Positions 1 through 64,000 of a stretch of 64,000 bases of DNA are shown piece after piece. The notes beneath the pieces are model-generated. The model saw nothing but the letters and a program-made list of their open reading frames with translations. It made no database searches and was not told where the DNA came from. This stretch comes from a bacterium (GTDB lineage Bacteria > UBA8248): positions 3,552,001 through 3,616,000 of the forward strand of contig OZ253442.1 in the NCBI GenBank assembly GCA_965261085.1. The letters are read 5' to 3'. The position numbers were made by a program, and so were the translations under genes. Position 1 is the stretch's first letter, and every line of letters starts with the position of its first letter.

Positions 1-216
1 TCGGTGTTTTTCAGTTCCAGCCATGGTCGCTCGCATAAAACCATTTCTGGAAATATATTCATCCGAGGACAGGGATAAACCTAAAGGTGGTTATATTTCC
101 CAAGACAAATTCTTTTCTATTTTATCCAAAATTCCAAATAGTTGCGTATCAGATGGCGTTTGAAGTTTAGGGCGACGAAACTGTATCAGGAATAGCCGAC
201 AAAAACACTATGTGAA

Positions 217-245
217 AAAGTAATAAGTTCCTACAAATTTGTCAA
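217..245 (-). promoter_or_regulatory. sigma70-like promoter for a gene running off the left edge of the window
   Basis: Minus strand TTGACA (245-240), 17-nt spacer, TACTTT (222-217), just after the coaE stop. Confidence 0.55.
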
Positions 246-256
246 CACTTTTTATT

Positions 257-856
257 TTATATCCTAGAAAGTAATTTCATCAACTCCTCTACCTGCTTTC
301 GGGTATCATCGATCGAACCGCGATTGTCGATCACGTGATCCGCATACTTCACTTTTTCCGACAGCGGCATCTGCGCATTGACACGCTTTATGGCTTCGTC
401 TTCATTCATCCCGTTTCGGCGACGTAATCGGCATATTTGCTGAGATTCATCACAATCGACAACCACTATCGCGTCGAATCGCTTCCAGCTCCCGGATTCG
501 ATCATGACGGCGGCGTCCACAATCGCGATGGGCGCCCGCCCCTCCAGTTCCAGGTCTTTCAACCGCCTGTCTTGCTCGGCTATGATTTCAGGATGCAGAA
601 TGTTCTCCAGAATCTTCTTTTTCGAGGGGTCGGAAAAAACAATCTCCCCGAGTCTGGAGCGTTTCAGGCTCTTCTCGTCGGTGAGAACATCTTCTCCAAA
701 AGCATTGACGATCGCCACGAGAGCGCGAGACCCCGGAGCAACCACCTCACGCGCAATCACGTCCGCGTCGATTACCGGAACGTCCAGATCCGTGAACATC
801 CGGCTCACCGTGGATTTTCCGCTGGCGATTCCCCCAGTCAGGCCAACCTTGCGCAC
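257..856 (-). CDS. coaE: dephospho-CoA kinase
   Basis: VGLTGGIASGKST P-loop, DADVIAR, HPEI and RVNAQMP motifs; GTG at 856 chosen (ORF extends to 904). Confidence 0.95.
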   Translation of the reverse strand: MRKVGLTGGIASGKSTVSRMFTDLDVPVIDADVIAREVVAPGSRALVAIVNAFGEDVLTDEKSLKRSRLGEIVFSDPSKKKILENILHPEIIAEQDRRLKDLELEGRAPIAIVDAAVMIESGSWKRFDAIVVVDCDESQQICRLRRRNGMNEDEAIKRVNAQMPLSEKVKYADHVIDNRGSIDDTRKQVEELMKLLSRI

Positions 857-909
857 GTCACCACATTCGGTTTTCGAGAAGCACCATTTGAAGACATCCG
901 TCAAGGAGA

Positions 910-1185
910 TTAAATTCCCCGTCGTTTGGCCTCTTGCTCATAATGCTTGTTGAAGAGTATCTCCCAGTCACGACTCCCCTCCACCAGCCTGCTGGAATAC
1001 GTGCTTAAAACTCTTCGCACCTCTTCTTCAATCTCATCATCGATAATCAACTCGTTGCTGATGGCGCGTAGAACATTCATGCGAAAATCCTGGGGCTCGA
1101 CCAGAAAATCCACATCCTCACATTCTTCCATATCCTTGACGACTAAATTCGTCAGGTGATTGATCTTCTCGCGGCTGAGTTTCAT
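910..1185 (-). CDS. DUF507 family protein
   Basis: MKLSREKI...EEEVRRVL...WEILFNK...RRGI pattern; AAGGAG SD; paralog of the adjacent gene. Confidence 0.8.
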   Translation of the reverse strand: MKLSREKINHLTNLVVKDMEECEDVDFLVEPQDFRMNVLRAISNELIIDDEIEEEVRRVLSTYSSRLVEGSRDWEILFNKHYEQEAKRRGI

Positions 1186-1235
1186 GGCCGCGCTCTCCTT
1201 GTAATAAAAATGATCTGAAAAACTTCTCCATGTCG

Positions 1236-1517
1236 CTAAAGCACGAGATTTCGCTCGCGCGCCAGCTTTGTTTTCACCATCGTAAACATACGGCTGTAGT
1301 CCACGTTGCCCCTGTCCATTTCATCTTCGAAATCCCGCAAGATATCCTTGACCTCGTCGTTGAGGCGATCCTCCACCATCAAGTCCGCCTCGATTACATG
1401 CGCAATCCGGGTTCTGAGCACTTCCTCGTTCGAATCCTCGGATATCAATTCACGACGATTCAGCCTCTCGACGATCCTGCGGGCAATTCGCTCAATCATC
1501 TCTTTTCTCAGTCTCAT
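1236..1517 (-). CDS. DUF507 family protein
   Basis: MRLRKEMI...EDRLNDEV...DYSRMF.MVK.KLARERNLVL; GGAGG SD. Confidence 0.85.
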   Translation of the reverse strand: MRLRKEMIERIARRIVERLNRRELISEDSNEEVLRTRIAHVIEADLMVEDRLNDEVKDILRDFEDEMDRGNVDYSRMFTMVKTKLARERNLVL

Positions 1518-1537
1518 ATCGGGCCCTCCCCAGCAAT

Positions 1538-2607
1538 TTATAAGGCCGTATCACCTGCTTTTCTTCCGCGGCGGCCCTTGCGGTACTTCTTTAAGGCGGC
1601 TTCCAGATCTTGGGCAAACGCATCGCGCAATTCGGCCGGAGCCATCAATTCCGCTTCCTGACCGAAAGACATCAGCCATCGTCTGAAACCCCATATATCA
1701 CTTACCCGAACCATCACCTCGCGGCTCGATTTACTCGATTTCTTCAAATGCTCCACTTCGCCGAACGCTTCCTTCATGAAGGCGACGACCGCATGAAGCG
1801 CTACATCCTTCCCGAATCGAACCCTCACATTCAAACCATTATTCATCGCTTCGCGCAAACACTCGGCCAGCAAAGCCTTTAAATCCAATCCCAGCGGCAT
1901 TTGAAAGGCCCCGGCCACGATACGAACGCTTTCTATGCCCTCCAGATGCCAGACGTCCAAGACGTTTTTTTCGGATTCCCGCGCCAGCAGATGATAGCTC
2001 CCTCCCTCAAAATACAGGAGATACGGGTCTATCTTCCACCAGCGCTTCGAATCTCCCCTGCCCGGGCCGCCATGATGCGGGCTGGTTTTCCTTTTTTTAT
2101 CGCTTCGAGCAGGATGCCGCCCACCCTGCGCTGCCGCCCATGTTCTCTGAGCGCTCCCACGACTCCGGCGTAGCGTGGCTCCACTCCCTCCGCATATGCG
2201 CGCAGGGCCGCGGGAATATAATGGCGCAAGCGGCTGAAAACACCGCTGATGCTGGCGTTCAGCGCCTCCTCCCGCAATGGACTGCCCGGCAAACCCCTCA
2301 ACATGCACAGGGCGTAATACAATGACGCCCACTGCGAAGGCAAGAATGGCTTTGGAACCGAATCCACATATTCCTGCAATAAACGATACCTCATCTTTCG
2401 GCCCATGCGAACCCTCTCCAAAGGGAATCCCGCCTTCATCAAATGGGAAACGTCCCTTTGAAGCGTTCTCAAACTCCACTCATGGGCGGCGCCGTCCGCC
2501 GATTCTTCACTCAAGACTCCAAGGAGTTCTTCATAAGTCCAGCTATCCCCGCTCTCCAAAGCCCGGAGAAGCCGCCAGCGACGTATGAATTGATCCTGAA
2601 GCGCCAT
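1538..2607 (-). pseudogene. WYL-domain (HTH-WYL-WCX) transcriptional regulator split by a -1 frameshift near 2070-2098
   Basis: N-terminal wHTH (SLRTLQRDV) in the ORF from ATG 2607; WYL/WCX part (IDPYLL, YHLLA, WLMSFG..AE..AP.ELR) in the -1 frame ending at 1538. Confidence 0.75.
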
Positions 2608-2617
2608 CTGGCGTTCC

Positions 2618-3493
2618 TTATGTTGCCGCCCGGTGGGTTTTCGCACGTTCCGACAATTCAAACAGCAAACCCAAGGGCTGCGAGAATTGCCCCAATCTAT
2701 CCCGCTTATGCGGGACGCCGTGACAATCGGAGCCTCCCATACATAATAGCCCGTATTCTTTCGCTAATTTCCGGTAATGACTTTGCGCATCCGCGCCTTG
2801 AGCGGGGTGTTCCACCTCGATGCCCGAGAGTCCCGCTTCCGCCATGGCCGGGATGATTTCATCACACCCGTTCAGCAACGGATGGGCCAGGGTGGCGACA
2901 CCACCGGCGTCATGAATCAGTGTAAGCGCATCGAAATGGGAAAGTATATCCAGTTCCACATAGCCGGGCGCGCTTTCTCCGATATATCTCTCAAAAACCT
3001 CCCGGCGCGAGTTCGCGAAGCCCTTCTTGAGCATATACGTCCCCAACTGACCCCGGGTGATGCTGGGGCAATGCGCGTAGGTGTCGAAAAAATCTTTTTT
3101 GTCCACCGCCAGGCCACAGCGCCCCAGCCGATCGATTATCTCTCCCATCCTCTTCACTCTGGCTGATCCCTGCACCTTTATTTGCTTCACCAGACGAGGC
3201 GCGTCCGGCCGAATGAAATGCCCGAGAAGGTGCACGCTCCGGCCCAGATGGTCACAAGAGAATTCGATGCCCGGCACAAATTCGATCCCCAGCCTTTCCG
3301 CCTCCACGCTCGCGCGAGCCAAACCGGCGACCGTGTCGTGATCCGTGAGTGATATGGCGCGAATGCCCGCTCGTTTCGCCCTTTGGATGAGCTTTTCCGG
3401 GGAGTCCAGGCCATCGGACATATTCGAGTGGGCGTGAAACTCCACGACCTTCTCATCCAGGGAGAGGCCGCTTAAGTTCGAGACAAACGCCAT
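2618..3493 (-). CDS. PHP-domain metal-dependent phosphoesterase (TrpH/YciV-like)
   Basis: FHAHSNMSDG, LTDHD, GIEFS, HLLG, LAHP and GGSDCHG motifs. Confidence 0.9.
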   Translation of the reverse strand: MAFVSNLSGLSLDEKVVEFHAHSNMSDGLDSPEKLIQRAKRAGIRAISLTDHDTVAGLARASVEAERLGIEFVPGIEFSCDHLGRSVHLLGHFIRPDAPRLVKQIKVQGSARVKRMGEIIDRLGRCGLAVDKKDFFDTYAHCPSITRGQLGTYMLKKGFANSRREVFERYIGESAPGYVELDILSHFDALTLIHDAGGVATLAHPLLNGCDEIIPAMAEAGLSGIEVEHPAQGADAQSHYRKLAKEYGLLCMGGSDCHGVPHKRDRLGQFSQPLGLLFELSERAKTHRAAT

Positions 3494-3547
3494 AGATACA
3501 GATTCCTGAATACGAGGGAAACGGCGACTTTCACCCAACGCAATGAA

Positions 3548-3622
<75 letters not shown>

Positions 3623-3632
3623 CTACATCTTG

Positions 3633-3662
3633 ACGATAGGGCCATGTCGCCGATGGTGTCAA
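3633..3662 (-). promoter_or_regulatory. sigma70-like promoter of tRNA-Gly
   Basis: TTGACA (3662-3657), 18-nt spacer, TATCGT (3638-3633), about 10 nt before the tRNA. Confidence 0.7.
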
Positions 3663-3702
3663 GGAAATGAAAGAGAAAATAATGCAATCGACAAACAACG
3701 CG

Positions 3703-4551
3703 TCATCGCGCCAGCGTCCATTCTTCGTTTTCATACCGGGCCCGGGATATCTTGAGCGCCCTCGCGTTCTCGACCCCCGACAGCGCGCGGGGGGAAAAGC
3801 GAAAACCCAAAACCTTCTCGAGGCCCGCCTTCGAGGCGTCGGCCACATCGCGAAAAGAAATTTCCTCGCCCAGGACCTCCCAAAGACCGACCGCGTGGGC
3901 GCAGCGGGAGAGCACGCGCTCGGCCCCCCTCGGCTTGAGAAGACTCGCGAGGCGCTCCTCGGAGGAGCGAAGCAGAATGCTCCCGTGCTGTAAAACTGCG
4001 CCACCTTCGCGGCACTGCGCGCTGCCCACCATTTTCTGACCGCCAATCGCAATCTCCCACACCGACGCCGTGGCGAAACAAGAGCCTTGCGAGGCGTACG
4101 CGCTCCCGCTCGGGGGAGCCAATTCGACCTGCGCTCCCAGGGACGCCAAACCCTCGGCCAGACCCTGGCTGATTCTGCGGTAGGTTTCCTCAATCGCATC
4201 GCCCAGCAGAGCCTGCGAGCCGGTGATGGAATACGTCAACTCACAATCATGCAGCACCGCGCGTCCGCCTGTGAGCCTTCGGCAGATGTCGATTCCCTCA
4301 TCCGCGAGTCGTCCTAAAAAAATATCGCGCTCGGCGGGCTGGCCGCGGCCCAGGGAGATCGCCGGGGACGACCAGGCATAGACGCGAAAGGTGACGGGCG
4401 CCTCTTCGGGAGGGCGATTGTTTCTCAGATGGGCCTGACAACTCTCGAACAACAACTCGTCCACCGCCATGTTCCAGGCGGCGGAGGACTCGCCCGTGTC
4501 CAGGAATCGCGCATGGGGGATTTCTCGGGGTTCAGCGTTTGCGCGTTGCAT
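3703..4551 (-). CDS. lipoate-protein ligase family protein (LipM-like octanoyltransferase)
   Basis: NMAVDE, RRLTGGRAVLH, ELTYS, SCF, KMVGSAQ, LQHGS; directly downstream of gcvP. Confidence 0.88.
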   Translation of the reverse strand: MQRANAEPREIPHARFLDTGESSAAWNMAVDELLFESCQAHLRNNRPPEEAPVTFRVYAWSSPAISLGRGQPAERDIFLGRLADEGIDICRRLTGGRAVLHDCELTYSITGSQALLGDAIEETYRRISQGLAEGLASLGAQVELAPPSGSAYASQGSCFATASVWEIAIGGQKMVGSAQCREGGAVLQHGSILLRSSEERLASLLKPRGAERVLSRCAHAVGLWEVLGEEISFRDVADASKAGLEKVLGFRFSPRALSGVENARALKISRARYENEEWTLAR

Positions 4552-4553
4552 TC

Positions 4554-7442
4554 TCAGGCATAGTTCTCGACAGGCAAACAAGAGCAGACCAGATTCCTGT
4601 CTCCATATGGGTTGTTCACCCGTTTCACGGGGGGCCAGTACTTCGCCGCGCGCACCCAGGGCAGCGGGAAAACGGCTTTCTCGCGCGAATAGGGGTGGGT
4701 CCATTCATCCGACGCGATGTCCGACGCCGTGTGGGGCGCATTTTTGAGAGCGTTGTCTTCTCCGCTCATGGCCCCGTTCTCGATTTCCCTAATATCCGCC
4801 CGGATGTCGATCATCGCGTCACAGAAACGATCCAGTTCTTCTCGCGATTCGCTCTCCGTCGGCTCGATCATCAAGGTTCCCGCCACGGGAAAAGACATCG
4901 TGGGCGCATGGAAGCCATAGTCCATCAGGCGTTTCGCAATATCCTCGTTTGTCACGCCCGAGGCTTCCTGCAGGGGCCTGATGTCGATGATGCACTCATG
5001 CGCCACCATGCCGTTCGCCCCCTTGTATAAAACCTCATAGTGGGGCTCGAGCCTATTGGCCACGTAATTCGCGCTCAGAATAGCCACCTGTGTCGCCTTG
5101 ACGAGACCCTCGCCACCCATCATGGCGATATACATCCAGGAAATGGGCAATATACCGGCGCTTCCCCAGGGCGCTGCGGAAACCGCATCCACACCCGTCT
5201 CAGGCCCCACTCCCGAAACCACCGAATGTTTCGGCAAATAAGGGGACAAATGCTTCACGACGCCAATGGGGCCCATGCCGGGTCCCCCACCACCGTGGGG
5301 AATGCAAAACGTCTTGTGAAGGTTCATGTGGGAAACGTCGGGCCCGAACTCGCCGGGCTTGCAGATTCCGACCAGCGCATTGAGGTTCGCGCCGTCCATG
5401 TACACCTGACCGCCGTTTCGATGGATGATCTCGCAAATTTCCACCACGCCTTCCTCGAAAACGCCGTGCGTCGAGGGGTAGGTGATCATCAAGGCGGCGA
5501 GTTTTTCCGAAAATATTTCCGCCTTCTCCCTCAAATCTGTAATGTCCACGTTCCCGTTTGCATCACAATCGACGACCACCACCTCAAAGCCGGCCATGAC
5601 GGCGCTCGCGGGATTCGTTCCGTGGGCCGAGCTAGGAATCAGGCAGATGTTTCGATAACCCTCGTTTTTGCTCTCATGGTATTTGCGGATGACCAACAAA
5701 CCGGCGTATTCACCCTGCGCACCCGAGTTGGGCTGCATGGAAATGGAATCGAACCCCGTGCACTCGGCCAGCATGTTTTCCAGATCACCGATGAAATCCC
5801 GATAGCCCCGCACCTGTTCCTCTGGCGCGAACGGGTGAATCCCGCCGAATTCTTCCCACGTCACGGGAATCATCTCGGTGGTGGCATTGAGTTTCATCGT
5901 GCACGAGCCAAGGGGAATCATCGAGCGCGTAAGCGCGATGTCTTTTTCTTGAAGACGATAGATGTAGCGCAGCATTTCATGTTCCGCGTGGTAGGAATTG
6001 AAAACCGGATGCGTCATGTAGGGCGAGGTTCTTCTCAGGGGATCCGGAATCCGCTCCGCCGCTTCGGCCTCGACGTCATCGAACGATACGGGAGTTGACC
6101 CCACCTCGGCAAAAACCTCCCAAAGTGCTTCAACGTCTTCTCTACCGGTGGTCTCATCAAAGGCGATGCCGACGGTATCTTCATCGAGTCGCCTGAGGTT
6201 CATCCGCCGCTCCGCCGCTTTTTCGACGATTGGAGAAGCGCCTCCCGCGCCCACGCGCACCGCCACGGTGTCGAAAAAGGAATCCGCCGCCAAAGAGTAG
6301 CCCATGCGCTCGAGGCCATCGGCCAGCGCACAGGCCAGGCGGTGCGTTCTCCGGGCGATCCTCTCCACGCCGCCCGGGCCGTGGTAGACGCCGTACATGC
6401 TCGCGATGACGGCCAGCAGGACCTGGGACGTGCATATGTTGCTCGTGGCGCGCTCACGGCGTATGTGCTGTTCCCTCGTCTGCAAGGAGAGTCTCAAGGC
6501 GGGGTCTTCGTTCGCATCGATTGATACGCCGACGATGCGGCCCGGCATGGCGCGCTTGTACCTCTCCTGCGTCGCCAGATAGGCCGCATGCGGCCCACCG
6601 AAACCGAGGGGAACGCCGAAGCGCTGCGAATTCCCGACCACGACGTCGGCCCCGAACTCACCGGGGGGCTTCAGGAGCGCCAGGGCGAGAATGTCTGCGG
6701 CGACGACGACGAGGGCGTCCGTCTCGTGCGCTTTTTCCGCAAAATCGGCGTAGTCGAATATCTCCCCACTCGATGCAGGATACTGAAGCAAGACGCCGAA
6801 AACATCCCCGTCCAGCGCGACGCCTCGATGATCGTCCACCACCACTTCTATGTTCTGGGGTTCCGCCCTCGTGCGCACCACTTCAATCGTCTGGGGGTGG
6901 CAGTCTTTCGAGATGAAAAACTTGCGCCCCTTGTTCTTGCTCGCGTTCATCACCATGGTCATCGCCTCGGCGGCGGCCGTGCCCTCATCCAGCAAGGAGG
7001 CGTTGGCGATCTCCATGCCGGTGAGGTCCATGATCATGGTCTGAAAATTCAGGAGCGCCTCCATGCGCCCCTGCGAGATTTCCGGCTGATAGGGCGTGTA
7101 CGCCGTATACCAGCCCGGATTTTCCAGGATGTTGCGAAGAACTACCGTCGGGGTGTGGCAATCCGAATATCCCATGCCGAGCATGGACTTGAACACCTGA
7201 TTCCGGCCCGCGAAAGAACCCAAATCGACCAGTGCCTGTTGCTCGGTTCTGGGCGCGGCGAGTCCCAGCTTCGTGTTGGAAATGATGGATGAGGGTATGG
7301 CTTTTGCGACCAGTTCTTCCAGGGAGCCCAGATCAATCGCCCCCAGCATCGACCCGATGTCTTCATCGCTCGGCGCAATGTGGCGATGAATGAATTCTCC
7401 CCGATTCTCGAGATTATCGAGAGACAAGCGAGATTCCGGCAT
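4554..7442 (-). CDS. gcvP: glycine dehydrogenase (decarboxylating), P protein
   Basis: [36 protein letters not shown] lysine, GGGGPG; 962 aa single chain. Confidence 0.98.
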
Positions 7443-7549
7443 GAATGCGCCCCTTCAGGTTATGGGGATTCAGGCGGATACGTCATTTCCGCTCCGGTTC
7501 ACGGGAGATGAAAAATCGCTTCCAGCGCGAAGGAGAGAGCCGTTTCAGG

Positions 7550-7939
7550 CTAATCGCTTTCCTCCTCGGTGTACGCCCGGTACGAATCGGCTTCCAGAAG
7601 TTCGTTCAACTCCGACTCGTCTTTCATCTCCACGCGAATCATCCAGCCGTCTTCATAGGGGTCGGAATTCACGAGTTCGGGCTCGTCCTCGAGCGTCGTG
7701 TTCACCTCGGTGACGACGCCCGAGACCGGCGCAAAGAGGTCCGAGACCGCCTTGACGCTCTCCACGACGCCGAAGGTGTTGTTCGCCTCCACCTCCAACC
7801 CGACTTCGGGCAGTTCGACGTACACCACGTCCCCCAGTTCAGCTTGGGCGAAGTCCGTTATCCCAATCAACGCGGTATTTTCCTCTACCCTCACCCACTC
7901 GTGTTCTCTGGAATATTTGAGGCCGCTCGGTAGTTCCAT
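7550..7939 (-). CDS. gcvH: glycine cleavage system H protein
   Basis: [19 protein letters not shown] lipoyl lysine, VNSDPY. Confidence 0.98.
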
Positions 7940-8013
7940 GCTCCTGAATGCCTCCCTTTTAGATGACGGCAGTTCCTTATGATTTGTTATGAGAAAACGG
8001 AATTCACTCCGTT

Positions 8014-9123
8014 TTAACTCTTTTTGTAAAAAGGCGTCTTCACTATCTGCGCCCGCCTGGCCTTGCCGCGAATGTCGATTTCGAGAGCAGCGCCCTCATC
8101 CGCATTCGACGCAGGAACGTAGCCTATCCCGATGGCTTTGCCAAGAGAGGGACTCATCGTCCCGCTCGTAACGCCTCCGGCCACTTCGCCGTCGATCAGG
8201 ACGGGCGCTCCATGACGAGGAATACCACGATCCACCATTTCGAATCCAACCAGTTTTCTCTTTACTCCTTCGGCCTTGAGGGCCAGCAATTTCTCCCGGC
8301 CGACGAAATCTCCCGCCTTGTACTTCACCACCCAGCCGAGGCCCGCCTCGAGTGGGTGGGTGGACTCGTCGATATCGTTTCCGTACAGGGCGAATTTCAT
8401 CTCCGTGCGTAAGGTATCCCGCGCGCCCAGCCCACAGGGCTTGAGTCCCTCGCCCCCGCCCTCGCTCATCAGCGCATCCCAGATCGCGGGCGCATCGGGT
8501 GATTTGCAATACAACTCGAAGCCGTCCTCTCCCGTGTAGCCCGTGCGGGAGACCAGCACCTCACACCCCGCCACGTCCTTATACCGCGCCCCGTAATAGG
8601 GGATGTCCGCGAGGTCCCCTCCCCCCGGAATCAATGTCCCTAAAATGGATTCGGCTTTGGGGCCCTGTAAGGCGAGGAGGCCCGTCTCATCGCTCACGTT
8701 TTGAAACGCACACGCCTCGGTGTGGTGGGAGGACATCCACTCCCAATCCTTTTCGATGTTCGCCGCGTTCACGACGGCCATGTAGCGCTCTTCTTCGAGC
8801 CGGTAGACCGTGAGGTCATCCACGATGCCGCCTTCCGCCCGGCACATGGCCGCATACAGGACGCCGCCCACGTCGAGCCTCAGCACGTTGTTCGTGACCA
8901 TCTTGTGGATGAAAACGCCCGCGTACTTCCCCCGGGCTTCGAACTCGCCCATGTGGCTCACGTCGAACAGGCCGGCCGCCTCGCGCACCGCATGGTGCTC
9001 ATCGATGACACCCGTGTACTGGACGGGCATTTCATAGCCCGCGAAGGGCACCATCTTGGCGCCTGCGGCCTTGTGGGTTTCATAAAGGGAGGTTCTACGC
9101 AGTTCCTGTTCGCCACTCGCCAT
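8014..9123 (-). CDS. gcvT: glycine cleavage system aminomethyltransferase T
   Basis: [31 protein letters not shown]. Confidence 0.97.
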
Positions 9124-9286
9124 GAACGACCCCCCGCGCCTGATGGAAATTCCGCTCCTCCACGAGCCTTACCGCGTATCGGGATGAATTTCAAGGGTTT
9201 CGTTCTAATTCACCGGAAAAACCGGGAGTACGGCTCAAAACGAATTTACAAGAAACGGAATTTCAAGGATTCAGAAAATCCCTCAC

Positions 9287-10438
9287 CTATGAAAACGCGC
9301 GGATTCCGGTTTCATACCCGGCGATGATGAGTTTTTGAATCTGGCTGGTTCCCTCGTAAATCGTCGCTACGCGGGCGTCGCGCATGTAGCGCTCCACGGG
9401 ATACTCGTTGCTGTAGCCCATGCCGCCATGAACCTGAATGGCGTCGTTCGCGCAGCGCAGGGCCGCTTCGCTGCAATAGTATTTGGCGATGGAGGTCTCG
9501 CGCGTATTCGGCTTGCCAGCATTCTTGAGCTCGCCCGCCCGGTAGAGCAGGAGCCTGCTCGCGTCGATATCGACCACCATGCGGGCGATCATGTCCTGTA
9601 CGAGTTGATGCGCCGCAATGGGCTTGCCGAACGTGTGGCGCTCCTTCGCGTAGGCGACGGACGCCTCGAGAGAGCCTTGCGCGATTCCCAGACAACCAGC
9701 GGCCACCGAATAGCGACCGTTGTCCAGCGCGCTCATAGCGACCTTGAAGCCATCACCCACCTCTCCCATCAAGGCGTCATCGGGCGCCTCCACGTTCGCC
9801 AGGAAAAGCTCCGCCGTGTCTGAACTGCGAAGCCCCAGCTTTCCGTGCATCGTCTTCGCCTCGAAGCCGGGCAGGTCGGTTTCCACCAGAAACGCCGCCA
9901 TCTTCCGGGGATTCTCGCGATCGGTCTGCGCGATCACGAGCGCCAGTTGCGCGACGCCGCCGTTGCTAATCCATATCTTCTGCCCGCTCAGCTTCCAGCC
10001 GCCCGAGATCTTCTGCGCAAAAGTCTTCAAGTTCTGCGCGTCCGAGCCCACGTCCGGCTCCGTCAAGCCGAAACACCCTATCCATTCCGCCGAGCACAGC
10101 CTGGGCAGGTATTTATTCTTCTGCGCCTCACTCCCCCACTTGAGGATCGTGGTGGCGACGAGAGAAAGCTGCACCGACAAGACGGTGCGCACCGAACTAC
10201 ACGCCTTGCTTATCTCCTCGTTCATGATGGCGTAGGAGATATAGTCGAGACCCCCACCGCCGTATTCTTCAGGTATCGGCCCGCCGAACATTCCCAACTC
10301 GCCCATTTCGCGCACGATGTCCGCCGGGTACCTTTCTTTCTCGTCGTTCTCCCGGGCCACGGGCACGATTCGCCTCTTGGCGAACTCCGCCGCCGTATCC
10401 TTGATCAGCCGCTGGGTCTCGTTGAGTTCAAAATCCAC
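9287..10438 (-). CDS. acyl-CoA dehydrogenase (short/branched-chain type)
   Basis: GCFGLTEP..GSD, KIWISNG, QVHGGMGY, IYEGTSQIQ. Confidence 0.93.
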   Translation of the reverse strand: MDFELNETQRLIKDTAAEFAKRRIVPVARENDEKERYPADIVREMGELGMFGGPIPEEYGGGGLDYISYAIMNEEISKACSSVRTVLSVQLSLVATTILKWGSEAQKNKYLPRLCSAEWIGCFGLTEPDVGSDAQNLKTFAQKISGGWKLSGQKIWISNGGVAQLALVIAQTDRENPRKMAAFLVETDLPGFEAKTMHGKLGLRSSDTAELFLANVEAPDDALMGEVGDGFKVAMSALDNGRYSVAAGCLGIAQGSLEASVAYAKERHTFGKPIAAHQLVQDMIARMVVDIDASRLLLYRAGELKNAGKPNTRETSIAKYYCSEAALRCANDAIQVHGGMGYSNEYPVERYMRDARVATIYEGTSQIQKLIIAGYETGIRAFS

Positions 10439-10459
10439 TGTTATCTCAGGATTCGGGCT

Positions 10460-11317
10460 TTAGGATTCATACGTGAAGAAACCGCGGCCCGTCTTGCGGC
10501 CCAGGTGGCCCGCCCTGACCATCTTGCGCAACAAGAAGTTGGGCCGGTAGCGCGTGTCACCCAGTTCGCGGTAGAGCGTCTCCGTCTTGGCGAGGTGGAT
10601 ATCCACGCCGATCAGGTCGATGAGTTCCAAAGGACCCATGGGCAGGCCTGCGCCCATCTTCATCGCCTTGTCGATGTCCTCGGCGGACGCCAAACCGCCC
10701 GCATAGACCTCCACCGCCTCGTTTAGCATCCCCGCCAGCACGCGGCTGCCGATGCCCGCCGGGCTGTCGAAATTCGCCATGACGGGCACCTTGCCGAGCC
10801 GCTCGGCCAGGTTGCGCACGGCTTCCACCGTATCTTTCGAGGTGCCGAGGCCCGGCATGATCTCCACGAGCTTCATGACCACCGGCGGGTTGAAGAAATG
10901 AACGCCCACCACCTTCTCCGGCCTCGATGTGGCCGCCGCCATCTCGGTGATGGAGAGCGAAGTCGTATTCGACGCGAAGATCGCGCCCTCAGGCGCTGCT
11001 TCATCCAGAGCGCCCAACACCTCTTTCTTGATTTCCATGTCCTCGAAAACCGCCTCGACGACGATGTCCACCTCCGCCGCCTTCGAATAACCCGTCCCCG
11101 GCGTGATGCGCGAGAAAATGGCGTCTTTATCCTCCGCGCTCATCTTGCCCTGCTCGACGCGCTTCGCGACGCGCGCCTCAAGGCCCCCGAGAGCCTTCAC
11201 GACCATCTCTTCGCTCAAGTCGGTCAGAACCACCGGAATCTCGTTTTGCGCGAAAATCTGGGCGATTCCTGCGCCCATCGTACCCGCGCCCACCACCATT
11301 GCTTTTTCTATACCCAT
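10460..11317 (-). CDS. 3-hydroxybutyryl/3-hydroxyacyl-CoA dehydrogenase
   Basis: GAGTMGAGIA, EAVFE, SNTTS, HFFNP, PMGP, GRKTGRGF. Confidence 0.93.
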   Translation of the reverse strand: MGIEKAMVVGAGTMGAGIAQIFAQNEIPVVLTDLSEEMVVKALGGLEARVAKRVEQGKMSAEDKDAIFSRITPGTGYSKAAEVDIVVEAVFEDMEIKKEVLGALDEAAPEGAIFASNTTSLSITEMAAATSRPEKVVGVHFFNPPVVMKLVEIMPGLGTSKDTVEAVRNLAERLGKVPVMANFDSPAGIGSRVLAGMLNEAVEVYAGGLASAEDIDKAMKMGAGLPMGPLELIDLIGVDIHLAKTETLYRELGDTRYRPNFLLRKMVRAGHLGRKTGRGFFTYES

Positions 11318-11356
11318 CTCACCCTCTAGTGTCCCTGAACCTTATAAAACCCGCGT

Positions 11357-12541
11357 CTAGGCGACGCGCTCCAGAACGACGGCCACCCCCTGGCCCCCGC
11401 CGATGCAGGCGCTGACGACGCCGAACTGCTCACCTCTTTGCGCGAGCGCGCTGAGACAAGTGGCGATAATCTTTCCGCCCGTAGCACCCACCGGATGCCC
11501 GAGAGCGATGGCGCCGCCGTGTACGTTGAGCTTTTTCCTGTCCCATTCGAGTTCGCGCTCACAAGCGATGACCTGGGCGGCGAACGCCTCGTTCACCTCG
11601 ATCAGATCCATATCCGCAAGCGAAAGCCCCGCGCGTTCGAGCGCCTTGGGTATTGCCGTGACGGGCCCCAGCCCCATGTAGCGGGGCTCCACGCCCGTCG
11701 AGGCGTAGCCGCGCAGGATGGCGATGGGTTTTACGCCCAATTCGTCCGCCTTCTCCTTGGACGCCAGTACGAGGGCGGAGGCCGCATCCGCCTGACAGCA
11801 CGAATTACCGGGGGTGACGGAACCGTTCTTGTCGAAAACGGGCTTGAGCCTGCCGAGTTTTTCCATCGACATGCCGCTGCGCGGCGTCTCGTCCTTATCG
11901 AACACGTTCACCTCGCCTTTGCGCCCCTTGAGTTCGATCGGCGCGATTTCCCCGGCGAACCTGCCTCCCTCGATGGCCGCTAATGCCTTCTCCTGGCTTT
12001 CGAGCGCGTACTCGTCCTGCTCCTCACGGCTCAGGTTGTATCGCTCCACCAGATTCTCGGCCGTCACGCCCATGAGTTGTCCCGAAAGGGGATCTTCATA
12101 GCCGTCCTTGTAGATCAGATCCAGAAACTGCGCGTGGCCGAAGCGGTTCCCCCACCTGGCGCACGGGTTCACGAAGGGCACGTTGGATGTGCTCTCCACG
12201 CCTCCGGCCAGGACGACCTCCGCATCGCCCGCGCGAATCGCCTGGGCGGCCAGGGCGGCGGCCTTGATGCTCGAGCCGCAGCGCTTGTTGATCGTGTAGG
12301 CGGGCGTCTCGTTGGGAAGACCCGCGCCCACCGAGATGAGCCGCGCGGAATTCGGCCCCACGCCCGCCTGCCATCCGTGGCCGATGATGGTCTCGTCGAA
12401 ATGTTCCGGCTCCACGCCCGATCTTTGAATAGCCTCTCGCGCGATGCGCACGCCCAACTCCGGTGCGGTCATGCCCTTGAGCGCGCCGCCGAAGGCCCCG
12501 CCCGGAGAACGAACGCTGCTGAGAATGACGACTTCTTTCAT
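11357..12541 (-). CDS. acetyl-CoA C-acyltransferase (thiolase)
   Basis: NKRCGSS catalytic Cys, NEAFA, GHPVGATG, CIGGGQG. Confidence 0.95.
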   Translation of the reverse strand: MKEVVILSSVRSPGGAFGGALKGMTAPELGVRIAREAIQRSGVEPEHFDETIIGHGWQAGVGPNSARLISVGAGLPNETPAYTINKRCGSSIKAAALAAQAIRAGDAEVVLAGGVESTSNVPFVNPCARWGNRFGHAQFLDLIYKDGYEDPLSGQLMGVTAENLVERYNLSREEQDEYALESQEKALAAIEGGRFAGEIAPIELKGRKGEVNVFDKDETPRSGMSMEKLGRLKPVFDKNGSVTPGNSCCQADAASALVLASKEKADELGVKPIAILRGYASTGVEPRYMGLGPVTAIPKALERAGLSLADMDLIEVNEAFAAQVIACERELEWDRKKLNVHGGAIALGHPVGATGGKIIATCLSALAQRGEQFGVVSACIGGGQGVAVVLERVA

Positions 12542-12744
12542 ATAAGCCCTCAATTTTCAAAGAGATAAATTTCTCTCCCCTCAAAAGGTTCAAAATTCAG
12601 GGAAGAGAAGCCAATTTCAGAAATGGTATTTCCATGCGTCAGGGGTTCTTATGGCATATCTCGAACGCGATAGGCAAGGAATGATGCGCATCACGAACGC
12701 ATGGAACCGAGCGACCTGGGTGCGAAACGCCGCCGACGAAAGCG

Positions 12745-13710
12745 CTATCCCCGCAAACTCTCCAGCAGCTTCAGAAAATCCGCCGGGGGTTCGGACACCA
12801 ACTCCCGCTCCTCCCCGTCGATGGGGTGGCGGAAAGACAACCTGTGCGCATGGAGCGCTTGTCTGTCGATGGAGTTCTGCTGATTGGATTTTGTTTTCTT
12901 ACGCGGCCCTCTCGGCAAGCGGCCCAGGCCGTACACCGGATCGCCCAGGACGGGATGCCCGATGTAGCTCATGTGCACCCTGATCTGGTGCGTTCTGCCC
13001 GTCTCAAGCGTTACACCCAAAAGCGATGCGTCTCCCAGTACCTCGCGGACAGCGTAATGGGTCACCGCGCGGCGACCGCTCTCGACGACCGCCATGGCCG
13101 TCCGATGAGTAGGATGCCGGCCGATGGGAGCGTCTATCGTCCCTTCCCCCTGCGCGGGGATCCCCCGGACGATGGCCAGGTAGTGCCGGTGAATCCGGCG
13201 CGCCTTGAGGTCTGCGGAGAGTTTTCTGTGCGCCGGGTCCGTTTTCGCCGCAATCAGTAGGCCGGACGTATCCTTGTCGAGCCGGTGAACGATGCCGGGC
13301 CTCTCCACCCCGCCGATGCCCGAAAGCTGCCCTCTGCAGTGATGCAAAAGAGCCGCGGCCAGGGTTCCCTTGCGCTGGCCGGCGCCGGGGTGAACCACCA
13401 TGCCGGGCGGCTTGTTGATGACGAGAAGATGCGCGTCTTCGTACCGAACATCGAGCGCAATCTCTTCGGCCTCGATGTGGGAGGGTTCGGGCGGTGGGAT
13501 CCTCACGAAGATGCGCGCGCCGCTTTCGATGCTATGCGCCGTTTTCTTCTCCACCCTGCCATTGACGGACACCATGCCGTCTCTGATGAGTCCCTGCGCG
13601 CGAGAGCGGGAGAGTTCCTGGAGATTTTTCGCCAGAAACGAATCGATGCGCTTGGCGCCCTCATGGCAGGTCAACGCATAGGTCTTCTCGCCCCCGTCTC
13701 CCATATTCAT
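12745..13710 (-). CDS. rluD: RluA/RluD family pseudouridine synthase
   Basis: S4 domain, NKPPGMVVHP, HRLDKDTSG, TGRTHQIRVH, QALHA. Confidence 0.9.
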   Translation of the reverse strand: MNMGDGGEKTYALTCHEGAKRIDSFLAKNLQELSRSRAQGLIRDGMVSVNGRVEKKTAHSIESGARIFVRIPPPEPSHIEAEEIALDVRYEDAHLLVINKPPGMVVHPGAGQRKGTLAAALLHHCRGQLSGIGGVERPGIVHRLDKDTSGLLIAAKTDPAHRKLSADLKARRIHRHYLAIVRGIPAQGEGTIDAPIGRHPTHRTAMAVVESGRRAVTHYAVREVLGDASLLGVTLETGRTHQIRVHMSYIGHPVLGDPVYGLGRLPRGPRKKTKSNQQNSIDRQALHAHRLSFRHPIDGEERELVSEPPADFLKLLESLRG

Positions 13711-14255
13711 ACCTTGAGGAGAGTGACGATGAGGCGCGTTCTGGAATAGAGCGTCCCCCGAACCTGATCGCCCGGCGCCAGGATGTCATGGTAGCCCTGC
13801 GCGGCTATAAACCATCCTTCTTTCACGATTTTTCCGCTCCCGAGAGTCAGCGGGCGCATCCCCACGCCGCGAACGATTTGGAGATGATACTTCTCCTCCA
13901 GAAAAGCCAGCTTGTTCCAGAAGATGTAGGAGGCTTTGGACGCCACCCGGCCCTCGAAGCTCACGGGTTCGCCCATCAGATCTCTCAGCGCGCGCGAGGT
14001 TCTCCAGAATGAATAGGCGAGAAAAACGCCCAGAACAGAAGCGGCGACGTAGAAGATGGCCTCGTGCGCGATGGGCCGCCGCGCGATTAAAAATCCCAGG
14101 CCCGAAATACACGCCAGAGAAACCAGGCTCCAGAAAACAGACGTGTTCCATAAATAATGGCGCGCATAGCTGCGCGCCCTGGTCGCCGAGCCTACAGAGG
14201 GATTGTTTTGACTGGAATGGGAACCCGAAAACGAGAAAGGGCCTAACATCTCCAC
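13707..14255 (-). CDS. hypothetical membrane protein (2 TM plus C-terminal beta-rich domain)
   Basis: Two hydrophobic segments; stop overlaps the rluD start (ATGA); fills the gap in the operon. Confidence 0.65.
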   Translation of the reverse strand: MEMLGPFSFSGSHSSQNNPSVGSATRARSYARHYLWNTSVFWSLVSLACISGLGFLIARRPIAHEAIFYVAASVLGVFLAYSFWRTSRALRDLMGEPVSFEGRVASKASYIFWNKLAFLEEKYHLQIVRGVGMRPLTLGSGKIVKEGWFIAAQGYHDILAPGDQVRGTLYSRTRLIVTLLKV

Positions 14256-14353
14256 CCCTTAAAATAAGGAGAATCGACCGGCGCGCGAAGGCCGGCTATT
14301 CACTTAAGGAATCGCTCTCCTTAAAACTTGGGCCGCCCCGCGCGACGCCTCGC

Positions 14354-14863
14354 CTATCCGCCCTTCCCGATTGATGCGGTTTCGCCCTGCCCCCGAAAGA
14401 GGTCGACTATCATCAGACCGACCCCCACCGTGATCCCTGAGTCCGCGAGGTTGAACGCGGGCCAATGGTATTGCCCGTAATAAAACAGCAGGTAATCGAT
14501 CACCTCGCCATAGGCGACCCTGTCGACCAGGTTTCCCAGCCCCCCGCCAAAAACGAGAATCATGCCCGCTCTTCCCCAGAGGTTTCCCGGCGGGTGAGAG
14601 CGGTATAGATAGAGGACGAAGGCCAACGCCGCCAGGGTGGCGCAGATGAAAAACAATCGACCCCACAGGGGAGGCAGGCCGTCGAGAATGCTGAACGCCC
14701 CGCCTGAATTTCTCAAATATACGAGATTGAAAAAACCCGGAACAACGGGGAGCGACTCACCGAAGGTGAAACTTTTATCGACGATTTGTTTGACAACCTG
14801 ATCGGCCAAGGCGAAAAGAGCAGCAATGAGAAAAAACGGTTTGAGCCCCCGCGCTTCGCTCAC
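14354..14863 (-). CDS. lspA: lipoprotein signal peptidase II
   Basis: [28 protein letters not shown]; GTGA overlap with the ileS stop. Confidence 0.95.
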
Positions 14864-17727
14864 GAAAGCACCTTCGCGGCGATGCGGGCGCAGCGCGCCG
14901 AGAGGTCGGGAAAGCGTGGATCTGCGCCCACGTCTTCTGAAATTTTCCACGACATGGCGCATTTCGCCCCCCGCGCCTCGCTCACTTCGACGGCCAGACC
15001 CTCTACATCCTCACTGCGGTAGGCATCGCCTAAAGGCGCCTCGCCTGCGCTTGCGAGCGCGGCGCCCGAGACGATGAATACGTCTTCCATCTCGGGCTCC
15101 AAGGCCTCCAGCCTCTCGCGCATCTTCTCCTCGGCGAAGAGCCTCACGCTGAAATTGAGCGAACTTCCCTTGCCCTTTTCCTGGGTCTGGCGAACGAGTT
15201 CGAGCGCCTTGAGCACCTCGCCCCTCGCGCGCATGAGCGGGTCCCATTTCTCTTCGAGAACCTCATCACGCCGCGCGGCGTCGACTTCGGGCAAAGAGGC
15301 CAGGTGAACGCTCTCGCCATGCAGTTTCGGCGTGAGCAGATAGGCTTCTTCCGCCGTGAAGGGCAGGATCGGCGCCATCATCCGGAGCAGCGCATCCAGA
15401 ATGTCGTGCATGGTGCTCAAGCCCGATATTCTGTCCACATCATCGGGCAGCGAGACGTAGAGCCTGTCTTTGAGCACATCGAGATAGAACGAAGACAAAT
15501 CTACTGCGCAGAAGTTATTGAGCGCATGGTAGACGGTATGAAACTCATAATCGGCATAGGCCTGCCGCACGCGCTCGATGAGCTTGTCCAGACGGCTGAT
15601 GATGAGCCTGTCGATCTCTATGCGCTCGGGCAGCGGAACCGCGTCCTTGCCGGGGTCGAAACTCTCATAGTCCCTCAGATTGCCCAGCAGGAAGCGGCAC
15701 GTATTTCTTATCCGGCGGTAGGCCTCGGCCATGCGGTCCAGAATTTGCGGGGAAATACGAATGTCTTCCCTGTAATTCTCTCCCGCCACCCAAAGCCTCA
15801 GGATTTCAGCGCCGTATCTCTTGATGATCTTCTCGGGCGCAATCGTATTGCCCAGGGATTTGCTCATCTTCTTGCCCTTGCCGTCCACCACGTAGCCGTG
15901 GGTGAGCACCTCCCGGTAGGGCGCCGCATCCCTGACGCCCACGGCGGCGAGCAGGGAGCTGTGGAACCAGCCGCGGTGCTGATCGCTGCCTTCAAGGTAC
16001 ATATCGGCAGGCCAGGTGAGTTCTTCTCTTTTTTCCATGACGGCCGCCTGGCTCACGCCCGAATCGAACCACACGTCGAGAATGTCGGTCTCTTTCCTGA
16101 ACGACGCGCCGCCGCATTCGGGGCACGTATACCCCGGCGGCAGAAGCTCTCCGGGCTGCTTTTCGAACCAGACGTCCGCGCCACCCTCTTCCATCAAGTC
16201 CGCCACGCGGTGCGCCACCTCCGCATCCACGACCACGTGCGCGCAACCCTCGCAATGAAAGGCGACGATGGGGACTCCCCAGGAGCGCTGGCGCGAGATA
16301 CACCAGTCCGGCCTGTTCTCCACCATCCCGTAGATGCGCTCCTCACCCCAGGGCGGCACCCAGGCCACCTTGCGAATTTCTTCGAGCGAGCGTTTTCTCA
16401 AATCGCCGTGCTCCATCGAGATGAACCACTGGGGCGTCGCTCGGAAGATGGTCGGTCTGTGGCTGCGCCAGTCGTGCGGATAGGGGTGGGTGTAATCCTC
16501 CACCGCGAACAGACGACCCGAATCGCGCAGATGCGCAATGATGTTCGGGTCCGCGTCGAAGACGAACTGGCCGGCGAAATGCGCCACGTCGGCGGTGAAT
16601 TTTCCGTCATCCGCTATGGGGCTGTAGACTTCGAGGCCGTATTTGAGGCCGGTCTCGTAGTCCTCGCGTCCGTGGCCGGGGGCGGTGTGCACGACGCCCG
16701 TTCCCTGATCGAGGGTGACGTAATCGGCCTGCACGACGAGCGAGTCGCGCTCCACCCAGGGATGCCGCGCGCGCAAGCCCTCGATCTGTCCCCCCTGAAA
16801 GCTCGTCACTTTCTCGAAGCCAGCGCTCGCCCCTTCTTTTTCGGCCAACGCTTTGAGCCGGGGCAGGAAGTGCTCATGGAATATCAAGAGTTCATCCCCA
16901 TGGCGGAACACGCCATATTCCAAAGACGCACTGAAGGCCAGCGCCAGATTCGCGGGCAGCGTCCAGGGCGTCGTCGTCCAGATGAGGACGCTTACCTGCG
17001 AACCTTCGGCGGCCTCGCCCAGATCGGGAATCTTCTCCGCCCAGCTTGTGAGTTGCTCCTCGGCGATGGGGAACTTCACATAGATGCTCGGCGTGGTGAT
17101 GTCCTCATACTCGACTTCCGCCTCGGCCAGCGCCGTTCGCAGGCCCGGCGCCCAGTGCACGGGTTTCAAGCCCAGATACACGCCCCCGCGCTCGATGAAG
17201 CGCGCCAGTTCGCGCACCGTGGCCGCCTCGTAGTCATAGCTCATGGTGAGGTAGGGCCGCTCCCAGTCTCCAAAGACGCCCAGCCGCTTGAACTCGTCCC
17301 GTTGGATGTCGATGTATTTCTCGGCGTATTCGCGGCACATCTTGCGCTTTTGAACCTCGTCGATCTCGAAGCGCTTGCGGCCGAGTTCCTTATCCACCTG
17401 GTGTTCGATCGGAAGCCCGTGGCAATCCCATCCCGGCACGTAGACGGCGTCGAAACCGGCCATCTGCTTCGATTTCACCACGACGTCCTTCAGAATCTTG
17501 TTCAGCACCGTTCCCAGATGGATATGCCCGTTCGCATAGGGGGGGCCGTCGTGAAGAACGTATTTCGTCCGGCCCTGCGATGCGTCCCTGATTTTCTCGT
17601 AAATGTCCTGCTCCGCCCAGGCGTCGAGCATCTGCGGCTCACGCTGGGGCAGGTTCCCCTTCATGGGAAACGAGGTCTTGGGCAGGTTCAGCAGTTCCTT
17701 GTAGTTCGTCGTCATTTTCTCTCTCAT
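14860..17727 (-). CDS. ileS: isoleucine-tRNA ligase (bacterial type 1)
   Basis: [44 protein letters not shown]; start may be ATG 17715. Confidence 0.98.
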
Positions 17728-17734
17728 TCAACCT

Positions 17735-18757
17735 CTACGTTTGGTTCATCGCCGATACGGGCGCAGAGGGTATGCCCGCCGCCTCCCTCACCAGGCGCAT
17801 CGTTTTTTGCGCCTCCGCCCTGGCCTTTGCGCCACCTTCGGCCAGAACGTCTTCTACATAGTCGATATCCTGTTCCAGGCGCTTTCTCTCTTCCCGGTAA
17901 GGCGCGAAATAGGCATCAATCCGCTCATACAGAATTTGCTTCGCGTGGCCGTAGCCGAACCCGGGCGTTTGGTATTTATCTCTCAACTCCTCTCGTTCCG
18001 CCTCGTCCGAGAACAGTTCATACAAGGAAAACAAATTACAGGTATCCGGATCTTTCGGCTCTTCGAGCGGCGTCGAGTCGGTGACGATCGACATCACGCG
18101 CTTTCTCAAGCGTTTGCCCTCCTCGAAAATCTCTATCGTGTTGTCGTAGCTCTTGCTCATCTTCTGGCCGTCCAAGCCCGGCACCTTGGCCCCCGCGTCG
18201 AGCCTGACGGTGGGCAGGGGGAAGATTTCCCCATAGGCGCCGTTGAAAGCCAGGGCCATGTCCCGCGTCATCTCGAGATGCTGAACCTGGTCTTCTCCCA
18301 CGGGCACGATGGTGGAGCGGTAAATGAGGATATCGGCGGCCATGAGCATCGGGTAATAGAAAAGCCCCACCGAGGGAGTAATGCCCCTCGCCACCTTGTC
18401 CTTAAACGAAGTGGCGCGGTCGAGAAGCCCCTTTCCCGTGACGGCGGAGAGCATCCAGGCGAGTTCGTTCACCTCGGGCACGTCGGACTGGCGGAAGAAA
18501 ACTGCTTTTTCAGGGTCCAGCCCCAGGGCGAGGTAGTCCATCGCCACGGCAAGCGTCTGCTCCGCCAGCAAGTCCTTGTCCTGCACCGTCGTCATGGCGT
18601 GATAGTTCGCGATGAAGTAGAAGGCCTCGGCCTCATCCTGGAGTGCGATGTGCTGTCTGAGCGCGCCGAAATAATTGCCCAGGTGCAGTTTTCCCGAGGG
18701 CTGCACGCCGGAGAGAAACCGCGTGGGTCGGCTTGTCTGCTCTTGACCATCCGTCAT
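17735..18757 (-). CDS. trpS: tryptophan-tRNA ligase
   Basis: SGVQPSG.LHLGNY, YPMLMAADIL, VPVGEDQ, KMSKSY. Confidence 0.97.
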   Translation of the reverse strand: MTDGQEQTSRPTRFLSGVQPSGKLHLGNYFGALRQHIALQDEAEAFYFIANYHAMTTVQDKDLLAEQTLAVAMDYLALGLDPEKAVFFRQSDVPEVNELAWMLSAVTGKGLLDRATSFKDKVARGITPSVGLFYYPMLMAADILIYRSTIVPVGEDQVQHLEMTRDMALAFNGAYGEIFPLPTVRLDAGAKVPGLDGQKMSKSYDNTIEIFEEGKRLRKRVMSIVTDSTPLEEPKDPDTCNLFSLYELFSDEAEREELRDKYQTPGFGYGHAKQILYERIDAYFAPYREERKRLEQDIDYVEDVLAEGGAKARAEAQKTMRLVREAAGIPSAPVSAMNQT

Positions 18758-18794
18758 CTGAGTGCCCTTCATCCGCATCCCGTCAAGAAACTCT

Positions 18795-19466
18795 CTACGC
18801 CAAACCGAAGATTCTGAGAAGATTTATCACAAAAACCTGCTCGGCCGCAGCCAGAGCAACGAAAATCGGCATCATGATCTTGTGCAGAACTCCCAGCAGC
18901 AGCAAGCCCAGCACGATGAAAAAACCGAACGACTCCATGCGCGAGTATTGCCACGCCATGCGCCTGGGCAAAAGCCCCATCACGATCCTGCCCCCGTCGA
19001 AGGGGAGGATGGGAATCAGGTTGAACGCCGCGAGCGCGGTGTTGATGGTGAAGCTCGCCCGCAGCATCAACAAAAGCGGCTCGCCCACGAAGGTCGCGCC
19101 CAGACCCCAGCGGCGCATAATGTGAAACAAAAAAGCGCTGATAATGGCCAGAATGAAATTCGCCGCCGGTCCCGCCAGCGCCACCCACATCATTCCGCGC
19201 CTGGGATGACGGAAATTGCGCGGATTCACCGGCACCGGCTTCGCCCAGCCGAAGCCCACGCCCCCCACCATGGAGATGACGAAGGCGAGCGTCCCCATCG
19301 GGTCGAGATGGACGATGGGGTTCAAATTCAAACGGCCCAGCATGCGGGCGGTGTTGTCGCCCAGCTTGTCGGCCACCCAGCCGTGGGCCACCTCGTGGAA
19401 GGTGAGCGCCAGCAGAATGGCCGGTATCGCAATCAGCAACTGCTGAATGAAATCGGATGAGAACAA
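18795..19466 (-). CDS. site-2 protease (M50) family
   Basis: HEVAH, GWAKPVPVN, AGPAAN, FNLIPILPFDG. Confidence 0.93.
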   Translation of the reverse strand: MFSSDFIQQLLIAIPAILLALTFHEVAHGWVADKLGDNTARMLGRLNLNPIVHLDPMGTLAFVISMVGGVGFGWAKPVPVNPRNFRHPRRGMMWVALAGPAANFILAIISAFLFHIMRRWGLGATFVGEPLLLMLRASFTINTALAAFNLIPILPFDGGRIVMGLLPRRMAWQYSRMESFGFFIVLGLLLLGVLHKIMMPIFVALAAAEQVFVINLLRIFGLA

Positions 19467-19619
19467 GACAGTCCCTTACCGCGACGAGAGAACCGACGAT
19501 GAAGCAGGCGACATGAACCCGGAAGTTTCCGGCGGCGGAAGTTTCACCCGCAAACTCGCTGGATTCTATGGGCTTGGGCGGAGAGGGTCAAACCCGAAAC
19601 GCGCCATGAAACGCCGACT

Positions 19620-20180
19620 TTAAGCCTTTCCCGCCTTGCCGAACGCATCCCGGAAGAAAATCTCGGCGGGGTCTTTGCGCGCGGGCGGCTTGTTGTCCTT
19701 CGCCTGGACTTCGGGATGCAAGTCCTCGGTCTTGCCCGGATACCCCACGGCGAACAGGGCCGCGACGCGAAACGGCGCCGGAATGCCGAAGTTCTCGAGC
19801 ACCTTCGGCTCGTCCCACCCCGCCATGGCGTGCACGGTCAGCCCGAAATCACTGCCCTGGAGCAGGAGATTCTCGAGCGCCATGCCCACGTCGAGCAGGT
19901 ATCGATCCTGCCCGTTACGCTCGGGCTGCTCCTCGGGGTTTCCGAGGATGATCATCTTGAGCGGCGCCGCGGTCGCCCACTGGAGATTCCCCTCGCTCAG
20001 GCATTCGTTGAACTTCGCTTGCGCCTCTTCGGATTGCACGACGATGACGCGCCAGGGCTGGCGATTGTTCGAGGACGGCGCCCAGCGGAACGCCTCGAGC
20101 AGGGCTTCGATTTTTTCCGGCTCGGGCGGCACGCCGTTAAAAGCGCGGAGACTCCTGCGGTTCTTGATGAGTGGGTGCAT
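19620..20180 (-). CDS. nitroreductase family protein
   Basis: RRSLRAF, APSSNNRQPW, VGYP. Confidence 0.92.
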   Translation of the reverse strand: MHPLIKNRRSLRAFNGVPPEPEKIEALLEAFRWAPSSNNRQPWRVIVVQSEEAQAKFNECLSEGNLQWATAAPLKMIILGNPEEQPERNGQDRYLLDVGMALENLLLQGSDFGLTVHAMAGWDEPKVLENFGIPAPFRVAALFAVGYPGKTEDLHPEVQAKDNKPPARKDPAEIFFRDAFGKAGKA

Positions 20181-20376
20181 CTGTTTCTTCCTCCTGAATG
20201 AACAAAAAAGATCAAAACAAAGTAGCTATTTATACCGAACACGCAATACAAACAACTTCTCCATCAATTACATTCGCAAATACAGAGCAAACCCGGCAAA
20301 GATTAGCGCTCATGGACGATTCGTTATATAAACAGGGAACGAAACAAAACAACCATATATCTTGGTTTGGTTTTGC

Positions 20377-20406
20377 TTGACATCAATACGATTCGACGCT
20401 TATATT
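20377..20406 (+). promoter_or_regulatory. sigma70 promoter of the hairpin-RNA/Abi locus
   Basis: TTGACA (20377-20382), 18-nt spacer, TATATT (20401-20406). Confidence 0.75.
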
Positions 20407-20412
20407 AGATTC

Positions 20413-20476
20413 AACATAGCCACCACGCCTCTCTCAATGATGTCTATTGATGATGCGGACCTTGGTGGCTTTTTTA
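20413..20476 (+). ncRNA. candidate abiF-type RNA (antitoxin/terminator hairpin) upstream of the Abi gene
   Basis: AGCCACCA (20418-25) pairs with TGGTGGCT (20463-70), followed by a T-run; inner TCAAT/ATTGA stem; lies between the promoter and the Abi start. Confidence 0.55.
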
Positions 20477-20498
20477 TGCTTGGGTTTTGGACGATCTA

Positions 20499-21404
20499 AT
20501 GCTCGAAATCTATCGAAAACCGGCTCTTACCTTTGATCAGCAATTGGATCTACTCAGTAAGCGTGGTTTGGTCATAGACGACAGGGCTTACGCCTTATCT
20601 AAACTCAAGGCCATCAACTATTTCCGCCTAAGCGCCTACTGTTATCCGTTCCGTATTCGAGACGAGCATTCCAATATAATGAGCAATTTTATCCAAGGCG
20701 CAAACTTTGGCGAAGTCATCAAACTGTATGAATTCGACCGCCATTTAAGATTGCTGGTCATGGACGCCATGGAAATGATGGAAGTTTATATCCGCACTTT
20801 AATCGCGTATCACCTCGGCCATACATACGGTCCTTTCGGGCATACCGACGCATCGTATTTTCATTCAACGTTCGACCATGCGCAATGGCTTGAAAAAATA
20901 GAAGAAGAGGTGAAACGCTCCAATGACACCTTTATAAAGCACTACAAGCGCAAGTATTCGGGTTTTCCTACTTTGCCGATCTGGATGAGCGCAGAAGTAA
21001 TGTCGCTCGGAAGTTTATCTTTCGGTTATACTGGCTTAAAAAACGACGACAAGAGAGCGATTTCTCGGCAATTGGGCCTTCACCATTATAAATTGAAGGA
21101 TTGGCTACATAAGCTGACATATGTCCGTAATGTGTGTGCTCATCACAGTCGGCTTTGGAACAGATCGCTTTCAATTCGTCCTGCAACCACGCGCGGCCGG
21201 GCCAGAAACCAGTCGACTACACTGAGAAACGATCGCATCTTCTTCATCCTCTTGGTGTTGCGCTATTTATTGAAGACCACGGACGATGGAGACCGCTGGC
21301 GCCAACGATGTACGGATTTGATTGATCCGATTGCTCAGCAGAGGCGTTGGCGTCTCGCCATGGGGCTGCCGGAGGACTGGAAAAAGCATCCGATATGGCG
21401 CTAA
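20499..21404 (+). CDS. Abi family (Abi_2/AbiD-F) HEPN protein
   Basis: KP.LT..QQL.LL..RGL, INYFRLS.Y, LYEFD..LR, LPIW..EV.S.G.LS, RNVCAH HEPN motif; lower GC than flanks. Confidence 0.9.
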   Translation: MLEIYRKPALTFDQQLDLLSKRGLVIDDRAYALSKLKAINYFRLSAYCYPFRIRDEHSNIMSNFIQGANFGEVIKLYEFDRHLRLLVMDAMEMMEVYIRTLIAYHLGHTYGPFGHTDASYFHSTFDHAQWLEKIEEEVKRSNDTFIKHYKRKYSGFPTLPIWMSAEVMSLGSLSFGYTGLKNDDKRAISRQLGLHHYKLKDWLHKLTYVRNVCAHHSRLWNRSLSIRPATTRGRARNQSTTLRNDRIFFILLVLRYLLKTTDDGDRWRQRCTDLIDPIAQQRRWRLAMGLPEDWKKHPIWR

Positions 21405-21510
21405 AAAATCAAAAACGTCCCACGCATAATGACGCTTCAACAAAAAGTCGCGACATGATTCCACAATTCCGCGGCGCATGATAGCCGAATAGGGATTTGG
21501 CGGGGAGCCT

Positions 21511-22338
21511 TTACCCGGGATTCTCGAACCGGGCGTCGCGCCACGCGACGGCGGCGCGCAAGCCCTCGGTTCGCGCAATCTCAAGGAACCTGGCCTTATC
21601 CCCGGTTCCCCTGCCCTCTATCATCAAGTCGATGTCGAGCGCGGCCTCGAGCGCGCGACCCATTCCCATGATCTCAAGGCTGCGGTTCACCGCCAGCTTG
21701 GTCGCCCGCAGGAGGCTCTGGTCCATCGGCGTCATCTTCTTCGCCACGGACATGGCGGTATCGAGCACCTCCGCCTCTGGAACCACCCGGTTCACCAGGC
21801 CCATGCGATGGGCCTCGCGGGCCGAAATGCCGTCCTCCCCGGTCAGGAGTATCTCTTTCGCCAGCTTGGGGTTCGTGAGCCAGGGCAGCAGCATGACGAC
21901 GATTCCTGCGCCGAATTTGAGTTCCGGCTCGCCGAACACGGCATCCTCCGCCGCCACCGTGATGTCACACGCCAGCGCAAGTTCACAGCCTCCCGCCAGG
22001 GCGTGTCCGCAAACGGCGGCGACCGTGGGCTTGGAGAGATTCCAAAAGCGCATGACGGCGTCGAAATCCTGCCGGAGCGCGCGCCTCCATTCGGCGAAGC
22101 CGGCGGGCGTGTTCTCCGCCTGTTCCTTCAAGTCGAAGCCAGAGGAAAACGATTTCCCCTCCCCCGTGAGAACGGCGACGAAAATCGAATCCTCCGCTTC
22201 TATCAAATCACACGCTTCGTTCAACTCGCGCAGCATCGTGCGGTTCATGGCGTTCAGCCGCTCGGGGCGGTTCAGGCTCACGAGCGCGACATGCCCGCGC
22301 ACCTCGAACAATAGCGTCTCGAAAACAGGCGCGTTCAT
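21511..22338 (-). CDS. enoyl-CoA hydratase/isomerase family
   Basis: LNRPERLNA, FSSGFDL, ALAGGCEL, FGEPE. Confidence 0.92.
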   Translation of the reverse strand: MNAPVFETLLFEVRGHVALVSLNRPERLNAMNRTMLRELNEACDLIEAEDSIFVAVLTGEGKSFSSGFDLKEQAENTPAGFAEWRRALRQDFDAVMRFWNLSKPTVAAVCGHALAGGCELALACDITVAAEDAVFGEPELKFGAGIVVMLLPWLTNPKLAKEILLTGEDGISAREAHRMGLVNRVVPEAEVLDTAMSVAKKMTPMDQSLLRATKLAVNRSLEIMGMGRALEAALDIDLMIEGRGTGDKARFLEIARTEGLRAAVAWRDARFENPG

Positions 22339-23159
22339 GGGGATGCGCGTCTCGCCAGAAAGGCCAGAATCGCCGCAGCCGAGGCTTCGGGGCGTTCTGA
22401 ATAAAAGTGATGGCCCGTGTTCTCGACCACGACCAGTTCGGCCCCCGGAATTCTCCCGGCCATGCGCCTTGAATTCTCCGTCGGCACGAGAACGTCGGCC
22501 TCGCCCGAGATGACGAGCGTACGCACACGCAAGGTCTCGATCTCTTCAGAAACATCAAATTCCGCCATCCCCTTGTTGCGCCTTGCTATCTCTTCTTTGC
22601 TGATGGGGAAGCGGCGCTTGAAGCCGTCGTAAAAATCGACCACTTCGGGCCTTTCGTCTATCGTTTCGGGATGGAAGATGGTCTCCAGCGCCGCCCGGCG
22701 TTCATCTTCCGTCGCATCGGGCGCGCCGCCGCGCGCGCGCGTCTCCCGGACGCCGGGCGCAGACGCGACTTTATCTTCCCCTCCGAAATGAGAGCACGCG
22801 ACGATGAGGCTTTTGAGTCTTTGGGGGTGTTGCACCGCGAAGGAGAGAGCTATCGTCCCGCCGTAGGAGCCGCCCATGAGGTGAAAAGAATCCAGGCCCA
22901 GGCCATCGACCAGCCCCAGGAGGTCTTCCGCCATGCGCGCGGGCGCGCGGTCGCCGTCTTCATGATGCGCCTTCGTTCTGCCCGTCCCCCGGTTGTCCGG
23001 CATGACGAGGCGATATTGCGCCGCGAGAAGGGGCCTCAACTTCCCCCAGACCTCCACGGTGGCCGTGAGGCCGCCGACCATCACCAGCGGCTCGCCCGCG
23101 CCCTCTTCCTCGTAGTAGACCTCGACTTTTCCCCGGCTCTCGATTTCCAGCGTCGCCAC
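22335..23159 (-). CDS. alpha/beta hydrolase (enol-lactonase-like)
   Basis: DNRGTG, GGSYGG nucleophile elbow, GEAD, GHH. Confidence 0.88.
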   Translation of the reverse strand: MATLEIESRGKVEVYYEEEGAGEPLVMVGGLTATVEVWGKLRPLLAAQYRLVMPDNRGTGRTKAHHEDGDRAPARMAEDLLGLVDGLGLDSFHLMGGSYGGTIALSFAVQHPQRLKSLIVACSHFGGEDKVASAPGVRETRARGGAPDATEDERRAALETIFHPETIDERPEVVDFYDGFKRRFPISKEEIARRNKGMAEFDVSEEIETLRVRTLVISGEADVLVPTENSRRMAGRIPGAELVVVENTGHHFYSERPEASAAAILAFLARRASP

Positions 23160-23261
23160 TTCAAAAAACTCCTCCGTCGCGTTTTACATTCTGGCAGATA
23201 AGCGCGCATGGTCGGCTTGTGTCTTCGCCACTCCACCCCTCGCCGTCACACGAAACACGAC

Positions 23262-24440
23262 TTACGCGCCCAGTTTCTCGGCCATCCAGTCCGCCATGTG
23301 CCCCACGACGGGCGCAATGTAGTCCATGTGGCAATGCTGGGAGCCGCCGTCCTGGCCCTTGTAAACCCTGAGCGTTTTGTCTTTGGAACCCGACGCCTTG
23401 TAGAGCGATTTCGCATCCGCGAGCGGGATTTGCTGATCGTCCTCCCCGTGCACCAGCAGGAAGGGGCACTTCATCTTCTGCACCACGCCGTCGAGGCGGA
23501 AGCCTTCGAGCTTCTCCAAGCCCTCCTCCGCCGTCTTGACGTTGAAACTCCACGCCAGGTGATTCCCCGGCGAGGGAAGCTGAATCTTGAACGCCGCGTC
23601 GATGCGCCTTTTCCAGATGGCGTGGTAGTCCCAAATCGCGCCGTGGGCGACGCACGCCTTGAAGCGGCGCTCCATGCCGGCGGTTCTGGGCGCGTAATAC
23701 CCCCCCAGGCTCGACGCCATGATGCCTGCGCGCTTCGCGTTCACATCCTTACGTTTCTCCAGCCAGTCGAGAATCGCCGAACCCGCCACCTCGTAATCGT
23801 GCCTCAAATAAATCTTGCGGAAGCGGATGGCCTCGCCCACCCCCGGGGTGTCGGGTACCACCACGCTCATGCCCCGCCGGGCCAGTTCCCTCGCCGAAAT
23901 GATCACGGGCGATTCCTTCGTGCCGTCGAAACCGGTGTAGAGCACGACCACGGGCGGTTTTGATTTCCGCGTATTCTCGGCGTGAACGAAATAGCCGGGA
24001 AGCGATTTACCCCCCTCATAGGGAATCTCGACGATCTCCGTCTTGGGCCTGTCGTTCAGGCGGACGTAGCGCTTGAAGCTGTCGATGGATTTCCGGTAAA
24101 CGCCCTGCGACACCTTATCCTTCGGGAAGCGGAACCGATCGGCCATCTGATGATAGGTGGCGGAGCGGCAAAAATGGCCCGCCGCCGTGAGCTTGTGGCC
24201 GCGCCGAACAGCCGCCATCCCCATCGCCCGCAAGCGATCGCCCATGCGGGCCCACTCCTCGAACCAGTGCGCGTCGCTGCCGGGGTTTTTCTCCAGATTT
24301 CTGCAAACCTCAAAGATTTCCGCCGGGTCGGCCCCGCCGCCCGCCACGCGCATCAGGCCGATGGAGACGATGAACGACCAGCGATAGTTATCGGGAAAGT
24401 ATGTGAACCATGGAATATTGCGTACCGCGTTGACGACCAT
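23262..24440 (-). CDS. alpha/beta hydrolase, FrsA / 2,6-dihydroxypseudooxynicotine hydrolase-like
   Basis: EIPYEG..LPGY, GFDGTKE, DTPGVGE, ASSLGGYY, HC; AGAGGAG SD. Confidence 0.8.
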   Translation of the reverse strand: MVVNAVRNIPWFTYFPDNYRWSFIVSIGLMRVAGGGADPAEIFEVCRNLEKNPGSDAHWFEEWARMGDRLRAMGMAAVRRGHKLTAAGHFCRSATYHQMADRFRFPKDKVSQGVYRKSIDSFKRYVRLNDRPKTEIVEIPYEGGKSLPGYFVHAENTRKSKPPVVVLYTGFDGTKESPVIISARELARRGMSVVVPDTPGVGEAIRFRKIYLRHDYEVAGSAILDWLEKRKDVNAKRAGIMASSLGGYYAPRTAGMERRFKACVAHGAIWDYHAIWKRRIDAAFKIQLPSPGNHLAWSFNVKTAEEGLEKLEGFRLDGVVQKMKCPFLLVHGEDDQQIPLADAKSLYKASGSKDKTLRVYKGQDGGSQHCHMDYIAPVVGHMADWMAEKLGA

Positions 24441-24674
24441 GCGTTTTCTCCTCTGGTGCAAGAATCTGGAATAAAACAACTCTCATAGATGATGAAAGTA
24501 TACGCGAGATGACGCTTTTCTTGGAATCGGGTTATGATTCCCCGATCAAAACGAAGAACACCTTTCCGCAATCCATCACCCTGACAGGAGAGTTGATTGT
24601 AATACCATCCCCGTTTTTCCACAGGCGAAGTGAACAACACTCATCAACCATTTATAAACGCAGGGGAGTATGAA

Positions 24675-25091
24675 ATGCCTTTTTACAGCACCGAAACCAT
24701 CGAGAACGTACAGCTCAGCACGGGGAATCCGGGCGAGTACAAGCCCCTCGCCGGGGAATTCATGAAGGCGGGCGTCGTCACCTACCGGAAGGGCACGGGC
24801 TCCAAGCCTCACTGGCACAACAACGAGGAGCAATACGTCTACATCATCGTGGGCAAGCGATACATGCGACTGGGCGATGAGGAGAAAATCATCGGCCCCG
24901 GCGACATCATTCACATTCCCCGGGGAACGCTCCACGGAGGCAGGACGCTCACCGAAAAAGCGGTGATGTTCGTGGCGAAATCACCCGCCGAAGATCCCGA
25001 CCTGGGCGCGGACCACCACTACCCCGGCGATCTGGCGGACATCATCAAGCACCTGGAAGCCAAGGCGGAGGAACTCTACGGCACCGTTTAA
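24675..25091 (+). CDS. cupin domain protein
   Basis: PHWH..EEQ and GDIIHIP.G..H cupin motifs. Confidence 0.88.
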   Translation: MPFYSTETIENVQLSTGNPGEYKPLAGEFMKAGVVTYRKGTGSKPHWHNNEEQYVYIIVGKRYMRLGDEEKIIGPGDIIHIPRGTLHGGRTLTEKAVMFVAKSPAEDPDLGADHHYPGDLADIIKHLEAKAEELYGTV

Positions 25092-25094
25092 CCT

Positions 25095-25266
25095 GTAGGG
25101 GCCGCATATATGCGTCCCTGCTCTTTCGCCTTCAAAACACGGGCCGCATATATGTGTGGCGGACATATATGTCCGACCTACGGGTCAATCCCGGCTGAGG
25201 AGGGACGGGTTTCCGTAGTGGCAGTTCCTCCTCGGGAGCGTCCCTACGAGAGCAACCTGCCCCTAC
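25095..25266. repeat. cluster of GTAG/CTAC-tagged REP-like palindromes
   Basis: GTAGGGGCCGCATATATGCGTCCC ... GGGCCGCATATATG...CCTAC, plus further CCCTAC halves. Confidence 0.7.
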
Positions 25267-25282
25267 CAGAAGGCGCCATCTT

Positions 25283-26413
25283 TCACAGTTTCCAGCGCAG
25301 GGCGACGTGCAGGCCGATATCGGGCGCGGCATGCCGCGAGCCGTCGTCTTCGGTAACGGCGATTTCAAGCGTTGCGCGCTCGGTGAGTTTCAACGCGCCG
25401 CCGAAACCCAGCATGACGCCCGGGTCAGCCAGCGGAGATACGCCAGAAGAGCCGTAGGGAGAGGAATGGACGTCCACCTGCACCGTAAGGGTGAGGCGCG
25501 GCAGGGGCCGCCACGTTACGCCGAAGCGCCCAAAGGCGATGAATTCACCGCCAAGTCCCGGGAGATTCCGCGGCGCCTTTGCGAGGAGCGCTCCCAAAGT
25601 AGCCGCGTAGAGCCAACGGCGCGATTCGGCGGATCCTGGCAGCGCGCCCGAGGTTTCCGCCCAGATAGAGGCCGAAAGACCGCCCGAGCCCGCCAGTAAA
25701 TCCTGATCGCCGGTCGGCAGCTTCACGCTCGCTCGAATCGCCAGCCCGTCATTCGAGAAACCCCACTGCGGCGACGCATAGCCCACTCCCAGGCTGATGT
25801 CCCCGAAGGAGGAGACATTTTCTCGGATATCGACATAGGCGCCGGCGCCGTCACGGTAGAAGAGCGCCAACCTGTCATGCGGCACTCTGTCCCTGTCATT
25901 CTGGGCCAGACCGAAAAAATCGTGCCAATTCTCAATGAACGAGTCGAACACGCCGGTGCGATGCGCAACGATGGGCGCTTCGGCGAACCACTCCCACCGA
26001 TCCCGGAATCCGCCACGCAGGGCGAGCGCGAACCTGTACGTCTCACCGTCAAGAAAGATGTTTTCTGAGCCGGAGTTCTCCCACACTAGGTAGGAAGCGA
26101 TATCCGTGGAAACAATCAGTTCCGACGAGCCCGGCTTCAGGACGTGCGCGCCGAAAGAAGCGGGCACACCGTAAAGGAGATGAAACGGGTTGAGGTTCAC
26201 GATGCGCAGCGGCTCGGCAACGCTGCCCCAGCCCGGTTTATCTCCGATTCGCTCGGAGGCGGAGGCGTCCGAGAAAAAGACGCACAAAGCGAGAACATAG
26301 AGGAGGCAGGGAATCCACCCGGAATGGACTCGGCCTGGGGAACGTTTCACATTCCGGTGGCTTGCGCCGTCTTTCAAACCCGATTCTCCTTCGTATTGCG
26401 TATCCATTTTCAA
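25283..26413 (-). CDS. DUF3187-like outer-membrane beta-barrel protein
   Basis: Signal-like hydrophobic stretch, NLNPF, DGE, FDSFIENWHDFFG, GDISL, KLPTG, amphipathic C-terminal strand; true start likely downstream of 26413. Confidence 0.7.
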   Translation of the reverse strand: MKMDTQYEGESGLKDGASHRNVKRSPGRVHSGWIPCLLYVLALCVFFSDASASERIGDKPGWGSVAEPLRIVNLNPFHLLYGVPASFGAHVLKPGSSELIVSTDIASYLVWENSGSENIFLDGETYRFALALRGGFRDRWEWFAEAPIVAHRTGVFDSFIENWHDFFGLAQNDRDRVPHDRLALFYRDGAGAYVDIRENVSSFGDISLGVGYASPQWGFSNDGLAIRASVKLPTGDQDLLAGSGGLSASIWAETSGALPGSAESRRWLYAATLGALLAKAPRNLPGLGGEFIAFGRFGVTWRPLPRLTLTVQVDVHSSPYGSSGVSPLADPGVMLGFGGALKLTERATLEIAVTEDDGSRHAAPDIGLHVALRWKL

Positions 26414-26450
26414 ACCGCGCCTCGGGCAACCTCAACTCCTTCCCCACATA

Positions 26451-26488
26451 ATCTGGCGGACACCATCAAGCACTTGAGACGCCAAGGC
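26451..26488 (+). repeat. imperfect direct copy of the cupin gene 3' region (25030-25066)
   Basis: ATCTGGCGGACAcCATCAAGCACtTGagacGCCAAGGC versus ATCTGGCGGACAtCATCAAGCACcTGgaaGCCAAGGC. Confidence 0.8.
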
Positions 26489-26513
26489 TGTTGGTATAGG
26501 TCGCGACCTGCCC

Positions 26514-26894
26514 CTAGAACGGACCGTCCGCAGGCGGCGCATCGGGAGCGGCTTCGCCCGCGGCCACGCCTTTTAAGCTCCAGGTGGTGTCCTTGACGTA
26601 GATGGCTTCGACCTCCTCGATGATCTCCGCGGCGTGGACCTCGTTCGCCGGCACGTGGATGACGTCGCCCGGCCCCAAATCGTACTCCTCACCGCCCACC
26701 GTGAACTTCTGCCTACCCCGCATGATGTAGATGAACTGCTCGCAGGCGTGGTAATGCGGCTTCGCCTGCGTGCCCGCCTCCCAGATGCGGTGGCAGAAAT
26801 ACATCTTCTCCCCCCTGATGGTCTCCCCATGCCCTGAGGAGAGGCCGGGATTCTGGTGTACGTCCTTCAAATCCTCAAATCTGTATATGGGCAT
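26514..26894 (-). CDS. cupin domain protein
   Basis: PHYH.CEQ and GDVIHVPAN..H motifs; GGAG SD. Confidence 0.88.
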   Translation of the reverse strand: MPIYRFEDLKDVHQNPGLSSGHGETIRGEKMYFCHRIWEAGTQAKPHYHACEQFIYIMRGRQKFTVGGEEYDLGPGDVIHVPANEVHAAEIIEEVEAIYVKDTTWSLKGVAAGEAAPDAPPADGPF

Positions 26895-27108
26895 TTTAAT
26901 ACTCCTGCATATGAGGTCTCTCGCCGAAAATGCGAGAGGAACTCAAAAGAAAAGATGTTGAAGATGAGCCTTTCATACTCCTTTACCGTTCAACCATCCT
27001 CCCAAAATCGAGGGAGGTATTGAAGAGGGAAAATAACGCAGCCGGGGCTTTCATACTCCTTGCGTTTTCGTGCCCCCGCGCCTTCGATGACGACGCGGCG
27101 CTCCCTCA

Positions 27109-27993
27109 TCACCCCCGCACCTTGCGGATAAACTCCGCCACCGCCCGGCCGATCTCATCGGGGCAATCCTCCTGCCCGTAGTGGCGCGTCGGGATGGTTA
27201 CCTCCTCCTGGTTCGGCCACGTTCGGCAGAACGCGCGCGCGGCCCCGGCCAGCGCGTGGCCGTACTCGCAGTTGATGAACAGCTTGGGGAGATTATCGCT
27301 CGCGCGCAGATAATCACTGTATCGCTTCACGATCTCGTAGTTATCTCGAGGCTCGTCCTCGAAGGGAATCTCGCAGGCCCACTGGTGGGTCTGCCTCCTT
27401 TTCTGCGGGTCCTCGGTGGGTGCGCGGTAGGCCTCTTTTTCCGCCTCGCTCAACTCGCGCACGATGCCGCGCTTGAGGAGCATGGTCTCCACGAAGAAAT
27501 TATTTTCCATGATCATCGCGAGCCCCGACTCGCCGCGCAGCGTCTTGAACTGCGCGACTCTCTCTTCAGGCATGTCGGTCCACAGACGCGGCCGCACCAT
27601 GGACTCCATATAGGACAGACCAATCACCTGCTCGGGATGCCGGGCGAGGCGGTTGAACCCGAGCGCCGCCCCCCAGTCGTGGAGTACCAAAAACGCATTC
27701 TTCGTCGCCCCCACCGCCTCGAACCACGCATCCAGATAAGGGATGTGATCTGTATACCGGCAGCCTCCGCCGGGAATGTTGTCCGACGCCCCGCTGTTCA
27801 TGAGGTCGGGCGCCAGACATCGGCCCAGGCCTTCCAAATGGGGGATCACGTTTCGCCACAGATAAGAAGTCGCCGGATTTCCGTGCAACAACACGATCGG
27901 CGCACCCTCCCCTGCTTCGATGTAGGCCATCTCCGCGTCGAGCACTCTGACGCGCTTTCTCTCATAAGGATCATTTGGCGAAACGGGACTCAT
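27109..27993 (-). CDS. haloalkane dehalogenase (HLD-II-like)
   Basis: LHGNP, HDWG (Asp nucleophile and Trp), YMES (Glu), H.GQED (His). Confidence 0.88.
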   Translation of the reverse strand: MSPVSPNDPYERKRVRVLDAEMAYIEAGEGAPIVLLHGNPATSYLWRNVIPHLEGLGRCLAPDLMNSGASDNIPGGGCRYTDHIPYLDAWFEAVGATKNAFLVLHDWGAALGFNRLARHPEQVIGLSYMESMVRPRLWTDMPEERVAQFKTLRGESGLAMIMENNFFVETMLLKRGIVRELSEAEKEAYRAPTEDPQKRRQTHQWACEIPFEDEPRDNYEIVKRYSDYLRASDNLPKLFINCEYGHALAGAARAFCRTWPNQEEVTIPTRHYGQEDCPDEIGRAVAEFIRKVRG

Positions 27994-28046
27994 CAGAGAC
28001 TCCTGTTATACGAACATGATTTGCGAGGACGCGCATCGCGCCCGCT

Positions 28047-28418
28047 TCAGTTGGGCGCGCCCTCTTCCTCGCGGGGTTCGATGAGTTCTAGCCGCGCGTC
28101 GCCCTCCAGCATTCCCACCCTATAAAAGGTGTGCGCCAGAGACTGCGGGGATTTTAATACGCGCACCCTTTCTGAGCCACTCAAAAGGAGCCGTATGAGA
28201 TCCACCATGCGGGCGACGGCGGAACCGTCGATTAGCTCCAACTCCTCCAAATCCAGGCTCGTGAGGTCTGCACCCAAGACTTGGCCTTCCATCGCCTCCA
28301 GGACGCGGGCCGCTCCCTCTGAGTCCAGATCGCCGGATAGCGTGAAGCGGGCGCCCGGGGTGGATTTTCTGAGTTCATAGTGAGGATGCGAGAGCAGAAT
28401 TCTTTCTTGGGGATTCAC
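28047..28418 (-). CDS. STAS-domain-like protein
   Basis: LSGDLD...LDL.EL.LIDGS...M..L pattern of STAS/anti-sigma antagonists; co-oriented within the operon. Confidence 0.6.
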   Translation of the reverse strand: MNPQERILLSHPHYELRKSTPGARFTLSGDLDSEGAARVLEAMEGQVLGADLTSLDLEELELIDGSAVARMVDLIRLLLSGSERVRVLKSPQSLAHTFYRVGMLEGDARLELIEPREEEGAPN

Positions 28419-28430
28419 CGCGAATGGGGC

Positions 28431-29519
28431 TTAATGGGATTGGACGCCCGTGAGGGGAAAATCTATGGGCCGATTTTCTTTCGCGCTGTGCTCGATCGCC
28501 AGCGTCACTTCGAGCACCGTGCGGGCGTGTTCGGGCAGTGCGAGCGAGACGCTCCGGCCCATCGTCACGCGTTCCAGGAAAAGCCTCGTCTCATCGCGCA
28601 TCGGCCCCCAGAAATCGCCCAAAAGCCAATCGCCCGCCATCATCGACTCCAGGAACACGACGTCCGACGTCATGCCGTCCACGTAGGGCGAGGGAACGCC
28701 CTTGTTCGTCGCCATGATGGCGTTCTTGTGCGAATCATCTATCGCGATGGCCCCCTCGGTGCCCATGACTTCGAGGTCGATGGAGGTGATGTTCGCCGGC
28801 CAGTTGTCGGGCAGAATCCAGGAGCAGCCGAAGTTCACGGTGCCGCCGTCCTCGAACGTGAGAATCGCCCACGCCCAGTCCCCGCAGCCCATGGGATGGT
28901 GCGGGAACACCTTGCTGCCCCCCTGGGCGTAGACGCGCTTGGGTTTTCTGCCCTCGAAATACCACAGGCAGATATCCACCATGTAGGTGAGCGTGTCGGT
29001 GACGGGACCCGCGTGGGCGGCGCGCTTGTATATCTCCGCCCCGTTGGTCATGACGTTATACAGCGTGGCCCGCGCGGTTTGCAGATGCCCCAACCGCCCG
29101 CGCTGGATCTGTTCTTTCGCGTTCAGGAAACGGCGTCTTTGCCGCTGCGTGTAGCCGATGAAGAGTTCCGCGCTTGATTTCTCATACGCCGCGAGAATCC
29201 TGTCCGCATCATCCAGAGACAGGGATATCGGTTTTTCGCACAGCACGGGCTTCCCGAGTTCCAGCGCCCGGCAAACGGCGTCGGCGTGATCGAACTCGGG
29301 TGTCGAGACGATCACGGCGTCCACGTCGGGGTGTGCGAGCACCTCCTCGTTGTCGCCCGAGTGGAAATCGGCCTGTGTTTCTCCTGCGATGAGCGCAGCG
29401 CGTTCGGGATCTCTATCCGAGAGCGCCAGAAACTTGACTTCCGGCGAACCGGACGCAAGATGCGCGCGCAGCCTCCCCATGCGTCCCGAACCTATGATGC
29501 CCAACCCGATTTGCTTCAC
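28431..29519 (-). CDS. Gfo/Idh/MocA family oxidoreductase
   Basis: GIIGSGRMG, VSTPE..H, CEKP; paralog of the next gene. Confidence 0.92.
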   Translation of the reverse strand: MKQIGLGIIGSGRMGRLRAHLASGSPEVKFLALSDRDPERAALIAGETQADFHSGDNEEVLAHPDVDAVIVSTPEFDHADAVCRALELGKPVLCEKPISLSLDDADRILAAYEKSSAELFIGYTQRQRRRFLNAKEQIQRGRLGHLQTARATLYNVMTNGAEIYKRAAHAGPVTDTLTYMVDICLWYFEGRKPKRVYAQGGSKVFPHHPMGCGDWAWAILTFEDGGTVNFGCSWILPDNWPANITSIDLEVMGTEGAIAIDDSHKNAIMATNKGVPSPYVDGMTSDVVFLESMMAGDWLLGDFWGPMRDETRLFLERVTMGRSVSLALPEHARTVLEVTLAIEHSAKENRPIDFPLTGVQSH

Positions 29520-29523
29520 TTTT

Positions 29524-30615
29524 TCATCCCTTAAACGGTAGTTCGATGACCTCGCCGCCCCGGCGGACACTCTCTTCCATCGCCAGCGTGAGTTCGAGCA
29601 CCGAGCGCGCCGTTTCCGCGTCGCAAAGCGGCACCTCTTTTCCGGTCGTCACGCGCTCCAGAAACAGCCTCGTCTCATCGCGCATCGGCCCCACGAAATC
29701 GCCCACGGCCCAATCCCCAGGCATGGCGGAGCCCAGAAAGGCGACCTCCACCGAGGAGTCGGGCGCATAGGGCGAGGGGACGCGCTCGTTGCCCACCATC
29801 ATCACGTCCTTGTGGCCGTCGTCGATGCGTATCGCGCCCTCGCTCCCGAAAATGTCCATGCTGATGGTCGCCACCGAGGCGGGCCAATGCTCGGGCAGCG
29901 CCCAGTTCCCGCCCAGACACGCCGCCGCCCCGTCGTCGAAGGTGACGATCGCCCAGCCGTAATCCCCCATCTGATCGGGATGATCGTGAAACACCTCGCT
30001 GCCCGCCTGCGCGTAGACGCGCACCGGCTTTCTGGGCTGGAAGAACCACAGCGCCATATCGGCCATGTAGGTGATCTCATCCGTAAAGGGGTTGGCGTGC
30101 GGCGCGCGCAGGTAGACCTGGCGCGCCGTGGGCCGCGTGTTGTAGATCGTCATGCGCGCGGTCATCACCTCGCCCAGGCGGCCCGCGTCGATGTGCTCCT
30201 TGACGGCCAGGAATTTTCTCCTGATCCGCTGCGTATAGCCGATGTAAAGCTCCGCGTCGCCTTTGGCTTTCGCCTCCAGAATCTTGTCCGCATCTGAGAG
30301 CGTGAGCGCAATAGGCTTTTCCACCAGCACGGATTTTCCGGCTTCGAGCGCCATGCAGATGGCTTCCGTGTGTTCGCCCTCGGGCGTGGAGACGATGAGC
30401 GCATCCACCTGGGGGTGTTCGATGACTTCACGGTTGTCCGAGGTATGAAAGGCCGCCTCGTTCTGCTGGGCCACGGCTCGTGCGCGCTGGGGGTCGATGT
30501 CCGATATGGCGAAAAAATTCACCACAGGCGAGGTCGCCGCAAGATGCGCGCGAAGCGAGCCGATTTTGCCCGCGCCGATCAGACCGATGCCTACCTCTTT
30601 CTTGCGAATCACCAT
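29524..30615 (-). CDS. Gfo/Idh/MocA family oxidoreductase
   Basis: GLIGAGKIG, VSTPE..H, VEKP. Confidence 0.92.
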   Translation of the reverse strand: MVIRKKEVGIGLIGAGKIGSLRAHLAATSPVVNFFAISDIDPQRARAVAQQNEAAFHTSDNREVIEHPQVDALIVSTPEGEHTEAICMALEAGKSVLVEKPIALTLSDADKILEAKAKGDAELYIGYTQRIRRKFLAVKEHIDAGRLGEVMTARMTIYNTRPTARQVYLRAPHANPFTDEITYMADMALWFFQPRKPVRVYAQAGSEVFHDHPDQMGDYGWAIVTFDDGAAACLGGNWALPEHWPASVATISMDIFGSEGAIRIDDGHKDVMMVGNERVPSPYAPDSSVEVAFLGSAMPGDWAVGDFVGPMRDETRLFLERVTTGKEVPLCDAETARSVLELTLAMEESVRRGGEVIELPFKG

Positions 30616-30848
30616 CTATGTATCTCCTTAAAGGTCGGCGAATCCTACAATCCCGCCTCCCACTTCGCAAGGTGCACAAGGTTCTCCCGGCGAAACCGGC
30701 GGAGAAGGCCGGAGATAGGCGTGAAAGATGGAAGACGGGAAACCGGGGGATGCTCCGGGCGCCGCCCTCCTCTGGCGAAGGCGGTGATAAAATTTTATAG
30801 TGCGTCGCCACATCACCGAAAAACCGGACCTGAATTGGAGGATATCTC

Positions 30849-31898
30849 TTGAACGCGCAAAATTCATTCGCCGCCGTTTTGCACGAACCGGGGAGGCTCG
30901 AACTCGTGGAGCGTCCCGCACCCGAACCCGGCCCCGGCGAGGTGCTCGTCGAAGTCGGCGCATGCGCGATATGCGGCAGCGATTTTCACCTGATCGACGG
31001 CCACGTGCGGCGCGCGAAATATCCCGTCGTGCCGGGCCATGAACTCATGGGCGTGGTGAGCGCGCTGGGTCCGGGCGCCGAAGGCGTGGAAGTCGGCGCG
31101 CGGGCCTGCATCGAGAACCACGTGCACTGCGGGGAGTGTTATTTCTGCAAGATGGGCCGGGTGAACCTGTGCAACAATTCGCGCTCCATCGGCATGAACG
31201 TGGACGGCGGCTACAGCCGGCACGTCGTAGCGCCCGCGAAGTCCGTGCTGCCCCTGCCGGATGAACTGGACGACGCCACGGCTTCGGTCATGCAGACGCT
31301 GGGCACGGGCTATCACGTCGTGATGAACCGCGCGCGGCTCGAGGCGGGCGAGAGCGTCGCCATCATCGGCATGGGGCCGGTGGGCTTGTGCGCGCTCGCC
31401 GCCGCGAAATACGCAGGCGCCCGCGTCATCGCCATCGACGCGGTGGCGGACAGGCTGGAAGTGGCGAGGGAGATGGGTGCTGATGAGACGATAGACGTAC
31501 GCGAGCACGATTCGGTTTCCACAGTCAAGGACTTGACCGGCGGCCACGGGGCGGACGCCGTTCTCGAAGTCGTGGGCGGCGCGCAGAACAAGACGATGGA
31601 ACAAGCCTTCGAGATGGCGCGCAAGGGCGGGCGCATCGTGGTCGTGGGCGCGTTCTCGGTGGATGCGCCCATACCGCTCGAACACCTCCAGCATTTGGAA
31701 AAAGAGATCATCGGCTCGCGCGGACACCCCGACACATTCGAGGTCTGCATCGACCTCGCCGCCCGGGGGGAGTTGAACGTAAAGCCCATGATCACACACC
31801 AGATACCCCTTTCCATGGTGCACCGGGGCATCGAGATGATGCGCGAGCGAAAAGACGGGGCCATCAAGGTGGTGCTCATTCCGAATCAGGAAAGCTGA
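30849..31898 (+). CDS. Zn-dependent medium-chain alcohol dehydrogenase (threonine/sorbitol DH-like)
   Basis: ICGSD, GHE, CGECYFC...C structural Zn site, GMGPVG. Confidence 0.92.
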   Translation: MNAQNSFAAVLHEPGRLELVERPAPEPGPGEVLVEVGACAICGSDFHLIDGHVRRAKYPVVPGHELMGVVSALGPGAEGVEVGARACIENHVHCGECYFCKMGRVNLCNNSRSIGMNVDGGYSRHVVAPAKSVLPLPDELDDATASVMQTLGTGYHVVMNRARLEAGESVAIIGMGPVGLCALAAAKYAGARVIAIDAVADRLEVAREMGADETIDVREHDSVSTVKDLTGGHGADAVLEVVGGAQNKTMEQAFEMARKGGRIVVVGAFSVDAPIPLEHLQHLEKEIIGSRGHPDTFEVCIDLAARGELNVKPMITHQIPLSMVHRGIEMMRERKDGAIKVVLIPNQES

Positions 31899-32003
31899 GT
31901 TGTATGCTTCCCGCCTGCCTTCTGGTCCCGATATTGTTTCCCTTATGAAAAAACCACACACACATAATTATGAAAGCATCGACGCAAGGAGAAAAAAACG
32001 ATC

Positions 32004-32900
32004 ATGCAAAGAGAAGAAACCATCGGCTTCATCGGCCTGGGCCTCATGGGCCGGGCGTTTTCCAAAAATCTGATCGAAGACGGCTACCGCCTCGTGGGGA
32101 CGGACCCGGTTCCGGCGGCGCAGGATGAATTCAAGGCTCTGGGCGGTGCGCCGCTCCCCTCACCCAAAGACGTGGCCGAGGCGGCTGATTTCGTCTTCAT
32201 CTCGGTGCCCAACTCGAAAATATCGCTGGGATGCGCGACGGGTACGGATGGATATTTGTCCGCCAATCCTGCGAAAAAGCCTAAAACCGTCATCGACACC
32301 ACCACCTCGGACCCAGACGACACGCGCGAGATGGCGCGGCTGTGCGCTGCGCGCGGGTTCGACTTCATGGAGGCGTGCGTGAGCGGCAACAGTGAAAACG
32401 TGAAAAACCGGGTGGGCCTTTTTCTCGTGGGCGGGGAGGAGCGAACGCACGGCATGGTGAAAGACATGCTCGGCCGCCTGCTTTCGGATCAGATCCACTG
32501 CGGGGCGGCGGGCGCAGGCGCGACGATGAAGGTGCTCATCAACTACCTCACCTGCCTGCAGCGGTGCTCCATCGCCGAGACGCTCAGGATGGGCCTGAGA
32601 GCGGGGGTGAAAGGAGAATTGATGCTCGACGCCTTCATGCGAAGCGCCGCCGACAGCAGGCAGCTCAGAAACCGCGGCCCCCGGATGATAAGCGGAGACT
32701 TTTCGAATCCCGTGAGCACGCTCGACGTGCTGACGAAAGACATCAAGCTCGGCCTCGCCTTAGGCCAAAGCGTAAACGCCAATATGCCCCTGGGCGAGCT
32801 TTGCGCCCCCTTTTTCACCGAAGGACAGGAACTGGGCTTCGGCGCCCTCGACAGCGCAGCCGTCTACAAGGTGTTCGAGGCGAGGGAGGGAGGTGATTGA
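32004..32900 (+). CDS. NAD(P)-dependent beta-hydroxyacid dehydrogenase (3-HIBADH family)
   Basis: GFIGLGLMG, DTTTS, EACVSG, G.GATMK..N, KDI.L. Confidence 0.9.
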   Translation: MQREETIGFIGLGLMGRAFSKNLIEDGYRLVGTDPVPAAQDEFKALGGAPLPSPKDVAEAADFVFISVPNSKISLGCATGTDGYLSANPAKKPKTVIDTTTSDPDDTREMARLCAARGFDFMEACVSGNSENVKNRVGLFLVGGEERTHGMVKDMLGRLLSDQIHCGAAGAGATMKVLINYLTCLQRCSIAETLRMGLRAGVKGELMLDAFMRSAADSRQLRNRGPRMISGDFSNPVSTLDVLTKDIKLGLALGQSVNANMPLGELCAPFFTEGQELGFGALDSAAVYKVFEAREGGD

Positions 32901-32944
32901 AAGTGCTGTTGTAGGAGGGATTGCTCGGGTGCGGATACAAACAA

Positions 32945-33010
32945 CGGGCGGACACATGCGAACTTCCCTTTCTCAGGAAAGTTCGACACCCCTGCGGGGA
33001 GAGCGGCCCG
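32945..33010 (+). repeat. 66-bp REP-derived direct repeat, copy 1
   Basis: CGGGCGGACACATGCGAACTTCCCTTTCTCAGGAAAGTTCGACACCCCT...GGCCCG; matches 34985-35050 at 64 of 66 positions. Confidence 0.92.
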
Positions 33011-33031
33011 AGAAGGGGTTCGTCCCTACGA

Positions 33032-33739
33032 CTATTCGTCATTTCCTCCCGGTGGTCCCGTTCCGAGTTTCTCCAGCCGCTCAACCCACGCATTAAAGTG
33101 AGGACATTTGGAGCGGATGTTCTCCAGACCAATCAGTTCGGCCATCTGTGAGCCGTTTGTCGGCTTCGAGTCTTCATATTCGGGAAATTGATCGCTAATT
33201 CGCTTCGATGGAGCCGAATGTTGGCCGTCGTCGATCAGTTCCGGGGACTGGACTTTATCGGCTATTTTCTGCAAAGCGGAGATTTTGGAATCCGCATTAT
33301 CAAAGAAGGAAGCGAACCGGGATACATCGGAAAACAAATAAGCCTCGAATTCATGCAACTGAATGAAAGGGATGAAGCGACTATTGCCGGTCTCATCAAG
33401 CCAGGACTTTTCGAGAGCCTCCACACGCTTATATGGGTCGTGGCGTAATTTTTCAGCCTCCTCAATGCCGGGGAAATTCGCATGTAGGGCGTAAAGATCT
33501 ATCATGGTGGTGAAAAACACGTGATTGCCCGACTCCTGTTTGAGTCGGCGGTTGATGTCCTTCTGCATTGCCGTGAAGTTTCTTCCGCCCCCTCGGTTAA
33601 CTCCGCCTTTCTTTCTAGCGTGCGCAATCAGAACCGGTTTGTGCATGAAGACATCGAAAGTAGCCAGATGCGGCTTCAAGACCGTATCGGCGAATGTTTG
33701 TTCTGTTTGACCTTCGGCGAAGAGATGGAGCCGAACCAT
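33032..33739 (-). CDS. DUF4276 family (TOPRIM-like) protein
   Basis: FAEGQTE..F, TTMIDLY, HEFEA, SPE.I.D...APSKR, CPHF..W; TGATG coupling with the ATPase. Confidence 0.85.
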   Translation of the reverse strand: MVRLHLFAEGQTEQTFADTVLKPHLATFDVFMHKPVLIAHARKKGGVNRGGGRNFTAMQKDINRRLKQESGNHVFFTTMIDLYALHANFPGIEEAEKLRHDPYKRVEALEKSWLDETGNSRFIPFIQLHEFEAYLFSDVSRFASFFDNADSKISALQKIADKVQSPELIDDGQHSAPSKRISDQFPEYEDSKPTNGSQMAELIGLENIRSKCPHFNAWVERLEKLGTGPPGGNDE

Positions 33740-34839
33740 CAGTGCGGCCCCGCACCGAGGATATTTTTCTCCCAGATTTCCCCGAGCGAGTAGTCCTCCA
33801 GCCATGCGTCGAGCTTTTCGGTTTCCGGTCTGTCGAACGTCGTCGCTTCCTTATTTCGCTCGACGACCACGATATCCTCCGGCTCGAAACTATCGAGAAA
33901 CGCGCTGGACTGCGTGCTGACGAGAACCTGTGTATGCTGACTTGCGGCGCGAAACAACGAGGCAATAATATTGAGCGCATAGGGGTGTAATCCCAGTTCC
34001 GGTTCATCCACCACTATGAGTATTGGAAGGTCCTCCTTGGGTTGCGACAGAAGCGAAATCAGGCAAATGGCCCGCAGCGTACCGTCCGAGAGTTGATGGG
34101 GTCCAAAAACGAGATCGGATTCGCAATGCCGCCAATTGAGAATGATGTCCTTGGAATCAGTCGGCTCCAGATCGAAATCCTCGAAGAACGGCGCCACCTG
34201 TCGAATCGTCCTCACGATCCGGTGATATACTGTTTCTTTGTAAGACTTCAGTTTATGGAGTATCGCCGCTAAATTCGCCGCGTCGGGCATGAGCCAGCGA
34301 TTATCGCTAACGTAACAATACTGCCGGACTCTCGATGTCGGTGATGTATCGTGAAAGTGATAGACGCGACAGCCATTCAGCAAATACCTGAGCGTTTTCG
34401 CCGCGGGATCGTCCTTGTAAGCATCGTCTCCAATCCGCGTTTCCTGATGAGCCGCCCCCAGCGATACGAATTTTGGGCTGGGATAGCCTTTTTGCTGGAA
34501 GGAAAGTATCTCTTCGGCAAAAATCAACGAATCACCGGCAGCATGGAACAACCTCATTCGATAGGTGTCGGTTCCATTCTCCACCTCGAACAACATTTCC
34601 GCTTCCAATTGGGGGGTTACCTTGGGGCCAAAGTGCAAATTGGCCGTGGCTCGCCCCGTCGCCCCGATATGTTTCTGAAGCCGTCCGCCCATGAGCTCGC
34701 TCACCAGCTTGAAAAAAGCAATGAAGTTGCTCTTGCCGGCCCCATTGGCGCCGATTAGAACATTGAGCGGTCGGAGTTCCAGCGTCATCTCTTTGATAGA
34801 CCGAAAGCCCTCGAGCTTGATTCTTTTCAATTTTGACAT
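33739..34839 (-). CDS. ABC-type AAA_21 ATPase (defence/toxin-associated)
   Basis: GFRSI, LIGANGAGKSN, LSDGT, DEPELGLHP, STQS, YSLGEIW. Confidence 0.9.
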   Translation of the reverse strand: MSKLKRIKLEGFRSIKEMTLELRPLNVLIGANGAGKSNFIAFFKLVSELMGGRLQKHIGATGRATANLHFGPKVTPQLEAEMLFEVENGTDTYRMRLFHAAGDSLIFAEEILSFQQKGYPSPKFVSLGAAHQETRIGDDAYKDDPAAKTLRYLLNGCRVYHFHDTSPTSRVRQYCYVSDNRWLMPDAANLAAILHKLKSYKETVYHRIVRTIRQVAPFFEDFDLEPTDSKDIILNWRHCESDLVFGPHQLSDGTLRAICLISLLSQPKEDLPILIVVDEPELGLHPYALNIIASLFRAASQHTQVLVSTQSSAFLDSFEPEDIVVVERNKEATTFDRPETEKLDAWLEDYSLGEIWEKNILGAGPH

Positions 34840-34984
34840 ATTCGTTTTTCCTTACTCATCCTGAATAACGCGCATCATACCACGCCCAACACGCACAGTT
34901 ATGGTTTCGCCCATCAAGAGGCGATGCGCAAGAGAGAATCTTCTTGAGATAAGAAAAAAGGATCGCCTTGCTAATCAAACCCAT

Positions 34985-35050
34985 CGGGCGGACACATGCG
35001 AACTTCCCTTTCTCAGGAAAGTTCGACACCCCTACGGGGAGAACGGCCCG
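34985..35050 (+). repeat. 66-bp REP-derived direct repeat, copy 2, followed by a CGTC-type REP pair (35056-35146)
   Basis: Copy of 32945-33010 at 2040-bp offset; GTCATTCC...GGAATC and GGCATGACGG halves follow. Confidence 0.9.
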
Positions 35051-35263
35051 GAGCAGTCATTCCGCGGCGGTTTTACACGGAATCCAGAACCGATGCGGGG
35101 GAGATATGACGGCATTTCATTTCCTCGACCATTGGCCGGCATGACGGTAACAAACAAAGGACGAATTCCCTGTATTCCGGCAATCCCTCTCTCCCCGGTC
35201 GGCAGGCGAAGCAGCCCCTCCTTCACCAGTCGGGGCTGAGTTCCCCGCTCGGGTTTGGCAACG

Positions 35264-35732
35264 CATTTCCCCGCATTTGCGACGCCCGTGAAATTTCCGG
35301 ATTCCGGTATCGTGCGCGTGGCACAGGGCGAAGGATGCCCCGCATTGGCCGGATTTGGCCTGTAAGGGGGGAGTGATGTTGAAAACCGCGTTTTCCGTAA
35401 GGGCCGTTCGAAAGCAGTCCCTAAAGCATGTTGTCCCGTCTGATCCGAAGGGGCGAACTCTCGCTCGGGTTCGGCTGAAGGAGGGACATGCTCATGGACC
35501 CGGCAATCACAAGAAAATGAAGATAATCCAATTTTCGATAAATATCGATAAATTCACGGTGTTTTTCGATAAATTCCTGAAAATGATACCGATGTAAAAA
35601 ATATGATAATGTATATTATTTCAATTAGTTGCGATATATATCTAATGTATGAAATAAATATTTTATCGAAATTTATCGAATAAAAAAGTTTTTTAGGTTC
35701 CCCGCATTTTCCCACATTTCCCCGCATTTGCG
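35264..35732. promoter_or_regulatory. AT-rich block with phased TCGATAAAT repeats, bounded by 18-bp direct repeats, upstream of aceE
   Basis: TCGATAAAT at 35535, 35545 and 35566; inverted copies at 35662 and 35671; CATTTCCCCGCATTTGCG at 35264 and 35715. Confidence 0.55.
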
Positions 35733-35892
35733 CACCGAGCACGGCAGGCTCCCAGAGAAGCCCGAACCCCACGCCCCGGGCGGGATAGACGACCCGGAAG
35801 CCTCTCGCGCGTTCCAGCGCGGCGGTTTCGTTCATGGGCCGAACGTGGTATATTCGAGGCTCATCCACACTGCCTTTGGAGACGCGCCATAT

Positions 35893-38694
35893 ATGGAGAC
35901 GAATCCTCAGGAAATCGGGGAAGTACCGGTAGGAGAGAACGGTTCATCCCTAGCTACCAACGGGATGAACCAGGACGACTCCGGCGATTCGAAGTATCTG
36001 CCCGATTCGGGGAGCACGTCCGTTTCCGAGGATGAAACAGAACTCGACAAGATAGAAACCGACGAGTGGCTCGAATCGCTCGACTACGTCTTACAAACCA
36101 GGGGTCCCGAGCGGACGAAGACCCTCCTTCGCCATTTGCAGGTTCGCGCCGTGCGCGCGGGCGTCGTTCGTCCCTTTTCGGCGAACACCCCGTATATCAA
36201 CACTATCCCCCTGGAAAAGCAGCCCCCATTCCCCGGAGATCGGGGGATCGAGCGGCGGATCAAGAGCCTCGTTCGCTGGAACGCGATGGCCATGGTGGTG
36301 CGCGCCAATGTGGAGGACGCCTCCATCGGCGGGCATATCTCCACCTTCGCCTCGGCCGCCACGCTGCTGGAAATCGGGTTCAACCACTTCTTCCGGGGGA
36401 AAAACCACCCGTGCGGCGGCGACCTCATCTACTTCCAGGGCCACAGCGCGCCCGGCATCTATGCGCGGGCATTCCTGGAGGGGCGCCTGACGGAGAAAAA
36501 CCTCGAAAACTTCAGGCGGGAACTCAAAGACGGAGGCGGGCTCTCCTCATACCCCCACCCCTGGCTGATGCCCGATTTCTGGGAATTTCCCACCGTATCG
36601 ATGGGACTCTCCTCCCTGATGGCGATATATCAGGCGCGCTACCTGCACTACCTGGAAGACCGCGGCCTCAAGCCGGCGACGGGCCAGAAGGTATGGGCTT
36701 TCCTCGGCGACGGCGAGATGGATGAACCCGAATCCCTGGGCGCCATCACCCTCGCCGCGCGGGAAAAACTCGACAATCTGGTTTTCGTCATCAACTGCAA
36801 CTTGCAGCGTCTCGACGGGCCGGTTCGGGGCAACGGCAAAATCATTCAGGAACTCGAGGCCGCATTCCGGGGCGCGAGGTGGAACGTCATCAAGGTCATC
36901 TGGGGGGATGATTGGGACCCCCTCGTGGCGATCGACGATGAGGGTGCGCTGCTCGAGCGAATGAACGAGACGGTGGATGGCCAATACCAGAAATACAGCG
37001 TCGAGAAAATCAAAGAGGGCGGCTACCTGCGGGAGCATTTCTTCGGCGGCGATGAGCGATTAAAGGCAATGGCCGACACCCTCTCCGACCATCAACTCAA
37101 CAGAATGCGGCGCGGGGGACATGACCCCGAAAAAGTGTTCGCCGCCTACCAGGCCGCCATGGAATGCGAGGGGCGTCCCACGGTCATTCTCGCCAAGACG
37201 GTGAAAGGATACGGCCTGGGCGAGGGGGGCGAGGGCAGGAACGTCACCCACCAGCAGAAAAAACTCAACCAGGATGAACTCCAGGAGTTCCGGACGCGCT
37301 TCGAGATTCCCATGTCCGACGAAGAAGTGGCCGAGGCGCCGTTTTACCGGCCGCCGGAAGATAGCCCCGAAATCAAATACCTGAAAGCAAAGCGAGAAGG
37401 GCTCGGCGGGTATGTCCCCACCCGGCGGAGCGTGTCCACGCCCCTCAAGCCGCCGCCTAACGCCTTGTTCGAGGAGTTCCTGCAAGGCACGGACGGGCGT
37501 GAAGTCTCCACGACGATGGTGTTCGTCAGAATCCTGAACAAACTGCTCCGCGACGAGGCGTTGGGCAAGCTCATCGTTCCCATCGTGCCCGATGAGGCCA
37601 GGACGTTCGGCATGGAAGCCCTTTTCCGGCAAGTGGGAATCTACTCCCACTCCGGTCAGTTGTATGAGCCCGTCGACCGCGACAGCCTTCTATATTACAA
37701 AGAAGCGCAAGACGGACAGATTCTCGAAGAAGGAATCACCGAAGCGGGTTCCATGGCCTCATTCATCGCCGCCGGAACCGCTTACTCTACACATGGGGTG
37801 AACACCATCCCGTTCTATATCTACTATTCGATGTTCGGCTTCCAGCGCATCGGCGATCTCATATGGGCCGCGGCGGACATGTGCGCGCGGGGCTTTCTGA
37901 TCGGGGGAACGGCCGGCAGAACCACCCTGAATGGGGAAGGACTTCAGCATCAGGACGGCAACAGCCATCATCTCGCATATCCCGTCCCCAATCTGCTCAC
38001 ATACGACCCGGCTTTCGCCTTCGAGATGGCGGTGATCATTCAGGACGGGATTCGCCGAATGTATCAGGAGCAGGAGAAAATATTCTACTACCTCACCTCC
38101 TACAACGAGAACTACGCCATGCCGCCTATGCCGGAGGGAGCGCAGGACGGGATATTGAAAGGCATGTATCTCTTCAGGCGATCGGAGATAGACTCGGGCC
38201 TCAAAGCGCAGTTATTGGGCAGCGGCACCATCATGAACGAGGTGCTCAAGGCGCAGGAGATGTTGGAGAAACGCTATTCGATTTCCGCGGACGTCTGGAG
38301 CGTCACGAGCTACAAGGAACTCAGGCGAGACGCTCTCGAAGTTGAGCGATGGAACATGCTGCATCCGGATTCTGCGCCGAAAACTCCTTACGTGACGCAA
38401 TCCCTCGCGCCCGCGCCCGGCGTTTGCGTGGCGGCTTCGGACTATGTGAAAGCCACGCCCGATTCGATATCGAAGTGGGTGCCAAAACCCATGATTTCGT
38501 TAGGAACCGAGGGATTCGGAAGAAGCGAGTCGAGAGCATCCCTGAGAGATTTCTTTGAAATCGACGCGCGCTATATCGTGCTCGCCACCTTGTATAGCCT
38601 GGCGCGCGATAAGAAGATATACCCCGAACTCGTGAACAAGGCGATGAAAGACCTGGATATCGACCCCGATAAAACCAACCCGATGATTTCCTAA
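35893..38694 (+). CDS. aceE: pyruvate dehydrogenase E1, homodimeric type
   Basis: EWLESL, GGHISTFAS, SSYPHP, GDGEMDE, NCNLQRLDG, DEARTFGME; GGAG SD before ATG 35893. Confidence 0.97.
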   Translation: METNPQEIGEVPVGENGSSLATNGMNQDDSGDSKYLPDSGSTSVSEDETELDKIETDEWLESLDYVLQTRGPERTKTLLRHLQVRAVRAGVVRPFSANTPYINTIPLEKQPPFPGDRGIERRIKSLVRWNAMAMVVRANVEDASIGGHISTFASAATLLEIGFNHFFRGKNHPCGGDLIYFQGHSAPGIYARAFLEGRLTEKNLENFRRELKDGGGLSSYPHPWLMPDFWEFPTVSMGLSSLMAIYQARYLHYLEDRGLKPATGQKVWAFLGDGEMDEPESLGAITLAAREKLDNLVFVINCNLQRLDGPVRGNGKIIQELEAAFRGARWNVIKVIWGDDWDPLVAIDDEGALLERMNETVDGQYQKYSVEKIKEGGYLREHFFGGDERLKAMADTLSDHQLNRMRRGGHDPEKVFAAYQAAMECEGRPTVILAKTVKGYGLGEGGEGRNVTHQQKKLNQDELQEFRTRFEIPMSDEEVAEAPFYRPPEDSPEIKYLKAKREGLGGYVPTRRSVSTPLKPPPNALFEEFLQGTDGREVSTTMVFVRILNKLLRDEALGKLIVPIVPDEARTFGMEALFRQVGIYSHSGQLYEPVDRDSLLYYKEAQDGQILEEGITEAGSMASFIAAGTAYSTHGVNTIPFYIYYSMFGFQRIGDLIWAAADMCARGFLIGGTAGRTTLNGEGLQHQDGNSHHLAYPVPNLLTYDPAFAFEMAVIIQDGIRRMYQEQEKIFYYLTSYNENYAMPPMPEGAQDGILKGMYLFRRSEIDSGLKAQLLGSGTIMNEVLKAQEMLEKRYSISADVWSVTSYKELRRDALEVERWNMLHPDSAPKTPYVTQSLAPAPGVCVAASDYVKATPDSISKWVPKPMISLGTEGFGRSESRASLRDFFEIDARYIVLATLYSLARDKKIYPELVNKAMKDLDIDPDKTNPMIS

Positions 38695-38715
38695 TACAAA
38701 TCCCGAGGGAGTTCC

Positions 38716-40110
38716 ATGACCATTGAACTCAAACTCCCCGAACTCGGGGAAAACATCACGTCCGGAAAAGTGATCGCCGTTTTGGTGAACGTGGGAGAAA
38801 CTATAGCGGTGGATCAGTCGGTTATTGAAGTGGAAACCGACAAAGCGCTCATCGAAGTCCCCTCGTCCGTCGGGGGCAAGATAACGGAAATTCATCTCAA
38901 ACCCGGCGACGACGCCGAGGTGGGGAAAACCATTCTCGTCATCGAAGAAAGCGATGCTGGCATGGAGTCCACTTTGTCTGAGGAGATTTTCGAGGAAATC
39001 TCCTCAGACACCGGTAAGCCGATAGAACAGGAAGAAACTCAACCCATGCTGATAGATGAATCCCCCTCTCCCTCAGAGACAAAAGTCGAAGATGCCGTCA
39101 CGCCGGAGTCCGCGCCTACTAGCTATTCGCTGGAATCCACCGAGGCGCCTGCGCCGGAGACTTCCGAAACTCCCGTGCCGAAGAGTAGAAAAGAACCCGC
39201 GCCCGCGGCCCCCTCGGTACGCAGAATCGCTCGTGAGGCGGGCGTCGACATAAGTGATGTGCCCGGCAGCGGAATTGGAGGCAGAATATCCGCGCAAGAC
39301 GTCAGGGAATTCGTGGTGGCTCAAGGAGGCGCCGCCGTACCGGATGCGCCTGCTCCCGCGCTGATGAGCGTACCCGTTCAACTGCCCGACCTAGCCCGCT
39401 GGGGCGGGATTGAACGCAAGCCGATGTCGGGAATCCGCCGTGCGACGTCCGTGAACCTCGCTCGCGCGTGGACGACCATCCCCCATGTGACTCAGTGCGA
39501 AAAAGCAGATATTTCCGAACTCGACGCCTTAAGAAGAAAATTCGCTCCGAAAGCGGAGGATGCGGGCGGCAAACTCACCATCACCGCCATTCTCATAAAA
39601 GTCATCGCCTCGTCCCTCAAAGTCTTCCCCCAATTCAACGCTAGCGTAGATACGGCTACGAATGAGATCGTCTACAAGAACTATATCCATGTGGGCGTTG
39701 CCGTGGATACCGAAAATGGTTTGCTCGTTCCGGTGATTCGCGATGCGGACAAGAAAAACATCATCGAGCTGTCGGTGGAATTGGGCGAAGCGGCGGAGCG
39801 CGCCCGCTCCCGAAAACTCGCTCCCGACGACATGCAGGGCGGCTGCATGACCATCACGAACCTCGGCGGCTTTGGCGGCACATATTTCACCCCGATAGTG
39901 AACTGGCCCGAAGTCGCCATTCTCGGCGTTTCCCGGGCGCGCATGGAACCGGTTTGGTCGAAAACCGAGGAGAAGTTCGAGCCGCGCCTGATGCTCCCGC
40001 TCATGGTTTCTTATGATCACCGCGTCATCGACGGGGCGAATGGCGTCAAATTCCTGAGGTGGGTGGCCGACGCGCTGGAAGAACCCATACTCATGAGCCT
40101 CGAGGGTTGA
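38716..40110 (+). CDS. aceF: dihydrolipoamide acetyltransferase E2
   Basis: One lipoyl domain (ETDKA), APSVRR E3-binding domain, YDHRVIDG. Confidence 0.95.
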   Translation: MTIELKLPELGENITSGKVIAVLVNVGETIAVDQSVIEVETDKALIEVPSSVGGKITEIHLKPGDDAEVGKTILVIEESDAGMESTLSEEIFEEISSDTGKPIEQEETQPMLIDESPSPSETKVEDAVTPESAPTSYSLESTEAPAPETSETPVPKSRKEPAPAAPSVRRIAREAGVDISDVPGSGIGGRISAQDVREFVVAQGGAAVPDAPAPALMSVPVQLPDLARWGGIERKPMSGIRRATSVNLARAWTTIPHVTQCEKADISELDALRRKFAPKAEDAGGKLTITAILIKVIASSLKVFPQFNASVDTATNEIVYKNYIHVGVAVDTENGLLVPVIRDADKKNIIELSVELGEAAERARSRKLAPDDMQGGCMTITNLGGFGGTYFTPIVNWPEVAILGVSRARMEPVWSKTEEKFEPRLMLPLMVSYDHRVIDGANGVKFLRWVADALEEPILMSLEG

Positions 40111-40259
40111 AAAAGCCTTGCAGGGACGTGATGCAGGCGCCTTATTGGACATAACGGGGAAAGCCATCTCCAGAACTCCAGATTAAGCGCTTCCGCACAT
40201 CATCCAATTAAACCTTTTGGAGTATTCCAGGGGGCTTTGGGTTCTCCTCGACTTATCCT

Positions 40260-40853
40260 TTGGATGTGTTATCGATGGCGAATCTTGTGGGTGATTGGAA
40301 TTTTTTGCAATACTGGTGGTGGAAACCCTACATCAAGCCCCTTATCGGTCTGGCCTGGTTTGCGGGCGTCATCGCGCTCGGAGCAATCATCTTCTTCGCC
40401 ATCATGGGAAGCGCCAGGCTCTCCGAGTACAGAGAAGCCCTCTTCCCCCCCAAGGAACCCGAGATTCCCGAGGACGAAGCGGCGCTCGTCGAATTCATGG
40501 AGTCTTTCTTCCCGGAAGCGTCGGAAGAGGAAATCATCCTGATGGAACAAATCCTCGACGACGTCATGAAGGAGGATATCCATCCGCAAATGGCGCGTGA
40601 AATCGAAGAGCGGGGTATCCCCATCCGGCTGTTGATGCTCCCGCCACCCGAAATCGTCCGCGCGGTGGGGAGCTACCCCGTAGCCGTGTGGATTCCCCGC
40701 CTGAATGCGATAGAGATCTACGCATCGGTCGTCAAAAGCGAGTGCCGGCGAGACCCGAGACGCTACAGAGAGAAGATGGGCGATTTACTGCTGCATGAAA
40801 TCGGCCACGCCCTGGGTCTGGATGAACCGAAAATCAAGGATTTCGGCGTTTAG
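40260..40853 (+). CDS. membrane-anchored zincin-like metallopeptidase
   Basis: N-terminal TM helix, IEIY, LLHEIGHALG (HExxH); start may be ATG 40275. Confidence 0.7.
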   Translation: MDVLSMANLVGDWNFLQYWWWKPYIKPLIGLAWFAGVIALGAIIFFAIMGSARLSEYREALFPPKEPEIPEDEAALVEFMESFFPEASEEEIILMEQILDDVMKEDIHPQMAREIEERGIPIRLLMLPPPEIVRAVGSYPVAVWIPRLNAIEIYASVVKSECRRDPRRYREKMGDLLLHEIGHALGLDEPKIKDFGV

Positions 40854-40858
40854 CGACT

Positions 40859-42379
40859 CTATCCTTCCGCGCTATGCTCACCCAGGTCGGCGGGGTCGGT
40901 CACCTCGATGCTCCCCTTGAGCCCGAACAGGCGCTGCATCTTCTTCCTGAAGGCCGGCGTAAAGAGTTTTTCGGCATAATACCGGCCCGCCACCCTTTTG
41001 TTCACCTGCGCCAGGGTGGGATACACGTGAACCGTATCCACCACCTCCTTGACGTGCATCTTCTTTCGGACGGCCAGCACGAACTCGTGCAATATCTCTC
41101 CCGCCGCAGGTCCGACCAAATCGGCCCCCACGAGCCTGCCCTTCTCGTCGCACACCACCTTGCAAATACCCTCCGTTTCCCCATCCAGGACGGCGCGGTC
41201 CACCCGGCTCATCGGAAAGCGAAGCACTTGCACGCGGTTCGCCCCCAACGCCGCTTCGGCGTCCGCTTCGCTCAAGCCGACGTGCGCCGCCTCGGGCGTC
41301 GTGTAGATCGTCCATGGCACGGCGTCGTAGTTCGTTTTTTTCTTGAGAAACGGGAGCGGAACCCCGAAAGGCGCGCTGAAGAGCATGTTCCTGAGCGCCA
41401 CGCCCGCTTCATACTCCGCCATGTGGGTGAAGAGATATTGGCCCCGAATATCACCGGCAGCGAAGATGCGCGGATTCGCGGTTTGAAGATATTCGTCCGT
41501 CTCCACGCCGCGAGGGGTGTACTTCACACCTGCTTTCTCCAGGTCCATCCCGGCCACGTTGGGCGATCGGCCAGTCGCGATGAGTAGTTGATCACAAACC
41601 CATTCTCTCTTCCCCGATGGCGTATCCGCTTCGAGGAAAATCTCCTCGCCGCGTTTTTCGACTCTTTGCGTGTTCACGTTGAAATGAAGTTTAAGACCCG
41701 ATTTCGTCAAGGAATCGCCCAGAATCTCAGCCATCTCTTTATCGAGCCTTGGCAAGAGTTTCGGCGCGCTTTGCAGCACTTCCACCTCGGCGCCGAGTTG
41801 TTGAAACGCTTGGGATAATTCCAGGCCGATGGGTCCGGCTCCCAGCACCACCAGGCGTCTGGGCAACTCCTCCAAATCAAAAACGGTTTCGTTCGTGAGA
41901 TAGGGCACGCTATCGAGGCCGGCGATGGGCGGCACGAAAGGAGAACTTCCCATGGACAGCAAAAACCGCTTGGCACGCAGCGTCCGCTCTCCCACCTGAA
42001 ACGTGTCGGGGCCGGTAAAAGCACCATCGCCGAATATCACCTCGATGCCCATCCCCTCGAAACGCTCGGGCGCATCGTGCTCGCCGATGTGAGATTGAGC
42101 CGCCTTCATGCGCTTCATGACGCGGGGGAAATCGACCCGAACGTCGCTCACGTCAATCCCGAACTCGGGCATCGAGCGCGCCTGCGCCGCCAGCCTCGCC
42201 GCGCGTATCAGGCCTTTCGAGGGCACGCATCCATAGTTCAGGCAATCCCCGCCGAGCTTCGTCTTCTCGACGAGCGCGGCCTTGGCGCCCAGTTGCGCCG
42301 CGCCAACGGAAGCCACCAAACCACCGACGCCTCCTCCGATGGCCACCAAATCAAACACCGATTCATTTTGCATCTTCAT
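40859..42379 (-). CDS. FAD-dependent pyridine nucleotide-disulfide oxidoreductase (MerA/Lpd-like, HxYPT subtype)
   Basis: GGGVGG, GGDCLNYGCVPSK, GAGPIGLE, ATGR.PN, AAGD, FTH, HVYPT. Confidence 0.9.
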   Translation of the reverse strand: MKMQNESVFDLVAIGGGVGGLVASVGAAQLGAKAALVEKTKLGGDCLNYGCVPSKGLIRAARLAAQARSMPEFGIDVSDVRVDFPRVMKRMKAAQSHIGEHDAPERFEGMGIEVIFGDGAFTGPDTFQVGERTLRAKRFLLSMGSSPFVPPIAGLDSVPYLTNETVFDLEELPRRLVVLGAGPIGLELSQAFQQLGAEVEVLQSAPKLLPRLDKEMAEILGDSLTKSGLKLHFNVNTQRVEKRGEEIFLEADTPSGKREWVCDQLLIATGRSPNVAGMDLEKAGVKYTPRGVETDEYLQTANPRIFAAGDIRGQYLFTHMAEYEAGVALRNMLFSAPFGVPLPFLKKKTNYDAVPWTIYTTPEAAHVGLSEADAEAALGANRVQVLRFPMSRVDRAVLDGETEGICKVVCDEKGRLVGADLVGPAAGEILHEFVLAVRKKMHVKEVVDTVHVYPTLAQVNKRVAGRYYAEKLFTPAFRKKMQRLFGLKGSIEVTDPADLGEHSAEG

Positions 42380-42434
42380 ATCCTCTCCAGATGGCGAAAA
42401 CCGCCTATCCTGCAACAAATGCGGATTGACCCGC

Positions 42435-43961
42435 TCAAGACGTTTCCTTATCCAAGGGTTTGAGCCCAAACGCGAAGAACAAAACCGCGATGAGGAAATA
42501 ACCGACAGCTATGCCGGGCGCCGCCCCCCAGCCGAAGGAACTGACGACGCCGCCGGGCGTGATTCGCCAGGCGTGGATGATGCCGAACCAACTCAAGACC
42601 GCACCGGCCATGGCCCAGCCTCCCGCCTGTTTCGGCTCGCGGTCCACCAGCTTCGCTACGATGGCCGTCATGATGATGGACGTAAAAAGAAAACCGCGCG
42701 CCAAGGTAACCATCCCCACCATGTGGAATCCCGATTTAACGAACGCGTCCTGCCCCACTTTCCATATGTTCGTGCCTGCCGCCCGGAGGGAGGATTCCAC
42801 CATCAACAATCCCCACGCGGCGATGGCAGGTATCAACCCGATGGCCACGGCCGGTCCGTGGCGCGCCGGCGACGCCTGAAACGCCTGGGTGAGCATCATC
42901 ACCCCAATCCAGAGCATGAGGGCGAAGAGTGCTTCACCCGGAATGATTTTCGAGAGCGCTGCAATCGAGCCAGTGAAACAAAGAATCGTCATAACGACCC
43001 CGTTCATCGCACTATAGGCCGAGCGTGCCCCAACCGCCTTCCACGCCGGGTGCCCAATATACAAGGTGGTGGGAAAACAACTACCCAAGCACGCCGCAAG
43101 AAGCGAGCCCGCGCCGTTCACCGCCAGGGAACTGCCCGTATCAAAATTGTCTCCGCCCGCGGCCGCGCTTTCGAGGCACATCAAACTGCCCACCAGCGTC
43201 ATCAGACCCATGGGGATGGAAACGGAGAGATAATCCCAGGCCAGCGGACCGAAAAGAGCGTCGGATAAAGGGCCCAGGGCCGAGGTTGGGAGCGCCAAGC
43301 CCACAGGCGCAGGAATCCCGCCCGGAAATCCCTTGATGACGGCGGATAGGACCACTCCCACCGCCACCGCCACGAGGCCGCCCGGCACGCCGAAGGGAAA
43401 CCGGAATCCTCCGAAATAATGGAGCAGTATGATTCCAAGCGGGATCATGGAGAGGAGTGGATTTTCCCAGATTCGGAACGTGAAATCCATGGCAATGAAC
43501 GTGAGCGCGATGCCCCCCAGAGCGGAGAGCAAAGCGGCCCTCGGCGCGAGCCGCCTGATATGCTTGCCCACCAGCGAGCCGACGGTCTCTATCACCCCGC
43601 TCACGAAACAGGCCGCCAGTCCCGCTTGCCAGGCCGCCTCGGCGCTTCCGGTCTTCAGCTTCACGGGCAGCATGACGAAAATAATGAACGCGAATAGCGT
43701 CACCGTGTTGATGCCGTACGGCATGGCGGTCACGTCGTCGCGGCCTTCGCGCGCGGCCAGGCGCCTCGCCTGCCAAGAGTAGAAGAGGTTGCCCCCCAGG
43801 AGGCTTAAGGCCGCGGCGGGCAACACGCGCCCGAAAATGAGCGAATCGGGAAAGCCCATCATCCCTTTGAGGAAACTCACGATGAGAAGCAGATTGATGA
43901 GGTTGTCCATCCACAGGCCGAAGAAGCCATCGACATCACCCTTCACGAACCACGTAGACAT
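42435..43961 (-). CDS. NCS2/AzgA-like permease
   Basis: GDVDGFFGL, TAMPYG, ESAAAGGD, YIGHP.WK; more than 12 TM segments; AGGAGG SD before ATG 43961. Confidence 0.82.
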   Translation of the reverse strand: MSTWFVKGDVDGFFGLWMDNLINLLLIVSFLKGMMGFPDSLIFGRVLPAAALSLLGGNLFYSWQARRLAAREGRDDVTAMPYGINTVTLFAFIIFVMLPVKLKTGSAEAAWQAGLAACFVSGVIETVGSLVGKHIRRLAPRAALLSALGGIALTFIAMDFTFRIWENPLLSMIPLGIILLHYFGGFRFPFGVPGGLVAVAVGVVLSAVIKGFPGGIPAPVGLALPTSALGPLSDALFGPLAWDYLSVSIPMGLMTLVGSLMCLESAAAGGDNFDTGSSLAVNGAGSLLAACLGSCFPTTLYIGHPAWKAVGARSAYSAMNGVVMTILCFTGSIAALSKIIPGEALFALMLWIGVMMLTQAFQASPARHGPAVAIGLIPAIAAWGLLMVESSLRAAGTNIWKVGQDAFVKSGFHMVGMVTLARGFLFTSIIMTAIVAKLVDREPKQAGGWAMAGAVLSWFGIIHAWRITPGGVVSSFGWGAAPGIAVGYFLIAVLFFAFGLKPLDKETS

Positions 43962-44138
43962 CGGAGTCCTCCTGCTCAAAGTGAAAAACGTCAAACCAGG
44001 CGCGCCGCAATTCTCGGGATAGTAAAACAAGCGGCAATATTCGCCAAAGCGCCCGAGGCTGTTTTTCTCATCTCCATCGTTTTGATATGCTTTATCCGTA
44101 AACAAAAATTACGTTCGCGCTCATAGGGGAGAAAAGCG

Positions 44139-44891
44139 ATGGAAGCTGTCAAAGTTTATACGCGGCACGGGTGATATACCTGCGCCCTTACGAGAGAGTT
44201 TCTCTCGTCCAGCGGTCTGGAAGTCATTAACCGGGACTGTACGAACGACGCCGAGGCTCAGGCGGAGCTCAAGGCGCTGGGAATCAAGGCCCTGCCCGTC
44301 GCCGTGCGCGGAGAGAACGTGGTGGTGGGCTATGACGTGGATGCGCTTCGCAAAGCCTTCGATATCGAACAGGAAGGCGCAGGCCCCCTCTCGTCTGAAA
44401 AAATGCTCCACTACTTCGAGATGGTCTTCGACGCCCTTCGCCGCGCGGTCCGCCAAATCCCGCAGGAAACGCTCGATTGGGTATCTCCCGGTAGACCCCG
44501 TACGCTTCGCCAACTCACATGGCACAGCTTCGAGCGTCCCGACCTGGTGATGCAGACCCACGCATCGGGGGAATACACCGAGGATATGGTGAGGGAATAT
44601 GAAACGGTGGCGAACAACTACCACACCCAAGAGGATATCTGCGGCTACGGCGATGAAATTCAGGCCAAGCTCACCGATTTTCTCACCGACGGCGGCGAGG
44701 CGCTCGCGCGGAAAGTGTCGAGCTATATGGGACCCATCACCGTGCATGAGTTGATGATCCTCTCCCTGGGGCACGCTTTCCAGCATTTGCGGCAAACCTA
44801 TCACTATTTCGGGATGCTGGAGATTGAGCCGGAAAATCCCTTACGCCCCGAGGATTACGAGGAAGTGCCCGTGCCCAAGGATCTTTTCTAG
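44139..44891 (+). CDS. selenoprotein: UxxC glutaredoxin/NrdH-like domain fused to a DinB-family domain (250 aa)
   Basis: SD AGGGGAG + ATG 44139; MEAVKVYTRHG-TGA-YTCALTREFL...LPV continues in frame into ORF 44304-44891; DinB His motifs LTWH and HAFQH; hairpin after the TGA. Confidence 0.85.
44175..44216 (+). promoter_or_regulatory. putative bacterial SECIS element
   Basis: ACGAGAGA (44190-97) / TCTCTCGT (44201-08) stem with a GTT apical loop starting 24 nt after the TGA; weaker lower stem. Confidence 0.65.
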
Positions 44892-44920
44892 CCAGACGTC
44901 GAGTTTAAGGAGGCCGCCTG

Positions 44921-46198
44921 ATGCCCTCGAAAGATACATTCCCCCTTCGCGCCAACCGCGCCCGCATGAGGCGTGAATTCAACGCCCAGGCGCGAATCGG
45001 CAAATACGGGAAAACGGGCCTCGACCGCGTAGCCTTTACGCCGGCCTACAACGATGTTCGCGACCTCGTCCAAGGCTGGATGAAGGAGGCGGGCCTTAAG
45101 ACGCGCGTCGACGCCGTGGGGAATCTGTACGGAAGAAAAGAAGGCCGCATGGGCGGGCTTCCCGCCGTGATGGTCGGCTCGCACCTCGATTCCCAAAGCC
45201 CGGGCGGGCGATTCGACGGGCCCGCAGGCGTCCTCACCGCCTTGGAGGCGGTCCGGCGCATTGACGAGGCGGGATTCACGCATGCTCACCCCATTGAGGT
45301 GGTGGCCTTCGTGGGAGAAGAATCCGCATGCGGGATGACGGTGTTCGGCAGCAGCGTCGCCACGGGCGTCGTGGGCGTGAAGGACTTGAAGAACACGGAG
45401 CATCCCCCCACCGGAAAATCGCTGTATGAGGCCATCGAGGCGGTGGGCGGAAGCCCTGCGCGCGTGCGCTCCTGCAAGATTCAGGAAGGGTCGCTCAAGG
45501 CCTTTTTGGAGCTTCACATCGAACAGGGGCCGGTTCTCGAATCAGCCGAGGCGCCCATCGGCATCGTGGACAGGGTCGTGGGATACACGAGAGGCGAGGT
45601 TCACTTCTCGGGCGTCGCGGCGCACTCGGGCGGACAGCCCATGCCTTACCGGAAGGACGCCGGCATGGCGGCGGCGGACTTCATGGTGCGGATGGAGAAC
45701 GCCGTGAAACGCGCGCCCGAATCCCAGCGTCTTACGATTACCTTCGGCGAGATGGAAGCGCTCCCCGGGTGGGTATCCATCGTGCCCGGAGGCGCGAGGC
45801 TTTCCTTCGACCTGAGGAGCAGAAGCCAGGCGGTGATGGAGCGTACCCTCGCGCGAATGGAGAAAACACTCGCCGCCATCGAGAAGGAGCGCGGCGTTCA
45901 GGGGCGCTTGTCCGGCGTGAACAAGCTGGCCGTCTGCCCCACGTCCGCCAACATCCAAAAGGCTCTCCGGCGCGCCTCTAAAGAGACGGGACACGCCTCG
46001 CTCACGCTATCGAGCGGCGGGGTGCACGACGCCTGCCGCATGGCGGCGATATGCCCGATGGGCATGGTGTTCATTCCCTCGGTGGGTGGGCTCTCGCACA
46101 CTCCGGAGGAGTTCACGCACTTTGACGACATGGTGAAGGGTGCGGAAATCCTCGCCTCAGCCACCCTGCGTCTTACCGATGAGAAGGTGAAGGCGTAA
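44921..46198 (+). CDS. M20 Zn amidohydrolase (allantoate amidohydrolase / N-carbamoyl-amino acid hydrolase family)
   Basis: GSHLDS..GG.FDG, EE, ELHIEQGP, AHSG, SGG.HDA, SH.PEE. Confidence 0.9.
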   Translation: MPSKDTFPLRANRARMRREFNAQARIGKYGKTGLDRVAFTPAYNDVRDLVQGWMKEAGLKTRVDAVGNLYGRKEGRMGGLPAVMVGSHLDSQSPGGRFDGPAGVLTALEAVRRIDEAGFTHAHPIEVVAFVGEESACGMTVFGSSVATGVVGVKDLKNTEHPPTGKSLYEAIEAVGGSPARVRSCKIQEGSLKAFLELHIEQGPVLESAEAPIGIVDRVVGYTRGEVHFSGVAAHSGGQPMPYRKDAGMAAADFMVRMENAVKRAPESQRLTITFGEMEALPGWVSIVPGGARLSFDLRSRSQAVMERTLARMEKTLAAIEKERGVQGRLSGVNKLAVCPTSANIQKALRRASKETGHASLTLSSGGVHDACRMAAICPMGMVFIPSVGGLSHTPEEFTHFDDMVKGAEILASATLRLTDEKVKA

Positions 46199-46482
46199 GA
46201 AAAAAACCAACAAGCGAAGCCTCCCCGAAATCATCTCTTCTTTGCGATGCCCAGCGGCCTTGCGCCTTTGATGGCCCTCCCGCCCCGACGGACGTTCCTC
46301 GCACTTCTGCGTTTTTTACCCTAATCCCTCTTTTCCCCTATTTGTGGGGCGAGGCGTTTTGTGGTAAATTCTGGAGCACTAACCAGTCACAAGGGAAGTG
46401 CAGATTTGTTGCCGCAGCTTCGTATGCGGCGTAGTGTCTCGAAACCAGAAACTCTACAGGCGCAATCGAGAGGGAGAAAAAA

Positions 46483-47745
46483 ATGGGCAGGATATTCAGG
46501 CACGTCATTTTCGGGTTCTTGCTGCTCCTCGCGGCGAGCATCGCTTTCACCCCCGCGGCGCAGGCGGCCAAAAAAGAGGTCACAATCGGATTCAGCATGG
46601 CGCTGACCGGGCCACTCGGCCCCGCCGGCAAGGCGGCGCTGCTGGCCATCCAGATCTGGCGCGACGACGTGAACGCCAGGGGCGGATTGCTCGGCCGCAA
46701 GGTCAAGTTGGTCTATTACGATGATCAGACCAAACCCGCCAACGTTCCGGGCATCTACGCCAAGCTTCTCGACGTGGACAAGGTGGACTTCGCCGTCTCG
46801 GGCTACGGGACGAACCTCATCGTCCCCGCACTGCCGATCATGATGGAGCGGGGCATGGTGTTCATGGGCCTGTTCGGCCTCGACGCGAACGCCAAGTTCA
46901 AATACGACAACTACTTCCAGATCATGCCGGCCGGCCCCGACCCGGTGGTGGACTGGTCCCGCGGCTTCTTTGAACTCGCCGTGAAGCAAAAGCCCCGGCC
47001 CAAGACGATAGCGCTGCTCTCGGCCGATTCCGAGTTCGCGCGCAACGCCGTGGCCGGCGCCCGTAGGAACGCGAAGAAATACGGCCTCAAGGTCGTCTAC
47101 GACAAGCGCTACCCCTTCCCGGGCACGACCGACTTCACGCCGATTCTGCGCGCGGTCAAGGCTACCAACCCCGACACGTTCTACGTGGGTTCCTACCCAG
47201 GCGGCTCGGTGGGCATCGTGAAGGCCGCGCATGAGATCGACCTCAAACCCAAGCTCTTCGGCGGCGGCATGGTCGGCCTGCAGTACACCGCCATTCAGAT
47301 GAACCTCGGCAAACTGCTCAACGGCATCACGAACTACTGGTTCTGGGCGCCGGAGAAGACCCTGAAATTCCCGGGCATCGAAGCCTTCCTGGCGAAATAC
47401 CAGAAAGAAGCGCCCAAACAGAAGCTCGACCCGCTGGGCTACTACCTTCCGCCGTTCGCCTACGCCTACGTGCAGGTGCTCGGACAGGCGATTGAGGCCA
47501 CCAAGAGCTTCGACCAGAAGAAGGTCGGCGCCTACATCCGCAACAACACCCATTCCACCGTGGTCGGAAAGGTGAAGTTCGGCAAGAACGGCGAATGGGC
47601 GACCTCCCGGACGTTCCAGGTGCAACTCCAGAACATCACGAGCAACAAGATGAGCGAGTTCAGCAAACCCGGCAAGATGGTGGTGCTGTATCCTGAGGAA
47701 TTCAAGTCCGGAAACCTGATCTACCCTTACGAGAAAGCCAAGTAA
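46483..47745 (+). CDS. branched-chain amino acid-type ABC transporter substrate-binding protein
   Basis: Sec-pathway signal peptide, LTGP, NARGGLLGR, YDDQ. Confidence 0.9.
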   Translation: MGRIFRHVIFGFLLLLAASIAFTPAAQAAKKEVTIGFSMALTGPLGPAGKAALLAIQIWRDDVNARGGLLGRKVKLVYYDDQTKPANVPGIYAKLLDVDKVDFAVSGYGTNLIVPALPIMMERGMVFMGLFGLDANAKFKYDNYFQIMPAGPDPVVDWSRGFFELAVKQKPRPKTIALLSADSEFARNAVAGARRNAKKYGLKVVYDKRYPFPGTTDFTPILRAVKATNPDTFYVGSYPGGSVGIVKAAHEIDLKPKLFGGGMVGLQYTAIQMNLGKLLNGITNYWFWAPEKTLKFPGIEAFLAKYQKEAPKQKLDPLGYYLPPFAYAYVQVLGQAIEATKSFDQKKVGAYIRNNTHSTVVGKVKFGKNGEWATSRTFQVQLQNITSNKMSEFSKPGKMVVLYPEEFKSGNLIYPYEKAK

Positions 47746-47760
47746 CGAACCGGAGATGAT

Positions 47761-47797
47761 GACGCGGACCGGGGGGACACACCCCCCGGTCCGCGTC
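47761..47797 (+). terminator. perfect 16-bp stem-loop after the SBP gene (mRNA stabiliser or attenuator)
   Basis: GACGCGGACCGGGGGG-ACACA-CCCCCCGGTCCGCGTC; no U-tract. Confidence 0.6.
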
Positions 47798-47820
47798 CGG
47801 CTCGCAGGAGGAGAGCATCC

Positions 47821-48693
47821 ATGCTCAGTGTCGAATTTTTTCTGAACGCGCTCATGGCGGGCATCCTGCTGGGCGGTTTCTACGCCGCGATAAGCGTGGG
47901 GCTTTCGCTCTCCTTCGGCCTGCTGGACGTCGTGAACATCGCCCATCCGGCGTTCATCCTCTGCGGCTCCTATGTGACTTTCTACGCCAACGAGCATTTC
48001 GGGGTCGACCCGATAATCGCAGGCGTCGTTTTCGCCGTTCCGTTCTACTTCGTGGGTGTCGCGGTCTACCGGATTTACTATAACAGCTTCGAGAAGACGG
48101 GGGCCGAGTCCCTGCGGGGGCTGGTATTTTTCTTCGGACTGTTTTTCCTGATCGAAGTCATCCTCATCATCACCTTTGGGGTGGACTACCGCCTCGTCCA
48201 GGCGTTCTACATCGGAAAATCCACGTCCATCGGCCCGGTGGGAATCGCCTACCGGCTGTTCGTGCCCTTCCTGGTGGGCGGGATACTCGCCACCGGCCTG
48301 TATCTGTTTCTCTCCAAAACATTTTTCGGACGCGCCGTCATGGGCGTGGCGCAGGACAGCCTCGCCGTTCAACTCATGGGGGTCGACCCCATCCGGATCA
48401 AGACGGTCGCGTTCGGCATCAGCATCGCCACCGCCGTGATCGCCGGTTCCCTGCTCATCATCATCGGCCCGGTCGAACCGACCATCGGGCGAGAGTACAT
48501 CGGCCGTGTCTTCGCGGTCACCGTCCTCGGCGGGCTGGGCAGCATGACGGGCACGCTCGTGGGCGCGCTCGTCCTGGGCGTCGCGGAGAGCTTTACCTCT
48601 TCTTTCTTCGGTCCCTCGTGGTCGCTGGCCGTCTCGTTCGGCATTCTGCTCATATGCCTGGCGGTCCGGCCGTCCGGCCTGTTCGGGAGGTAG
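47821..48693 (+). CDS. ABC transporter permease (LivH-like)
   Basis: GLSLSFG...VNIAH, LGGLGS, RPSGLFG. Confidence 0.92.
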   Translation: MLSVEFFLNALMAGILLGGFYAAISVGLSLSFGLLDVVNIAHPAFILCGSYVTFYANEHFGVDPIIAGVVFAVPFYFVGVAVYRIYYNSFEKTGAESLRGLVFFFGLFFLIEVILIITFGVDYRLVQAFYIGKSTSIGPVGIAYRLFVPFLVGGILATGLYLFLSKTFFGRAVMGVAQDSLAVQLMGVDPIRIKTVAFGISIATAVIAGSLLIIIGPVEPTIGREYIGRVFAVTVLGGLGSMTGTLVGALVLGVAESFTSSFFGPSWSLAVSFGILLICLAVRPSGLFGR

Positions 48694-48697
48694 CTCC

Positions 48698-49657
48698 TTG
48701 AATAGCGAAAGGAGGCTCTTCCTGATCGTGGCCGCGGTGCTGATCGTGGGAGCGTTCCTCATCACCACCCAGATGGAAAACCGATTCTACTACAAGGCGG
48801 CCTATGTCGTTTTGCAGTACGTCGTCCTGGCCACCGCCTGGAACATCCTGGGCGGCTACACCGGCTACGTGAACTTCGGCACGGCGGCGTTCTTCGCCAT
48901 GGGCGCTTATACCGCCGTCGCGCTCATCAAGACCTGGAAGCCGCCCCTCTACGTGCTGCTCGTCGCGGGCGGCCTCGTCTCGGGCCTGTTGGGACTCGGC
49001 ATCGGCTACCTGACCTTGAGGCTCAGGGGCGTTTTCTTCTCCATCGCCACCCTGGCGCTCGCCATCGTGCTCCAGATGCTCGTCTCGAACTGGGACTACG
49101 TGGGCGGGGGCGCGGGCACGCCCGTCCTCAAGCCGAGGAGCGTGCCGCTGTTCTCGAACTACGACGAGTTCCTGTTCTTCGTCATGGCGGCGCTCGCGGT
49201 GGTCGCCGTGTCGACCGCCTGGCTCATCGAGCATTCCTGGGTCGGGCGGGGAATGGCCGCCATCCGCGACAACGAGGAGGCGGCCGAGTGCATGGGCGTG
49301 CCCATCCTCAAGATCAAGCTGTTCGCCACCACGGTGAGCGGCGCCCTGATGGGGATCGCCGGCGCGCCGTTTTCCTATTTCGTCGTCTACATCGAACCCA
49401 CCTCGGCCTTTCACCTCGATTACGCCGTGAACAGCCTGGCCATGCCCATGATCGGCGGCACCACCACCTGGCTCGGCCCGCTGGTCGGCGCGGTTCTCGT
49501 CGGCACGGCCCAGCAGATAGCCACCGTCACCCTCTCTTCGGAGATGAACCTGCTCATCGTGGGCAGCCTGCTCGTGGGCTTCGTGGTGTTCGCTCCCGAC
49601 GGCCTCGTGGGCCTGTTCGGTAAAATCCGCGCGCGCCTCGCAGGGAGGGAGGCATAA
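48698..49657 (+). CDS. ABC transporter permease (LivM-like)
   Basis: WNILGGYTGYVNFG, LRG..F.IATL, AIRDNEEAA, PDGLVG. Confidence 0.92.
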   Translation: MNSERRLFLIVAAVLIVGAFLITTQMENRFYYKAAYVVLQYVVLATAWNILGGYTGYVNFGTAAFFAMGAYTAVALIKTWKPPLYVLLVAGGLVSGLLGLGIGYLTLRLRGVFFSIATLALAIVLQMLVSNWDYVGGGAGTPVLKPRSVPLFSNYDEFLFFVMAALAVVAVSTAWLIEHSWVGRGMAAIRDNEEAAECMGVPILKIKLFATTVSGALMGIAGAPFSYFVVYIEPTSAFHLDYAVNSLAMPMIGGTTTWLGPLVGAVLVGTAQQIATVTLSSEMNLLIVGSLLVGFVVFAPDGLVGLFGKIRARLAGREA

Positions 49658-50382
49658 TGAGCGACAATCTCCTCGACGTACACGGCGTCACCAAACGCTT
49701 CGGCGGCTTCAGCGCGCTCACCAAAGTGGATTTGCACGTGAAGGAAAACGAGCGCTTCGGCCTCATCGGCCCCAACGGATCGGGCAAGACCACCCTGATC
49801 AACTGCATCTCGGGCGCTCTCGCCAACGACGAGGGGAACATCGTCTTTTCCGGCCGGGACATCACCACCATGCCCGCCTACAAGCGAACCCGCATGGGCA
49901 TCGCCCGCAGCTTCCAGATTCCCAAGCCGTTCGTCAGCATGACGGTGCTCGAGAATCTGTGCATTCCGCTCGAATACGCCGCCCACAAGCATTCGCACGG
50001 GGCGGACCTTCAAGGCGAGGCCATGGAGATACTCGAAGTCATGAGCCTGGCGGACAAGGCCGACGCGCGGACCGGGGGGCTCACGCAGATCGAACTGCGC
50101 AAGCTCGAACTCGCCCGCGCCATGGCGGCCAAGCCGCGATTGCTCATATCGGACGAGGCCATGGCCGGCCTCTCCAACACCGAGGTGGACGACATTCTCG
50201 AAATCCTCGTGCGCCTGAACGAAGAGGGCCTCACCGTCATCATGATCGAGCACATCATGCGGGCGGTCATGAGTTTTTCGGAGCGCATCGTCGTCTTGGA
50301 CGCGGGTGAGAAAATCGCCGAGGGCGCGCCCGATGAGATCGTCAACAACAAAGACGTGGAAAGGGCCTACCTTGGCGCATAG
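49657..50382 (+). CDS. ABC transporter ATP-binding protein (LivG-like)
   Basis: GPNGSGKTT, RSFQ, DEAMAG, EH. Confidence 0.93.
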   Translation: MSDNLLDVHGVTKRFGGFSALTKVDLHVKENERFGLIGPNGSGKTTLINCISGALANDEGNIVFSGRDITTMPAYKRTRMGIARSFQIPKPFVSMTVLENLCIPLEYAAHKHSHGADLQGEAMEILEVMSLADKADARTGGLTQIELRKLELARAMAAKPRLLISDEAMAGLSNTEVDDILEILVRLNEEGLTVIMIEHIMRAVMSFSERIVVLDAGEKIAEGAPDEIVNNKDVERAYLGA

Positions 50383-51103
50383 GATAGTCGTCGAAAACGT
50401 CTCCGCAGGCTACGGGGCAGTGCGCGTGCTGCACGGGGTCTCCATCGAGGTGAACGACGGGGAGACCGTCGTGCTCCTCGGCACCAACGGCAACGGCAAG
50501 AGCACCCTCATCAAGTGCATCATGGGCATCGTTGAGCCCGACGAGGGCGAGATATACCTGGAAGCCGACGGCGAGCGCATCAGCCTGGTGGGCCGAAAAC
50601 CCGAAGAGATCGTCAACATGGGCGTCACGCTCGTGCCCGAGGGCAGGCGTCTCTTCCCCCTCCTGACGGTGGAAGAAAACCTCCTCTTAGGCGCCTACCG
50701 CGAGGAGGCCCGCCGCGACATCGATCGCAACCTGGCCTTCTCCTTCGAGGCCTTCCCGGTTCTCAAGGAACGCAAGAGCCAGCTCGCAGGCAGCATGAGC
50801 GGGGGCGAGCAGCAGATGCTGGCCGTGGCCCGCGCCTTGATGTCCGCTCCCCGGGTGCTTCTGGTGGATGAGCCTTCCGTCGGCTTGGCGCCCATCCTCG
50901 TTACCCGGGTGATCGCCAAAATCCGCGAACTCAAAGAGAAATACCAGCTCACCATCCTCATGGCCGAGCAGAACTTCAACCAGGCGGTCAAGATAGCCGA
51001 CAGGGGCTACATCATCGTCCACGGCGAAATCGCCTTCGAGGGAGTGAACACCGAGGCCCTCGCGGGCCACGAACTCGTGAAGAAATACTACCTCGGGGTG
51101 TGA
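50372..51103 (+). CDS. ABC transporter ATP-binding protein (LivF-like)
   Basis: GTNGNGKST, VPEGR, MSGGEQQM, DEPS.GLAP; TTG start inferred. Confidence 0.92.
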   Translation: MAHRIVVENVSAGYGAVRVLHGVSIEVNDGETVVLLGTNGNGKSTLIKCIMGIVEPDEGEIYLEADGERISLVGRKPEEIVNMGVTLVPEGRRLFPLLTVEENLLLGAYREEARRDIDRNLAFSFEAFPVLKERKSQLAGSMSGGEQQMLAVARALMSAPRVLLVDEPSVGLAPILVTRVIAKIRELKEKYQLTILMAEQNFNQAVKIADRGYIIVHGEIAFEGVNTEALAGHELVKKYYLGV

Positions 51104-51410
51104 GGGGACGGACAGCGCTTCGCTGCGCGAATCATCCTCTCCTCCTCTTCACCCGCCTTCCCCAAAAAAATTTGTTTTGCCGTTAGACGTGGACGACGAG
51201 AAAAGCGTTCGCTTATCCTCGCTTGTTTCGATTCAATATCCCAAATCCTTGGCGGGGGTATCGGAGGCCACCTGTATCACGATGCCCTCGGTCTCATCGG
51301 GGTGTAAGAACAGGATTTCGTATCCTCGGGGGGTATAGGCGCCCGGGCCGAAGCCTTCCAAAGCGGGAACCAGAATCAGACAGACCGGAAATCCTCTCAT
51401 TTTTCACTTG

Positions 51411-51439
51411 TTGACATCGGAATACCGAGATTCTATGAT
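51411..51439 (+). promoter_or_regulatory. near-consensus sigma70 promoter with a palindrome in the spacer
   Basis: TTGACA-17 nt-TATGAT; spacer contains TCGG-AATA-CCGA (possible operator). Confidence 0.75.
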
Positions 51440-51526
51440 TTTCGCATCGCAAAAGATTCGAGGAGATATTGGTAGCAGCGCATGAAGCGTCTTCATGTCA
51501 TTCAGTCACTTCAAGGAGGAACATTC

Positions 51527-52810
51527 ATGAGTCGTTTGGACAGAAGAAAATTCCTGAAAGGCGCAGGCCTCATCGGCGGCATCGTCGCCGCGCAGACCGC
51601 TCCCCCGTTCCTGAGAGAGGGTCTCGGCGCCCGACCAATCAAGTGGGGCTCCATCCATCCGACGACGGGTCCCTACGCCACCGAGGCTTTCGACCAGGTG
51701 GAAGGCGTTAAAATCGCCATCGAGGACGTCAACAAGGAAGGCGGCGTGGATGGGCGCCAGATCAAGCTGCTCTTCCGCGACGATCAGTTCAAATGGGATC
51801 AGACCACCACGCACGCGCTCGACCTGATCGACAACCACAGGGTCGATTTCATCGCGGGCTCCATGGTCGGCCCCGAGGAAGTGCGTCTCAACGAGTTCTC
51901 CCGCAAGCGCAAGATCATTTATGCGAACTATCCCCAGCACATCATGTCTACTCCGGGAAACGCGAACAAGATGTCGCCCCTGTTCTTCACGGCGAACACC
52001 ACGCCGTATCAGTTGGCAGCGAGTTCGCTCACCTATATCGCCAAGAACAACCTGGGCAAAAAGATTCACTGCGTATTCGACGACTACATCTGGCCCAAGA
52101 TGTTCATCCCCGCCTTCAAGAAGCTGACGAAGGACTTCAACCTCACGTGGAACGAGAACAGCTCCGTCTCCTGGGTTCCCTTCCCGACCTCGATGGACTA
52201 TTCCGCCACGTTCCCGAGAATTTTGAAAGAAAAACCAGACGTCCTCTACGTGCTGTGCTGGGGACAGCGTCAGGTCGCCTTCGTCAAGCAGGCGCGCGAA
52301 GCCGGTCTCGACAAGAAAGTGAAGATCGTCCTCGGCGCCACCGAGGTCACCATCCCCGAGGCCGCCGGCCCCGGTTCGTATGACGGCTTCAACGCGGCGA
52401 TGATGTGGCACCCCTCTCTCGCGAGCAAATACCCCGCCGCCAAGGCGCTGAACGATAAGTTCCTGGCGCGCCGTAAACGTCCGTGCTCGAGCTACGGAAT
52501 GCTCGCCCACGACCTCACGCGGCTGATTCTGGATACGGCGAAAGAGACCAAGCTCTACAAGCGCCGCGATCACTTCAAGCTCGCAAAGGTGCTGGAAGGC
52601 AAGAAATTCCAGTACAGCAAGGGCCCGTGCGAGATTCGCGCCTGCGACCACGTCTGCATCTCGGAGGTTTTCGTGATGCGCGGCAAATCCAAGGCCGAGA
52701 TGAAACACCCCTTCGATCACATCGAGGTCATCGGCTCCTCCAGCGGCGCGGGCAACACCGTCTCCTGCGAGGCGAAAGGTCTGAAAGGACCCGCCAGCGA
52801 CAGGAGCTAG
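51527..52810 (+). CDS. Tat-exported branched-chain-type ABC substrate-binding protein
   Basis: AGGAGG SD; DRRKFLK twin-arginine signal; TGPYA, N..GGV.GR. Confidence 0.9.
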   Translation: MSRLDRRKFLKGAGLIGGIVAAQTAPPFLREGLGARPIKWGSIHPTTGPYATEAFDQVEGVKIAIEDVNKEGGVDGRQIKLLFRDDQFKWDQTTTHALDLIDNHRVDFIAGSMVGPEEVRLNEFSRKRKIIYANYPQHIMSTPGNANKMSPLFFTANTTPYQLAASSLTYIAKNNLGKKIHCVFDDYIWPKMFIPAFKKLTKDFNLTWNENSSVSWVPFPTSMDYSATFPRILKEKPDVLYVLCWGQRQVAFVKQAREAGLDKKVKIVLGATEVTIPEAAGPGSYDGFNAAMMWHPSLASKYPAAKALNDKFLARRKRPCSSYGMLAHDLTRLILDTAKETKLYKRRDHFKLAKVLEGKKFQYSKGPCEIRACDHVCISEVFVMRGKSKAEMKHPFDHIEVIGSSSGAGNTVSCEAKGLKGPASDRS

Positions 52811-52840
52811 GAAAGCACATCGAAGCATCGTCAGACGCCG

Positions 52841-52872
52841 GCCTGGGCGGTTGGAAATCCAGCCGCCCAGGC
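52841..52872 (+). terminator. stem-loop after the second SBP gene
   Basis: GCCTGGGCGGTTGGA / TCCAGCCGCCCAGGC followed by TTTG. Confidence 0.6.
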
Positions 52873-52956
52873 TTTGTCCTCATGGCGTTTGACAGCGGCG
52901 GCGTTTCATCCTAGACATTGCACTCTTGCGACTTCCCCGTTTCCAAGGAGCGTGTT

Positions 52957-53940
52957 TTGCCAAGCGGCGGTGGTATTGAATTCTCGGAGTTCGTCCAGCA
53001 TTTGTTTCTCGGGCTGGTGCAAGGTTCCTTCTGGGTTCTGCTGGCGCTGGGCCTTTCTATCGTGTTCGGGCTGATGGGCATCATCAACTTCGGACACGGC
53101 GCCTTCTACATGCTGGGCGCGTACGTGGGGTACACGATCTCGAACCTCATTTTCACGCCCATTTTCGGACCGAACGTGGGCTTCATCATGGCCGTCGCAC
53201 TTGTACCGGTCGTCATGTTCGGAATCGGGATGGTTTTTGAGAAATACGTCATCAGCAATATATACAATACGGAAAACGAGCGGTTCTCGGGCGTTCTCAT
53301 CATGTTCGGCACGTCCATCTTCTTGCCGGACTTCGTCCGCTTCATCTGGGGCAGGCCGGGGAAACCCTTCAACATCCCGCCGATGTTCGGGTTCTCCCTC
53401 TTAAAGACGGGCACGCTCGACATCTCGGCCTACAGGAGCTTCGCCATCATCACCGCGGCGATTCTCGTCGCCCTCCTCTGGCTGCTCATCTACAGGACCA
53501 ACCTGGGCATGATGATTCGCGCGGGCACCAACAACAACACGATGGTGAAGGTGCTGGGCATCAACGTGTCACGTATCTGGCGGCTCACCTTCGGTTTGGG
53601 CATCGCCCTTGCCGGATTCTCCGGCGTCATGATAGCGCCCCTGTTCGCGGTGGACGCCACGATGGGCGAACTGATTCTGGTGCAGACCTTCATCGTCGTC
53701 GTCGTCGGCGGCATGGGGAGTTTCATCGGCCCGGTGATCGGCGGGCTGATTCTGGGCCAGCTCTGGGCGCTCACGCCCCTGGTGGGCAGAACCCAATACG
53801 TGGTTCAAAACTGGACAGGCACGGTGATAGGCCCCGATTTCTGGGAAAAAGCGTCCGACATCCTGCTCTTCATCGTGATGGCGGTAATCCTTCTCTTGAG
53901 ACCAAGAGGGTTGTTCGGCCAAGAAGGCGCTTTTGATTAA
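52957..53940 (+). CDS. ABC transporter permease (LivH-like)
   Basis: AAGGAG + TTG 52957; GLSIVFG...INFGHG, VVVGGMGS, RPRGLFG. Confidence 0.9.
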   Translation: MPSGGGIEFSEFVQHLFLGLVQGSFWVLLALGLSIVFGLMGIINFGHGAFYMLGAYVGYTISNLIFTPIFGPNVGFIMAVALVPVVMFGIGMVFEKYVISNIYNTENERFSGVLIMFGTSIFLPDFVRFIWGRPGKPFNIPPMFGFSLLKTGTLDISAYRSFAIITAAILVALLWLLIYRTNLGMMIRAGTNNNTMVKVLGINVSRIWRLTFGLGIALAGFSGVMIAPLFAVDATMGELILVQTFIVVVVGGMGSFIGPVIGGLILGQLWALTPLVGRTQYVVQNWTGTVIGPDFWEKASDILLFIVMAVILLLRPRGLFGQEGAFD

Positions 53941-53972
53941 AGATCCTTATCGTCTCGGGAGAGATTTCTAAA

Positions 53973-55175
53973 GTGGACTCTGCAGCTCCAAAAAACCGAT
54001 TCACTCCCAGGGAATTCTGGGCCTGGATCTCGGAAGTTTTAGACAACTACGGAATACTGATACTCGCCGGTCTCCTGCTGGTGTACCCGTTTTTCTTCAG
54101 CGCCCTCAACGATTCGATCATCTGGCTCGAGGACAACAACTGGGAGACCTCCGCCGAGATTCTAACGGAGATTCGCGGCTTCGTGCCGAGCACGCCCCTG
54201 ATGATTCAGATTCTCATCTACACGCTGTTCGGCATCGCCTTCAACATCCTGCTCGGCAACACCGGAATGCTCAGCCTGGGCCATTGCGCTTTCTTCGGCG
54301 TGGGCGGCTACACCGTGGGCATCATGCACGCCTGGATCAAGCCCGGCACCTATGCCCCCGACTGGATGGTCAGCGCCTTCAAGGTGTTGCCTCTGGAAAT
54401 CTCGCTCATCACTTGCGTCATCGTTTCCACCTTCGTCGCCTGGCTCATCGGCACCATCTGCAGTTCGAAGCGCGGCGTGTATTTCGCCATGGTCACCCTC
54501 TCCATCAGCATGATCTTCTACTACTCCGCACAGACGTTCGACGACCTCACGGGCGGAACGGACGGCCTGGGAGGGCTTGAGAACATGCGGCTGGGCTCCA
54601 TCGGCCTTCGCGTGGGCATCATGGACGCGAACATCACCTATTACTTCGTCTTGATACTGAGCATCATTTGCATCGCCGTCATCTGGCAGGTGCTTCGCTC
54701 GCCGTACGGTCACGTGCTCAGAGCGATTCGTGAAAACGAGAACCGCGCGCGCATCTGCGGCTACAACGTGGCGAAAGTCCGGCTCATGGCGTTCACGATG
54801 AGCGGGGCCATCTCGGGAGTCGCGGGCGCGCTGGCGATCATATACGGCGAGACCGTGCCAATCGAGAACATCCACTTCGTCACCTCGGGGCAGATCGTCA
54901 TCATCACCCTCTTCGGAGGCGCGGGCACCTTCCTGGGGCCTGCGGTGGGTTCGTTCATCTACTGGTACCTGAGGCAGTTGATGAGCGTGGAATTCGTGAA
55001 ATACCTGGCCATCTTCCAGTATTGGGAAGCGTGGGTGGGCGGCATCTTCGTGCTGATCGTGCTCTTCGTGCCCTCGGGCATTCTGGGCACCATCCGCAAC
55101 ATGACGCTCGAATACCGCGAGAAGAAATATCTGGCGAAAAGAGAGGCGGCCGAGGCGGCGGCCGACCCGGAATAA
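53973..55175 (+). CDS. ABC transporter permease (LivM-like)
   Basis: NILLG.TG.LS.GH, GVYFAMVTL, TGG.DG, AIRENE.RA. Confidence 0.9.
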   Translation: MDSAAPKNRFTPREFWAWISEVLDNYGILILAGLLLVYPFFFSALNDSIIWLEDNNWETSAEILTEIRGFVPSTPLMIQILIYTLFGIAFNILLGNTGMLSLGHCAFFGVGGYTVGIMHAWIKPGTYAPDWMVSAFKVLPLEISLITCVIVSTFVAWLIGTICSSKRGVYFAMVTLSISMIFYYSAQTFDDLTGGTDGLGGLENMRLGSIGLRVGIMDANITYYFVLILSIICIAVIWQVLRSPYGHVLRAIRENENRARICGYNVAKVRLMAFTMSGAISGVAGALAIIYGETVPIENIHFVTSGQIVIITLFGGAGTFLGPAVGSFIYWYLRQLMSVEFVKYLAIFQYWEAWVGGIFVLIVLFVPSGILGTIRNMTLEYREKKYLAKREAAEAAADPE

Positions 55176-55187
55176 CGGAAAGACAAA

Positions 55188-55922
55188 ATGCCTATCCTGG
55201 AAACCAAAAACCTGAGCAAGCATTTCGACGCCCTCATCGCCGTGGACGGCGTGGATTATTCGGTCAATGCCGGCGAGTTGCGCTCCATCATCGGCCCCAA
55301 CGGCGCGGGCAAAACGACTTTCTTCAACATGATCGCGGGCGAACTGATGCCCACATCGGGACAGGTGCTCTTCGATGGAGAAGACGTATCGGAAGTCCCC
55401 GCCCATGAGCGCTCCCACTTAGGGATCGGCCGCACCTACCAGATCACCAACATCTTTCCCAAGCTGAGCGTGCTGGAGAACATCCGCATCGCCGTGCAAT
55501 CGCGCAAGATGACGTTTAACCTTTGGTCGACGATTGGAAACCACAAGGAGTTGATCGAAAGGGCCGACGAGATACTCGAGCGCATCAACATGACGGAAAA
55601 ACGCGGCGAGCTCGCCGGCACGCTCGCGCACGGCGAGCAACGCTACCTGGAAATCGGAATCGCTCTCGCCACCGACCCCAAGCTGCTCCTGCTCGATGAG
55701 CCGACGGCGGGCATGAGCCCCGAGGAAACGATTCAGACGGGTGAGTTCATCAAGAGCCTGGCCGATCCGCTCACCATCGTGCTCGTGGAGCACGACATGG
55801 ATGTGGTGCTGGGCATTTCGGACAAAATCACCGTGCTGCACAACGGCGCTTTTCTCGCCGAGGGCACGGTGGAGGAAGTTCGCGCGAACGCAGAAGTGCA
55901 GCGCGTATACCTGAGGGAATAA
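55188..55922 (+). CDS. ABC transporter ATP-binding protein (LivG-like)
   Basis: GPNGAGKTT, LLDEPTAGM, EHDM. Confidence 0.93.
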   Translation: MPILETKNLSKHFDALIAVDGVDYSVNAGELRSIIGPNGAGKTTFFNMIAGELMPTSGQVLFDGEDVSEVPAHERSHLGIGRTYQITNIFPKLSVLENIRIAVQSRKMTFNLWSTIGNHKELIERADEILERINMTEKRGELAGTLAHGEQRYLEIGIALATDPKLLLLDEPTAGMSPEETIQTGEFIKSLADPLTIVLVEHDMDVVLGISDKITVLHNGAFLAEGTVEEVRANAEVQRVYLRE

Positions 55923-56626
55923 TGCTCGAAGTAGATTCCATCAACACGTTTTACGGCTTAAGCCACGTGCTTCACGACTTGAGCCTCAAGGTGGGCGAAG
56001 GCGAGGCGGTGGCCTTCCTCGGCAGGAACGGGGCGGGCAAATCCACCACCATGAAGACCGTCATGGGTCTGTTGACGCCCCAGAGCGGCAAAATCACCAT
56101 GGAGGGAAAAGACATCACCGAGGCCGAGGCGCACACCGTCTCGCTCGCGGGGGTTTCATGGATCCCCGAGGATCGCCAGGTGTTCACCAACCTCACCGTG
56201 TTCGAAAACCTCAAGATCAGCCGCATCCCCATCGACGGCGCCAAGAACCTCGACACGCATCTCGACTGGATTTTCTCCCTCTTCCCGCGTCTCAAGGAGC
56301 GCATCAACAACAAGGGCAACCAGTTGAGCGGCGGCGAGCAGCAGATGCTCACCATGGCGCGGGGCCTCGGCACGGAGCCCAAGCTCATCATGGTGGACGA
56401 ACCCACCGAGGGCCTGATGCCCGCCTATGTCGAAACCATCGAAAACGTGCTGGTGGAGATCCAGAAAAAAGGCATCGCCATCCTGCTCGTGGAGCAGAAC
56501 TTCCGCATGGCGCTCAACATCACCAAGCGCGCCTATCTGATAGAAAAAGGCATCATCCAGTGGGAAGGCGCTTCCGCCGACCTGCTCGAAGACCAGGAAA
56601 CCCGAAAGAGGTATCTGGGCGTCTAG
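55922..56626 (+). CDS. ABC transporter ATP-binding protein (LivF-like)
   Basis: GRNGAGKST, LSGGEQQM, DEPTEGL, EQN. Confidence 0.93.
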   Translation: MLEVDSINTFYGLSHVLHDLSLKVGEGEAVAFLGRNGAGKSTTMKTVMGLLTPQSGKITMEGKDITEAEAHTVSLAGVSWIPEDRQVFTNLTVFENLKISRIPIDGAKNLDTHLDWIFSLFPRLKERINNKGNQLSGGEQQMLTMARGLGTEPKLIMVDEPTEGLMPAYVETIENVLVEIQKKGIAILLVEQNFRMALNITKRAYLIEKGIIQWEGASADLLEDQETRKRYLGV

Positions 56627-56687
56627 CCCAGGCGCAGGAAAACCCCGCCGAACCTTCCGGCCTTTCGACATCCAAGAAGGAGACGAT

Positions 56688-57113
56688 ATGGACCAGCGTC
56701 TCAGCATCATCACCCTGAGCGTAGACGATCTTCCGCGTGCGCGCGCGTTCTACGAGGCGCTCGGCTGGCGTGTGGCGAGCGAGGAGCACGCCGATTCCAT
56801 CGTCTGCTTCACGCTCAACGGAATCGGTTTCGCCCTCTATTCCCGCGCCAAACTCATCGAGGATATCGGGCCACAGGCCGGCAGCGGCGACGCGACGGGT
56901 GCGGTCACCCTGGCCTACAACGTTCGCGCACGAGAGGACGTCGCCAAGGTGCTTGCCGAAGCGGAACGCGCCGGCGGCGTCATCGTCAAGCCTGCGCAGG
57001 ATGTCTTCTGGGGCGGGCATTCGGGATATTTCCAGGATCCCGACGGACACTTTTGGGAAGTCGCCTGGAACCCCTTCTCACCGCTCGATGACAAGGGAAA
57101 CTTCGCCTGGTAG
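56688..57113 (+). CDS. VOC/glyoxalase family protein
   Basis: ITL.V.DL.RA..FY, WGG.SGYF.DPDGH.WEVAWNP. Confidence 0.93.
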   Translation: MDQRLSIITLSVDDLPRARAFYEALGWRVASEEHADSIVCFTLNGIGFALYSRAKLIEDIGPQAGSGDATGAVTLAYNVRAREDVAKVLAEAERAGGVIVKPAQDVFWGGHSGYFQDPDGHFWEVAWNPFSPLDDKGNFAW

Positions 57114-57300
57114 GCGGTGGGATCATAGCACGCAAGAAACCGCATCCCGGCGAAGACTCAAGCGGAGCACCCGAGTTCCCGACGGCTCGAACCTTTTGCA
57201 GCTTCAGGCTTCATGTCTGATGAGGGTGCGCAGAGCGCAAGCGCCTCTCAAATTCCTTGCCGAAGCCTCCTCCCTCACACCCGAAGCGCGATGAGCAAGA

Positions 57301-57579
57301 TTACTCCCCCCTTGAGAGTCATTTCCGACAAATGCAGGAGGGAATGTCGCAGAAGCCGAGCCTCTGGCGAAGGCTGATGCGGTGGGGGGGTAATTCCGAG
57401 CGAGGAATTGCGAACCGATGTTCTATTCGTCCGCTGCAATCGCTCCTTCATCAGTCACGAGAATTTCTCCTTTTTCAGTCGAAATTCACCCCCCACCGGC
57501 GCGACTGCGGGCTTACGCCCTTGTCTTGCCGACAATCCCTCATTCTTCAATCGGGATTGACCCTCAAGGGGGGAGTGAA
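57301..57579. repeat. about 280-bp REPIN/MITE-like nested inverted repeat
   Basis: TTACTCCCCCCTTGAG (57301-16) versus CTCAAGGGGGGAGTGA (57563-78); inner CGGTGGGGGGGTAATT versus AATTCACCCCCCACCG. Confidence 0.7.
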
Positions 57580-57675
57580 TTCTAAGACCTCAAGTAGAAG
57601 GTGGTCCAAACAAGAGTGATTCGCCGACACCGGCTCCGAGCGGACGGGAGAGCAGGATCAGTGCGATTTTCCGTT

Positions 57676-58022
57676 CGTCATTCCGGCGCATGCCGGAATC
57701 AAGGCGGACGAGACGTTCATTGGTTCTGGTCAACCTTGCGGTTGCCACCGGCATCCGCCGGAATAACGGCGATGTGGCCTATTGCTCACAATGCGAGAGG
57801 GAGTACGCTTCCCTCCCCGGACTCGATACGAAAAACAGGGCGGACACGCAGGTGGCAGACATATATGTCTGACCCTACGGGCATGCGCCGAACGAGAGAG
57901 CAAGATTGCCTGAACTCGATGCGACGCGCCTCAACGCTCATCGACCAAGCGGCGCGCCTTCACGTCGCGCATCGGGTCTGGTCAACCTTGCGGTTGCCAA
58001 CAGAATGCGCCTGAATGACGGC
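57676..58022. repeat. cluster of CGTC- and GTAG-type REP-like palindromes, including a 46-bp copy of the CoA-ligase gene 3' end
   Basis: CGTCATTCCGGCGCATGCCGGAATC; TCTGGTCAACCTTGCGGTTGCCA at 57725 and 57977; GGGCGGACAC...CCCTAC; 57930-57975 identical to 58984-59029. Confidence 0.8.
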
Positions 58023-58123
58023 GTTATGAAGCAGTCCAGACCGATGCACAAGACGCAAATTGGTGGAGACATCCTGCGAATCACACTGTACTGTGAAATG
58101 GTTTCACTTTCCTTACACAACCG

Positions 58124-58879
58124 TTATCTGGAACCTTTGCAGTACCAATTGACGTCGTCGTGAACATCTAATTGCCAAGTCAGTGGTAAAAGAACGGACC
58201 GAGCCTCTCCTAATGCATCTTCAGCTTCGGTACGTGTCGGTCGATAGCCTTCTTTATGAACCACTTCATTCCTCAGCTCAGGTATATTCGTGCGCCTTAT
58301 TCGCTCAAGAAAGTGTGCAAGTTTCCTGTCTACTAACGAGTTCAATTCGGCATCCTCGGGAGGGTTAGAATTAGCAAGAGCAACTATGTACGTCTCGGAT
58401 TCACCTAGATTGGATGGTGGAATAGAATCAATGGCTAAATGCAAGAAAAGGTTACGCATCTTCCAAAAAGTGAATTTCTTTGTTTTACTCGAAAGCTCCC
58501 GAGATAACTGGTTCATTTTAGCCTGGGCATTGGAACCCCGGTTAGAGTTGGCTCCAAATGGCACATAGAGAAGCTTTACTCTCAAATATAAGCTGAAAAA
58601 CATTTCATATGCTTGACATACATTTAGAATGCAGTTCATGTAGCGCTTGGCTTCAAGAAGATCATGACAAGAATAAATGATTGCTTCGTGCCGTTCATTT
58701 ACGCTGTCGCCATTGAGCCAAAAACCTCCTTTACAATCAAAGCAAGATACATTGGCTCCAAATATCGGTTCGAACGTACAGAGATCCGATGCGCGATTGA
58801 ATACAAGCTCGTGACCACACCGAGGACAATCAACAACGATATTTTCGTAGTCGGAATATTTTATCTTTGCTGTCAGCAT
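58124..58879 (-). CDS. Zn-ribbon + HEPN-like protein (putative RNase toxin / defence effector)
   Basis: CPRC...CFDC at the N-terminus; helical C-terminus with QAYE and LRNEVVH (RxxxxH); clearly AT-richer than flanks. Confidence 0.7.
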   Translation of the reverse strand: MLTAKIKYSDYENIVVDCPRCGHELVFNRASDLCTFEPIFGANVSCFDCKGGFWLNGDSVNERHEAIIYSCHDLLEAKRYMNCILNVCQAYEMFFSLYLRVKLLYVPFGANSNRGSNAQAKMNQLSRELSSKTKKFTFWKMRNLFLHLAIDSIPPSNLGESETYIVALANSNPPEDAELNSLVDRKLAHFLERIRRTNIPELRNEVVHKEGYRPTRTEAEDALGEARSVLLPLTWQLDVHDDVNWYCKGSR

Positions 58880-58984
58880 TGTTTTTCGGTTTCCTGCAAA
58901 CTCGACCCATTCATGACTTACCGCTATCGAAGAGGAATTTGTATCATACCGATATGGCTTCGATCCGCCTCGCAGTTTCGTATC

Positions 58985-60325
58985 TCAACGCTCATCGACC
59001 AAGCGGCGCGCCTTCACGTCGCGCATCGGATCGTGAATCACGCCCGGGGCCACGAATTCGAGAACCGGCCTTATCATCACCGCTCCCCGCACCCGATCCG
59101 GCAAGGACGCGCCGAGCCGCTCGCGCTCGGAATCCTCGGCTTCGAGGCGAATGATCAACTCATCCATCGAATCCGCGTCGTCGGGTGTTGATTTGCGAAT
59201 CCGGATCTGAAACTCGCGAATCACCCGCTCTTTCGCCAGAAGGTCGAAGACGATCTCGGGGTTCATCAGCATCCCGCGCACCTTGAGGAGGTCACCCGTC
59301 CTTCTCGGCAGGCGCACGATGCGCTCGCCCACCCGCCCGCAGTGCGGACAAGGCTCCCATTTGAGCGCAATGAGGTCTCCGATGAGATAGCGCAGAAACA
59401 CCGTGCCCCTGCGGTGCAGGTGCGTGAGGGCTATCGCCCCCTCCTCCCCCTCGGCGACACGCTCGCCCGTCTCGGGGTTCACCACTTCGAGCAGATAGAG
59501 TTCGGGCACGACGTTGTGCGGCATCGCCTCGTTCGCGCACTGCACGAGGCCGCCCTGCATCTCCGTCGCCGCGTAGCGTACGCGCACCTGCGGGTCGCGC
59601 GCCCCGAAATAGCGCAAGTGATCCATATACTCCTCGCGCAGGGCGTCGCTCACCGCTTCGCCCGTGGTGAGCACCATGCGCGCGCGCGGGAGTTTGACGC
59701 CGCGCTCCCGCGCCCTCCTCAGGAACCGGCGGACGAAACTCGGCACCCCCCAGATGATGGTGGCCCCCGAATCAGCCACCACGTCGAGAGCCTCATCGAG
59801 CGACCTTCGCACGGGATATTCAGGATGCGGGCTACCCGTCAGCGCGCTCACCACGGGAAGACCCATGATTTCCGCGGAGCGCACGCAGCAGAGAAACCCA
59901 CCCAGGGGCATGGGCGAGAGCGGGTAGAGATTCGCGACGACGTCCCCGGCCCGCAGGCCTTCCGCCTCGTTGCAGGCCCTCGCCTGGAGCATGATGTGGT
60001 ACTGATCGTGCGTGGTGTTGAAAAAAGGCGACGGTCGCCCGCTCATGGTGCCCGTGGTGTAGGCCACGTTCCACATCGTCCGCTCCTCGAAGGGAAGCTC
60101 GGGCAGCCAGGCGGGATCGAGGCTGAAATCCTCGGGCGCGGCCATGAAATCCTCTTTTTTCGTCAGGGGGATTTTCTGGAGATCGTCGAGTTCCTGTACC
60201 GCCTCGGGGATGAGGTTCGCCTCCGCGAAGCGGCGCTTGTAAAACGGATGCGCCCGCCCGCACAGGGCGACCATTCTCCGCAAGCGTTTTCTCCTCAACT
60301 CGTGCAGCGCATCTTGCTCGTTCAT
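58985..60325 (-). CDS. phenylacetate-CoA ligase (PaaK)-like AMP-binding enzyme
   Basis: IPLTKKED, TTGT.SGRP, YAATE, FLRYLIGD, CPHCGR, RTGDLLKVRG. Confidence 0.88.
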   Translation of the reverse strand: MNEQDALHELRRKRLRRMVALCGRAHPFYKRRFAEANLIPEAVQELDDLQKIPLTKKEDFMAAPEDFSLDPAWLPELPFEERTMWNVAYTTGTMSGRPSPFFNTTHDQYHIMLQARACNEAEGLRAGDVVANLYPLSPMPLGGFLCCVRSAEIMGLPVVSALTGSPHPEYPVRRSLDEALDVVADSGATIIWGVPSFVRRFLRRARERGVKLPRARMVLTTGEAVSDALREEYMDHLRYFGARDPQVRVRYAATEMQGGLVQCANEAMPHNVVPELYLLEVVNPETGERVAEGEEGAIALTHLHRRGTVFLRYLIGDLIALKWEPCPHCGRVGERIVRLPRRTGDLLKVRGMLMNPEIVFDLLAKERVIREFQIRIRKSTPDDADSMDELIIRLEAEDSERERLGASLPDRVRGAVMIRPVLEFVAPGVIHDPMRDVKARRLVDER

Positions 60326-60346
60326 AGCCTCTTGTCTCCCACCTTT

Positions 60347-60742
60347 CTAAAAAATTCCGGCTTTTCTCTGCAGCCAGCGCACGTACTGCACGATCAGGGC
60401 CACCTCTTCCGGTTTCACGCCCGGCACAGGCTGCATGTCGCCGAACTTCCAGTGGTGGCTCTTCACCCCGCGCGTGACCGCCAGAAAGAAAGCGCCGTCC
60501 CCGTGATGGGAGGGCTCATAATACTTATGAACCAGCGGCGGGCCGATTCGCGTACCTTTGGCCTCCGGCCCGTGGCAGCGCATGCAATTGCGCGAAAACA
60601 GCGATTTTCCCTGGTTGATTTGCGCCATATTTTCAGATACGGGCTGCGCCGCTTGTCTTGGCGGCTCCGGCTTTTTCGTCAAGGTCACGAGAATACCAAA
60701 CCCCGCTATGAGAAAAAGTCCCGCCGCCAACGCCTTGTTCAT
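60347..60742 (-). CDS. monoheme cytochrome c
   Basis: N-terminal TM/signal, CMRCH, GPPL, distal M in DMQP. Confidence 0.9.
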   Translation of the reverse strand: MNKALAAGLFLIAGFGILVTLTKKPEPPRQAAQPVSENMAQINQGKSLFSRNCMRCHGPEAKGTRIGPPLVHKYYEPSHHGDGAFFLAVTRGVKSHHWKFGDMQPVPGVKPEEVALIVQYVRWLQRKAGIF

Positions 60743-60851
60743 AGCCCGTAAACTCCTCCTGCGGAGCGTTTTCACGTCTCGAAGCACGCTCCGCCACTAA
60801 CAACATCTCTCATCAAAAATTCAAGAGATCACCCAAAGCGGCGCAGACAGC

Positions 60852-62255
60852 TTAAGTGGATTCGCGCGCTGATTTCAAACCCCGACCGCCCATCAATCCC
60901 CGGATATTCCCGCTCCGCGCCCACAGGAAAAACCACCCGAGCAGGAGCGCGCCGCTTAAAATCTGACCCCCGCTCACCGCCCACCAGACGCCGCTTGCGC
61001 CCACGGCGAAGCCGAAAGACAGGAGATAGGCGGCGGGAAGCTGAACGCCCCAGCGGACGACGCCCTCCACCATCATGGGTGGCTTCGAGCGCGAAGCGCC
61101 CTGGAACGCGCCCGCCATCACCCGGCGGATAGACTCCATCAATAGACCGGCGCACAGGATTCTCAGCGCCATGACGCCCGTCGTGTCGTCCTTCATGCCG
61201 AAGAACGAGACGATCCCCTGCGCCCAGGCGAACATTACGAAGCTCACGACCGTCATCAGAATTACCAGGGCGGCAACAGAGAGCCACACCGTGCGGGCCA
61301 CGCGCTCCGGTCTCTCGGCGCCCATGTTCTGGCCCACCAGCGTGCGCACCGAACTTTGAAGCCCGAAGCTGGGCATCCGGGCGATCATCGTCACGCGGTT
61401 GCCGATGCTCCAGGCGGCCAGGGCGCTCGGTCCGAACGGCGAGAGCATCCGCACCATGAGCACGAGGGCGCTGCGCTCGAGCAGGTTCTGCGCAATCGCG
61501 GGCCACGCGAGGCGCGAGACGCGGGATATCTCGGAAGCGCGAGGGCGCAAATCCGCCCACCTCAGGCTGAGCCTGGATTTGCCCTTCACGATGAAGGTCA
61601 GCATCGTTAGGAAACCGCCCAGCCTCCCCACGCCTATTCCCAGGAAACTGCCCGCAAGCCCTAAGGCGGGAACAGGGCCGAAGCCGAACATAAGCAGGGG
61701 AATAAAAATCAGCGTCAAGACGGTGGAGGTGACGACGCCCGCGATGGTGATGCCGGGCTCGCCCGTTCCCCTCAGAATCTGGCCGATGACGAACATCGCC
61801 TCCGCGGCGAGCAGCACGGCGAAGCCCGCCCGGATGTAGACGACCCCCAGGGCGGCCAACCGGGGGTCGCGCGTCATGAGATCCATCATGAACGGGGCGA
61901 GTAAAATCCCCAGAAACGTGGCGATGAGGGAGAAGACGCCGACCAGAAAGATGGTCTGCCCGGCCATGATCGACGCGCCCTCGCCATCGCCAGCGCCCAC
62001 GCGCTGGGCCACGAGCGCCTGGCCTGCGATTCTCAGCCCGAAAGGGGCCGAGCGAATGAACAACAAGGTAATAAAGCCCAAAGACGCGGCGGCGAGGAAC
62101 TCGGGCCCCATCTGGCCGAGCCAGTAAATCTCAAAGATGCCGTCGAGATTGCGCAGGATGCGCTCACCGCAAATGGGAACCGATAGGCGCGTGAGCGCCC
62201 AGCCGATCGAACCCTGGGTGTAATCATACCCGCGCGTACTCTTGGAGTGACTCAG
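60852..62255 (-). CDS. MATE family efflux transporter (probable CTG start)
   Basis: In-frame N-terminal DYTQGSI..AL.RLSVP MATE motif upstream of ATG 62111; GAGGTG SD before CTG 62255; multiple TM segments, GQNMGA. Confidence 0.85.
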   Translation of the reverse strand: MSHSKSTRGYDYTQGSIGWALTRLSVPICGERILRNLDGIFEIYWLGQMGPEFLAAASLGFITLLFIRSAPFGLRIAGQALVAQRVGAGDGEGASIMAGQTIFLVGVFSLIATFLGILLAPFMMDLMTRDPRLAALGVVYIRAGFAVLLAAEAMFVIGQILRGTGEPGITIAGVVTSTVLTLIFIPLLMFGFGPVPALGLAGSFLGIGVGRLGGFLTMLTFIVKGKSRLSLRWADLRPRASEISRVSRLAWPAIAQNLLERSALVLMVRMLSPFGPSALAAWSIGNRVTMIARMPSFGLQSSVRTLVGQNMGAERPERVARTVWLSVAALVILMTVVSFVMFAWAQGIVSFFGMKDDTTGVMALRILCAGLLMESIRRVMAGAFQGASRSKPPMMVEGVVRWGVQLPAAYLLSFGFAVGASGVWWAVSGGQILSGALLLGWFFLWARSGNIRGLMGGRGLKSAREST

Positions 62256-62347
62256 AAGCGCACCTCGACTCTGGTGGAGATACCGGAAAGCGACGCTTCC
62301 ATGATACGCTAGAAGCCCCTGATACGTTAAGCAAGAAAGAGGATTCG

Positions 62348-63616
62348 ATGCCGCACCCAGACTTTGCGCGCTGCGCGCGCCACCTCACCGCAGACGCCGT
62401 GCGCGAACTCCTGAGCGAGATGGTGGACATCCCCAGCCCCACGGGCGGTGAGGCGGATATGGCGCGCTATATGGTGGAGCGCATGGGGCGCGCAGGCCTT
62501 AAAACCCGGCTTCAGGAGGTCGACCCCGGAAGGCCGAACGCCATCGGCGCGAGAGAAGGCGCGGGCGACGGCCTGAATCTCCTGTTCACCGGCCACATGG
62601 ACACCTCTTATGACGGCGATGAGGACTACCTGACCGGCGAGGGCTTCAAGCCCAAAGCGGTCTACCGCGGCGGCTGGGTGTGGGGCTTGGGCGCCAACAA
62701 CATGAAGAGCGGACTTGCGGGCGCGCTGGCGGCGATCGAGGCCATCTGCCGCGAGGATATCGCCTTGCGCGGGGACATCTCGCTCGCAGGCGTGGTGGGC
62801 GAGATAGAAAAAGCGCCTATCGAGGAATTCTCAGGCGCATCCTACTCAGGCTACGGGACGGGCACGCGCCACCTCATACTGCATGGCGAGACGGCGGATT
62901 GCGCCATCCTGGCGGAGCCGACGGGGCTTAAAGTCTCGAATGCGAACATGGGCGTCGTGTGGGCGAAAATCACCACCACAGGCACGATGAGCCACAGCGT
63001 GTTCTCGAACCGCCCGGGGGTCGTGAACGCAGTGCGCGCCATCCACGAGATACAAACCGCCCTAGAGCGCTGGATACCCGATTACGAAGCCAGACATTCC
63101 TGCATGGGAGAACACCCCAACGTGACGATAGCCGCCGTCCGGGGCGGCTGGCCCTGGCGGCTTTCCAGAAACCCCGCCGAGGCGAGCCTGTATCTGGACA
63201 TCCGCACCGTGCCGGGCCAAAACACGGAGGACATCAAGCGCGAACTGCGCGGCGTGCTCGATGAAACGGCGGAAGAAGCCGGACGTGCCGCGCTCTCGTT
63301 CTACGTGAACGACCCGCCCACCCTGCTCGATGAGGACGCCCCGCTCGTACAGGCGGCGCTTACCGCGCACGAAGAGGTTACGGGCGAGGCTTCGAGGCCC
63401 GTCATCAGGAGACCCGCGGCCGATTCCACGCATTTCAACCACTACGGCATCCCGTGCGTCTGCTATGGCCCCGGCGGGCGGATGCACCCCGAAGCCGAAA
63501 AGAAAGGTCTGATGCACGCCGTGGGCGAGCACGTGCTCATCGAGGACGTAGTGACGGCGGCGAAAGTCTATCTCGCCGCCGCGCTCGCAATTTGTAGCCA
63601 AAAAGCCGTTTCATAA
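62348..63616 (+). CDS. M20 family metallopeptidase / acetylornithine deacetylase-like
   Basis: IPSPTG.E, GHMDT, WGLGANNMKSG, EPT, YGPG, H..GEHV. Confidence 0.88.
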   Translation: MPHPDFARCARHLTADAVRELLSEMVDIPSPTGGEADMARYMVERMGRAGLKTRLQEVDPGRPNAIGAREGAGDGLNLLFTGHMDTSYDGDEDYLTGEGFKPKAVYRGGWVWGLGANNMKSGLAGALAAIEAICREDIALRGDISLAGVVGEIEKAPIEEFSGASYSGYGTGTRHLILHGETADCAILAEPTGLKVSNANMGVVWAKITTTGTMSHSVFSNRPGVVNAVRAIHEIQTALERWIPDYEARHSCMGEHPNVTIAAVRGGWPWRLSRNPAEASLYLDIRTVPGQNTEDIKRELRGVLDETAEEAGRAALSFYVNDPPTLLDEDAPLVQAALTAHEEVTGEASRPVIRRPAADSTHFNHYGIPCVCYGPGGRMHPEAEKKGLMHAVGEHVLIEDVVTAAKVYLAAALAICSQKAVS

Positions 63617-63708
63617 GGCTCTAAAAAGTAAAACATCATAAATAGGAGAGCGCGCGGACACTCCCGCCTCACCGCGAGCCGGATTCATAAACCAGAAAGG
63701 AAATTTAT

Positions 63709-64000
63709 ATGGATTTCGAACTGAATGAAGAGCAAAAGAGCCTGCAGTTACTCGCGCGAAAATTCGCAATGGAGGAGATGCTGCCCGTAGTCGCGGAACT
63801 CGAAAAACGACCCGACGGGGAGGACAAGTTCGCCTACGATATGGTGAAGCGCGGCGCCTCGCTCGGGTTTCACTCCCTCGCGGTGCCGAAGGAATACGAG
63901 GGCGACGGAGCCAGCGTACTTACCCAGTGCGTCGTGATGAGCGAACTCTCCGCCGGCTCGCCCGCCGTCTCCAAGGTGTTCAGCCACAACTGGAAGGCGA
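63709..64000 (+). CDS. acyl-CoA dehydrogenase, partial (runs off the window)
   Basis: AAGGA SD; MDFELNEEQ..L...ARKFA..E..P...VPKEYEG.G; resembles the N-terminus of 9287-10438. Confidence 0.85.
   Translation, partial: MDFELNEEQKSLQLLARKFAMEEMLPVVAELEKRPDGEDKFAYDMVKRGASLGFHSLAVPKEYEGDGASVLTQCVVMSELSAGSPAVSKVFSHNWKA

Follow-up and report, generated by a model that had tools for sequence, protein, structure and literature searches.

Sec codon and reading frame

The plus-strand locus at positions 44139 to 44891 of the 64,000-nucleotide stretch analyzed here (the window) raises the question of whether a TGA near the start of a reading frame is a terminator or a codon for selenocysteine (Sec) and, if the latter, what kind of protein the frame encodes. 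The frame opens with an ATG at 44139, which follows a Shine-Dalgarno-like GGGGAG (44126 to 44131; plus strand, 7 nt 5' of the ATG, as read from the sequence), and a GGAG-type motif occupies the same place in 23 related loci. Translation with TGA read as Sec (U) gives a protein of 250 aa, MEAVKVYTRHG-U-YTC..., encoded by 250 codons with one Sec codon and followed by a TAG stop. The single in-frame TGA (44172 to 44174; codon 12, U12) specifies the first residue of a U-Y-T-C redox motif, and beyond it the frame remains open through to the TAG at 44889 to 44891. The open reading frame (ORF) list made with translation table 11 contains only 44304 to 44891, a 195-aa frame with a GTG start. The start, the TGA, the in-frame continuation, and the truncation in the ORF track had all been pointed out in an earlier note on this DNA and are present where it placed them.

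Because TGA is the ordinary terminator of 3 of the 11 neighboring ORFs (E2, a membrane protein discussed below, and orf50306), the genetic code is not reassigned, and general TGA reassignment was accordingly rejected. A window-wide scan for further TGAs that could be read through in a CxxU or UxxC motif returned 19 candidates. The sole other long one, a minus-strand TGA at 8096 to 8098, was dismissed because the frame is simply that of a GcvH gene with arginine-rich noise ahead of it.

The genome carries the complete set of components that the earlier note had proposed to look for, namely, SelA (514 bits), a SelB wing domain in a 652-aa frame adjoining selA, SelD (336 bits; its gene itself has one TGA), and a tRNA-SeC(tca).

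Conservation of the TGA and the candidate SECIS hairpin

Among close relatives, the TGA is kept in 26/26 full-length rows, and none of them shows TGC or TGT at this codon, a substitution for which the earlier note had suggested that they be checked. It is likewise kept in all 24 aligned sequences, across which the 11 upstream codons show synonymous changes, and each of the 39 full-length matches recovered in a phylum search contains exactly one TGA. The metagenome scan used as its query a 7-sequence subset of a 26-sequence alignment. In distant soil and sediment loci, the Sec codon is TGA in 78 of 80 cases (2 undetermined), and all six copies found outside the phylum, in five genomes from three other families, also have TGA. 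The bacteria with Sec forms include sponge-associated, soil, and sediment relatives, and the redox motif in other clades varies to U-S-S-C and U-F-[ST]-C. Orthologs share the UGA, and the sequence to either side of it is conserved as coding, as is characteristic of selenoprotein genes; the TGA, the downstream Cys, and a hairpin 3' of the codon are retained even in lineages that are only ~24 to 30% identical. Since the TGA, the 11 preceding codons, and the hairpin are conserved across many independent genomes, their co-occurrence is more than chance.

The hairpin, a candidate bacterial SECIS at 44190 to 44208 on the plus strand (ACGAGAGA-GTT-TCTCTCGT), starts 15 nt past the TGA and consists of an 8-bp stem and a GUU loop, the G of which lies 24 nt past the last base of the TGA. 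The bSECISearch model expects a spacing of roughly 16 to 37 nt between the UGA and the apical loop. The hairpin therefore follows the UGA and carries a G in its apical loop, as in bacterial SECIS elements, and the description given in the earlier note (8 bp, G-first loop, 24 nt downstream) is borne out, with conservation and covariation now added to it. Its folding energy is not unusual in comparison with shuffled sequences (z = -0.69 for a 69-nt stretch, with 44 of 200 shuffles folding at least as well); hence, the case for a SECIS is built on conservation and covariation. In 30 distinct sequences, 94.6% of the stem cells are paired, as against 33 to 73% when the partner strand is slid. Compensatory changes maintain the pairing: pair 23-33 is split across two clades as 17 A-U versus 17 G-C, pair 22-34 shows four switches from A-U to C-G across two clades, and the covariation score, computed for both clades, was reached by 0 of 500 shuffles. 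The synonymous sites beneath the hairpin are frozen, with a third-codon-position entropy of 0.086 over the hairpin versus a gene mean of 0.67. Between 5 and 7 of the seven core pairs are kept in 47 Sec forms versus 2 to 4 in four genes that have Cys in place of Sec, from which the hairpin is absent. Two copies of one family (f111) have only 4 to 5 of the seven core pairs at the usual place. Rfam, which may hold no bacterial SECIS model, gave no SECIS family match in the window at the gathering threshold.

A glutaredoxin-like domain fused to a DinB-type helical bundle

The N-terminal part of the protein (approximately residues 1 to 75; 44139 to 44363, plus strand) is a glutaredoxin/NrdH-like thioredoxin-fold domain, as delineated by Pfam, AlphaFold secondary structure, and Foldseek. 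Residues 4 to 56 match PF00462 (Glutaredoxin) with 32.7 bits (cut-off, 22.9), and U12-x-x-C15 follows the strand formed by residues 4 to 8 of the AlphaFold model, the position of the active site in CxxC-type redoxins. P53, which is invariant in the family alignment, is the candidate cis-Pro. Foldseek matches to this domain include C. oremlandii cGrx1, BC3987, and NrdH (target-normalized TM, 0.83 to 0.88). The proposal that the domain adopts a glutaredoxin/NrdH-like fold with Sec in place of the first Cys of CxxC is thus supported in agreement by Pfam, Foldseek, and Cys-containing homologs. None of the NCBIfam equivalog cut-offs is reached (YruB, 44.5 with a cut-off of 88.55; NrdH, 38.9 with 85.75; Uxx_star, 37 with 66; mycoredoxin, 17 with 89.5). 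A soil Sec form and a Cys form likewise fall below the NCBIfam family cut-offs, with no model scoring above its cut-off for the Cys form tested.

The C-terminal part (approximately residues 86 to 226; 44394 to 44816, plus strand) is a DinB_2/YfiT-like helical bundle, identified by Pfam (PF12867, DinB_2, residues 93 to 219; 27.6 bits, cut-off 24.8), by Foldseek matches to DR0053, BCE_2162, YfiT, MDMPI, and the Mycobacterium tuberculosis mycothiol S-transferase, and by a His triad. The triad comprises H129, H212, and H216 (codons at 44523 to 44525, 44772 to 44774, and 44784 to 44786, plus strand), each of which is at least 90% conserved in a 51-sequence family alignment, as are R218 and Q219. 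Most representatives have HHH at the triad columns, a sequence pattern that points to a putative three-His metal site. The in-frame fusion to a DinB domain bearing a His triad, as first noticed from the letters, is therefore corroborated by the Pfam match and the conserved histidines. AlphaFold models the full-length product as one compact protein (pLDDT, 95.5; pTM, 0.90).

Both halves have structurally characterized relatives. cGrx1 of Clostridium (Alkaliphilus) oremlandii (PDB codes 7c10 and 7c12) has the same small thioredoxin/glutaredoxin fold as the redoxin domain of the window protein, with 38 to 40% identity over 70 to 73 columns and an rmsd of 1.3 to 1.5 Å, but it is a stand-alone protein of ~75 residues, whereas the window protein carries an additional 170-residue DinB domain. 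Bacterial Sec-containing Grx with a UxxC motif is recorded in a 2026 review, with reference to the C. oremlandii work. The C-terminal domain shares its helical-bundle fold with YfiT of Bacillus subtilis (1rxq), DR0053 of Deinococcus radiodurans (6iz2), the M. tuberculosis mycothiol S-transferase (MST; 8f5v), and the mycothiol-dependent maleylpyruvate isomerase (2nsf), the target-normalized TM being 0.63 to 0.83 with only 13 to 18% identity, and like these enzymes it has a three-His constellation. Unlike the window protein, the DinB/YfiT S-transferases lack a fused redoxin, and according to PMC4360819 they employ a low-molecular-weight thiol that is free; in the literature searched, no report describes any of them as a selenoprotein.

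Glutathione S-transferases (GSTs) and E. coli-type Grx2 are likewise built from a thioredoxin-fold domain at the N terminus and an all-helical domain after it, and Foldseek lists several GSTs and the Francisella tularensis Grx2 for the window protein. Canonical membership in that group was rejected: whole-protein superpositions are poor (rmsd, 10 to 16 Å; TM, 0.26 to 0.39), and the helical domain is a DinB bundle with a putative metal triad, not a GST C-terminal domain. As judged from the model, the resemblance is one of analogy and not of membership.

Cys-form homologs and mis-called genes

The search for homologs with Cys aligned to the TGA, proposed at the outset, was successful, with such forms being found only in more distant lineages. 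CxxC is aligned to UxxC in 47 of 136 representative matches, the pairing of Sec and Cys that is typical of selenoprotein families. Cys-form Grx-DinB fusions are found, for example, in Variovorax, Caballeronia, Burkholderia, Ramlibacter, Roseomonas, and Rhizobium; like the window protein, they combine PF00462 and PF12867 in a chain of similar length, with CxxC at the position of UxxC and with the His triad. They differ from it in having Cys for Sec, in being only ~22 to 30% identical to it, in lacking the conserved hairpin, and in their gene contexts. Their annotations are generic ("glutaredoxin domain-containing protein," "DinB family protein," or "NrdH-redoxin"). With ~1,600 Cys-form clusters, the Grx-DinB fusion family is large and uncharacterized.

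These homologs bear on the simplest competing account of the locus, in which the TGA is a true stop, the product is a DinB-only protein (initiated, for example, at the GTG at 44304), and the 11-codon frame upstream has arisen by accident, encodes a leader peptide, or is what remains of a decayed gene start. The database appears to speak for it, in that 34 of 36 close matches are proteins of 154 to 233 aa without the N terminus. However, the starts in these 34 matches, as in 87 of the 136 representative clusters, fall inside the redoxin domain, and downstream starts would split the glutaredoxin fold in mid-domain, whereas the Cys homologs are full length and the full-length model is a single compact unit. 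The protein-level conservation and synonymous variability of the 11 upstream codons, together with the retention of the TGA, Cys, and hairpin at the low identities given above, also argue against termination, which we regard as highly improbable. Rather, the gene is systematically mis-called, and because of this the proteomes of sponge-associated, soil, and sediment bacteria list a truncated "DinB family protein." We conclude that 44139 to 44891 very probably encodes a genuine selenoprotein, a Grx-DinB fusion; its decoding through a SECIS and a putative redox or thiol-transfer role provide the best explanation of the locus. No DinB-linked selenoprotein was found in full-text searches, in the family table of the 2026 review, or in NCBIfam, and the gene may be listed elsewhere under a generic "Grx" label.

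Genomic context

A gene for an M20 hydantoinase/carbamoylase-family amidase (44921 to 46198, plus strand; Pfam M20) begins 29 nt downstream of the selenoprotein gene with its own AAGGAGG. Its product passes the NCBIfam TIGR01879 cut-off (351 bits; cut-off, 204) and scores 386 bits against the allantoate amidohydrolase subfamily, below the cut-off of 399. In 8 of 15 other-genus loci, the M20 gene immediately follows the selenoprotein gene, with adjacency in five genera, and contigs from RNA libraries, which may include DNA, bridge the selenoprotein-M20 junction in 4/4 runs. Hence, of the co-transcription with a carbamoyl-amidohydrolase proposed earlier, the close and conserved linkage stands, and a single transcript is suggested short of proof; the M20 gene is a probable operon partner. 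A hint of expression comes from an RNA-library contig that covers both the ATG and the TGA and for which no mismatch is recorded at the latter. Separately, the RNA-library contigs gave no cover over 43900 to 44129.

On the opposite strand, a divergent gene encodes a polytopic, permease-like membrane protein (42435 to 44105, minus strand, for the longest ORF; the start is probably a Met at ~43961), which neighbors the selenoprotein gene in 10 of 15 other-genus loci. It has no Pfam or NCBIfam family match; the nearest ESM-Atlas cluster, with a score of 0.99, bears the automatic name "AGZA family xanthine/uracil permease." The NCS2 permease label of the earlier note thus finds no profile support, only this language-model look-alike. 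Next to this gene is one for a class-I FAD pyridine-nucleotide disulfide oxidoreductase with a CLNYGC redox disulfide (40859 to 42469, minus strand; Pfam Pyr_redox_2 and Pyr_redox_dim), which scores 501 bits against NCBIfam PRK06370.1-3, below the cut-off of 620. Throughout the window's own genus and in 3 of 15 other-genus loci, it adjoins the membrane-protein gene, and its product is a candidate for the role of reducing the Sec-Cys pair. The M20 gene is followed downstream by Liv-type ABC transporter genes (for a binding protein, two permeases, and an ATPase, all by Pfam; 46483 to 50382, plus strand), which are present in most same-genus loci and adjoin in 0 of 15 other-genus loci, so that their proximity to the module was observed in the window's own genus alone.

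The combination of disulfide oxidoreductase, Grx-DinB fusion, amidase, and membrane protein recalls bacterial thiol detoxification, for which a review (PMC4360819) names four kinds of component: a disulfide reductase that uses NADPH, an enzyme resembling glutaredoxin, an S-transferase of the DinB family, and an amidase for S-conjugates; efflux transporters are placed close by. On this basis, the fusion might act in a two-step cascade that is detoxifying and not catabolic: the DinB domain, like YfiT/BstA and Mst, would conjugate an electrophile with a free thiol; the redoxin, like mycoredoxin and bacilliredoxin, would only remove or recycle the mixed disulfide or S-conjugate; the M20 protein would be the conjugate amidase; and the membrane protein would be the exporter. 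Apart from the match of the conserved module to this list, models for mycothione and glutathione reductases are matched by the oxidoreductase at scores under their cut-offs. Against such a cascade, the queries used detected neither BshC nor a proteobacterial-type GshA in the genome, and the GSH-synthetase ATP-grasp match is nonspecific, since control genomes without glutathione production give it as well. Known conjugate amidases belong to a fold family other than M20, and the M20 protein here passes a carbamoylase/hydantoinase family cut-off, which points to ureido substrates. The module is, moreover, not common to other Sec clades, and we consider the cascade unlikely.

The affinities of the M20 protein, which passes TIGR01879 and comes close to the allantoate amidohydrolase cut-off, lead to another possibility, the catabolism of ureides or N-heterocycles, which corresponds to the pathway idea of the earlier note minus its restriction to S and Se. 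Here, a permease-like importer of the purine/hydantoin type would supply a substrate, the M20 enzyme would act on a carbamoyl or ureido intermediate, and the selenoprotein would catalyze a reductive or thiol-dependent ring step. The name of the nearest Atlas cluster of the membrane protein fits this scheme, as does the Roseomonas Cys form, which lies between an isochorismatase-family hydrolase and an AtzG-like/amidase pair, with an ABC transporter and a further amidase adjoining. However, the permease assignment has no profile support, the conserved module contains no hydantoinase, allantoinase, or other ring-opening enzyme, and the soil clade, like the Variovorax Cys form, is surrounded by acyl-CoA, SDR, and TPP-enzyme genes. 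The established ureide pathways are not known to need a redox step, and we view this scheme as quite doubtful.

In the soil Sec clade, the M20 gene and the permease gene are each absent from the neighborhood in all loci (0/80 for both), the oxidoreductase gave only two weak matches, and the clade has varied neighbors of its own; the six copies outside the phylum also lack an M20/permease/oxidoreductase context. As the module is missing from the soil and other-phylum copies and the gene contexts of the Cys forms vary, the neighborhood does not point to any one pathway. The earlier idea that heterocycles containing S or Se are processed here finds no support, given that the distant Sec clades are without the M20/permease context.

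Proposed mechanism and implications

Returning to the selenoprotein reading, we propose that SelB and tRNA-Sec would decode the UGA at codon 12 as Sec, guided by the SECIS 15 nt downstream, and that Sec12 and Cys15 would form the UxxC redox pair of the Grx/NrdH-like thioredoxin fold. In the predicted structure, this redoxin and the DinB/YfiT-type bundle would be joined in one compact protein with a putative three-histidine metal site. From this architecture we infer a metal-assisted thiol/selenol oxidoreductase or transferase. The solved DinB S-transferases offer a precedent: PMC4360819 describes DinB-fold S-transferases that use bacillithiol or mycothiol, which are free low-molecular-weight thiols; the title of PDB entry 8f5v names a mycothiol S-transferase with mycothiol and Zn; and in the solved enzymes, it is the metal site that activates the thiol. 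Purely by conjecture, Sec could act at such a site, with the tethered selenolate either supplying the nucleophile or resolving an adduct at the DinB metal center. The product would be a Sec12-Cys15 selenenylsulfide, to be recycled by a disulfide reductase, for which the neighboring FAD oxidoreductase is the candidate in the window's clade; there, the protein may operate in a module with the M20 carbamoylase-type amidase and the permease-like membrane protein.

Thioredoxin-fold selenoproteins with UxxC are well known, and new bacterial families of selenoproteins are still regularly reported. What the present family adds is a tie between Sec and the DinB superfamily, whose enzymes are poorly understood, and the paired Sec and Cys forms, the confident fold, and the conserved amidase partner offer a tractable route to the function of the fusion family. 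More speculatively, and with low confidence, Grx-DinB may be a predominantly, perhaps ancestrally, hidden Sec family in which a tethered selenolate replaces the free thiol cofactor, such that a His3-plus-selenol enzyme cleaves or reduces a carbon-heteroatom bond and its selenenylsulfide is recycled by a dedicated flavoprotein. If true, the DinB superfamily would gain its first Sec-dependent chemistry, and organisms without a classical thiol cofactor would have a new catalytic solution at their disposal.

Reading frame and domain architecture

The fusion gene of the window (44139 to 44891, forward strand) opens with an ATG at 44139, preceded by GGGGAG at 44126 to 44131, meets an in-frame TGA at 44172 to 44174 after 11 codons, and stays open from there to a TAG stop at 44889 to 44891. 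The table 11 ORF list holds only 44304 to 44891 of it. Translated with the TGA as selenocysteine (Sec, U), the gene yields 250 residues with the N terminus MEAVKVYTRHG-U-YTC, in which Pfam recognizes two domains, Glutaredoxin (residues 4 to 56; 32.7 bits against a cut-off of 22.9) and DinB_2 (residues 93 to 219; 27.6 bits against a cut-off of 24.8). Direct reading, translation, and Pfam thus agree with the start, TGA, open frame, and two domains described in an earlier note made from the sequence alone.

The AlphaFold2 model, built on a 51-sequence alignment, has a pLDDT of 95.5 and a pTM of 0.90 and therefore predicts a single compact two-domain protein. Foldseek matched the N-terminal domain to C. 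oremlandii cGrx1 (38 to 40% identity), BC3987, and NrdH and the C-terminal domain to DinB/YfiT proteins, mycothiol-dependent maleylpyruvate isomerase, and the M. tuberculosis mycothiol S-transferase; GSTs superpose poorly, at an rmsd of 10 to 16 Å. The His triad noticed earlier in the DinB domain (H129, H212, and H216) is kept, along with R218, Q219, and P53, in at least 90% of sequences, and no Cys of this domain is among the conserved positions of the family alignment.

Selenocysteine machinery of the genome

The genome carrying the fusion gene is a single contig of 4.27 Mb (58.7% G+C) that encodes SelA (514 bits), a SelB wing domain within a 652-aa frame beside selA, SelD (336 bits), and a tRNA-SeC with anticodon tca, so that the machinery on which the earlier proposal depended is present and the organism is able to make selenoproteins. 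The gene for SelD lies outside the window (G000:C1:3459-4421, locus L004) and, since it contains one in-frame TGA, SelD is probably a selenoprotein as well. General reassignment of TGA is ruled out by its use as the stop codon in 3 of 11 ORFs around the fusion gene. A part of the BSepDB paper places GTDB UBA8248 MAGs among the ten most selenoprotein-rich bacteria.

Separate from the fusion and outside the window, the same genome has a glutaredoxin-like frame of ~80 aa with two TGAs (G000:C1:582629-582877, reverse strand). Short Grx-like frames interrupted by one or two in-frame stops, of which at least one is TGA, turn up in most phylum genomes searched and may be small redoxin selenoproteins of the "Uxx-star" type described by NCBIfam models. 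Within the window, a CVECG-TGA-GRC candidate (8096 to 8098, in 7553 to 8509, reverse strand) was rejected: what follows the TGA is a glycine-cleavage H protein of the ordinary kind, which has a start of its own. The sole Rfam match in the window at the gathering threshold is an ordinary tRNA gene (3551 to 3622, reverse strand).

Conservation of the TGA

Exactly one TGA was found in all 26 full-length matches to the fusion in 41 related genomes, a set that reaches down to 64% identity and includes a 49% paralog. It stands at codon 12 in 24/24 sequences (the window and 23 loci with named records, one further locus cut at its 5' end being left out). In these sequences the 11 upstream codons vary synonymously (e.g., Gly11 as GGG, GGC, or GGT) and are therefore translated. 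Across 51 genomes of the phylum, all 39 full-length rows, beside three partial ones without the N terminus, contain a single TGA, and the search turned up no Cys form, which speaks against a private nonsense mutation of a TGC or TGT codon.

The deposited gene calls obscure this pattern. Among close database matches, 34/36 are truncated (154 to 233 aa), and most calls in the family begin within the redoxin domain, several directly after the active site (M-[KT]-KEFLS). Two 250-aa entries, metagenome calls translated in the manner of a TGA=Trp code, carry W at position 12, where near-identical genomic copies read TGA. One genome holds a second fusion paralog (G023:C20:672-1436; loci L063 and L096), 48 to 49% identical, with its own TGA (U-F-S-C), the same hairpin as the window gene, and none of the window gene's neighbors beside it.

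Extent of the family

At an E value of ≤0.001, an exhaustive HMMER search matched 458 representatives. Among the 136 of 150 to 330 aa, 47 align a CxxC, mostly C-S/T-S-C, to U-Y-T-C, supplying the Cys homologs by which the earlier note had proposed to check the TGA; 87 begin within the redoxin domain, past the active site, and 2 have another residue at the Sec position, one of them W. A search with one Cys-form member matched 1,600 clusters, the named ones mostly from Burkholderiales and with generic names only. One truncated-start clade was tested in DNA by a metagenome scan (554 relatives, 80 loci kept): these soil and sediment loci, 66 to 75% G+C where measured, encode proteins ~25 to 34% identical to the window protein, and 78/80 carry the TGA at this codon as well (YYRPG-U-SSC), while the pattern used did not place the codon in the remaining two. 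Outside the phylum, a sample of 401 genomes gave six full-length copies in five genomes of three families, each with a single TGA at that codon. In a FastTree phylogeny of the DinB region (124 sequences, midpoint rooted), the window protein's half consists exclusively of verified-Sec or truncated-start forms, and Cys and truncated forms occur together in the other; Sec was verified in DNA for two clades and five scattered genomes, and the other truncated members are presumed to be Sec forms.

A full-text literature search, judged by the titles listed, found no link between selenoproteins and DinB. A 2026 review of prokaryotic selenoprotein families tabulates Grx (PF00462, UxxC), and its text lacks DinB, YfiT, PF12867, PF05163, mycothiol, bacillithiol, "metal-dependent hydrolase," and "damage-inducible"; the deep-Sep paper mentions neither glutaredoxin, Grx, nor DinB, and no form of the fusion protein passes a model of NCBIfam release 20. 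These negatives apply to the texts and models searched, and the gene may already be cataloged under a generic Grx label.

The candidate SECIS hairpin

A candidate SECIS hairpin with an 8-bp stem and a GUU loop folds at 44190 to 44208 (forward strand). Its region is not exceptional in folding energy against shuffles (z = -0.69), and it was therefore tested by comparison with relatives. In 30 distinct 48-nt segments from the phylum, the helix is paired in 94.6% of cells versus 33 to 73% with the 3' partner slid, and it shows two compensatory pairs along with six G-U wobbles. In a low-GC genus the 5' arm is altered along with the protein (T-R to M-K) and the 3' arm is restored by synonymous changes (CTC to CTT and TCG to TCA). 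Third-codon-position entropy over hairpin codons 18 to 23 is 0.086 versus 0.67 for the gene, a value that only 2/37 six-codon windows match (23 sequences used, with two loci omitted).

An equivalent hairpin, its loop core likewise G-U-U, occurs in the soil clade at an identical offset. Over 47 sequences drawn from the two clades, A-U and G-C each account for 17 cases at pair 23-33, pair 22-34 switches to C-G four times, 82.6% of cells pair versus 37 to 55% when slid, and the covariation score was reached by 0/500 shuffles. These Sec forms keep 5 to 7 of 7 core pairs (all seven in 26), versus 2 to 4 in four Cys-form control genes encoding a similar peptide. Conservation, covariation, and this control uphold the SECIS proposed from the sequence. 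Two copies from family f111, outside the phylum (loci L182 and L186; genomes G157 and G315), share the position of the TGA but keep only 4 to 5 of 7 core pairs at the usual site and may use a different SECIS arrangement; one shows a different predicted stem, nearer the UGA.

Gene neighborhood and expression

An M20 amidase gene of the hydantoinase/carbamoylase family (44921 to 46198, forward) follows 29 nt downstream, with its own AAGGAGG; its product reaches 351 bits on TIGR01879, where the cut-off is 204, and falls slightly short of the cut-off of an allantoate amidohydrolase subfamily. Then come genes of a Liv-type ABC transporter (46483 to 50382, forward). On the upstream side, a polytopic membrane protein is encoded divergently (42435 to 44105, reverse). 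Previously called an NCS2 permease, it has no Pfam or NCBIfam family, and its nearest ESM-Atlas cluster is auto-named AGZA-family permease, which offers only a lead. The gene adjoining it, where a disulfide reductase had been recognized, encodes a class-I FAD disulfide oxidoreductase (40859 to 42469, reverse) that carries a CLNYGC motif, scores 351 bits on the lipoamide dehydrogenase model, below the cut-off of 408.8, and best matches an uncharacterized PRK06370 subfamily. It is convergent with 2-oxoacid dehydrogenase E1-like and E2 genes (35728 to 40110, forward; whole stretch, 35728 to 42469); the upstream neighborhood in genera g22 and g2 instead holds 2-oxoacid:ferredoxin oxidoreductase genes.

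Synteny is full within the window's genus. In 15 loci of six other genera, some cut by contig ends, the M20 gene is immediately downstream in 8, the membrane protein gene adjoins in 10, the oxidoreductase gene is present in 3, and the ABC transporter in none. None of these neighbors recurs in the soil clade or beside the outside-phylum copies. Genes near the soil-clade copies include those for enoyl-CoA hydratase, SDRs, TPP enzymes, and aminotransferases. Cys forms on plasmids have catabolic surroundings of varied kinds, among them a Roseomonas cluster of amidase, AtzG-like, and isochorismatase genes. Ureide or heterocycle catabolism and a thiol-detoxification module are narrower readings of the locus to which we assign lower probability; the S- or Se-heterocycle pathway suggested earlier gained no specific support.

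In contigs of four metatranscriptome runs from two studies, the fusion-M20 junction is bridged in every run, and one RNA-library contig reaches across both the ATG and the TGA, where no difference is listed at the TGA codon. As assembled contigs, these weakly suggest that the gene is expressed on a transcript shared with M20, the cotranscription that the earlier note had expected. A contig of run X16 starts at 44130, 9 nt ahead of the ATG, and 43900 to 44129 is uncovered in the four runs; the end of a contig does not fix where transcription begins.

Proposed chemistry

By comparative standards, the fusion is as secure a predicted selenoprotein gene as computation allows. Sec in place of the attacking Cys of a CxxC redoxin leads us to infer redox or thiol-transfer catalysis. 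The metal site of characterized DinB enzymes works with a low-molecular-weight thiol, as indicated by parts of PMC4360819 and the title of PDB entry 8f5v. This thiol use, the His3 site, and the lack of a conserved Cys in the DinB domain lead us to favor tethered Sec-Cys chemistry: the pair would supply or recycle thiol chemistry at the DinB domain, finish as a selenenylsulfide, and be re-reduced by a flavoprotein.
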